The notes under the pieces are model-generated. The model was not told the origin of the DNA, did not search any database, and saw only the letters and a list, made by a program, of their open reading frames with translations. The position numbers were made by a program, and so were the translations under genes. From Tubiluchus corallicola (Eukaryota; Animalia; Priapulida), in NCBI GenBank assembly GCA_030141605.1, contig JAQGDQ010000385.1:1-64000 (forward strand): a stretch of 64,000 bases of DNA, given 5' to 3'. Position 1 is the first letter of the stretch, and every line of letters begins with the position of its first letter. Of the stretch, positions 1 to 64,000 are shown one piece after another.

Positions 1-10
1 ATAATCTAAC

Positions 11-5964
<5,954 letters not shown>

Positions 5965-7860
5965 TTTTATGAAAGCATATTTCTCCAAATTCTCCTGAAC
6001 AATGCGCATCGCGAGGACTGCCCCCCAGACCACGGTATTTGCTACTGCTAGTGTACTAAAGACTAAAGACTAAAAAGCCATTTACAATTCAGTAGTTCAA
6101 TGGGAGACATAGATATAGACATAAACATTTTTACTGGCCCTGGTATACATGAAATTTACCGTTGCACTTTGCGTAGACTAGTTATGAAGCAATTAGCACA
6201 ACAAGTCTGCAATGAAATTCAACTGAATATATAAATCTAAATGTTATAATTAAAATAAAGCTTTAAAATTTGAAAGGTATTATTTTAGAGTGTTTTGTCG
6301 CTACTAAATCGAAGTGGGAAGAAGTCGAAAATTAAAGCAATTTGTTCCTGAAAAGGGTACATTTAATTTTACTTTGTGTGAAAGAAACATAAATTCTTCA
6401 TGTAGAGGATAAAAGTTGTCTACCATAATCTTCAGTAACATAATTACCATAGAACAGCACGATTAAGAAAGCGATGGACAATATTGTACAGGGTGTGGTA
6501 TAAGTTACATAAGTTAACATTTTGCTAGAGAGCATGAGGGTAGAAAATCTATAAGTAACAGTATATATAGAAGAATTTATTGCTTCAACACATTAAATGC
6601 TGAATCAACAGAGAATCTTTGCATCTCACATCAATAGGGGTGCCCAATGCCACATGAACGCATTGTTTCAAATCGTATTGGATTTGCAACTTTTTTGAAC
6701 CTGAATCGAAATAAAATTCAGTTTTAAAGATTTTCAAATAAATTTTCGATCCACTAATAAAAATTCTGCATAATTAAAGGTGGGCATTCTCTATATTCGA
6801 AGCAAATCTGGTTCAGATTTGTTTGCCACGCATTAAAAAAATGAAGAACTAATAATAGCAATTTTTAAAGCATAATTAATTGTAGCATGAGAGGGCACAA
6901 AAGAGTATTCTACAGCCATAGCAATTAATCAAGGCCACTTACATGAGAGAGAAAAAATCAACTACTCTACAAGAATTGTTCACAAAATGAAATACAGAAT
7001 AATACAAGGTGGATTGAAAAGACAAGAAGAAATATAAGCGGTCGCATTATGGATAAAAAAGGATCAAAAAAAGTTCAAGTGAGGACATGGATTCACGTTT
7101 ATTACTGGCGCATAAAACTGATAATCGCGCACATCAATAAAAAGCAAAAAAGCTGCTAGGCTTTTAACAAATTGTAACTTTTAGCTGTTATGCAGAAAAG
7201 GACTTCGTAACCTTCAATTTAACGAATACCATTAAATTCAAATACAGAGCGTACTATATTATAGTCGAACTACAGATGAAAACGACTGATTTTGCTTATT
7301 TTTCCATTTGTGCCCTTTTTCTTGAGCAATTTTGACAAAACCAATTTACATGATATCGACGATCCGCTTGAGCATTGAATTGTTCACCACCCAGCTGAGT
7401 TTATTGTGTTATTTTTTGTCTGATTTTTCCAAAGTGGAAGCTTTAAATTTGCCAGTATCGATACAGGATCTCATACAGCTGAAGTAAACTTGGATCATGT
7501 AATTTTAATTTGTGTTGTGATCATGTCTAATTGTCGTGACCACGTAATTTAATTAGTTATTTTAATTCACATTCTAGTTCTTATTAAGTTTTTGTTAGTT
7601 CTCATTTGATAGCTTTTTTATTTGTTGCATAGGTGTTTCTATTTCAATTTTGCTTCTTTGTCTGGGTATCCTACTCACACTAACTCGTGTTTTTGCCATA
7701 ACACCTGAATGTATTTGTGCAATCGAAATTTGAAAATCTCATTGGATAATGAATAAAGGTGCTACTGCGTCGAGCAGTCCTGCAGTCCAGTTTATAATTT
7801 TGAAAATAAGCGAAGAGGGGCACCAACCAGCGCATTTTCATCGTTTATTTAATTTAAACA

Positions 7861-7876
7861 TCAATAGGTGGCGCTC
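7861..7876 (+). promoter_or_regulatory. Candidate CTCF-like site upstream of BET1
   Basis: TCAATAGGTGGCGCTC versus consensus CCACYAGRKGGCRC; ~150 bp before the BET1 ATG, with a CRE-like CACGTCA nearby. Confidence 0.35.
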
Positions 7877-8018
7877 AATACACCGACACGTCATTTTTCG
7901 TTCGTAGTCTGACTTACAATGAAAGTTCTATAGAAAATTAAATTTTATCTTTATAGTTTTTACTTAATTGAAGTTATTGCATGTATGAATAACGTATTGC
8001 AAGACTGCATGATAAAAA

Positions 8019-10831
8019 ATGCGTCGTGGCTATCCAGGTATTAAATTTCCGGTAGGCCCGCGCTTAGCTTCAGTGTGTTTATTAACTTAACTATAGTATA
8101 GTATAAATTATATGAGTACTAATTTAACTGTAGTACCGCGTACCAAATGCTAATATCGTATATGCAGATTGTAAATATAGCTCATAAATTGGCATTTACA
8201 TGAGTAGCAAAAATAAGATTCACCAACGTGTGACACTGTTCTCATTGGGTATCCTGAATCCTGATCGTTAAGATTCAGAATTACTGAAGAAATTCAAGTC
8301 ATTTTGTAATTGCAAATGATAACAGTTCTGGCTACGTTCAGCTGTTTTGCAGTATTATCTTGACAAAAATGTTCAATTATTGCACCCTATAAAGAGCTGG
8401 CTTTCATAAGTCACGAAAGTTATGTTTTTGTAGTTACATGTACATGTACAGAATACTGGGCTACTTCTATACGGATTAATAAGCTAAAATTAGTCATCAA
8501 TTTCAATTCAGTTTTATTTGCACAAATACATACAATGTACATTGGCAAAGCAAGATAATACACGTTAAATGCTACAAAAACGCAAAAAAATTACAATAGG
8601 CAATACAAAAATTACAATCAGTAAAGTCAATTCAACGTCGAGATCACTTCAAGTGTGGGCGCAGTCATTGTGAATGAAAAATAGAGTGATCTGATTACTG
8701 TGCAGTATAAGTAGTTAGTGTGCTAGGTGCTTGAGCCAACTTCTTTTGCAGGTACAGTTACTATAACAATCCAAAACATTAAACGAAAATTATTATTACT
8801 ATTTTTGCTTTTTGATGAATCCTGTAATTATATAATGAAAATCGGTAACCATATCTTTGAGCAATTAAATTATTTTTTGCCATTGGTTTGGGATGCCCAA
8901 TTCAGTGATAGTTCTGGTTCGTAATTTTGTGCCCGAAGAAACCCTATGCTAATGTACAGTATTATGGACCTAACTTCATGCGAATAAATTTTGTTAAGCA
9001 TACCTCTTAGAATTATTTTTTATTAATAGTGCCTTCTGACGAGGTAACTTTGAGGATCATTCAGTAAAAACATGATCAGAAGTTACAGTATAAGTCTTAT
9101 TACAGTTATGTTTTCAGCCAATGGTGATATGTATGAGGAAGAAAATGAGAAGCTAGTTGACCATCTTGCTGGAAAGGTCAGCGCTCTGAAGGATGTGAGT
9201 TGATGTTTGTTTTAAACCTAAGTTGATATGTATGATTAAGTTCTATATACATGCTATCATGTTAACAAGCCACAGTTCAAAAGGGTGACTTGCACATAGT
9301 TTGACATTTCATATTGAATTAGTTCAATTTGCAGATGTGTAAGTTGAATTGCTAGGCTAGTTTTTTAAATAACCTAGTAAAATCATTGCTTTTGTGCACA
9401 ATCAATGCAAGCTAAGCAGTGCTGACTGCGATCAGTTACTAAATTGATTACCACTTTTCCAATTCTGAGGCTTATCTAGAGGTTTTCTTTTGATCTAATA
9501 CAGAAACCCTTTTTTGCAATTGTTTAATAAAAACTCAGAGTGTTTTTCTGAATGTTTTTCCATTTTATTGTAGAAGTGGCTTTCATGGCACGTCCTTTGC
9601 ATAAAACTTTTATTTCTGTAATAAGCAGTGGAACTAAGCAGAAAAGTTACTTCACTGTATCTACTGAGCTAAACAACGACTGTTTATGAATGGTACCATT
9701 TGGAGTGAATGTCAAATCCAGGCAGCTACACGCCACTCTCATAAAGCGCAGCTATCCTCTCAGCCATGACCCCGGCCCGCCATGCTTAGTTAGATCCCAA
9801 CCAGTTAGATGCTAATTAGATCTAAATAAAACTTGAATAGTGTCAAAATTGAGCTAATCTTACAAAACTACCACATAACTCAAATCAATCACTAATGTAT
9901 TTAATACTAAGCATATTGTCATCTTTAGGGTAGATCCTTGTCTTTGTTTTGGATAGAAACTTTGCCAGTAAGAAGTGTCATCGGAATAAATTTGCTAAAA
10001 TATTGTTACAGCTAGTTATTGTTAAATTTATCTTACATTTTCTTTCAGTTGTCTATTGATATTGGCCATGAAGTGCGTTCAGGAAACAAAATGCTGTCAG
10101 AAATGGTGTGTAACGAAGTATTAAACCAATTTTTGTAGTTCTGTATGTCTAATATTGAAGTGGTGTCAAATTTTTAATGTTTTTATAAATATCCATATAG
10201 GCTAGCATTTCCTACATTGAGATTGTTTGCTTGTAGACCCGCTCAGAAGTTTACTAACATGTACTAAGGGTATACTGTGTACTGAATACGCAATTCAAGA
10301 TATTTGCATTCTCTGCTTTGTAATGATGAGGTTTGCTACTCATCATAAATGTTACTAATGTTCTGAAATATTGTGGGAAACATATAGGCCTACTCAAAGC
10401 ATTGTGCAAAGATATAAATACATTGTGAAGCAGCACTTGACATGAAAATGTAATATTAGATTTCTTATTTGTATGGCTATATTCTAATGCACTTATATTG
10501 ATGCAATATACAGTTGAACTACTGTTTATATTGATTTCAATTTGTCGTAATTGAAGAATTGATACTGGCATCGGCCATGTGTGTAGCTGCTTTGCAGTCT
10601 CTTCAGTAGTTGCTATATTGTTGGTGATTAAATAAAAAAGCAAAATCACTTGTCTGTTTATTTTTGTAGGACAGTGACTTTGACAGCACTGGAGGATTTC
10701 TTGGTTCCACCATGGGGCGTCTAACAAAAATGTCCAAAGCTGGTCACAATAAATTTATGTGTTATCTTATCATTTTCGCACTTTTTGTTTTCTTTGTTTT
10801 ATATTATGTAATAAAGTACTCTAAAGGATAG
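8019..10831 (+). CDS. BET1: BET1 homolog, ER-Golgi Qc-SNARE, ~104 aa
   Basis: Exons 8019-8037, 9118-9194, 10049-10105, 10670-10831 give MRRGYPA...[58 protein letters not shown]... followed by a C-terminal TM segment (CYLIIFALFVFFVLYYVIK). Confidence 0.95.
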
Positions 10832-11559
10832 CTTTTACTTTGGTTGCAAACTTGTAATATTTTGTAAGTACTCATTTGTAAGTGTACATTTGTAGTCAAT
10901 GTATAATACGTTTAATAATTATAATGTTCATATTTATTAATCTTGATTGTTAATGTTGCTTTGGTTGTTGGTTATTTGACTATGAACCCAACAGACATAC
11001 AATAACTTTGTAACTGAAGTATTTCATCAAGAGTTTTATCTTTTAAAGCAAGCAGAAAAAAATTGCTCAAAAAATATTGCAAACTTGAACTAAATTAGAA
11101 GTTAAAAATTAAAGCCTTGCATAACAAATTGATTACAAAAATTTCATGGAAGTGATATGAAAATTAAACTTGTTTGTGCTTAGTATGTTTAATGATGGGT
11201 AGTTTATAATTTAGTCGCACAGCAATAAAACAAATTACAACGGCCGTGTCAGTTGCGCAAAAAATAAATAACATCGACTTGAATTTGTAATGATAAAATA
11301 AGTAGTTATTGAAAGAAAGTTGTTTTCAAGAAATGATTTGGCTAGGAACCTAAATATGTAATATAATTAGAAAATGAAAACAAAGATATCGGTACAAAAA
11401 ACAGTTAATGTTTCTCCCAAGGATTTCAAACTCACGTTCTTTAATGTCACTGGATTGCCTGTCATTATCAGAATGTAGAATAATTTAACTCAATATAAAA
11501 ATCGTAGAAATAAAAAGTTATACTAAGCAAAGTGCATGCATTTTGTATACTTTGCTGTA

Positions 11560-13065
11560 AGAGCGGTTGTTTTGAAGCCGTTTAGGTGCGGTTAAACGGC
11601 GGCCTCTACCGTTTCCAGTAGGCACTTTTGTTGCAAGCCTTTCTCTTTCTAATAATGTCAATTTTTTCCCTTTTGTTTTTTCTTCCAGTTTTTTGATTTT
11701 CCTTTGTCATCTGTATATCTAGATCGATTCCATATTTCTTTCTTAGCCGCGTCAGTTTCGATATGCGCTCTCTTAACTCAATCAGTTTATCAATATGGTC
11801 ACTAAGGAAATAATCTGCAGCTGTCGTCGTTTCTCCCAGTATTTCTATACCCATCTTGCACAATAGCAGAGGCTGCTTCCTCTTCAATATAACAGACCGG
11901 ACAGGCCATATCTAATTTAAATTTATTTCTGTAATTTGTTTTTACTGCAATCACATTAAGTTTCCACTCTGTTGTCTCACAGGCAGTCTTCTCATCACAC
12001 TCTTCTAAGTATTTCATTGTTTTTTTCCAATGTCCCACTCTATTTTTTAGAAATCGTAATTTTGTTTTTTCGTCAATAGCCGTCAATGATTCTTTTAATT
12101 TTGTTTTTTCGTCAATAGCCGTCAATGATTCTTTTAATTTTGTTTTTTCGTCAATAACCTGCAATGATTCTCAAATCGCCCTCTTAACTTCTTTTTTCCA
12201 TCTGTCTGTCCAACTACAAAGCACTTTACCTTTTTGCACACTCAACACTTTTTTGCATCTCTGTCATTCGACGATAGGTATAAAGATCTTAGCCATATCA
12301 ATTGCTTATAATGCACTCGTTGTTTCATTGGCCAAATTCCACAAATCAGTAACATGCCACAGTAATTTGTACTTATTCTTTGTTTCAACATTCCACATAT
12401 AATTTCCTTTTGCCAATATTCTACTTTTCACATTTATTTTCACTTAGTGTTTCCCATACTTCCATATTTGTTAATAAAGTAGTAGTAGTCATTTTTTCAT
12501 AAACTAATAATCTGATTTTCATATATTGATCTCCTACTTCAAATCTATCACCCCAACTCGTAATTTCCCTTTTCATGTAACCAATTTTCTCACTTCTTTT
12601 TTCTATACTCATATCATGGGTTCCTTTTTCTGTAATATAATCACCCAAATACCTGTAATGGTTTACATTTCTCCCTCTTTTACATGTAATTCTTCACACT
12701 TCTTTTCTTCATTTTTTCGTTTACTAGGATTTAATTGTATGTATTGCGACTTTTACACACAGAAAGTAAATTTTTTAATTCTTCCATTCTTCTACAGCTC
12801 TTTATTGCGTCGTTATTATTTCCCATACTCAATATATCGTCTACATAGATTCGAGCATCTATGCTTACATCGCTGTCAAACTGTACAGCACTCCTTTCAC
12901 TTATTTTGTTTATTTTATCAGTACTAGAGCAACACATAATTGGGCCCCACACTGTTCCTTGTTTTACTGTTCCCCCAGCCTTAAACTTTTCCGTTATTCC
13001 AACTGGTATGACAATTTTTACTGTCGCCTGTTCATTTAACTATTATTCATTTATATATTACTGCT
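11560..13065 (-). mobile_element. Frameshifted non-LTR retrotransposon 3' portion (RTE-group-like; clade uncertain)
   Basis: TVKQGTVWGPIMC, YVDD, LGDYIT and a C-terminal CPVC..EEE knuckle, spread over ORF fragments 12731-12952, 12421-12648, 11802-12164 and 11606-11887. Confidence 0.85.
12057..12170. repeat. 39-bp tandem repeat (~3 copies) within the LINE
   Basis: Unit TAATTTTGTTTTTTCGTCAATAGCCGTCAATGATTCTTT, which reads IDEKTKLKESLTA on the minus strand. Confidence 0.92.
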
Positions 13066-13199
13066 AGTACTGCTATAGTACAATATAAGAAATTATTGTT
13101 AAATGATGCAGACTTTTATATCTACCTTCATTTAGATAAATATGAGCATAATGCTGCTAGTCTTTGTCATTTTTGTAGTCATTTTCATCATTTCATATT

Positions 13200-13575
13200 G
13201 TACCTGGCAAAATCGCCACAGCATTTTTGGACATACTACTCAAAATTACGCTGTTGTTCAATTTACTACTAGTACGTCGGCAAATGTCCTGTAACAACAG
13301 GCGTTTAAATTTGTTGACTTAATCAGATTCCAAGCAATCGATAGGGGCTCGTCTTCACTGATATTCGGCATCTTCTTGGATAGCAGTTGTCTCCGTCTTT
13401 TCAAAATTAATTCTTCTATGTAACACAACGCTTTTGGTGTGGAATATTTTACTCCCAGCAGCGCTCTCACAACTTTGTTATATAGCACCTCGTGTGCTCC
13501 AAAATTTGATGTTAACCAAGTCAGCGCACTCAGTTAACCAAATAAAACGTCCTCCGACACTTGCAGCCGAGCTCA
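13200..13575 (-). mobile_element. Second, unrelated LINE remnant (post-RT region)
   Basis: TWLTSNFGAHEVLYNKVVRALLGVKYSTPKALCYIE resembles the ETW...LLGV..STP segment that follows the RT domain in non-LTR elements. Confidence 0.7.
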
Positions 13576-13834
13576 ATCTCCACTTCGTGCGCCATTTCGT
13601 TACGCATTCTAATGAAATCAACGCATATGGCAGCGTACATGAGCCCAGCCATGGGACTGGCCCAGCTGGCTGTTGTAATTGCACTTTGACCGATTAGGAA
13701 GACCCGAGCAGGTCGTGCTGTACGCCTTTACTTACATTTTGTTTTGTACATACTTGTTATCTTGTCCTTGAGGCGTTTCTCGCTGTTTTACGTGAAAACT
13801 GAAGCTAAAAGTTGAAGCTATTCAGTGCGTCAGC

Positions 13835-16800
13835 ATGGGGAAAATTAATGGTAAGCACTGGAAAATTTATTTTATAATAGAAACTTTATTGCTACTTTTA
13901 TGAGTGAGGGTGCAAAATATGTATGTTTTTCGATGCATTAGTTGCTAAAACAGAAAAAGAAGTTGATAAATGTAACCTGGAAGCTCGAGCAAACTGCGTA
14001 TTGTCGCAAATGCTTTTTACATTTTGCTAATTTTAACCATATAGTACTAGTAGGGTCACAAGACAGAGCTAGAAAAGTCTAACTAATAATTGTTGTCTAT
14101 TGATTTTAGGACATTAATGTTCTAGTTGCATTTTGCATTAATAATAATATCTATTAATTTTATATCTTTATGCTTTTTATAGCTGGTACAGTGGTGGAGG
14201 TCAAAGGTGATGAGATGACTAGGTATGCTGGTTTGTTGACTTATTCTGTATAGGTAGTATATTTTGTTGCAAGGGAGTAGGACATTGGCAATAATTGTTA
14301 TGTAGTTTCTTTTTGATGTGCAAACCCACATTTAATAAAATTTTGATACCAAATTTGAAAGACAAGAAATGTAAAAAAGTTATGATACAGCTTAGTTTAG
14401 AACCTAGGACTTTCTTACAAGGCTGATGCCTTAGTCAACTCAGTTACTACACATTTACTGAGATGAACATAAATTTAATTAAAACAGTTGAGTAAATTAG
14501 CATTTCTGAGGCAAAATGCAAGCTGTACGGTCTATAAATTGAAATTAGAATTTATGTAAATATTCAATCTTCATTTTGAGGCATGGATTTTACTAAATGT
14601 TTTTTGCCGTGCAGATTGCACATAGCAGTATATTTTCTGGTGTTTCTCACTTTTTTAGGATCATTTGGGAGTTAATAAAAGAAAGATTGATTTTACCATT
14701 TTTGGATGTTGATATCAAATCTTATGACTTGTGTATTCAAAACAGAGATGCAACTAATGACCAAGGTTGGTTATAATGATCTTATTCTTTAACTTAAGTT
14801 ATATTTGAAAAAATAATGAAAACAACTTTTAATTTGCTTTTCACTGTACAGGTAGTAGTCATCTTATGATCTATGCGACTTATGACTGTTCGATTTTACA
14901 ACCCGACCACTTAACTTAATTAGTTAATTATGCAAAACTGGCTATAACTCATATTTATTTCTATTTTTTTAAACAAATTAACTTTAAATCCGTATTTTTT
15001 CGATAAATTCATTGTAGGCGCGCCGCCACATTTGGTGCGACTACACACACAACATCTTGCCTGTAGGGTATACTGCTTTAATATATGGGTCTGACTTGTG
15101 TCCAGTAGTTTGTCTTATGACCAATTAGCCAGGACATATTGTGGTCGTAAGTTGATGACAACCTGTATTGTAAGTGAAAAACTGGCATCAGTTGATTATA
15201 AACAAGTATGAGTTTTTACCTTTGCAAAGGTGGTTATGTTTTCATTCTGTTTGTTTGTCTACTATTGTGTTAGCAAAATTATGCAAAAACTACTTTCCAA
15301 AAATTTCCACAAGGCTCTACAGAGGGGTGGGACATGGGACGGGAATAACCCACTAAGTTTTTGGATCATCCAAGAAAAATGGGAAGCAAACAACTGTCAT
15401 TTTCAGCTCTTTCTTTGCAAAACTTATGAACACCATGAACAGTAATTGTTTGTGCACCAGTTTTTGAGGTGTTTGGAAAGAAAAGTTCTGAGCTCTTTGA
15501 AGTGAAGAGAAACTAGACTCCTCAATGAGGTGGGTCTCTTTTATTAATAGCTCCACAAGTTATAATTTTGAACAGAGTAGTTCAAATTCATTTATGATTT
15601 TTAGTAAGAAAACTAAAGGATGAAAACTTGCTGCAACATTACCCATATACTCTGTCTAAAAACTATACTTATAAGCACGGTTTTTATGTAAATACAGCGT
15701 ATGTATTCCCTATTGAAGAGTAAAGAAATTTTAACATGCACTATGTAGAAGGTTCATGCGTTAGTGATTATAATCCTATTTAATGTTAGCTAGAGCAGAT
15801 GCCACATTGATTTATTTTTTCATTAAAAGAGTCAGATGGATGTGTTAGATAATGCTTGGCTTTGGAGGAATTCTGCACTTTACTGTGAGTTATTGTAGTT
15901 TTACACGTTTTGATGATATGACTACAACATCTGAAATGCCATTTTTGTTTTAGTCACAGTTGATTGTGCTTACGCTATTGCTAAGTATAACGTCGGTATA
16001 AAATGTGCTACCATTACACCAGATGAGCATAGAGTAAAAGGTGGGTGTGTAACTTTTAAAGGTATTTTAAAGTAAAGACATTGTATTTCTTATGTTGGTA
16101 CTTTTTTACATGTTACCCATTAATTAGATCAGTAATGGTGACCTGTGAAACCTGTCTTGTTAAACTTTGTGATGAAAAAATGTTTTTCTAGTTCATTTCA
16201 TTAGCTGCACTGCCATTTAATCATGAATGTTCACATGTAGACTAACTCTACCTATTCAGAAATTCGTTTTTTGCAGAATTTAATTTGAAGAAGATGTGGC
16301 GGTCCCCTAATGGAACAATAAGGAACATACTAGGAGGGACTGTTTTTCGAGAAGCTATAATTTGCAAAAATGTTCCTCGATTAGTTCCAGGCTGGGTCAA
16401 GCCAATTGTGATAGGTCGACATGCGTATGGTGACCAGGTAACTTAATTGTTGTGGTTAGATATTATTCTTTTATGTCTGCACGTATCAAAGTTGTTGTCT
16501 GAACAGTTTACATATCTGAGAGTTAAATATACGTTATTGCAATAGGGAGCCCCTGCTTCTTCCTTAGATCTATGCGCTATTGCATTTTCACTTTTGGGCT
16601 GACCTATACTTGGTTCCACCCCAGAGGACTACATAGATCAGTTTCAGCCTTGTTTCCTTACATGTGTGTATATCCACTCCCTCAGGGTAAAAAACAGCCT
16701 TGCTTGTTAAACTTTTACTTGTGCTTGGGGGGCTTTAGCAAGTTCAAGATACATATTATGGGACAAGAATCTCTCTCTTTGTAGTTAAACAGCATACATA

Positions 16801-19800
16801 ATTTTAGCATGCATAATCATGCTTAATACTGTTACATAATGTTTAATATTGACATTCAGCTTTGCGGGATTACTTGTTGCTAGCAGTGGCCCAGTATTGT
16901 TGAGCCCTTAGTTTTAGACTGTATTTCGTAGACTGCTGAGCCATTTTTGTATTCGTAAAGTCCTCATGGCTGCATATTATTACCAATTGGTTTAGATCTC
17001 AGTCGTTTAAAATAATGGAATTTTGATCTAGTATCCTGTACAATGCATAGTCCTGTTCTTCCAATATAACTGTCCGATATAGCTAATAGCTGCACAACTA
17101 TGTAATTACACATGTTTCACTATTATATTTGTGTAGCAATATTTAAAATTTTTGAAACAGTTTGTTTTTTATTAGTACAAAGCAACTGATTTTGTTGTAC
17201 CCGGACCAGGTAAATTAGAAATCACTTTCACACCAGAATCAGGGAAGGATATTGTGAAGTATACCATTCATGACTTTGACGGAGCTGGTGTAGCACTTGG
17301 CATGTTTAATACTGATAAGGTAGTCAAAATTTGGCTATTGACATTACAATTTTAATTTTTTATCATTCTTTTTTAAATTTTGTTCTTCATATTTACATGT
17401 TGCCTAGTGTTAAAATGATTATACAGGGTGTCCATAAAGTCTGGGTACATAGTAAAAACAAATACTTTTTAAAAAACAATTTTATTCAATTTTGATGTTG
17501 ATAAATAATATTTTCAACATGATTTCCATCATTTTCAATGCATAATTTGATGCGTTTTACAAAATTCATGTGAACTCGATGGAGTACTGCCTGTTTCTTT
17601 AAACTTCTTGACCAATTTCCCGACGGCAGTAAAACAAATAGGTTGACGATTAGGGTGTCGAAGGTTAAATTCTTCCGCAATTTTACGATAAGACCATCCT
17701 TCTCGTCCACTTAAGAGTACCAAATTGATTCTTTCTTCCTTAGACAAAGCCATTTTCTTTCTGAGGAGAAAAAATAAAAACAAATAAATAAATAGTAAAA
17801 TCCCCCATGTACCCAGACTTTATGGAGTGGTCCCATTTTAATCTTGGAAATTATTTTATAGTCATTTAGTCATGATGCTACTTGGTCTCAATAGTATTAT
17901 TTGCCATTAAAATCACAAAGAGGTCATTTATTGTATAGTGTGTTTATTGTAAGTACTGAGTAAACATGCATCTGATGTGCCCAGATAGGTTATCTTAGTC
18001 TACTTTGTTTCAAACTTACCTAATCTGAAGATTCCGTGCAGATGAGGAGCATGTATGGTAAAAACGAAAAGATAAATTGTAAACTACCGTGAAATGTAAT
18101 GAGCAGTAGACAGAGGTGTGTAAACCCAATATTAAAACATTTGTAAAATGTTAGACTGAAACATAACTTGAATTTTATGATATCATAAGTGTTACTGGTT
18201 AGTAAGTTACAGCATGTATGAATAATATGGTTGTTACCACTGTATTTTCAGTTATAATACTACAAAGTGTTACTGGTTAGTAAGTTACAGCATGTATGAA
18301 TAATATGGTTGTTACCACTTGTATTTTCAGTTATAATTCTACAAATTATATTTTTTCCATTTTAGTCCATCACAGAATTTGCCCACAGTTCATTCCAGTA
18401 TGCTCTGCAGAAAGGTTGGCCTCTCTACATGAGCACAAAGAACACGATACTAAAGCAGTACGATGGCAGATTTCGAGACATCTTCCAAGAGATATATGAA
18501 AGGTACCCCAATGTTGTCTTTAATATAGAAAAGTTCTTTGATATATAGGTTTCACTTTGAAATTTTAATTTTCTGTAAAATCTGTAATTGTAAAATTTTG
18601 GCTTTGCTGGCCTAATCTCAATTTTGCAAATAGCATTGTAATACCCATTTTGTTACCTAATGAATTAACATAGTAACATAGTCACCTCAAAACTTCGATT
18701 GCAAAGTCTTACTTAAAATGTCACTTCTCCAAGTCTTCACAGATGCAGTCTTTTGTGATGGTTTGTTTTAATTTAAATATTTCTTGACAACAGCATGGCT
18801 TCAGTTGTTTGACAGTGCACTTTGCTGTCGTTAAGCCTTGCTGTTTCATGTGTTCACAAGTTGTGTAATGGCATTGGCAGGTGGTGGTGGTGGTGGTGGT
18901 GGTGGTAATGGTGGTGGTGGTGGTGGTGATGATATTGATGATGACCATAATGATAATATCTGCAGAAGAACTTTTAGATTACTAACTAACAGAAACTGTA
19001 ATACTTCTATTTTTTGTTATATGATTTCAATAAACTAAACAGGTATCATAACAATTAATACGACTCTCTAGGTCAGAGGTTCCCAACCTTTTGTTGACGG
19101 TGACCCCTTTCCAGAACCCTGCATCATGTCGCGACCCCACGAAGAACATAATCACATGTTATACTATTAAACATCTTTATCGTTTGCATTTATTAATTTT
19201 AAGTTACTAATCAACAAATTATTGAACAATGGGTAATTGTTTCATTAATTAATTAATGTAATGCGTCTGTTTTGCAATGCGTGGCTCAACGCCATTCAGC
19301 GCAACAATCATGTCCGATTCTATTTCAAGCCGACAAGGGCATTAGTGCGAGAAACCTCATTTCACTTTCCAGAACAAAATTATGTAATGAGAGACTGAGG
19401 AAACAAGACCAATTTATTTAATTTTTATGGAAACGGGATTTTTTAAAAGTAGTTTTTGGCTAAAAATTAGCCCGCGTCCCCACGAAAAGTGCTTTGCGAC
19501 TTCAACTGGGACCGCAACCCCAAGGTTGGGAACCCATGCTCTAAGTAATACCCATTGCTTAGAGAAATGTGCTGACACTATTAGAGTTATCTGATATGTC
19601 GTGGCTGTAAAACTCATTTTGCACGATAATTTCTTTTTAGAGATTACAAAGCCAAGTTTGAAGCTGCAGGTATATGGTATGAGCACAGGCTTATAGATGA
19701 CATGGTTGCACAAGCACTAAAATCAGAAGGTGGATTTGTTTGGGCTTGTAAAAACTATGATGGTGACGTACAATCTGATAATGTTGCTCAAGGTGCGAAC

Positions 19801-22306
19801 TGACTATCTTGTATTGATAGTAGTTTCCTTCTTGTAATCATTTCTTATTTTTGCTTGAGAATTTCTGTAACTTGAAGAGATTGTGGATCAGTAGAATATT
19901 TTTGACATTCTAGATGTCTCAATTTTAATTTGATGAAATAAGCAAGATTAAAATTATGAAAACAAAGTCATTTGTGGTCTACTAACATTTTGATGCACTT
20001 GCACAACACTTTTCTTCCACTTGCTAGTATTAATCGCATGGGCATAATGATGTTAGCTTTGCTGGACAAGTGACCATCTTAAACACTTAGAATGAACTTG
20101 TTTAATGATATTTAATTTATTTGTAAATAAGTATGGTATGAAATTTGTAAAAAGGAATATTTTGAGCCATATTACTAATTATAATACATAATTATAATGG
20201 AAGCAACATGCATGACACTGTCGGTATGGATAACAATTACATTTGTATGCAGCCATGTGACTTCTTGTGTTGTGCTTAATGCCAGTAAACAGCTTTCTTT
20301 TTAAACCCATTATCTATTAACGTAAGACATTACTCAACAAGATTTAACGAATTTTGTATTAAGTATTGCAGGACTGACGCGGCAAGGCACTTCATCACTA
20401 ACACTGGCCCTAGACTTTGGAATAACATAAACGAATACATAAAAAATTCTTTATCTATAAATAACTTCAAAAGAAATTTTAAAAATGAAATCTTTTCTAA
20501 TTATACAGAATAAATCAATTTGATTAATTACACTGCTGTCCCTGTCGTAATCCATTGTGTTGCTGGCTATGTCAATTTTTACATTTCTATAGTTCATGTT
20601 ACTTCATACAGATACCATCACACCTTTCTTCTTCTTTCTATTCTCTATTAACCTTTCCTTCTACTCCTTTACTGCTCTTTTCTATTACACTTAGTCCACA
20701 TTCATTTGGGGTACTCTAAACAAGTAAATACACGGGTCATTTGCGGCTTGGCATCTTGTACACATAATAATAAATATATTATTAAATACTTTTATGTACA
20801 ATGCTGTAATGATCATTGTGGATATATTTAATAAATAAATAAAAATAAAAATAAATAAATAAATAAATAACAAACTCACAAATAACAAATTGTGAGATAT
20901 CCATATGCAACAACTTGTATGATGTACTGCAGAGCAAAAAGAGGAGAGTGAATGTATTACTGAGTTTTGAAGAACTGACTCTAAGATTAGAACAGGCAAA
21001 ACCAACATACCAGTTTCAAGATATTTATTACGAGAAAGTTATGCCTATTACACACTGATTAGTTTAGTTTACCATTTTTAATTGTGCACAGGGTATGGGT
21101 CTCTTGGCATGATGACTAGTGTACTTGTATGTCCTGATGGGAAGACTGTTGAAGCTGAAGCTGCTCACGGAACTGTTACCAGACACTACCGTGTTCATCA
21201 ACAAGGAAAGGAAACATCAACTAATCCTATTGGTACGTACTTAGTTAATTATCTCTCTCATTCTCAGTTTTTTCTTTTCACTTGTGTCACGTCGTATTTT
21301 GTATTACATTATTATCTTCATCATTTACAGCTTCCATATTTGCTTGGACGAGAGGGCTGGCACACCGAGGAAAGCTTGATAACAACCAAGAGCTAATTGA
21401 TTTTGCTCAAGCTCTAGAAGCTGTCTGCATAGAAACAATAGAGAGTGGGTTCATGACGAAGGACTTAGCTCTTTGTATTAAAGGTTCATTGAATAAGTGA
21501 GTGGTATTTACTTTTAATAAGTTTCTGACAGAAATGGTGGCAAAAGCTAGAAATAAATGTGCCAAAGCACTCTGTGTCCTCTGTGCCCTGGTAGATCATT
21601 TTAACGCGTTTATTTTAAGATAATGGTATGTTCACTTAAAGTACTAGCATTTTCCTTATAAGCAAGCTATCTGGTACCTAAGTAAAGACTTCTTTTTGTG
21701 ATGCATCTAGTATTTTTAGTTCTCAAGCTCCATAACGAAATTGAAGTGTTTTTATAAGTTACTAAACAAGTACTAGCCCACTGATTAGTGTGTCTTATTC
21801 TGGGTGTGGGTGAGCACAGCAATAGATTAGCTTAACAAGCAGTTTCTGGAGTAGAATATATCTGCATTTATAAGGACCCACATTCAATGGCACATTTTCT
21901 AAACATATGTGGGAGAGGAGGTCCCAGTTTGCAAAATCACAAATCAGTCTGGTTGATATAGTTGTTTCAATGTTTAATGTCTATGTCTGGAATCAGTTTT
22001 CTTATAAACCAGTCAGTACTGCACGTAGATTGATCTAGCGAGATAATCGTGGAGAGGGTACGAACTTCTGTCTCGGTCGTCTGAGTGTAGTATGTCACAC
22101 CTCCCCAGGTGTGAATGTAATTTGATTTTGCAGTGCATCATTCAGAACTTGCTAGTTTAATTACTGCAACCAACTAATGGGTATGTTTGTAATTGGCACT
22201 TGTCTTTCTATTTACAAACAGAGTGCAAAGAGAGGATTACGTGAACACGTTTGATTTCATGGACAAGCTAGCCGAAAATCTACAAGCTAAACTGAAACAC
22301 AAATGA
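13835..22306 (+). CDS. IDH1: Isocitrate dehydrogenase [NADP], cytosolic type, ~411 aa
   Basis: 11 exons: 13835-13850, 14183-14222, 14659-14765, 15954-16040, 16277-16437, 17176-17319, 18366-18502, 19641-19792, 21092-21232, 21331-21496, 22222-22306. Motifs [77 protein letters not shown]. No N-terminal mitochondrial presequence. Confidence 0.97.
14849..15165. mobile_element. Degenerate Tigger/pogo-like MITE in IDH1 intron 3
   Basis: TA-CAGGTAGT...CTTATGA at the left end and GGTCGTAAGTTGATGACAACCTG-TA at the right: imperfect TIRs with TA flanks and subterminal CTTATGAC-like repeats. Confidence 0.6.
17424..17826 (-). mobile_element. Internally deleted Tc1/mariner-superfamily transposon in IDH1 intron 6
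   Basis: TIR TA-CAGGGTGTCCATAAAGTCTGGGTACAT and its truncated inverse ATGTACCCAGACTTTATGGA. Contains a transposase N-terminus ([14 protein letters not shown]...[10 protein letters not shown]...VKKFKETGS) joined to a C-terminus ([23 protein letters not shown]). Confidence 0.9.
18187..18343. repeat. 78-bp tandem duplication just upstream of IDH1 exon 7
   Basis: AAGTGTTACTGGTTAG...TTATAAT(A/T)CTACA starts at 18187 and again at 18265. Confidence 0.93.
18880..18955. repeat. (GGT)n/(GAT)n microsatellite
   Basis: Directly visible. Confidence 0.9.
19074..19538. mobile_element. Non-autonomous hAT (Charlie-like) element in IDH1 intron 7
   Basis: TIRs CAGAGGTTCCCAACCT / AGGTTGGGAACCCATG; 8-bp TSD CTCTAGGT (19066-19073) / CTCTAAGT (19539-19546); subterminal GACCCC repeats. 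Confidence 0.88.
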
Positions 22307-22327
22307 CTATCATATAGCAAATTGTAG
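22304..22327 (+). other. IDH1: Candidate programmed stop-codon readthrough extension encoding a PTS1 (X-L-S-Y-S-K-L-stop)
   Basis: Sequence reads TGA CTA TCA TAT AGC AAA TTG TAG: the UGA-CUA leaky context, with SKL directly before the next in-frame stop. Confidence 0.85.
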
Positions 22328-22434
22328 GCAAGAATAGTAATAATTGTATGCCTTTTTTATCAAAATGTTGGTTCTTAGACATTTTCACGTTTTCACCAAT
22401 ATTTTTAAATGTGTCGTCTTTTTAGGCATTTTCA

Positions 22435-22490
22435 AGTTTTTACCAATAGTGCACTAAGTACATAGTTTTTACCAATAGTGCACTAAGTAC
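22435..22490. repeat. 29-bp-period tandem duplication in the IDH1 3'UTR
   Basis: AGTTTTTACCAATAGTGCACTAAGTAC twice. Confidence 0.9.
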
Positions 22491-24053
22491 TCAGTGTCCT
22501 GTGTACTTATATAAAAGTGCAAAAAATTAGGCTTGCTACAGTGGTTTCTCTGCAATGCCAAACAATGCGAGCTTAATGATGAATTGTTAATTGACAGCAG
22601 TGTAAGATATTTTGAAGCTCAAATAGAACGTGCCTCAAGGTTTTCATTTGCAGTGCCTTATAATTTTTTTAATCTTTGTTTTAATATTTTTTTAGAAAAA
22701 TTGTTGTAAAAATGTATAGTCAACATGATGGCAGCACAGTTGGATTTTAGTCAAATTGTCATATATTTCAACAAAACAAGCAAAACAGAATTAAGGCAGT
22801 AAGGATGATTTGTAAGCCTATACTATAGTGTTCAATTTTCTAGTGATCAATTTTAAATTTTTAGAAATAAATACAGTTATTGTCTCCACTTACTTAGTCC
22901 CTTTTAACATATTTGCATCTAACAGTAGATATACATGTACTCTGAGGCATGCATTTAAATGCATGAAAACATTTAAAAGGATGAACGATTTTAGCTCTAG
23001 TGTCATTTCATTAATTTTCTATGACTCTTGAAAATTCCTCTTCTCCCTGTTTGATTTTAATTGGTTTTTAAAATTTTTTACGTGTTCAAGTGTTATTTTA
23101 TTTAGCACGAAAACTTTTAGTAAATTGCTAGTATAAGTAATTTCATAGGCCTACAACCGAATATTGTAATTAAAGTGACTGCCCCCTCTAAATTTAACAC
23201 ATTACAGTACCTTTTTCATATGCTGGTAAAGCTCAGAGCATTCCAACTTCCATCTTTCATTATCAATGATCAACATTCACAATTTATTATGTACTTTGGT
23301 TATGCTATCACTGTGTGATTAAAATTTGCCAATGCAATCTAATGGAATCTGTACATTAGTTTCAAATTTTGGTGCCTTGATACACGTGTATCTTAGTAGA
23401 AATCCATTAATATGCAGAGTCACCTGGAAAGCAATATCAGAATCATTTTCATGATAAGAATGGTAATAAAAGATTTTATATGTTACAAACACTTGTGTAT
23501 ATATGCATTTAAATAATATACAAAATGCAATAAAATATTTATAAAGAAACACATACAATGATTTTTATCACATTAGGTCGACTATATAATACCATATTTC
23601 TTATTCCAAGAGCTTGCTAACTTACAGATATTAACAAGTCGACCTTACCATTCCTCATTTGTGGAATGTAGAACTGTATTATAAAGCACATACAATTTGT
23701 TCAAACACTATACTGAACAGAAAACAAGAAACTGTTGATAAATGTGTGTTATAATTAGTTAACCTAATTACAGTAAACATGTAGCATGAAAGGAAATCAT
23801 GCTACTTGTAATCGAACTTTCACTGCGGTTTTCATTTACAAGAGGCAACACTCAATCATTCCACTGGCAATGTCAATATTTATTGATAAACAGCCCTCTA
23901 AACAAAATTCCATTTACGCCACATTTTCTTGCAAGTGTGTTAGCAGTATGTATCTATGACATGAAAGCAACGATGCAATTTGTCTGTTAAGATATTTTCA
24001 ATTCAAATGACTTGCCAATTGGTGGAACGCAGCAGGACAGATGTGCTTCTGGA

Positions 24054-24333
24054 AATTTACACCAAATCGTTTGAAACAAGTGATGCCCTTATTACTTGCT
24101 GATTAAGAACAGAATGACATTAATGCTACAGAAACATCTTATGGTGCACACACCATGGGAAGCAATGTAGAACAAATACAAGTAACATGAACAATTTATA
24201 CCAAATTATTTGAAAGAAGTGATGCCCTGATTGTTTGCTGATTAAGAACGGAATGACATTAACACTACAGGAACATCTTATGGTGCACATACCATAGGAA
24301 GCAATATATAACAAATACAAGTAACATGAACAA
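24054..24333. repeat. ~139-bp diverged tandem duplication between the convergent IDH1 and PKMYT1 genes
   Basis: AAGTGATGCCCT...GCTGATTAAGAAC...ACATCTTATGGTGCACA...AACAAATACAAGTAACATGAACAA present twice. Confidence 0.9.
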
Positions 24334-25425
24334 GCATTACTTAACTTAACACTAAATACAAAAATAGCTTCATTTAATACAAAAAAGAAGCAGCAAAAGC
24401 AATCAATGTTTATACAACATTTCTATGATGGTATGAATAAATGCACATGAGTAAACATTACCAAAAAAATGTTATAAAATTAATTTTTAATCTTATTTAC
24501 AAAAGTCCTGTGTAAAAATATCAAGATGAAAACTAGTGAGAACGTATCTACCTGTACATGATTTACAAAATGAGAAGATAAATTACAGTAATATGTCTCA
24601 CCTGTAAAGAGTAGCTAAGGCAAGGATATGTGAATATTTTTAGGAGCACATCAGAACTCACTTGCAAAGAAATAGAAATATCTGTTAAATAGAGTTGACT
24701 CTATTTACCACCAACGTTAATTCTAAAGAAATCGATTACTGTAACTGTATCTCAAAGATTCAGCTGTACATCAACTAAAGATATTTGTCTACGAAGCTGG
24801 AGATAATTTTAACGTTTAATGTTTATCTTTGTCTAACTTTACTTTAACTGGCAAGCTATAACAAACAGTTTGTATTTGACCTATTCGAGATGTATGATTC
24901 TAAAATGCTATGCTACACGAGTCTTCTGTTTTATTAACACATTCAGTTCATAAGTGCTAGTTAAAACTGCCTACTTGATCTTCACAAAATTTTGAAAATC
25001 TTTATTCAATTTGTTACCAGTCTTTATAGTCGACTGCCCCATTACTGGCTAAGAACTAATACAAAAAGGAAACACTCGGCCAGATCAAAAGGTCAAATAC
25101 CATAGGTATCTTAAGTCAATCCAGAAACTTATGTAAATTTAAAAATTTGAATGTTTTTAAATATACTGGTGTGAAGTCTCGCCATATCTGAAACCCAAGA
25201 AAGCTATTTTAATAAATAGATTTTTCAGTTCAATGTGTAATGCACTGTAACCCTTATCCATAGAGGGGTTTTATAGTACGTGCCTGATGTCATTTATCCA
25301 CTATACCTTCTGAAAAGGAGAATACTGCTCAATATTTAATGTTTTAAAAGTAAGGCTTTGGCACAATTTCTACAGAAACCATAATTACAAATAAATTCAA
25401 GCGAATTAAAACTTAAGATGGTAAT

Positions 25426-28400
25426 TCAGACATCCTCATCAGACAATTCTGCTGCTTCAAATACACGCATCAGGTTTTTTGGACCAATGTTCAATCTGTC
25501 TGGTACAACATCTTCTGGAAGACTGTCTGTGGCACTTTCATACGAACTCTCTAGGGCAGTACGGCACAAGTTCAACCGGGGATAATTAGGAGATAATCTA
25601 AAATGAATAATAAATTAATCCTGTGTACAAAGCAGGTACTGATAGTTTGAAATAGCAACACATAAATGACAATTTGCAAGTCAGCATTTCGCTAAAACTG
25701 TTACAGGTTTGTCACTCTACAATTTACTGTAACGCTACAGCCCAACAACTTACAGCATCTTTTTAATTACATATTACTCAAACAGTTTTCTCAAATTTGG
25801 AAGATGACGATCATAATGATGAGCTTATAACTTAGATAAAAACAAATGCTGAGCCTTCAAAGTTGCTTAAGGAGATTATGGTACCTTACACAGATAAAAT
25901 TATTCTACTTACCTACTCCTTGAGGAATGCTTAGCAGAGTAAGACTTTGGAGGCGTAGAAAACATTGAAAGATCTCTATGCAAAAATTGTGGAGCGGAAT
26001 TTAAACAGCTTCTGAAAAGACAAGATAAACGAATAACTGATGAGTAAAAACAACCAGTCACATCCTTATATACTAAACAACCAAGTTTGTAAATTGAATG
26101 AGTAAACTTTATCACTCTAAAAATGGAAGTACATGAACGTGAATATTTACTTACGATACATCATCAAAAGTTGCAATATAGCTTTCACTAGATGATGATC
26201 CTGAGTAAAGCATGCCAAGTGAATTACGTGATGCATTTAAATGATCGTGGAATACATCGTCTACAAAAAAAAATAAACTTAACTTTTGTTTACTAACTTA
26301 CAATTTACTTAACAATTTCAAATAATTACACATTATTCATATAACAATTTTAAATAATTACATATTATTATTACATAGGAGAACAGCTGAATGTTCATTA
26401 TGTGTACTTGGCTAAAGAAATAAAGTAGTGGTAAGCCTCATTATTAAACAGTCAGATCTAAAGTAACATAGAGTTTCGGTCAAAGCAAAGCCTCGATTTG
26501 ATTTTGATTTCGAAATTCTAACTTTAACAAAAACTTTGTTACATTCCTACCAGAAATGCTTATGATGCAATTGCACAAACATACCATCAGAATAACTGGT
26601 ATCCCACCCGGAAGTGAGGCGGCTATGCTGTTCTTGACGATGAGGAGTATGTGCTCCAGGTTTAATACCGAACAATCGTTGAATGGCTGCAACTAACAGA
26701 TTCCATAATCCAGTTATAAACAGGAGAAATGTTCTTGCCAAGTTTTTAAATTTCAACAGCTAAAACAAAAAAAGAATAAATGTATTATTAACTTTCAATT
26801 TGCTCACTCAAAAAATAATAGCGTGATGAACTCGCTAGCAGCTGCAGCTACAGTCTGGTCACACGACCTTTGCTTTCTAAAGATTTAAACAGTCTATCCT
26901 TTTTGCATAGAATGAATCAGAACAACTCAAATACAACCATGGTCAAGCTGAGATAATGAACTAAAAAGAAGTGGCAGGCTACAGGCCTACCTTATAAGGA
27001 ATTTAAATATGCAATTGCAATCAAAGGCAGTTTAAAGAATGGGCGAACACTCGCTGGCTTAAGCAGATATTTATCAGCAAAAAGGGCCATCATTTATGTT
27101 AAATAAGACAAAACATTTGCTACTAGTAAGCTTGAGTCATTGCTCTTGGTGTATTGCCGTAGAGCAATTAATTTTGGGAGAATCAAATCTTAGATCATTA
27201 GTATTTTGCCAACATTTGGTCCTGCTACAAGATATTAATAAATAAGTGCATAAACCGACTTAGTGAAAAGTTGAATGGAGTTTTTCATGTCATTTAGCAA
27301 AGCTTAACTGTCCCAGTACAGCAAGCAATCGGCAATTACATCACTACTATAACATAACACATACCTAATAGGCATGGCATGATTATAGTTAATTTAGATG
27401 AACATAATTATAGCCAAACACATTTTCATATGGTTATATTTTTATATAAAAATAATGTGAAAATAAAAACGAAAATAAAATTAGCATTAAACTGAGGTAT
27501 TTTACAGTAATTCCCAATTAATTTTATAATTGAAATGTAAAGTATGCAAATCATTATTTTTACCCATTTATAGGGCAGCACAAACATTATGCAGTTGAAC
27601 GGCATAATAAGCAGCAAACACTTAAAACAATCAAAATTTCTCATTGTTATTAAATGCCACACAAAACTATGCTGTTTGCCCTAGCAATTAAACAAATAAG
27701 ACCAAAGCCAAATGCATAAAAACATTCACCTCAGCTTTTATAATTTGGCTAGTTTCAGTTTCAACACTTAGAATGTTGAAATTAGAGGTGGAAGTGGTTA
27801 AACCATTTAACTGATTGGGTATTTATTTCCGATTACTGATTATTTTTTCAGCTGCCGATGTAAATTATTCCAATACCATCCTCAATTTATTTTTTTGAAA
27901 ATCCACGAAGATTGCAAGACGTAGGTAGCTGTCATGCAGTAATAACAAGTAATATTGTTTACCATTGTGTAGTAAATAAGTGCAATGGCATTGCTGTTTA
28001 GATGTGAAGGTTTCACTTAAGGATCAACAGGCGATTTTCACGCACATCCGCTTTCTTACAAAATAACAGAAAACGACACGATAGATCAGTTTTGAAAATA
28101 AGAAATTGCATTTATCCTACTTATAAAAAATTAATGTACAAAAAGGCTGAATTATCACCACTCTTAGCCTTATGTTATTAAAAGTGGTGTACTTCAGTAT
28201 TTTCTTCATTATAAGTTGTACTGTTTTGAGCTAAAAAATAAATTACTAGTAATAAGAATGCCATATATTTTGTTTTCAAGTATCTTACCACATATTTGCA
28301 CTAACAAAACAGAGTTCTCATCACAGCATAGTAATGAATGTTGACCCGACCGGTGTAAATGTCCTACTTTTATTCATTAAAGCTCTTGTAAAAATAATAG

Positions 28401-31400
28401 CATTAAACTTACTGCAAACTTAAGTCTTATCATCCAATATTAACACTGGGCAGCAAAAGTAAATGCCGGATGCTCAAAAAATTAAAAAAATAAACAAGTG
28501 AGTGTTAAATTGAAACTTTCATAAGAAAAACCGAAACAAACTTACTATCTGCTTGACCGCAAGCTGCCTGTTTCGTAGAGAAACATGTTTCTGTACAAAT
28601 GCATATGATAAAATGTCATCTATCGATGGTCGACGAATGTAATCGGGAAACATCATCAGTCGAATAAGTTTAGCCAACTCTGGTGACAAGTCTGAAAATT
28701 ATAAATGACTAAATATATAGAAGCAAAATTATATTAGCAACAAAACACACAAATGCTCATGAAATTCTACCAATTTATGTATGAACATAACAGTTTCTAA
28801 TTTTGGTTTCAAAAATTCTAGATATAACATATAAATTAAAATTTGTCTCAGTAATACAAAAAGTAATTGTGATATTTAAATCTAGTAATGAAAGTAATAA
28901 ATCTAGTAACTGAAAAAATCTAGCATTATCACATTAAAAGTTTCTCCAAGAAACAAAAAGCAGAATGTTTTCAATAATTTAACTTTTAATGGTTACTTAA
29001 CCACGCAATCATGCAAATGTGTGTAGTTGGAATTTAGTATTAATGTTGAAACAAATATAATTTGATAAAGAAACATTAAGATATGTCTGCATAACTGAAT
29101 ACTTTACCACTGTGTTATTGAAAAGCATCAAAACTGAGCTCTTTTACCTTTCACTAAATAATCTGGAATGTTTCCTTCTCGTAAGTGATGCCATGGATCT
29201 TCTCCTCTAGGCAGGTCCAAGTCAGAAGCTAATTCCAAAATAGTTATACCCAAACTGAAAAAATAATGCATTAACCAGTTGTGCAATCAGCTAGTTAAAC
29301 CAATCAGCTTATAAAATTAAAGACATGTTACTAACTGATAGAAGGCAGGCACCGATAAAAAAGAAATAAAAACATCAACGTGGAAATCAAGTTTTGGCTT
29401 AAATACTTTTACCTAAAAATTGATAAAAAACAAAATTATTTTAACTATGGCATTACCTAAACACATCTGCATGCTTCCCAAACTTTCCATCCATCAACTC
29501 GGGTGCCAGATATTTTGGATCACCCTCTACAGCATCTGATAAATCTCCCTAAAAACAATGACTTACAATTAATTACCTTTTTTACACAATATTAGAACAA
29601 AGTATGTAACTGACTGTTGTTGCAATCTCTAAACTGAATATTTAATGACCAAACAACTCACACCTTCAAGTTCCTATGTAATTAACAATTCTTTATTCAC
29701 TCACTATCCAAAATGCAATTTAAAACATTTTTAAAAGTATTAATTAATGAGTACTGTTATATTGTTACATACATTCATATACTTTTAAGGCATGTGAGGT
29801 ATAAAAACTTAAAAAAATATTTGAAACCTTATCAACATATTTTTCCACTTAACGACAACAATTACCACTCAAAATATCATATTTGCTGAACTTAACTGTA
29901 GTACTTCAAATACGATTTTACAGACAACAAACTACCAAGCCTGTTGAACTACAAAATTGTAGAAACACACTGACATAACATTCACAAGATCTGTAAACTT
30001 AAGTACGACTCCTTGGCAAAAAGTATAGAAATATTGTACCTTTTTTAAATCCAAAACAAGTCCAAAATCTCCCAACTTACAAATGCCGTCTTGAGAAATA
30101 AATATATTCTCAGGTTTCACATCCATATGGATAAGGTCATGATCATGAAGATGCTTCAGCGCCTAAAACAAATAACAAATTATGATTATTGCTACAAAGG
30201 CAACAATTAGGACACCTTATCAAAAGAAAAGTAAATTATTGCGTCAAATTGCACAGGAATAGTTAAGGAACATGGGTAAAGGAATTTAATAAATTAAGAG
30301 TGTGTTTTTATCTCAATATAAAGTTTTCTGAGCTGCAAAAAGTCCTGACTTGAAACTTTGAAATTATCAGTACATTAAACCACTTTAGTCACTTGTAAGC
30401 AAATAGCTAAACTAACCAGATGAATATATGAATTTTCAATTTTGAAACTACTCAACACAATTTTATTTGATGTGGATCTGCATTTAGCAGAGGCATCCTA
30501 TAAAAGAATGGCCAAACAAGTAATAGCATTCAAATGTATTTTAATAGATACTTACATCTCTAAGTGGTCGCAAGAAAGGTGCAAATCATTGTCCCACAAC
30601 GCTAAGTCAGTTATTATTTTCTACATTTCAGTTTGCTTCGAAACTTTGTATTGCAATTCACACAAACTAGTGTCTGAGTGGGTGAAACTAACAGTTTTTG
30701 GTTACAGTTTACAGTTTAATGGACAAACAAGTTGTATTGCTACTAACAGGTAATAATTTTTGTTTTAAAAACCATTTCCAAAAGAAATAATTATACATTG
30801 CACGCAGTTTCAAAATTCAAAATTTATAGATGAAAATTCGTGGAACTAATTTAGTTATTTGTAATTCTAGTATCATTATTTGTTTTTCATTTACGGATCA
30901 TTAGTCCTAGGATCTCATTGACAAGAAAGAGACGGATGGCCCGTGAGAGTATGAAATAAAGTGAATTGCACATAAATAACCATAAATGTGCAGTTTTGTG
31001 TTATTTTAAACATTATATTAATGAGCACAACAGAAGAGATCTTCGAGCTACACACAAGAATGCAGCAAAATATAACTATGAACACACAACTAAGATATAT
31101 ACATGTACGCTATCACAAAATGTATTGAACAGTTTCGTGTACCAAGATAACATTGTTTTTGATAGTCAACTAATTTTCTTGAAATCAATTTTTGGATGGC
31201 ATAGAATCTGACCAAACACGTTTCTACATGCAGTCACACATACCATAAGCAAATCCACAGTGTAATTCCAAATAAGCTGCTCGGGAATATCATGATTTTG
31301 ATCAGCAAAATCACTCAAGCTGTAAATATGAGTATTATTTATTATACATAAATATAATAGAAGTATGTATATATATATATATACATATATTGTTACTGTT

Positions 31401-34169
31401 ATTGTTACACTGTACATCAACTAATATAAAAAGCAAAACAGCTCTTGCAGCTTAAATTGGTTTCCAGGCACATTTTTTCTAAAAAAAAACGATAAGGTGT
31501 ACAGTACACCTTTTACTTGAAGAAAATGAGAAACAGGAGCTCGGATAAGTCTAACACTATGTTAAAACTCTACAAGCACATCAGAAAAAATGCTCAAGTT
31601 AGCTTTAGCAAACCATGAACAGTAAAGAAGCATACAAACACTTCTTTAAAACATACCACAATACAAGGTTGGGATGAATTTTGTTAAACGGCAAGCGAAA
31701 ATCAGATTACTGTTTACTGGCTGAATATATTAAATAGAGTAAACTATGTGGCAGTATCAGATTTCCAAAAATAAATTTATGAGGTGATAAGAGCTGTACT
31801 CAGACCCTGAAAACAAATTAATTAACTTTTTGTGACACAATAAAATATGAAATTATACAGCCTCACGTGATATCATGAAAAAGACAAACAAAAATAAATT
31901 TCAAAATACTATTCTAAAAGCACATAGTTATGATTAAAAAAAAATTAACAAAATATATTGATCAATACCAAGCTGCTGCAAATACCCAATATCTGAAACA
32001 CAACTTTTTAGTTTTATCATTAACTGAAACTTGAATCAAAGCATGAAAACAGCATGATCCAAAGAGGGAATAACTGTTTAACCATTAAAGTATTTTATGA
32101 GTAATATAACATGCAGCCAATATTGAACACCAAATTGCAAAAGCTATTTTGAAAAGCCAAGAAATAATATAATGAAATGCTTTTTCAATTATTTTGAAGC
32201 TAAAATACTTTACCTGATTTGGCATAATTCAATTTGTAAATACAAGTGTTGCCTCTCTTCCCACGCTTTAAAAAATTCCACACAATTTGGATGCTTTGGC
32301 AAAACTTCATGCTTCTGTACTTCTTCTAGCTTACGCAGCCTGTAAAATTTACAAAGTATTGATGCTAGCTTGCAAGCTGAGATTAGTATTAGCTGATGTA
32401 ATAACAATAATAATATTCACATCTTAATTTCACCTGTCTGATTCACCCCGAAACTTTTGTTGACACTTTTTCACCGCATAATATTTTCCATCTTCTTTAC
32501 TTTGCACTTTGTAAACCTAAATTGTACAAAAATGGGATATTAAATCCAACACGAGTTTATAAAAATAACTGTAAAAAAAGTGTTAAGCTAAAGTCACAAA
32601 TAGCAGACAAAATAAATACAACAGTTTTTGCCATAATGCAAGCTATCAAACATCAAGTATCAACAACAATAGTTTATGAACTACTGGATAATAAATCTGC
32701 AAAATTCTACTTACATGCCCAAAAGAACCTTCTCCTATTTTGCTTATAATTTCAAAACACTGCTCAAAGTAAAGTTGTCGACTCTCTTCATTGTAATGAG
32801 GACTTGAAATATCTTCATTTGCGTTAAGGTTGAAAACAATGCAAATCGGGACTTAGCTGTGATCCTGCACCCATCAGGTACCGTTATATAATGTACATGT
32901 TGTGGCTATCTCAACTACATTCTAACGCCACATCCTTTCTTAACGAGGCAAATAACTGGAGGGAGTATGACAGACAAATTTTTCCAAAGGCAATGTTGAT
33001 GAATGTCACACATCTATTTAGTAGCCAAGCACTGAAACGCTTAACTTGAGTTGCCAAGCACATTATTATGACGGCTTGGCTGATCTCTACAATGAATTAA
33101 GTTAATGTAAAAAGTAAATTCTGTAAAAGCAAAGCAAAAAGATCAAATATTGTGTAAAAGTTAGGCAGACACTAAATGTAAATTTGACTAGTTAGGTAAC
33201 TTGTAAAGGTTACATTATATTATAAAAATGTATACTGAATATAGCTCCAACATTTGACTCGCTACATTTAACTACTTATAGCTGCTTTGTTCTGTTATCC
33301 TCACTCTCAATGCCCCATTACATAACTGAGATGACATTTTTTTTCATTCTGAAGGATACTGTGAGAGCTACTTCTGAATGACACTGCTCTGGCTTTCAAT
33401 GAATTACTACGACTGTTACTGAATACGCGACTTATAGGAGGAGCACTTTTCACTGGCGGCTTTGGAGGTAGTGCATCTCGTGGAGTTCGACGTTCCTAAA
33501 ATTTTTCAAACATATGTTTAATTTCAAAGTGTTGTACCATTACATAAAATGTGATAAGTAAAGTTTATATAATACTTCGAAATCTCCCAAACAGTACTTC
33601 GAATTTTAATCCATAATAGCAGCAACATATAAGTATAACAAATATACAGCTATATTTCCTGTTGTTTAAGGTTGTCAAATCATAAGGAAAGAGTTGTCTA
33701 CATGTCAAGTCAACATCACAAAAATTATACTGAAATATCAGATTCCCAGAAATTACTTTGCTATTAAATGAGTTCTTATTTTTCTAATATTTAGTTTTCA
33801 GTTTTTTATTCATATTTTGATTAACACATATTTTGATAAAAAACTGATTTTTTAATCTCAAGAGCCGGGGTTACAGGGGTGGTAAGTATTGATTATATTT
33901 TTTACTCTTTACAATATGTCATTCCTTGGTTTGCATTTTCTTGGGGTTATTATAAATATAAAGAATTTACTTGGTCCACAAGATCATTGTAGAATGCACT
34001 ACAAGAAGGTGCTTACTTTCAGCTTATAGATACAGAATCAGTACATATTCTGATTTTAATTTATAATTTAAGTAATAAAATTATACTCTAATCATACCTT
34101 TTTCGTAGAAAACAAGCGCTCTTCAGTAAAAAACTTTGGTTTGGGTATAGGAGTTTTCAATGTAGCCAT
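25426..34169 (-). CDS. PKMYT1: Membrane-associated Tyr/Thr CDK1-inhibitory kinase Myt1, ~536 aa
   Basis: 14 exons: 34169-34098, 33495-33360, 32812-32715, 32516-32434, 32339-32214, 31319-31244, 30162-30040, 29548-29457, 29254-29148, 28691-28546, 26759-26585, 26260-26155, 26011-25913, 25597-25426. Motifs [61 protein letters not shown], a hydrophobic membrane segment and C-terminal KNLMRVF. The start may lie further upstream at 34327. Confidence 0.94.
32813..33359 (-). other. U12-type (minor spliceosome) GT-AG intron, between coding exons 2 and 3 of PKMYT1
   Basis: 5' splice site GTATCCTT (33359-33352); branch site CCTTAAC (32829-32823) about 10 nt from the AG; no polypyrimidine tract between branch site and AG. 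Splicing restores the frame ...SSHNISSPHY... Confidence 0.88.
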
Positions 34170-35282
34170 CTTAATTTTTTTATAACAACACTCAAAACAA
34201 TTGGTATGCTGAAGTGTCAGTTCTAGTAAACGTACAAAAATTTCCCACTTAATATGAGTTTTTTGACTTTTTCGATAAAAGATAGTAGCAGCAAAATCTT
34301 TGCAGAATCATGCTTACCACCCACCATCTTTATCAACACAGATATTTTATGTAAGTGACGCACCACCCAAGGATAAGATTTAGAATTCAACTCCCGCGGG
34401 CCTTGAATAAAGGCTTACTATCTCCATAAGCTTCCTTGGTCTCCCTAAAACATACATAATCCAATGTTGTTGTTTATGTTAACAAATTGACAAACGGACA
34501 CATTATTGGCAATATGTATTTTATGTGCAGTCATCTGAAATCTATTCTAAAACAGTAGTTATGTTAATTCAAATAAATCGAAATTAACACTCTTAAGAGA
34601 TCTATGTAAGTGGAATTCTTGTTTGTGCTGTGTATAAGTATCAGCCACTGGTGGTTAATCTTAAGTAGTGTTTGAAGTTCAAACTATCAGTAAAACTTCC
34701 TATACTATCCGTTAGTTGCCGATCTAATGCACACCAGCTGTAATTTTAAATTCTAAATGGCCATGACAACAAAAATTATCTTGCTATACATGGTTAGAAA
34801 CTAATATAGAAAATTATAAAGATCTAAAAGAACAATTATAATGTATGGCGCACATTAGACTGGACGTTCAGTATCACCAAACTTGATGATAATTACAAAA
34901 TTAAGGATATTGATAAATTAATTAATAACAGCATGCAGCTCTATAACTATATTATAACATATAAATAACATGTTTGTAATAAGCACTTTGTAAAATTCTT
35001 AACTTTCTAACTCAGTACTTCCAAGTTCTAGTGAGCCAGCAGTTTAATAGCTTGAATTAAAAACCAGTTTTGCAAAATTTGATTTCACTTGATCATTCAT
35101 GACTAATTCGAAAAATAGGCAATCTTTTGAATAAACCTATGAACAATGGTAGCAAAACAATGAATCAATGTATCATCTCTGTGGCATAGACAAGAACTGT
35201 ACCTTCAAGGCCACAATAAACGACCTGTATAAATTAACGTTTTAGAGTGATAATGCTAAGGTGTGCAGTGCCAATGTGCAAT

Positions 35283-36027
35283 TAAGGTTGAGCATCGACC
35301 CAGTTTGTTTCGTTTGAATTCTATTCATACTTAAAACTATAAATTCGAATAATTGAGCACTTCAACAACATACTTTCTTTGTGTTTAAAACGCTTTAAAC
35401 ATCATGCAGCTAGTACAATTTTGGTGCGATCTTTGTGCTTAGTTTTCAAATAAATCATTAGTGTTTTTATTACAGAGGCAAACTATGTAATAGTGTTACA
35501 GGGGCGAAATGTTACTTATTTTCAACCGGTCCTCTAGATTGTGATGGTCCCGTCCATATGAATGCATTGCATAGTGACATTGAATACCAGATACAAAACT
35601 GTCTCTATGCGATGGCCGGCATTCAGGCAGGCAAATGAACATGTGTTTTTACCATAATGGCACCGGCACCTATTGTGTAGACACAGCCAGCATGAAATAC
35701 GCAGGACAAGTTTACTGGCAAATGTATTTCAACAAATCTCTGTCTAACTTTATTGACTTCTCGCCATCCTGGCATTGAATCGGGACTATTTAGCCTCTGA
35801 AATACACTGAAGCAAACGGATTAGGGGACCCAACAGTCAGACCCATTGGCAGCGAGGACCCAGCATTATTACAGTATGCACGATCTTTGTGAAACTGCTT
35901 TTTATTGGCAGTTTGAAAACTAATTTGAATGTCTTTCAAACTCAATTAGAGTGCGATTCGAAATCAAAACATTGAAATTCCGTTCAATTCGAACTCGCTT
36001 TCTGGTAGACAATGCTCATCATCCTTA
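35283..36027. mobile_element. Old hAT-like non-autonomous element upstream of the PKMYT1 coding region
   Basis: Ends TAAGGTTGAGCAT / ATGCTCATCATCCTTA, subterminal TTCGAA/TTCG repeats, similar flanks ATGTGCAAT / ATGTGCACT. Related degenerate pieces appear at ~6636-6830 and ~8885-9010. Confidence 0.55.
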
Positions 36028-36649
36028 ATGTGCACTAAACACTAAACAGCATGCTAATTATTGCGACACAATTTTCTCTCGCAAGAAATGATCACTTATT
36101 GCAATGTCGTTTCAAAGTAACAGCCTAGTAAAACCGAACAAACAAGACTAAGGCTTAGCCTGGCAATCTTGGCATTAATAGTTGTTTGCTGAACGTTCTC
36201 ACACCCACGACTTTAAAGTGTTTTCAGGAAAATGTTTTATTATATTTAACATGAATTTTATTATGGGTCACATGTTCGTACAGACCTCCTTTATAAAAAA
36301 ATCAATAAACTTTTTCATCTCCCTATGCAGTATGCAGACAGTCGGACAATGTGTAGCCCAGGTCCTAGTAAAGTCTCAGGGCTCAATTGCCTAAATTTTT
36401 TTGACAGTCGATCTTGTCGTGCACATATATAGCTTCAATTAGCTTGTATTACGAGGCAGTGCGTTTAATTCGGGAAGAAATCAAGTCACGCGAGAGAACG
36501 CTAATATGGCAGTGGTTTCTGAAAAGTTGTAGTGTTTTTTACATTGTGCATAAAAATAAAATAATCATTCATTTATGTACCTTCACAGTACTGCGGATTT
36601 AAAATCGTTTCAGAAGAATCAATAGGCAAAATTTATTTAGCTAAACAAA

Positions 36650-39600
36650 ATGAATCAACTTCCCGCAGGACCGATTCCAATACAATCAACTGCTGGTGCA
36701 ATTGGAATCAAAAATGAAAAAGGTAATACTAATAATATTATTATCAATGATTAACTAAATTACTTTCAGTGTTTCGTTGAAAAGTGTTCATTTACCAATC
36801 CGCATGTCGGCAACACAAAAGAACATGCTGTATTACACAGGGCGATTATAAATGATATGTTTCAAAGCTACTTTTAAAAAATTAATTAACATAAAAATAA
36901 TAATAATATAAATGACTTTATGACACAACATTTTAAAATTGTGTTTGTTTAAACGTTACCCACCTCAGATTTACTCAGAAAATTACACACATTTTTGGGG
37001 GGATGAACAAATTAGAATCCCCAATTTAAGTAATTTGGTGTGAAATAAAGTCCTCTAACAATGAATTCCTCCTGGGTATGTTTTACAGACCACCAAATGC
37101 GCCATCTGCTGTTTGGGAAGCTATTACATATTCCTTTAACAGCAAAATCTGATAATATTTCACATGTAATTATACATGGAGATTTCAACAATAATGGGGA
37201 GGTGGAGCTACGGTCGTTCATGGAAGAACATGTTAACACGCTTTTCTCACTTAACGATCCATAAAACGTTTAAAGGAAGACCAGACGATTGTTTATACTC
37301 AATCTTAATTTAATCTACTGTATAAAATATACAGTTTTTGCCTATAAAAGTTAACAAGTGTTGCTTATATTTGAATAATTAGCTTAGAAAGTTAATTAAC
37401 GGCAACCGAACACAGCTATTGCTTACGTCAGAAACTAACCACAGTTTGTGCAATCGCAGGCATCTTCCTTTGCGCATCATGCACATTTGCATAGGTGTTA
37501 CAGTACTGTTCAAACGTGACAAAAATGCGCCTCTGCCAATCTTAGTAGATTCACTGAGCCGCGTGTAGCTTTGAAAGTTTAATGAAATTTGAGTATCCGA
37601 GGTAATTATTATTTACATAATATTTATTAAAATGTTGTAATATCATACTCTTTGACTTTGTCAGTCTTCATTCCCAGTCTTTATGTATTTAGAGTATTAA
37701 AAATGTTTTTACTAAGTTTACTTGATGAACATTTGAAAAGTTTTTTTAGTAACAAAACATTTTAATTCCTGTTAGTGGGAGCCACACAACGTGACAAAAC
37801 AATGGCAGTAACTATTGATGTTGGGCATGGCAAGTTGATCGGTTAATATAATTTTATATTATCATATCAACTCGCCTTTGTCAATTATGCTTATTGTGTT
37901 TGGTTTGCAGGTCAATTGTCTATGCAGAAAGTGAAAGTAAACCGTTATGTATCTGGAAAAAGACCAGAATATGCTGGAACTTCTTCTAGTGACGAGGATG
38001 AGGAAGCTGCAGATTTTATTGTACAACAATCGTTACAACACACATCAGCAGCAGGAGATGATGATGATGAAGATAATAACCAGGAACCAGAACAAATAAC
38101 TGATCCTCGTCTGAGAAGATTGAAACAATTACAAGAAAACAAAGAAGAGAGGTAACACAGATTTATAATATCTACATATTTCTTATCCTAATTTTGGATA
38201 TGTTGCTCATTTGTGCAATTACCCATTCTAATCATTCTTTCAAGTTACTTGTTTCTATGATTGATTGATCGTAAGTAGTTTCTAATCTCCATGAGAGTGC
38301 TGCGTTACTTATGTGTTTAATTGCAGTGGAAACGTACTATTATGCTTGCAATATGCAGCATGTTACATGGTTTTGTGTACATAGCTAAACATGGTTCCTG
38401 CACAGTATTCTCATAATAGCTGATTTAAGTGTAACAAATTTAGTCAAAGTGGTTACTAAATTGAGCATCATGCAATGTAGTTGCTTTTTTGTTTCATTTT
38501 TTGAACATAAATGAAAGTGTTTGTGAAAATCAGAAGATTGATTTTAGTTTGGTTGAGTTTATCTCTCCATGAATCTAGTCTAATTTTTATGTAGAAGGTT
38601 TAGGGCTTTGAGAAAGTAGTCAGTACATTGTGAATCCCCTTCCTTCTTGGAGTTTGAAGAAGACTGTTGCAGAATCTTTAAAAAGAGATCTGAGGCACAA
38701 GAATTTCTGTAAAATAAATAACAGGTCTCAGAACGTCAATCCGTGTCACGAGTAATAAAAATTTAGAAGAGCCAAGAAAAATTATTTAATTAATCATCAG
38801 GTTATGGCAATTAATGTAATCATTTGGGTTTGATATCATTAGTAGTACTAGGCGTGATGTGCCAACAACCATATTCCCTTTATTATATTGAAAAATCAAC
38901 GCGTATCTGTGGCTGAGATGAGACTAGCCGTAAAGCGCTGCTGATGGCCACTGTAGGAACTGTATACTGCTTACGGTTTCCTATTCATTACTTGATATAT
39001 TTTTTCTTTTACAGGTATGAGCGTCATAGAAACATCCACCGTCCAGAGGTTTTGGCTGAAGGTGATTCAGACGATGAAAGAGATGAAAGAACAGTGCACA
39101 GATATAGACCAGATGAAGAAGAGAGTAGTTCTGAAGATGAAGAACTTGATGAAGAGGTGAGCTTGAAGCTTAGAAGTTAAACAATTATTTGTAAATTATG
39201 TGAACCAGTGATCTTTCTCTCTCTCTCTCTCTTTTAATTTTTTAATATTAAAGTGCTTACAGTTGTCGTTGAACTGAGCAGAATAGTGATCACGGCATAT
39301 TAGAGACTGAAGTTAAGCAGCTTTGAGCCTGGGCAATAGATGGATGTCTACCAGGTTCATTTATGGTGTCTGTTTCTGGTTATTTTTTCCTTTAAGGGAA
39401 AACTTCTGTTGGTTCACTGTCTCACTTATTTGTAGGATTAACCTCGATGATGAGCCATACTGCTGTGTTGGATCCAGGTTTGTAGTGTAAGAAACAGTCG
39501 CCAGTTATTCTTTTCTTGTCATGTACATTTTTCGCATTCTTGTATTTTTCTTTTATAGGAAATTGAGCAACGCCGGCGTTTGCTGAGGGAGAAAGCAAAA

Positions 39601-42600
39601 GAAAAGGTTAAGGAGAAAGAAGAAGTGAGTAATAATTGATGAGATCTTAATTACTAAATACTAGTAACTGATAATTTGCTTACGAAATATTCAATAGTTC
39701 TTTTAAATTTCCCACTGACTATTTTAATTTGCTTCATAAACAAACTTGCTTATTGGCACTGCTTCCACAGCACCCTAGCTTTTAGAAGAAGATAAACTGG
39801 TGATCAGGTAACTTTGTTAAGCCATGTGAGCTAATCTATAGTCACCTGACACCACTACCTGCTGGCCAGTGAGTTGAGATTGTACGAGGTTGAAAAGTCC
39901 TAACGACCACATAAAGTCCTGCAATGACTCCAGACCATCTCATTTTTAGTATAAGTCTTATAGTTTTTGTAGTTCACTAAGTAGTCTTCTTCTACACTTT
40001 AGCTTTGTGTTTGATTCAACTTCATGCATAGAGCTCTGCATTTTGTATAATAATTATTATTATTTCTTTTATTTCTTATTTATGAAAGTTAAAGATAGTT
40101 GCCCGTAATACCTTTTTGTTGATTTTATTTTTGGTTTGATATGCTGAACCCGTGTTTAATATTGCATTCAAAGAAAAAAATCTAAATTGCTGCGTAATAC
40201 AGTAAACATTTTGATGCAGAGGATTCAGATATATATTTTTCCTTGTTTTAAATCTGTTGTGTGTGTTGCACAACTTGCTTATTTTATTTTATTCTATCAG
40301 AATGCTTTTCTAATAAAATTTTTCCAATAGGAGATTATGGATGTAGAAGAGGAACTATCTGGAGAAGAAAGTGCAGAGGAATCAAGTGAATATGAAGAAT
40401 ATAGCGATTCTGAAGACGAATCTGCACCAAGATTGAAGCCTGTATTTGTGCGCAAGTAGGTAGAAGTCTGTCATGTTTGGTCATATGCAATATGCAGTAT
40501 GCTATACATTTCTTTTTTATCTTGTAGCATATTCAGATGTGCTGTCTTCAACTATTTATAACCATTAATTCACTAATTGTTGAAAAATTTTTATTCATCT
40601 GTGCTTAATTACACTGTATACAACTAAAAACTAACTTTACATATCTTAAAAATAAATCATGTAGAATGTAGAAAAATTTTCACCTTATTTATGAAAGTTT
40701 CACTTTCTTGTAATACGTTTTAGGGACAAGGGACTTTCATCTTCCTGATGTAATTTGCAGCTCGATTCATTTATTATATTAATTAATTTATTTATTCTAT
40801 TAATTTATTCTTTGTCTCGCAGGAGAGATAGGATAACTATCCAAGAAAAAGAAAAAGAAGCACAGCGTCAGAGAGAATTGGCTTTGGAAGCAAAAAGAAT
40901 GGCGGACGAGCGACGGAGGCAGACTATTAGAGTATGCATTTATGCTGTGCATCTTGGCCCCATATATAAAGTTGTATAAGAGACATGTAGTTTTCTGTTC
41001 TGAAATACTAGTTTTTCTATGTTGTGAATAATTTCTCTTAGATACTATTTTTACTTCCCATAAATACTATGCTACTCATTTTACCTACTGAAATACCAGC
41101 AAGAATTTGTACCACTGAGCAATGAGCATTATATTCTATGAAGTGCTAAAAAGCTTCTGTTGAAATGACCAGGTACACGATTAACATGTTGCACTTACCA
41201 TTCTTTTATTGCTTACAATAGATGGTTGAAGAAGATGCCCGCAAGGAACTAATGCAACAAGAAGGATTGAAAAATGAAGCAGATTTGATCATTACAGATG
41301 ATGAAAATGATGAGGCAGAATATGAATCCTGGAAAGTTAGAGAATTGAAGCGTATAAAACGAGATAAAGAAGAACGAGAGGCGTAAGACAATTATTCATC
41401 ACATTGTTAATTGCTTTGTGTATTAGTACATAACTTTCTTTTCTATTGTAGATATGTATTATTTCTCAGCTTTTCCATTTAACTTCAGCATTTTTTTTAG
41501 TTTTGTATGACCTTGCAATCACCTTGTGACAGTGACCTGTAAAATCTGTTTTGTTAATTTGCCAGGCTCGAAAGGGAAAAGTTAGAAGTTGAGAGAATGC
41601 ACAACATGACCGAAGAGGAAAGGCGTGCAGAACTGAGGAATAATCCAAAACAGATAACAAACAAAGCTCCAAAAGGAAAATACAAGTTCTTGCAAAAATA
41701 TTTCCACAGGGGTGCATTCTACTTGGTATGTATTACTGCCTAAAATATCTATAATACATAGATTTCTTCTCTGAATTGTGCGAACATTGTCGACCACACC
41801 TTGCTGACTTCAATTCTTGTTACAATTTAAGTTCTTTAATCTTTGTCAGTTTAGTTAGATGCCATTTATGTTATTAGGTTCAGAACAAATTTTGGATAAT
41901 GTTTATAGCTAGCTAGTTTATAGCTTTATAATGTTAATAATGCTAAGTGTTTGTGACCATTATGTGACAGGCTGTATTTAGTTAAATGGTGTAAAGCAGG
42001 ACAGTGCACTAAATTATTATTTTGTGTTATTTGTAGGGTGGAGAAGATACTGTATATAAGAGGGATTTCTCAGCACCTACATTAGAAGACCACTTTGATA
42101 AAACAATACTGCCTAAGGTTATGCAGGTAAATAAATTTTTTGTTCTAGCATTTTCTGAACAGCCGGTCCATTCTGTGTGTTAGTCAAAATGTTTCTCATA
42201 TTGGCTAACCTTAATGGCCTAATGCTGTGCTACATCAACGTGCAATCTGTGCAGTAAGATATTATAAAGATCCCCATGTCTGTTATTGTGTTGAGCTCGC
42301 ACTTTCATTGTGAACAGTAGAATAAGTTGTTCATCAGTCAACTAGTTCTGAAAAGTTGTTAATTTTTTGCAGACATGTGTACCTAAAAAACAGTTAAAGT
42401 GGAACTTGTAAGCACACTTTTTTGAGACTGGTGCTTTTTAATGCGTGCTACTGTTCAGTAACAATTTTATCACAAAAGAGTAAACTTATAATGCTTAAAC
42501 TCTATTATTTCTAAGTTTAAGGCAGAATTTTATGCAATAAATTCCTGTATAAGATCGCCCCACAAGTTGTTTTTCTAAATCACTACTGTGATTCATTCAT

Positions 42601-43833
42601 GACGATGTTTGCTGCTGACTAGTAGAGTGTTTTGCTTGGGTGTGCCTGAGCATTGATGTCTGCGTGGGTGGAAACACGTGGGTTTTTATTTAAATAGCTG
42701 TGCAGGCACAGTATAACTGATTATTTCAGCACGGGCTTTGTCACCTAATAACTAAATCTACACTCTGACTATCTTAATAAAACACTATTTATATAAAAAG
42801 TATTTTTATTAAAAATTAAACTTTGAAAAGTCGCATAATTATTTATTTTGCAAACAAAAGAGTATTTTTTTTAAAAAATGGCGGTAATTGTGTTATCTGC
42901 TTCACATTAAGCTACACCATGGCTTTATTCAAGGAGCTATCAAAAGTTTGTAAAGTAGGAGAACAGATCAGTTGCTACGGTGATGAGTTAAATATTGCTG
43001 AGGTTTAGCAAAAGGGCTTCAGCTGGGTCATTCAAGCTAAAGTGTTGGCAAACTGGTTCTTTTCCTATCTGAATCATCCTGCTTGCCTCATTGTGACTTG
43101 TGAGAAGTTGCAATTACATCAGTACTTGCTGCTGAGCTGACTCACCAACACCTCTGCATGGTTTTGCTATACATAACATTGTTTTATAGACACGATTCAT
43201 ACATTAACCGCTACAGTCCACCGTGATCTTTTTTGCCCTTGGTGAATGGTGCCCATTTGCCCATTGTTTTAGAAGTCACGCTCGTTATATGCAGGGCAAG
43301 TACAATCATGGGGTCAGAAAATACCCTCGTAATTAGCAAGATCTCGTAATATCAGGGCTCGCTGAAAGCGGGACTTTGAAATTTCCTCGTAGTAGTCAAA
43401 ACCTCGTTATAAGTGGATTATGCTGTACTGAGATCTTTAGAAAACATAATTATAATAAAGTTGCAAATTGAAAAAGATGTAATTCGTCAATTCAAAGTTA
43501 GAAAAATGACTGCCACAATACAGAAGATCTTCTTATTAAAATATACCTTAGTTTTGCATTGTATGATCTTCAACTGTACAAATGAAATGTAAAGGGAAAA
43601 CTTAATCAGGGTTACTTGAATTGGGATGTTTTTCTTTTATCTAGGTGAAAAACTTTGGACGCTCTGGTCGAACTAAATACACACATCTTGTAGATCAAGA
43701 CACCACACAATTTGACTCACCATGGGCCGCTGAAACTACACAAAATATAAAGTTTCAAACTAGTCATTCTGGTGGTATGAAACAATCTTTTGAACGTCCG
43801 TCAGCAATAAAGAAAAAAGTTTCTGACACTTGA
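36650..43833 (+). CDS. MFAP1: Microfibrillar-associated protein 1 (spliceosomal B-complex protein, Prp38 partner), ~451 aa
   Basis: 10 exons: 36650-36722, 37911-38151, 39015-39156, 39559-39624, 40331-40455, 40823-40931, 41222-41382, 41566-41725, 42037-42126, 43645-43833. Motifs [93 protein letters not shown]. Confidence 0.97.
37010..37270 (+). mobile_element. LINE APE-endonuclease remnant in MFAP1 intron 1
   Basis: [21 protein letters not shown]... then, after a frameshift, VIIHGDFN (YRPP and GDFN motifs). Confidence 0.8.
39270..39480 (+). mobile_element. Degenerate SINE-like repeat with a 5S rRNA-like internal promoter
   Basis: CTGAAGTTAAGCAGC...GAGCCTGG...GGATG resembles the 5S A-box to C-box region. 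Shares CTGAG..TCACGGCAT..AAGTTAAGCA with 60040-60300 (-). Confidence 0.5.
43275..43428. mobile_element. Partial Tigger/pogo-like MITE end
   Basis: Repeated CTCGTWATA-like subterminal motifs ending in CTG-TA; only one end is recognisable. Confidence 0.45.
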
Positions 43834-45179
43834 ACTTGGTAGCAAACATTCAGCACATGAATTTAACATCTTCTTTGCTTTCAATTTTGCAGCTTTGTAT
43901 AAACTGTAAAGCCTGCTAAAATTCTTTCTTTTGGAAAATTGTACCTGGCATACCTCATGAATGTGTAGTTCTTTGATACTAACCTCATGGGTGTGAAAAA
44001 CATCTTGCCCTGCTATAAGTGACTGATATCTGTTAACAAATGGATCGTCTTTATTCTTATAACTAACTGGTAATTTGTTTTAGGATGCTAAAAACTGTAA
44101 AAAAATGTTGTGTAAATATAATTTGTGGTGCAGTTAGGCTTGATAAACCTTGTTTGTCAGGCAAAAAGATTGTTTTGATTTCTGTAAAGGGTAAACTTTT
44201 CAAAAAAATTGACAAAACGACAGGCATGGTGTTAGTTCTTTAACACTGTAATACACAAAAGAAGAAATACTCTTAAAATTATAGTACCGATCACTCTTTT
44301 ATCGATTGATTCAATAGACCTTTTCTACTGGGACATTTCTGCTGACCCATTCTGTGCTATTACCTCTTAACTACATTAGCTCTGTACCTACTTTGATATC
44401 CCTTTATTGTTTTATTTTATACACCTAAGACGAATTTACATAATATGATGTAACTACTCACTGCTGTGCAAACTAGAATGTGGAAACATTCTTAACTTGT
44501 GTAATTATATGCTATTAAATGCAGATAACGATGTGTATAGGATTTACATAATATAGAATATTTTACAAAAATTTGTTATAAGTTCGTTTTTTTTCTAGAG
44601 TTATTTCGTTCTTCGTAATCAGGAAAAAAGTAAAGCCATTTCTTTTCTTAATAATTCCGTTCACTTTCCAAGTCAAATGTGATTGGAATCATTAAAATAA
44701 TTATGTAATGCCTTAGCTAATGTAAAGTACTTGAAGTCATTATATTAGTGGCTTTAAATATTCTAGCTAGATATTAGTTTGGTAAGATGATATATAGCTG
44801 CCTACCTGACTGTTTGAACCTTTAGCAGTGCCACCAAAAACTACGGCATTAGTGTCTGGCTGCCATTCTAATAGCAAGCCAACATCGATATTTGAATAAT
44901 ATAAAATCATTTCGCAGCATTTGCTAAACATTCTGTAGTGTTACTATGTAATGCTTTTTCCTATCAGTAGCTGTTACCAAGTCATGCTTAATATGCTACT
45001 GCGAGCACCGTTTTGTGTGTCACCATCTACTTAAATTCATAATGAATTAACAAAACACAGGGTATCTTTAATTATGCAATGATAAAATTATGATTTGGGG
45101 GCAATCCGCAAACTGGCTCAGTAATGGCATCTGACGTACTGATTTTGTAACTTGTCGTATGATTCTGGCTAAGTAACCA

Positions 45180-45337
45180 AACCTTGTTAGAACACCTAAT
45201 TATTTTGGCAAAACAAAATGTCTATATTTGCATAGACATGTATTTATTAATGTGCCTTGTTATAATGCCAAAGTCGCTATAACGCTGACTTTTTTGCAGT
45301 CCTTTTATCCCTGTACAAGGTATAAAGAGGTTTGACT
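45180..45337. mobile_element. MITE-like repeat, family copy 2 of 3
   Basis: TTTTGGCAAAACAAAA...TTATAATGCCAAAGTCGC...GGTATAAAGAGGTTTGACT matches 4271-4450 (reverse complement) and 56911-57064. Confidence 0.65.
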
Positions 45338-45869
45338 TTATTCAATAATTTGACTAATCGACTTGAAAGACCAACTGACTTAAATGAATTTACTTGTAAC
45401 TGCATCGTGACTGCTGGTTGCTTGATAATTACATGAGAAGTGCTTGCGCAGCTTAATGCCGAGTCATTTTTATTTGATATTTCATTGCAGAACTAAGGTG
45501 CTAGTTGAAATTTCAACCATATCTGTGGTGTTAGGTGCTTCTCCACTGTAAGTCCATTGTAATTTATATACTGATTGACTAGTTAGCTAGTGGTTTAATT
45601 ATTGTTACTCAATGCTGAGCAAGTCAGTTGGTCTAACTTAATTACATTACGCTTACGTCAGTTACAGCCTTAGGCTTCTGGTGAGCTGTAATATGAATTT
45701 ATTATGAAATGAAGACTAGTTTTTGTAAGCTGTATTAGATCGAGAATTCAGACATGTGTCTGCTTTTTCGCCAAGTTGACTTTTCAGGAATCCTATAATG
45801 TAGCCAGCAACCCATGAAGCCACATTAGTGTTACATCGGCGTGTACATCTGGAGAAAAAAGACACCAGC

Positions 45870-45960
45870 AACGTGAATTACGTCATGATCACATGATAGC
45901 AGTTAGAACTGTGATTGGATGCTAGCTCTGTGACCTTTTGCGGCCCTTCGCCATTTTGGC
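45870..45960 (+). promoter_or_regulatory. Putative TATA-less core promoter of the ZFP64-like gene
   Basis: Clustered TTACGTCA (CRE-like, 45878), TCACATGA (E-box, 45889), ATTGG (reverse CCAAT, 45914) and CGCCATTTT (YY1, 45949) in a CpG-enriched patch ~200-280 bp before the ATG. Confidence 0.55.
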
Positions 45961-46151
45961 CCCGAAGCTGCGTCATTTTGACTTATCCGAGATCAGTAAT
46001 TCTTGAAAATAAAGCTGCTTGTTAAAAAAAGCTACAGCAACTTGACTGTTTTTACCAGGCATCGTTTTGTTATCATTACTCATTGTGCGGCTGCATCGCG
46101 TACCATTGCATTGGGCAGGTGGAATTCGTTGTGTATTCTACAAATCACGCG

Positions 46152-49100
46152 ATGTGTAAGTAAATAATTGTCATGTGTTAATACTGTAACCGGGCGCCTC
46201 TAAACTGTGCCAGGGCGCTTGTAGGCCAGAGCTGAGTATTATTAGAAAGTAAGGCCAGGACGAAGAATTAGAGCTTTTGACAGTGTTATGCTTTGCTCCC
46301 ATACAAGCTAATAATATTAGAAATGTTGTTACAGATAACCGTCACGTTAAAATGTTTATTTTACTTTTAGATGCTAATGTCCAGTAATGATGTAAATGTT
46401 GAGCACAGTTTTTTTATACGAAAGATTGCTCCTACTAAGTAGCACGAATATTTTAAATTTAAAGCAAGTATTTTGACACTACCATTTCCTTTTGTATGTC
46501 AGTGATATCCAATTCCACTGAAACATTCAGCTTGTAATATGTTTGCTGATGAGTCATTAGTGCTGTCCCGTTACCATGAGCTTGTAGGGAAGAGCCCAAT
46601 GTTGTACAGTTACTAACAACAGACTGGGTCTTAAAAGCAACCTGGGCGTCCTTCACTTACTAGGTCGGCCCATTATTTACTAAGGGAGCTTTGGCGACTC
46701 ATAATGATCATTTACCGAAACAGGCCCCACGTTAGATTAAAACCATCTGAAACCGGGTCAAATATCAAAAGAGTCGAAAACTCTGACGGTACTGCACTTC
46801 TGATGGGTATGTTTATTGATTTCTAAGAAAAATGCCTGTTTTTGTTAACTTTATCAGTGCTTAGATTTAGGGAAATGATTGCCACAGCAAGTATTGCTTC
46901 ATAGTTCATCAGCTGTCTCGATGTTATTTCCACCTGTTTCATGTAATTCAGGCCCCTATGTGTAATAAAATTATTTAAATTTTCCTATGTAAAACCATCT
47001 AACTTTCTAAAACCATCCGTTATTTTAGTGTTCTGGCTATTATTTGTCGTATGCAAATCCATCATCCAGTTCTGAAAGTGGATCAACAGGATATCCCTTT
47101 TGTCTTCAGGCAATCAGCAGTTTCCACCGTTTTTCACCCATGTTAGTCACAAAATTTATACCCCTGTTGTATAGTACTTCTGCTTGAGCAAGAAAGCAAA
47201 ATGCTCTAATCTGCAGCCACCTATGACAGTACATAGATCTGGATAACAATATCTATTTCCTGACATCACTTTTATTTATGTATCACAACGTGCAGCATTT
47301 ACCTAGAAGTAGGCTATATTTCTACTGCTCAGTAATTATAATGACATGTCAGGGGAGATCTTTTGATATTTAGTAGAAAATTCTAGAGGTAGCATCAGGA
47401 GTTTTCCATGACAATTTTTACAGCATTTTTTATCCAGCTAACTGGCCCACTTTTTACCCACCCGCCTTAGCCCACCAGGCATTGCCCAAATACTGTTGAC
47501 CGTTATGCATTGCAGATATAGAAATTACAGAAATAAGTACAAATTATTCTATAAAATTCACCTGACAATGGTAAAATCCATCCATTAGTTGTGATCAAAT
47601 CCACAGAAGGAAGAGATCAAACTTGGAAAACTGGTGAAAATGTGTTACAGTTTTAGTGACTTTTAGTTGCATCTCACAAATTACAGAAGTGCTGAAAAGT
47701 GGGACTCTCAAAATAACAAAGGGGTTTGGGGTTGAGAACTGCAGATTCTCCTTTAACTAGTGACGGCTAGAGTCCTTGAATTTTGATGCTGTTTGAAAGT
47801 CTTTTAGAAATTTAAATTACCATTTCATTTATATAAGAAAAATGTGGATAACTAAATCTCATGAATAAACTAAATTGTGTTATTGGTATTAATTTTCAAT
47901 GGATAATTATTGGTATTAATTTTTAACAGATAAACAAGCAGAAAAGGATATTCACATCTGTGGAACATGCAAAGTTCAGTTTAATGATGTTCAATTGTTT
48001 ATCTTACATAAGAGAGAAAATTGCTTAGGAGTTACGCAAGACAAATCAGCAAAGGTAATTAACTAGAAAAATACGTTTTCACCGATTTGTACTTTATAAA
48101 TGTAGATTCATATAATGCACTAAAGATTTCTTCTCCATAATCCTATCTGTGAACCATTTAAAATAAGCACAAGCAAAACAACTATAGATTAGCCGTGTAT
48201 CAAAGTATTTTTGCACCGGATAACCTCCTTATTCTGCATCCGTTATACTTTCTACAAAGACTACAATGACTTTGCGACATTGACTTTGTGACTTTGATAC
48301 AATTTGTACAGCACGTTGTGTATATGTCAAATTTACATGAAAATTGTCTTTTAGAACCAAGAAACTAATTCAAAAAATGAATCAGCTATGCCAGATATGG
48401 CTGCTGCAGTTACTCCTGTATCAGTTGCTAAGAATAATTATACTTCCGGAAAGCAATCTGTTCATGGTAAAGTACTTCATCCACAGTCTGCGTCTGGTCA
48501 GCTGTTGACTGCATTAGAGGTAAGTTACTTCTGTTATTCTGTGGTAATCGATAATCTTATTCATCGTGCTATTGTTAACCATTTAATTCCTATAAAAGTA
48601 AATTAAAATCTTTGCATTATTTCTTTGGCAAATTTCATCTTCTTGTATTTTTGTGTATCGTATAGTTTATGTGTTGTGGAAATCTTGCACAAATCATAGG
48701 CCTATGTAAAAACATGTAGCAGCCACTGTGAGCCATCTTGCCAATGCACAGTGACGTCATTCCATAGCATTCATATGAATTCTTCATTTTTTTAAAAAAA
48801 CTTGTTTTAACTGAAGCTGATCTAACTAGCTGCACTGTCTAATAAATGTAGTCATTTTAGTTCATGATAATTTTATTCAAACTGTCACAAATCTAATACG
48901 TGAGCATGTATCAGAAACAAAAGTAAAGAGTTAAGTGGTACATATTGTTGTGTTTTTGCTATCTGCAGTTTAATCTTTTGACTAAATTGGTTTGCTGTTA
49001 GTTCTTCACATTTTTAGTTCATATAAAAATTTAAAAAAATTTGTTTTTGTCTTTTATAGATAATGTCTGTTGACAACAATGATCTGAATAAAGGGACAGC

Positions 49101-52100
49101 AAAGGAAAATTTTCATGCTACTGTTCCGGAAATGCTGTCTTGTAAGTCAAACACTCGGGGCTTTCTCTTAAGTTAATACAAGAGCGCATAAGACAACATT
49201 ATAAGTTTCTTATGTTTGCTTTTATATCATGTGGGGGGTACGTATTTTTGTACATATCTCTATAATTAGAAGGCTTGAAAAAGACTGACAGGAACCCATC
49301 ATAAGTTCATAGAGTGTATGTAAAGCTACTGAAGTTAGCATTTGGTGAAACTTAAGTGCTGTGTGCTAGTTAATTTTTAGGCAAATGCTTCTTGTAAACA
49401 TTCACGAAAGAAATTACTTCGTTTTTTCTTAGCGGGATCATTAGTATTATTACCAGAAGCATCGCAGTCTGGAATAAAAGGCATTAAGCCTAAAGGTGAG
49501 TTTTAAAATTATTTGTTACAAAAATAATTTAGTTCATATAAATCAATAAATATGCATTATTTTTAACTGCTGAAACTTAATAGTACTTAATAAACATGTT
49601 TTTTATGCTAGGTGTATGTGACTTAACAATTTATTATAAATAATGCTGAGCACACTGTAAAAGAGACACTTGTGTGGAACTCATTAAGTTTTATTGATAA
49701 CAATGTCATTATTAGTGCTGAACAAAATAGATATTTTCAAATGTATACACAAAAAAATTCAGAAATTCTGCTTAATGTGCTGCATTTTGATTGCCATTTT
49801 TCTCAGACCTTTGTAATTATACTTGCTAACTAAGTGTATACTTCCATTTTACTGTAAAATATTACAAGTATTTATATTATTGAGATAATTTTTTTCTGAT
49901 TTTTGCAACAAACGCCATAGAAACTGCAACAGTGGCACCAAGAGAGAAGGTTTTTCGGTGTCCTGAGCAAGGTTGTAATTTCATCACGGCATTCAATAAA
50001 GACCTTGTACGTCATCACAGAACTCATACAGGTGAAAAGCCTTTCTCTTGCGGGCTATGTGGAAGAAAGTTTTCACGGTAAATAAACTTTTATTAATTAG
50101 ATAGAAAATAAATAAAAATGTTTTAGTCATACTGCCAGCTTTGCATAATAATGTAATCCCAGGTGTAATCTTAGCAGTCACAGGTGTACTCTTTTGCCAT
50201 CGTAGGCATTTTCCTCAGAAAACTACAAAGGCTGTGGACATGTTAGATGATAAGATACCAAGAGCAGTTAGTGAAATTTGATGATGAGTCAACGTTTTTA
50301 TTAGTTGTATTAATTTAGTCCGTAAGCAAAATGTTGTAGCAAAATTTGTCACCGTACCGTGATTATTAAATAAATATTGACTGGATATTCACTGGAAACC
50401 TATCATGCTGGTTAGTCAGGAAAAGTGGTTAGCATAACTCAAGTACAGTGGCCGCCGCTTATTGTGGACACCTCGGGCCAGCAGTGTATGTCCATATTAA
50501 GCGAAGTGACCCATGAAGACCCTTCTCCTTCATTAAAAAAGGCAAAAAACTGTCTGTATCAACTCGTCTCCTGTTTTATTGAAAAAAAGAAGTCAGACGA
50601 GTTTGTTTGGCAGGAAACTTTTCTCTCAACCTTGAACGGAAGGAAGTTATCACCGTTTCGAAGCTCTCAAGGCCACGGCAAACGGCGAACTGACTGATGC
50701 AATGACTTACACAGGCAGCAGAGCGGGAAGCTCTTTTCAATCACGCGCGCAGGCCGTGGTTGGCACGGCTGGTTCACGTGCCAAGAATGTTCGCTGTCCA
50801 TATTAAGCGGCGGTTGTCCATATTAACCGGCGGATTTTATTAGGGGAAAATTCCGTCCCTCGCGAGTTGTCCACAATAACCGGCTGTCCACAATAACCGT
50901 GTCCATAATAAGCGGCGGCCACTGTAATGGAAAAAGGTTTGAATACTTATAAATCTACTTCTCATATTTTATAGGTACTGTCTTCCAAATCTCTGTTTCT
51001 TTAGAAAATGTTTTGTCTTAAGGGAGAATTTTTTTCTCGTTCTTTCTTGGGTTTGTGTTTAATCTTCTCTGAGACTAAAGTTTGTTTTTAGTCATTATTT
51101 ATGTCACAGATGTTGAACTATACATTTGCAACTGAACAGCTGTGAAAACAAGTTAACGTTACTGAAGTATGAAGAGTATTTTAAAACTGTAGTAGAATGC
51201 TGGAATGCTGATCAGTGCAATTTAGGATTGAGTTTTAATATAAAACGCTTGCACAATAATTGACAATGCTACAATAATTCATTAATTAAGTTGAAAACTG
51301 AGCTGGTATTCTAGTCAAAGTTCAATTGTTGATGTATTTAGTGTCAATGTATTTATTTTCATAATTTTGTGCTTTTCTTAATTCCAGGTCTGACAAACTG
51401 AAAATACACATGAGGTATCATGATGGAAGTAAACCATACACCTGTAATGAATGTAAGCATGTTGTAACAGATTTTATTTCTTCTTTTATTGTGACCATTT
51501 GTCAGTTTTAGGAGTTAAATTTAAAATAATTTGATTGATAGTAGTAGCGACAACAATATAAAAAATAAAAATAGTTTTCAGTTCAAGTTGGATTTAGATT
51601 AATAACTCAAACTTAAGTTTTCCTGATTGGAACAGGTGCTTATTTAGCTGTCTTCCACGTATAACTTATTTGGAAGCTTCCATGTCGCATAACAAGGTTC
51701 ATCTTAGGTGAGATGTTTTTAAATAAATTTAGTGAATTAACAAAGTTTGATTTCGTACAGCAGAGGTGGATTATCCATTAGGCATACCGTGCATGTGCTA
51801 TTGGCCATGAAGCTTTAGTGGCCACCAGACTGTAGGCCAAATTGAGTAGTAAATTGTAGCAAAAAGTAAATAACTCAGTGTGAGTAGTTTATATTTTCTA
51901 ATTGGTCATAATGTATTGTTGCTGTTTTTGAGATATCGTTAACTAATAAATTTACATGCATTTGTTTCTTTCAGGTTCTTATTCATGCGTAGATAATGGA
52001 AGTTTAAAGAAACACATGAGAATTCATACAGGAGAAAGACCTTTCAAGTAATCATAATTTTTCATTCTGAATCCTAGTTATTGAAAGAGTAATGAGTTAT

Positions 52101-55100
52101 TCACTTTAATTAGCTTTTGCTTTTATTTTTTTATAGTTGCAATTGCACAAATTCTCTGGTTTCTTATTATTTAAACTATTGTCACTAATGCACATTTGCT
52201 GTTTAGTTTTAAATAATCATCTCATCGATTGCAAAAATGAGCCATGAGTCACTAGGTGCCAATCAACGTTCCTCACCTGTAAATCTGTATACCTGATTTT
52301 ATCACTAGAAAGTGAATAATAAACTAGAAAGAAATTTTTAAATGAATGAGAAATCACAATCATTGTGCAATAAAAGTCACTGAATTGAAGGAGAGTTTGC
52401 AAATATTTGATTTTTTTATTATTTTCCAAGTTACTTGCTTAGAGTTGGAAAAAATTCTTGTTTATGTAAACTAATTTGTAAATTGTAAAAAATTTTCTAA
52501 AAACTATAAAGTGTCTGTGTATCAAAGCATCGTGTTACAAGTGTGTGCACGCAGTAGCATTAGCTGGCGGATCAATTTACCTTTACTACTTCAAATCTGC
52601 CGTAACCATAAAGAAAATTTTTTAGACTTTACAAGTTAATTAAGTGAAGCTAGCAATTGCTACAAGTCTGCAACTCAATGAGATCTTGTGAGAGATTGCA
52701 TTTCTCTTCTTAATGGATGAAAAAATTACTCGGAAACCACAATGTAGCGTAACCGAAAAGTTCATCCTCTCCAAATGTTTTACTGTACTCATCTAACAGC
52801 ATTAATTAAGAAATCTTGGTAACTCTGGCAGTTTATCTTTTAGACAAATTTTGACGTATTATTAAAATTCTGGTTTCTTAAAATTAGATTATTTCAATGA
52901 TTGTCATTTACTGTCAGAAGTATGATTTGAACACGCTGTTACAATTTCGCTTTTTGCATGCTCACGATAATGTCTTGTGTGTAAACATAGTCACGTAACT
53001 GTCAGGTGTGTAGTTTGCCACAGTGATTTTGTTTACACATGAAAATAGAATGGAAGTGAAACTGTAACAGGGTGTATTTCTTGGCCCATCTTATCCTGCA
53101 GATCTTTAACAGGTACTAATTGTAAGTATGCTGTTCTGTTATTTTTTATTATTTCAAAAGCCATTTTTATAATAGTGCTGGTATGTCTAAGGTAGAGTGA
53201 TGATGTTAAGTGATAATACTTGTAATACTGTTTATCTCATCATCTTCCGATGGTCGAATGCAATGTAATAAAAATAAATGTTAAAGACAGAATATTTGCC
53301 ACCATTATTTATTCTGACAGTATTATGCGTACTCATCCTTCCTCAGTGGTGTTTTTATGGCTGTTATGCCTTGCATTTGGGTATTTAGCTTCATTTTCTA
53401 AGCTAGAAAACAAAGCATTAAATGGTATAAGCACATTTTGGGCCAATCGTTCTAACAATGTCAGCTAAAAATGTGATTTTAGTTGTTGTTAGTGTAGATA
53501 CTGTTTACATAATACACGCTTAAATCACCTAGGTTTAATGATGTAAAATAAAAAACATTGAAATAAACCATCAATGCTAATGGAATGAGGCTTGCAAATT
53601 TGGCTTGGTTGAACAGAGATGGCAACCGTTATGAGGTTATTTTTGTTGTGTTCTGGTGCTAACAGAATCATTACAACTACGTTGTTTTTAGGTGCCAAAT
53701 GTGTTCCTATACCTGCCGCAACTCTGGTCAACTGACTGTACATCTTCGAACTCATACGGGAGACTGCCCATTCATGTGCACACACTGTCCATCTAAATTC
53801 AAAATCAAGTCAGATCTGAAACGGCACCTGCGAAGCCATACTAAAGAGAAGCCATTTAAATGTCCACACTGTAATTACTCTTGTGCTGTTAAAGGTAAGA
53901 AAGCAATATGTTTTCATTTCTCATGAAGGATGTAGTTTTAGTGATCAATTTTTACAGTGATTACGATTATTATTGCAGCATATTCAGTATGTCTAGCGAT
54001 CGGTCCTCTTGTTTGCACGTTTTATCTAGCACCACATAAACTTCTAACAGTGAATTTAGTTCTCCACATTAAAGTCAAGTCAAGCTTCACACCAGCTGTC
54101 TGTTGTTGCATGAATTGGATGCATGTGTAACTCCTATAGAGGTTTAGGTGCATGATTGACTGATTTTAAAATATTTGAAGCTTTTCTTGACCAACATGAA
54201 AGGTGGTTATTGTCTGATAGGAAATACTTGGAGAAATATTTAAAAAAAATGAAAAATTAAATATCAGGTGGAAATTTTTAAATTTTAGTAAACCAATCAA
54301 ATGGATTGCTCTGTATTTTTATTTCTTACCATTCAGCCTTGGTTTTAACTGTAGCAGGTAAGTTATTTTACTGTATATAATTGCATTTGTATTTGTTTAT
54401 TTGCCATTAACATTGTTTTTGCTTTTTTAGGAAACCTGAATAGCCATATTAAATTGAATCACAGTGCTGCAGAATTACATAATTGTAAAGACTGTGAATT
54501 TCAAACACCGTCACGCAAGGTACTTCGACATCACGTGAGGAATACACATACGAAATCATACGAACTCTGGTGCACAGACTGTGAACACGGCTGTTCAACA
54601 CCTCATCAGTTAAAACTTCATTCCAGAGTGCATTCTCAAGAAAAACCGTACAAATGCATAGAGTGTGGCTACGCGACTAAGCATCCGGGCAATCTCAGAG
54701 CTCACAAGAAGAAACGTCATGAAAATGTTGACAAACCAGAGGTGGAAGCTGCAGAGAAACCAAAGAAAAGCTTACCAGCTATGGTTGCTAAGGAGTATGT
54801 TTGCAGTATATGCAACAGTGACTTTGTCAGAGAAGATTCATTGCGTAGTCACATGAGATTCCATAGGGAGTTACAGTTGCAAGCTGAGCAGTCGTCGACT
54901 AATGCAGCCCTTACAGTCCTTCAAATGACTCAGTCAGTTTCTTCTAAAACCACTGCTAAGGGAAACTGCAGTTCTGGCGGTACCAACTTGTTGAATAATA
55001 TTGACCATCGACACCGTAGCAGGCAAACATCTCATCAGCAAGCTATGGCCAATGCAGCTGCCTTTGCTGAAAATCATCAAAATCTTGCTGTGGAACACAA

Positions 55101-55782
55101 TCGACAAAACTTGGAGGCAGAACGGCAACCTGTAAGACATTCAGCTTTTGCACCTCCAACGAGTATAAGCCACATACAGGTTTCAAACTGTAATTATGTA
55201 CCACAGCCTCCTATAACAATTAATGAAGGTGGTCAGCACTTTTCTGACTCTAATGATGTTCGCATTTTATTCAAAGATGGAAGTGAGGCTTTTTCTGGCA
55301 GACCTATTACACGGCTGATTACAGGTGATATTAATCAAGTTATTCCAACTTTAGTGACGCAGCCTGGTACTTTAAGAACGGTAGACAGCCAAACTTTTAT
55401 ACTTCATACAGCCGACAGTAATCCAGTTACGCTAGAGGTGCCTAGTTATCCCGGAATGAGTAATCACGGCATGGTCCAAGTTATAAGTGAATCAACGAAT
55501 GTAATTTTGCCAAAAATTGTTGTCTCCAATCAACCCGAACAGGTAGTTTATCAGTTTGGACCTCCACAAGGTGAAAATGTGTTACATGCCATTCCATTTC
55601 ATGCAAGTTTTCATGGGGATGGTGTGTTGGCTTCTTCTGTACAACTTGAGAACGGTGCACTACATATAGCTGATTCAGACCTACAGTCGGGTACTAGCCA
55701 AAATGTTAATTCTCAAGCAAATGAAGTTATTTCTTCAGTAGTGAAAGGGCAGACGGGAAATTCACTTGCTGGGAGTAGTTAG
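46152..55782 (+). CDS. ZFP64: ZFP64-like C2H2 zinc-finger transcription factor, ~762 aa, with an N-terminal C2HC motif and 10 C2H2 fingers
   Basis: Exons 46152-46155, 47930-48054, 48355-48519, 49060-49141, 49433-49495, 49921-50077, 51388-51452, 51975-52047, 53692-53894, 54431-55782. N-terminal DIHICGTCKVQFNDVQLFILHKRENC and fingers containing FSRSDKLKIHMR, SLKKHMRIH, RNSGQLTVHLRTHTGD, KFKIKSDLKRH and FVREDSLRSH match ZFP64. The 4-nt first coding exon is less certain. Confidence 0.88.
50446..50924. mobile_element. Complete Tc1/mariner (pogo-like) MITE in ZFP64-like intron 6
   Basis: Near-perfect ~27-bp TIRs CAGTGGCCGCCGCTTATT(G/A)TGGACAC, TA TSD on both sides, and subterminal GTCCA(C/T)A(A/T)TAA repeats. 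Confidence 0.93.
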
Positions 55783-56910
55783 TACAAATCTGATAAAGTG
55801 AAGAGTCTCTTTTGAAGTGTATTGCTTTCATGGCAGACTCTGTTGGAGTTTTGCATTTCAGCAGCTCACTGGGTATGTCAAGGACTACTGGGACTTTACA
55901 CCTGCTCCAATAGCACATCTAAGTGAGTGAATGCCAGAATGTGCCATGCATATACAAGTTATTCTTAGCTATCACCAAAATCACCTTGGCAGATCGGTGT
56001 GTTGCTTTGCACAAAGTGTAATGTGCTTGAAAAATGGATAAATTTTGGACTGTGGTGTATTCAATACTGCAGTTATTCATATGCTGTAGCGACTTTGGCT
56101 CTCCTATGTCCGTGGTGAATGGCTCTTTGATCATATACGTAACACATATGATCCTGATGACACATGGCTGGCTTTTTTAGCAGTTGATTCTACATTTGGA
56201 GCAGTATAGAGCTTTTTCAAATGCACTTGTTAAGGACAAGGTTGCACACTATGCAGAAAAGAGAGAAATGAATTCAAGTTCTTCAACACATACCATCTAC
56301 AATGCTACCCATAAAATTAATGGTGAAATTGTTTCACATAAAATAAATGTGGATTTTTATATGCTTTTGAATGAGAAAAATTATTTATGCAGGCCTGTGA
56401 TTTTTTTCCTTCCCTTTCTTTATATTAGAAATCATTCTAATTCTGTGAAAATGGGACGTAGGAGAAGTTTATTTAAAATTGGGTTTAGTAAAATCGTAAA
56501 AGGTGCTTGGAGCTAATGTAGTACCTCACTTTAGCAGTTATTTTCTTTGAATTCTGCTTACTGTCAGTATGCTTAATTGTATAACTGTCTTATTACAATT
56601 GTACTGCATTGTTAAGAATTTTTATTCCTGTAAGTCACTCAGTGGTCTGCTGTTACAGTACATGAGATGAGAACAGCTTGCTTTTTATAGGATCTAGTGT
56701 AGCTTTATCATGTTTTTGTTGCTTAGTTTAGTTATGCTATCATAAACGGTTGTGATTTTCATATTGTTGTATGGAAACCCTGGGCTTTCAAATAAAGTTT
56801 ATATAAGCATTTTTTCATTAATTAATAATTACTAATAGTTATTATAGTTATAATTATACTAATATACCTCCAAGGTGCAAGGCATAATTTGCTTTTTAAT
56901 GTTATAACAT

Positions 56911-57064
56911 TACAGTCAAACCTCCTGTATTTTTGGCAGGACAAAATGATATATATATATTATATATTTCTCAAACATGTATGTACCTCATTATAATGCC
57001 AAACTCACTTAATGCCAACTTTTCTCTGCATTCCCAAAGTATGTGGTATAAAGAGAACTGACTA
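56911..57064. mobile_element. MITE-like repeat, family copy 3 of 3 (internally shortened)
   Basis: TA-CAGTCAAACCTC at the left, GGTATAAAGAGAACTGACTA at the right, and a 33-bp exact match to 4317-4349 (reverse complement). Confidence 0.7.
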
Positions 57065-57087
57065 ATAAATTATTTTGTTAACAGAAT

Positions 57088-57124
57088 TATAATAATAACA
57101 AATATAATAATAATAATAATAATG

Positions 57125-57219
<95 letters not shown>

Positions 57220-57244
57220 CATTATTATTATTATTATTATTACT
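57088..57244. repeat. (AAT)n-(ATT)n inverted microsatellite
   Basis: The AAT run switches directly to an ATT run at 57167/57168. Confidence 0.95.
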
Positions 57245-58091
57245 ATGATCATCAACATCATTAATATTATCATGATTGTTAGAGACCAAATAACATTATA
57301 GGCCTATAATTGTATATGTAAGTGTAATTATAAAGAAAAACGAATGACAGGCCTTAACACAAATGCTGCATTTCTCTCCCGTTTGCTTCTCAGCGTGGAA
57401 TATTCCAAGGGAAAAAATGATTGTTCTTATTCAGGCGACGAATGACAACGCTTTGTGCTCATGCAGTGGGCAATGAAACTTATTTAACAACTGCCTTGAA
57501 ATTAGTCTGCCTGTGGTAATGACGTGTGATGGAGTTCATTGCCGTTATATATATGACCTGCAGTGTGAAGCGAAATGACTTTTCTGCTCTGTCTAATAAC
57601 CAACTCTCGGCCATGTTCCGATTTGTAATTGAAACACTTTAGGGTAGTTCTCTATTAACTCTGTCAATAATATGCCATCTCTTTTCTATTTCCCGTCTGG
57701 TTCCGCTCGTTTTATGTTAGACGTGATCTGAAATTCATAAAGACATTGTACGAACGCAGTTGCTTTGATACACACAATCGAAGTTAAGTGGTTGATACAC
57801 TGAGCGCAAGTATTATTAACTGGTGAACCGTGCCGCGTGTTATTTTCACGTTTTAAAATGACGGCGGCTTAACAGGAATAAAGATGAAAATCATGCAACC
57901 GACATTTTGTAGAAATGTTTCGCAAACTTCGATAATATTACATGTAATTGTTGATAGGTATAAAAAGTTACCTATGCAGCATGCTAAATATAAGTATAAT
58001 TTTCTATTTTACCCGTATACATAATACAATGTATTGTATATCTAGACAATAATACAATGCCTATACTTCGTGTCACACGGTAACCTGTACG

Positions 58092-58328
58092 CAGGGCCTA
58101 TTTCAAGGGGGGAAGTGGGGATACTTTCCCGGGGCCTCACCCTCTAGGTGGGCCTCGCGTCAAGGTAACATTTTTTTGCTTTATGTGAACCTACCGCCTT
58201 CTCTCTCTCTCTCTCTCTCTCTCCCTCTCTCTCTCGGCGCCCGCCCCGGTGCTTTGCCACCCCCCCCCCCCCATGGGGCATCACACGCCCCACTTTCCCG
58301 GGCCTCGCCTAGGCTGAAATAGGCCCTG
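58092..58328. mobile_element. Short non-autonomous hAT-type MITE
   Basis: Perfect 14-bp TIRs CAGGGCCTATTTCA / TGAAATAGGCCCTG; perfect 8-bp TSD CCTGTACG (58084-58091, 58329-58336); GC-rich interior with GGGCCTC repeats and (CT)n. Confidence 0.93.
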
Positions 58329-59394
58329 CCTGTACGTTGCAGTATAGAGCCCTAATAAAATTGACATGCACCTCGCACTACACAGGCCTAACTACAGGTC
58401 TAGGCCTTAATGTCCTTTGTCTACTTGATGCCGCATGCATTATGCCTTGATATAACAGACTCCATGTCTCATACATTCTCTCATATTGTACAACTACATC
58501 AGCCTCAAAACTAAACCAAAATACAACCCAAACATTTTAGTGTAGCTGAAAATCGACGTAGAACAGTGTCAACGTAATTATAACTAAAATTTGTAGTATT
58601 CGTACAGATCATTGCATTCTACAGATTCTTAGAAATTTCGTTTTGCAGTGAATAAATTGTTGAGTTAGCAGGCCAGTTGAAGCCATTAATTTAGTGATAA
58701 CCGCGTTAAACAAGGCAAACTATAGTTGCAGCCATTCACGTTTTGTATACAGATGTCTGACGTTATTGTAATACATAGTCTAGTACTAGAGATCATCTTG
58801 TTGCGACATGGGAGTTTTCCAGGGACAGCTTGGGGTAGTATTTCTTCATAGATGTCATGATGTGGCAGAAAATTATCAGTGTCGCAAGATTAATGAGTGG
58901 CGTATCAAATAATTTCTTGCAATAATCACAGAGAAGAAGCATTCCATTACGAAATGGATTTTATCATTTGCTGCGTATGTGTTTGCGTTTGTATGTATGT
59001 GTATGTATCATTGTATGCGTTTCAACAGTGACTTGTGTTTTTTCATGCTCTTCTGAAGAGCCTATCTTTTATCACAGGAATAACAAGCAAAACCAGACTA
59101 AAACGATAACCAAAGACCTATGATAATTTGAGCAAGACATGACACCTTACCAAGCTACATTTAGTTGTCACTTCACACTGAGTACATTGAAACGATGACA
59201 TTTTCACTACTTCTAAATGGATATTTTGTAATCTTATATTCTCAAACTTACATTCGAAAGTATAGTATTTCGATTTTTGGTTCGCCTTGCATAGATAAAA
59301 CATGATTCGGTGATTTCGGAATTCAAAAGCTAGCGCTGCCATGTTCAAGCGACGACCTCTTAATTACCTTTGCGGTTGTAACTACAAAAGACCT

Positions 59395-59482
59395 AGACTT
59401 GGAATAGATTATTATGTTTTAGCCCGGAAAAGGACATCAGACCTGGAATAGATTATTACGTTTTAGCTCGGATAAGGATATC
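59395..59482. repeat. 44-bp tandem duplication
   Basis: AGAC(T/C)TGGAATAGATTATTA(T/C)GTTTTAGC..GGA.AAGGA.ATC twice. Confidence 0.88.
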
Positions 59483-59736
59483 ATTTCACCTTTCACTGCA
59501 GCAGAACCTGTGGTATAAGAGTGTAATAAGACAATGTTGAAAAACGTGTTATGATTTTTGAATTTGATAGAAAATGACGCGTAAGAAAGATCATTTGTGG
59601 CCAGAGCAAGAAACTGTTGTTATTGGGCATCGTTTGACGCATGGGGAAATGGGCTCAAGCCTAACTATGGGTAGAAATTTAAAAATGCAGAGAAACATGG
59701 TAGTACATATATTATATATATAGTATACTACTATAC

Positions 59737-59739
<3 letters not shown>

Positions 59740-59777
<38 letters not shown>

Positions 59778-59821
59778 GCGTGTGCGTGTGCGTGTGCGTG
59801 CGTGCGTGTGTGTGTGTGTGT
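59740..59821. repeat. (TG)n/(TGCG)n microsatellite
   Basis: Directly visible alternating purine-pyrimidine tract. Confidence 0.95.
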
Positions 59822-60039
59822 AGCAAGAAAACCATGCTGGTTAGAGGTTGATGATCTTATATAAGTTGAATGCTGCTTGCTAAGACACTATAAACAGTTT
59901 GTTCATCAAACCGCGCTACTGCTGGTAACTGGGCAGGATGGACAAGTTTGTATCGTAAAATGACAGTACACGCTGCAAATTAGCGATGCCTTTTCGTAGG
60001 CAATTTGGCACTTTGCAAGCCAGAATTTAACAAAAACCT

Positions 60040-60300
60040 TTGGTTGGGCCTACTACAAACTTAAAAGTGGTTGTGCGCCTTGTGGCGAGACCGGATTTAC
60101 CTCATTTTGAAAGGAACGTCTAAGTTGAGACATTAAGATCAGTAGAGATGTACCGACCACGTTCACATGCGCACACAGCTTCCCATAACGCGAGAAATAG
60201 GTCGGTTCTAGCACGGCAAACGATGCAAACAAACCCACCTAATTACTAGCAAGGGGTAACGATGCTTAACTTTGTACACACATGCCGTGACTACTCAGTT
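60040..60300 (-). mobile_element. Degenerate SINE-like repeat with a 5S-like segment (related to 39270-39480)
   Basis: Minus strand reads CTGAGTAGTCACGGCAT...AAAGTTAAGCATCGT...GCTAGTAATTAGGTGGG. Confidence 0.5.
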
Positions 60301-60484
60301 TACACCTTGCCATGAACATAAAATGTCAGTAATTTTGTGCACGGTTTATTTTGTAAGTTTTTTAACTATCTGTCAGTGACCACACTTCTCTTCGCAGGTT
60401 TTCATCTATATATAGAATAGGCAGATTGCATCTTCCAACAGCGCTCACCACGAACTTACACGATAATAGTTGCATATATCCCAG

Positions 60485-60497
60485 AGGTCAAAGGTCA
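60485..60497 (+). promoter_or_regulatory. Perfect DR1 nuclear-receptor response element
   Basis: AGGTCA-A-AGGTCA exact consensus. Confidence 0.45.
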
Positions 60498-63180
60498 CCG
60501 ACTACATGTAGTTGTCATCACTGGACCATCTTTTTGCTACATCAAATGTAGCACATACAAAGTTTGTCATTCTTATGCTAATTTCTGCTCACGGTCCTAA
60601 GAATTCATAACCTGTATACATGTGCACTTTTCATCACATTTTTTGAACTTCGACAAAAAAACTATCTTCTAGTCGAAATAGGCCATAGCAGAAGCTCCTA
60701 ACCTGTCTGCTGGTGTTCCACTTCAATAAATATTTGAACAATTTTGTCCGAAATCTTAAAAATAACAGCGTGCCGGTGGCACAGAAAAGAAACAGGATTT
60801 TTATCGGATAATAAGAAAATATTATATAGTTTCGTTGACCCAGGTAATATTTTTCAAAACCAGTGTACAATAACATTGTTCGAGGTCTTAAAACCGTCAT
60901 GTCAATAATCGGTATATCTGGCCCTAAAAATAATTGTTTATCTAAGTGTAATGTGCATACTTTCGAACGTGTGTGAAATCTGCAAGCATAGAGGCTTTGC
61001 AGGGATCACTGAACTGCTGACCAACAACTTTATTTGAATGAGAAAAATTATGTTTTCTGTCTTCAAAGATGAATTGCCTAACCTCATTCATCTGTGACAA
61101 AGTTCCTTCAAGCCTTATTATGGGGCAAAATTAATCTACCTTCTTACTTTGTACATGTTTTTGCGTAGCTTACTTACTGGAAGGAGTTTAGTTAGTCTAA
61201 TATTGTAAGGTTCGATCTTATAATTAAAAATGTGTACCCAAAATATAATAAACTTAAAGCAGAAATGTGTTTAGTATAGACGAGCTGTGATCAATCCTTC
61301 TTTACATGTGCCTTTGTAAAGGTGTTCGCAGATGTGATAACACTAACGCATAAAAAAATCATGTGCAATAAACGCTGGTTATACAACATAAATATCGCTA
61401 ATAATGCTTTTGCCTGCATTATTTCATGTGAAGATTATAAATTTTTAAAAGCTTTCTCATGTATTATGCAACAGTTTCAATGCGTTGATGTCCCGTCTCC
61501 TGTAACCAAGTTACTGTTACCCTAATAACACCTTTCAATTGAGTTATTAAACATTATTATTCATAAATGTACGGCATATGTCGAGCATTTAATGTAGTTG
61601 ATTAAATTTTAAACGCGCTGGCACGCTTTGTATGCTTAATCATGCAGACAGATGCATATAGCTGTCGCTGAGATTTATGTAAGGGTTGTATAACACGTGT
61701 GCATATTATAAGCTAATAAGCTATTGCTGCTGCCGTGAGTAGCTTCACTATAAAAACGATAAACGCATAGTATCACTCCCGCCGCGGCGTGAAAATGCTT
61801 TAGTGTTAAATATTAAGCCCAAACTTTCCCTTGTTAATACATAATATGATTACATGCTACACGTGTCAGTTTCTTATCTTCGTTTCTTTGCAGATAATTA
61901 TGTGCATGTGCTCTCAGTTTCATTGCTATTGTGGATAATATATAGATATTGTAATACGTAATGAATTGGTCAAACAACAAATAGTTAGAGCTTAAATAAC
62001 GATAAAGCAGTTAATCATCATAATAGTCCTCTATTAAATGAGTAATATAATAAACAAATTATAAAGAAGATTTGGCCTAATAAAATTTGCTTTGAGTGTT
62101 CACAAATTGACTGTTTTGTGTAACGCAGGGCAGTATAAAACATGCTATCTGTTTCGATATCATGTAAAGAATACTAAAGTACAATGTTGGTTCATTGGTA
62201 GTTCATAGCATCACAATAAGTCTTTATGTATACACAGCAATGGGACCATATGTATCAGCGAACTTACGCCTACATAAAACTATAATTATGTGCTATTAAC
62301 TTTGTGGGGTACAGTGCTTAATTTTGAAGATTTCCAGCACGGTCTTGGATGTAATGTAATCGTATTCACTATAGCCGCAAATTAATCACTATTCGATGTA
62401 GCAAGGCAGCTTCCCAGTAAAATTACATCAGAGATGAGTTGATGAGATGACATTTTCTTCTTAGTGGCTACAGTTTCGGGATAATTACCGAGAAGATTCA
62501 AGGTTTTGTAGTTTTGCAATATGAAGCCTGCAGAAGTGTTTTAGTTTAAGGACTGTTCATACTGCGAACTTAAAACATTTGTTAGTTTATATTTTGATCG
62601 CCAGGAATCATTCAAAAACAGCTCCAAGAAAGTTTCATTCCACGAAGTTTATTACGGGTACCAATTAGGCCTTAGAAGATATTGTCACGTTTTCAACTCT
62701 TCCACAGATCAAATGAAACGAGAATTAAGTAAATTCCTTAATCAGAGTTTTATTACGATGCTATTTAATGTGGAACCCCTGGCAGCTTGCAAAGATAAAC
62801 CCAGCAATGTCATTGAAACGTTGGTAAATGTTAAAAGGCAATTTAGTTACTAAAATAGTGTTGACTTTAGCTTTTTTGTAATCTAAACGCGCACTAAAAT
62901 CACTCATCCTTTTTACTTGCAATTAAAATATTGATACTTATGGCTAAGTTACCCGTAAAATTATAGGCTGAGCTATGAAGTAGCTTGATTGACAAACACT
63001 TCGGGTAAAACACAATGAACATATTTACTTAACATAAAATTATTTGATGCGGCACGACAGTTTTAAGATTATACAATCCGTTTTACTTCCTAAATTTCCT
63101 TTGTGAAGCGAATAAAACTTTTAAAAAGTTGCAGCAATGGGGTTAAGGAAAGGCAACCTTAATGGCTGTATTGTTCATGA

Positions 63181-63315
63181 ATATACATAACGTACGTATA
63201 AAAACATATACATATAAACATATATGCTTATGTTCATACATACATACATATATATATGTATGTATGTATGAACATAAGCATATATGTTTATATGTATATG
63301 TTTTTATACGTACGT

Positions 63316-63324
<9 letters not shown>
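63181..63324. repeat. Perfect 144-bp spacerless AT-rich palindrome followed by (TA)n
   Basis: Arms 63181-63252 and 63253-63324 are exact reverse complements; the ORF track shows the same peptide on both strands. Confidence 0.93.
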
Positions 63325-63357
<33 letters not shown>

Positions 63358-64000
63358 GCTGCACCTTTCCAGTCTGATGTAATATTACAATGCTACGCGT
63401 ATGCTTATAACCATAATAAGAATGTCAAATTCATTGTGTCACGTACAAAATTTATGTAATCGTACATGATAAATTCACCATCAATGTAATCAATTGTAAT
63501 TTGACAATTGATATTGTTAAAAATATTATATGAAATTTTTATTCAAGCGTGTGGCGCGGCGGGCTTGCGCTGTTTCAGCTATAATCGCCATTTAGTACGT
63601 ATACGCGATTTTATTATCCATTTCTCATAAATGAGGATGATCGACCATTCATGAATTACCAACAATTAGCAGGTGCAGGAATCCATTGATTAAAATACAC
63701 GGAATCATACCGTTAATTGCTGCTTTCGTGCAGTTAATGAAGTTAATGTTTTGCTTCTTCAACATCAAACGAAGCGCTGAAAAATTATTGGACAAATCAG
63801 GATTCGAACTTCAATTCGTGTACGTGCTCCATTGCTGAGAAGGCGGTATGCATGATATTTATCAAGACAACATTGTACTGCACTGGGGAAATAACTGAGT
63901 TTCTTGGCCATACTATACCGAAAATTATTAGCAGCAGTTTAAAAAATAATAATTGTGATTATGAAATCAAGCATTAATAATAATTGTTAATGTTGTGTAA

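Follow-up and report, generated by a model that had tools for sequence, protein, structure and literature searches.

A predicted readthrough form of IDH1 with a C-terminal peroxisomal signal in the priapulid Tubiluchus corallicola, and the recurrence of its stop context in other IDH genes

Does the IDH1 gene of a priapulid carry, behind its stop codon, a signal for a second, peroxisomal form of the enzyme? The question is raised by a 64,000-nucleotide stretch of Tubiluchus corallicola DNA (hereafter, the window), in which the IDH1 frame closes with a TGA followed by CTA, and a second in-frame stop lies directly behind the tripeptide SKL. The original prediction held that ribosomal readthrough of the TGA exposes this SKL, the canonical PTS1, one mRNA thus giving a major cytosolic and a minor peroxisomal enzyme.

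The IDH1 gene and its in-frame extension

The gene model (Table 1) was obtained by reading the splice sites by hand and then checking them by script. All 10 introns are GT-AG, an in-frame stop was read by hand just 5' of the ATG at 13835, and the 411-aa frame ends AKLKHK before TGA-CTA. The 30-mer quoted for the end of the gene was found exactly at 22298-22327, and the reading HK*LSYSKL* made from it was borne out, with KLKHK followed by TGA-CTA, LSYSKL, and TAG. The claim that the normal terminus lacks a targeting signal also held, the last exon ending without a PTS1 up to the first stop.

Table 1. Features of the IDH1 locus in the window
Feature	Position	Strand	Remarks
IDH1 (cytosolic NADP-isocitrate dehydrogenase)	13835..22306	+	11 coding exons, 411 aa, spliced frame open
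IDH1 exons 1-6	13835-13850, 14183-14222, 14659-14765, 15954-16040, 16277-16437, 17176-17319	+	
IDH1 exons 7-11	18366-18502, 19641-19792, 21092-21232, 21331-21496, 22222-22306	+	
Last coding exon up to first stop	22222..22303	+	Terminus without PTS1; joint 21496 to 22222 in X5 and X6
Stop codon TGA in leaky context CTA T	22304..22310 (TGA 22304-22306)	+	Same 7 bases as fly Idh
6-codon in-frame extension LSYSKL	22307..22324	+	Canonical PTS1 SKL at 22316-22324; covered by spliced X5 and X6 contigs
Second stop TAG	22325..22327	+	Puts SKL at the C terminus; from sequence
3' UTR stretch	22352..22581	+	In X5, 174 unalignable letters instead of 230; joint 22351 to 22582

Pfam Iso_dh was matched on three of the seven IDH1 exons scanned, and the product combines a full-length Iso_dh fold with closer similarity to IDH1 than to IDH2 and the absence of a mitochondrial presequence. 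A public-assembly protein that is 95% identical to the window IDH1 (P0001) has the same length and the terminus KLKDK, and it stops at the same residue. Since P0001 scored higher against cytosolic IDH1 structures (∼750 bits) than against mitochondrial IDH2 (∼668 bits), the window gene is IDH1. The Asn of the DGDVQSDN motif, which the window protein also has, was found only in P0001 and Priapulus among 119 proteins. The IDH1 trees assigned the window to no phylum; the shared Asn and the neighbouring MFAP1 gene (see below) indicate a probable priapulid, or a related scalidophoran, that is distinct from Priapulus caudatus.

None of the runs in which this DNA was found is catalogued as RNA, and transcript evidence was drawn from contigs of further runs that carry the species name. 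X5 and X6 are 93 to 95% identical to the window in exons and represent relatives, not the same individual; the X4 contigs gave no cover over the last IDH1 exon, and the joints come from X5 and/or X6. Four of the 10 modelled introns were seen as joints in these contigs, that from 21496 to 22222 in both runs. Spliced contigs run from exon 10 through the extension, X5 covering 22222-22351 and X6 covering 22222-22334. The extension, whose absence from transcripts had been named beforehand as grounds for doubt, is present in these X5 and X6 contigs: they use the last exon and cross the LSYSKL region.

To judge from the from_end column, differences from the window are apparently listed only at a distance of at least ∼31 bases from the end of a contig. 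For X5, this leaves 22252-22321, where three changes were observed in 52 coding bases, two of them in the His codon, versus none in the 18 bases at 22304-22321. TGA CTA TCA TAT AGC AAA therefore stands without a listed change, and 22322-22327, with the last Leu codon and the TAG, is too near the contig end to judge. Near the contig ends there are six further unlisted differences in X5 and three in X6, and the whole of the X6 extension falls in this unlisted zone. The alignability of X5 ends at 22351, 24 bases past the second stop, while the extension itself still aligns. This pattern would be consistent with selection on the extension, and it points weakly to conservation within the species. 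By eye, a direct repeat of ∼26 bases (two copies, ∼22437-22492, plus strand) was noted in the 3' UTR, within the stretch that is replaced in X5.

The frequency of such a motif was estimated from the window's own sequence. A random site begins with CT 5.6% of the time, a canonical PTS1 ends the frame at 0.41% of CT-starting sites (SKL at 0.10%), and the joint chance of CT plus a canonical PTS1 is ∼2e-4 per TGA stop at the local composition. Among the 157 TGACT sites on both strands of the window, an in-frame canonical PTS1 was found behind the IDH1 stop only. Since chance alone could produce one such motif in the course of a whole genome, the claim is carried by the comparative data and not by the single site.

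Stop context and PTS1 in other IDH genes

JGI metagenome contigs were scanned with a degenerate version of MTKDLAxC[IV][KR]G, a motif ∼36 codons before the stop. The pattern is blind to stop context, and it misses some animal IDH1 genes, such as that of Priapulus caudatus. Of about 170 loci, 116 were listed. Seventeen of these were dropped before counting (16 without a last exon and 1 that ran open), and a resolvable IDH stop was present in 99 (87 contiguous and 12 across an intron). Clustering on the last 60 coding bases, with a threshold of 85% identity, gave 86 non-redundant clusters. Five of the 61 clusters other than TGA-CT were omitted from the extension counts because the extension runs off the contig, leaving 56 closed extensions. 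A canonical PTS1 was defined as [SAC][KRH][LM].

Forty of the 86 listed clusters end in TGA, and CT follows in 25 of these 40, compared with a background of 5.7%. The original prediction had called for joint conservation of the context and an in-frame PTS1, and such conservation was observed: a canonical PTS1 closes the extension in 21 of the 25 TGA-CT clusters versus 0 of the 56 other closed extensions (listed loci; Fisher P = 9e-16, a value that, like the others given here, ignores kinship, insects being over-represented among the scanned loci). The remaining four TGA-CT clusters end in the near-variants SQL, SNL, SRI, and ANL, and under a relaxed PTS1 rule the counts among listed loci became 25 of 25 versus 2 of 56. 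The off-frame controls gave a canonical PTS1 in 0 of 44, and the two listed TAA-CT clusters both lack a PTS1. At the first stop, the published PTS1 pattern was matched by 1 of 25 TGA-CT clusters versus 13 of 61 others (P = 0.057; listed loci).

The set without TGA-CT includes bacteria and protists, and the count was therefore repeated on the animal-node loci alone. Among the 23 long listed loci under this node (SH-aLRT, 91), a canonical PTS1 ended the extension in 9 of 12 TGA-CT loci versus 0 of 11 others (P = 3e-4). Eight of the 23 have no PTS1 of either kind, at the first stop or in the extension, so some lineages either do without the signal or obtain it from a paralogue. The taxonomic groups of the metagenome loci were assigned from their tree neighbours only; on this basis the TGA-CT loci group with insects, decapods, gastropods, the bryozoan Watersipora (SH-aLRT, 96), and two further groups.

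The linkers of the 25 listed TGA-CT clusters range from 4 to 18 residues and are mutually dissimilar, so that what selection keeps is the stop context together with the tripeptide and not the linker between them. Within the same 25 clusters, the codon after TGA is CTA in 14, CTG in 6, CTT in 3, and CTC in 2, and the base after CTN is G in 11, C in 8, A in 5, and T in 1.

One listed locus combines both kinds of signal: in L002 (minus strand, match 370-401), the IDH ends AKL at the first stop, TGA-CTA follows, and the extension ends SKL. The animal-node IDH of L047 (minus strand, match 472-503) ends GLCIGC instead of a PTS1, a terminus that we take to resemble a CaaX motif.

Named IDH1 proteins were compared at their annotated termini. 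All 25 vertebrate proteins end x[KR]L, whereas none of the 37 protostome proteins carries a PTS1 of the published pattern ahead of its first stop. A terminal SKL or SRL is present in the IDH1 proteins of Trichoplax, Halichondria, and two hemichordates. The annotated IDH1 of Priapulus caudatus (P0222 and P0366) continues for three more residues in the main frame, to a terminal RKL, a non-canonical variant. Set beside the hidden SKL of the window, this terminus raises the possibility of a switch within one small phylum.

Four invertebrate IDH1 proteins (P0012, P0017, P0027, and P0124) are 30 to 45 residues longer, at 444 to 455 aa, and the start of L025, a locus that matches P0012, resembles a mitochondrial presequence. 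In some lineages, one IDH1 gene may serve three compartments. A 595-aa IDH of bacterial type (P0107) has a long C-terminal extension rich in lysine and glutamate.

The proposed readthrough and its alternatives

In view of the coupling of a PTS1 to TGA-CT across clusters, a readthrough-gated peroxisomal IDH1 is very likely: UGA-CUA readthrough of one IDH1 mRNA would yield a major cytosolic form together with a minor, SKL-tagged form that is predicted to be peroxisomal. The comparative counts thereby support the interpretation first offered for this locus, and at the level of sequence the window IDH1 shares with the class of PTS1 isoforms gated by UGA-CU readthrough the stop context, an in-frame SKL that fits the published PTS1 pattern, the joint conservation of both in orthologues, and an extension retained in spliced contigs.

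By analogy with mammalian MDH1 and LDHB, a near-cognate tRNA (Trp or Arg) would probably decode the IDH1 UGA in ∼1 to a few percent of cases and so let a minor fraction of ribosomes pass, at a level set by the short context and not by RNA structure. UGA CU(A) was reported to be sufficient for readthrough in fungal and human cells, with ∼1% for LDHB, in the sections consulted of PMC4207609; for MDH1, the consulted part of PMC5133446 reports insertion of Trp or Arg and finds the downstream 50 bases dispensable. Reporter and localization proof is described for MDH1 and LDHB in the same portions of these two papers, and the 2014 result for IDH is presented there as a prediction (PMC4207609). No stimulatory 3' stem-loop stood out in 22304-22423: the segment folds at -20.5 kcal/mol (z, -1.49), and 20 of 200 shuffles were as stable. 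Readthrough stimulated by structure was accordingly rejected.

The base at +7 is U, not the stronger G. The original prediction had cautioned that CUAU in place of CUAG might make readthrough only moderately efficient. This caution stood in part, as the base behind CUN is G in 11 of the 25 listed TGA-CT clusters and U in a single one; against it, fly Idh also has CUAU, and UGA CU is itself reported to suffice.

The 418-aa extended product would be expected to bind PEX5. In the alignments, its SKL ends ∼5 residues beyond the end of the terminal tripeptide of human IDH1, and the signal should therefore be exposed. Once imported, the enzyme could regenerate NADPH through an isocitrate/2-oxoglutarate shuttle, and the homodimer may bring a non-extended subunit along by piggy-back import. 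IDH1 is described as a peroxisomal NADPH source in mammals and yeast in the consulted part of PMC7829553, and peroxisomal IDH1 has been proposed there and in excerpts of PMC9549241 as the NADPH supplier for dienoyl-CoA reductase through the same shuttle.

Observations on flies speak against this expectation. In a table of the review PMC7477296, consulted in part, fly Idh is scored as not peroxisomal in a tagging screen in S2 cells, in which the tags may have interfered. Idh was not found in the consulted main texts of a fly ribosome-profiling study, a mosquito readthrough study, and a 2026 fly preprint (PMC3840789, PMC5100048, and PMC13278127, respectively), nor in those supplements of the fly ribosome-profiling and mosquito studies that could be read, in which the large tables were incomplete and the set of gene identifiers searched was provisional.

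The alternative that survives best, although we consider it improbable, is that the motif is a product of chance or a relic, the context and SKL being present and readthrough too low to matter. An expectation of ∼2e-4 per TGA stop allows single cases across a genome, U at +7 is rare among the listed TGA-CT clusters, and efficiency differs more than 15-fold even among UGA-CUAG genes, according to the consulted part of PMC12233894. However, IDH1 was already a candidate before this locus was considered, the pattern recurs in 25 listed clusters with unrelated linkers, and the X5 UTR becomes unalignable 24 bases past the second stop, while the extension can still be aligned.

Exposure of the tail at the RNA level, whether through a different splice acceptor or through A-to-I editing that turns UGA into UGG, seems very improbable. 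Read by hand, the AG at 22316-22317, if spliced to exon 10, would yield a protein with the terminus NKL, and since contigs drop rare variants, low-level editing or splicing could go unseen. This acceptor, however, has no pyrimidine tract, and its use would remove the conserved last 28 residues; the sole joint seen there is 21496 to 22222, X5 has no listed A>G at 22306, and neither route accounts for the CT that follows TGA in 25 of the 40 listed TGA clusters.

Still less credence is given to the idea that the gene normally has a constitutive SKL terminus and that the TGA is an assembly error or a nonsense allele of recent origin. The annotation of Priapulus caudatus IDH1 through to a terminal RKL would fit such a reading, but it is already largely refuted: at the stop, the window is matched by contigs X1 and X2 from the source sample, the diverged run X5 is unchanged at 22304-22306, and P0001, 95% identical, ends at the equivalent residue. 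Decoding of the UGA as selenocysteine was rejected as next to negligible in probability, as Rfam SECIS is absent from 22200-24600 even at E up to 1, the one loose SECIS-like pattern, at 22579, folds weakly (-9.6 kcal/mol), and coupling of CT to a PTS1 fits near-cognate readthrough, which the consulted part of PMC4207609 reports also for fungi without Sec machinery.

Relation to known systems and the surrounding genes

Readthrough of IDH with exposure of a PTS1 has been predicted before. In Fig. S3 of Stiebler et al. (2014, PMC4207609), TGACTA plus a PTS1 is given for IDH in Drosophila, Apis, Tribolium, and Aplysia, and IDH without readthrough is given for C. elegans, vertebrates, and Ustilago; the Drosophila IDH row of the table there reads Targeted, with a predictor score of 2.0. 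The fly prediction mentioned in the first reading of this locus was thus correct and proved to be wider, with four protostomes in print for the same gene, context, and mechanism. The gene, the TGACTA, and the in-frame PTS1 are shared with the window, which the fly matches over AAA TGA CTA TC. The tails differ: the fly has SHL, the bee SKY, the beetle ARL, and Aplysia SKL after a long linker, whereas the window has a short linker and SKL, the strongest tripeptide. To the four species of that study, the present data add the priapulid lineage and at least 25 further clusters. The full-text literature, in which most subscription papers are not included, yielded no later survey of animal IDH1 readthrough and nothing on priapulids. 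Since 2014, therefore, gene, context, and mechanism have stood as a prediction, and what is new here is the priapulid lineage and the breadth across animals.

Mammalian MDH1x and LDHBx resemble the window IDH1 in the leaky UGA-CUA, in the short extension ending in a PTS1, in being redox-cofactor enzymes, and in a distribution over cytosol and peroxisome, which is predicted for the window. They differ in that they are NADH enzymes with G at +7 and are experimentally proven, whereas the window IDH1 is an NADPH enzyme with U at +7 and its readthrough form is a prediction. Vertebrate IDH1 is the orthologue and shares the cytosolic and peroxisomal location (again predicted for the window), but its PTS1 lies in the main frame, in all 25 named proteins, whereas that of the window is gated by a stop codon. 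In pre-duplication yeasts, the cytosolic IDP is likewise an NADP-IDH whose PTS1 is hidden behind a stop and exposed by recoding; there, according to the consulted part of Yanagida et al. (2015, PMC4526572), recoding is a +1 frameshift, and in the window the PTS1 is in frame behind UGA-CU.

Tentatively, and at slightly less than even chances, the IDH1 PTS1 gated by UGA-CU could be an ancient invertebrate state, held by insects, crustaceans, molluscs, bryozoans, priapulids, and perhaps beyond, with a linker that turns over freely. Lineages would then toggle among a hidden signal, a hard-wired one (vertebrates, hemichordates, Trichoplax, and Halichondria), and none, and the hidden SKL of the window and the terminal RKL of Priapulus caudatus may mark such a switch even inside the priapulids. 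Were this reading true, IDH1 would be the second pan-animal case of readthrough after MDH1, and its termini would offer a natural series for tracing the passage from leaky translation to a fixed signal, or the opposite course.

Standard annotation ends at the TGA, and invertebrate peroxisome inventories therefore list IDH1 without a PTS1 and miss a likely source of peroxisomal NADPH; a fly example is found in the consulted part of PMC7477296. The comparison turns a four-species prediction into a broad and statistically strong pattern, and it supplies many natural contexts for testing the requirements of UGA-CU readthrough.

The genes around IDH1 were also noted. A small spliced gene lies just upstream (9120-10830, plus strand); Pfam gave no match on the two exon frames scanned, and from its translation we take it to resemble the SNARE BET1. 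Tail-to-tail with IDH1 is a protein kinase gene (∼25400-34240, minus strand; Pfam Pkinase on 29935-30162), whose motifs presumably resemble those of PKMYT1/Myt1. A C2H2 zinc-finger gene occupies 49884-55779 (plus strand), with a 475-codon frame at 54355-55779, and a reverse transcriptase (RVT_1) in two separate frames at 884-2413 (minus strand) is probably a broken retrotransposon. The MFAP1 gene (∼37900-43830, plus strand) has four exons with Pfam matches. Its near relative P0246 is 97% identical to the window over the last exon and is nearest to Priapulus caudatus (67%; 555 bits versus 495 for the next protein), with which it paired at an SH-aLRT of 99 in a 26-row tree without annelids, nematodes, onychophorans, or other scalidophorans.
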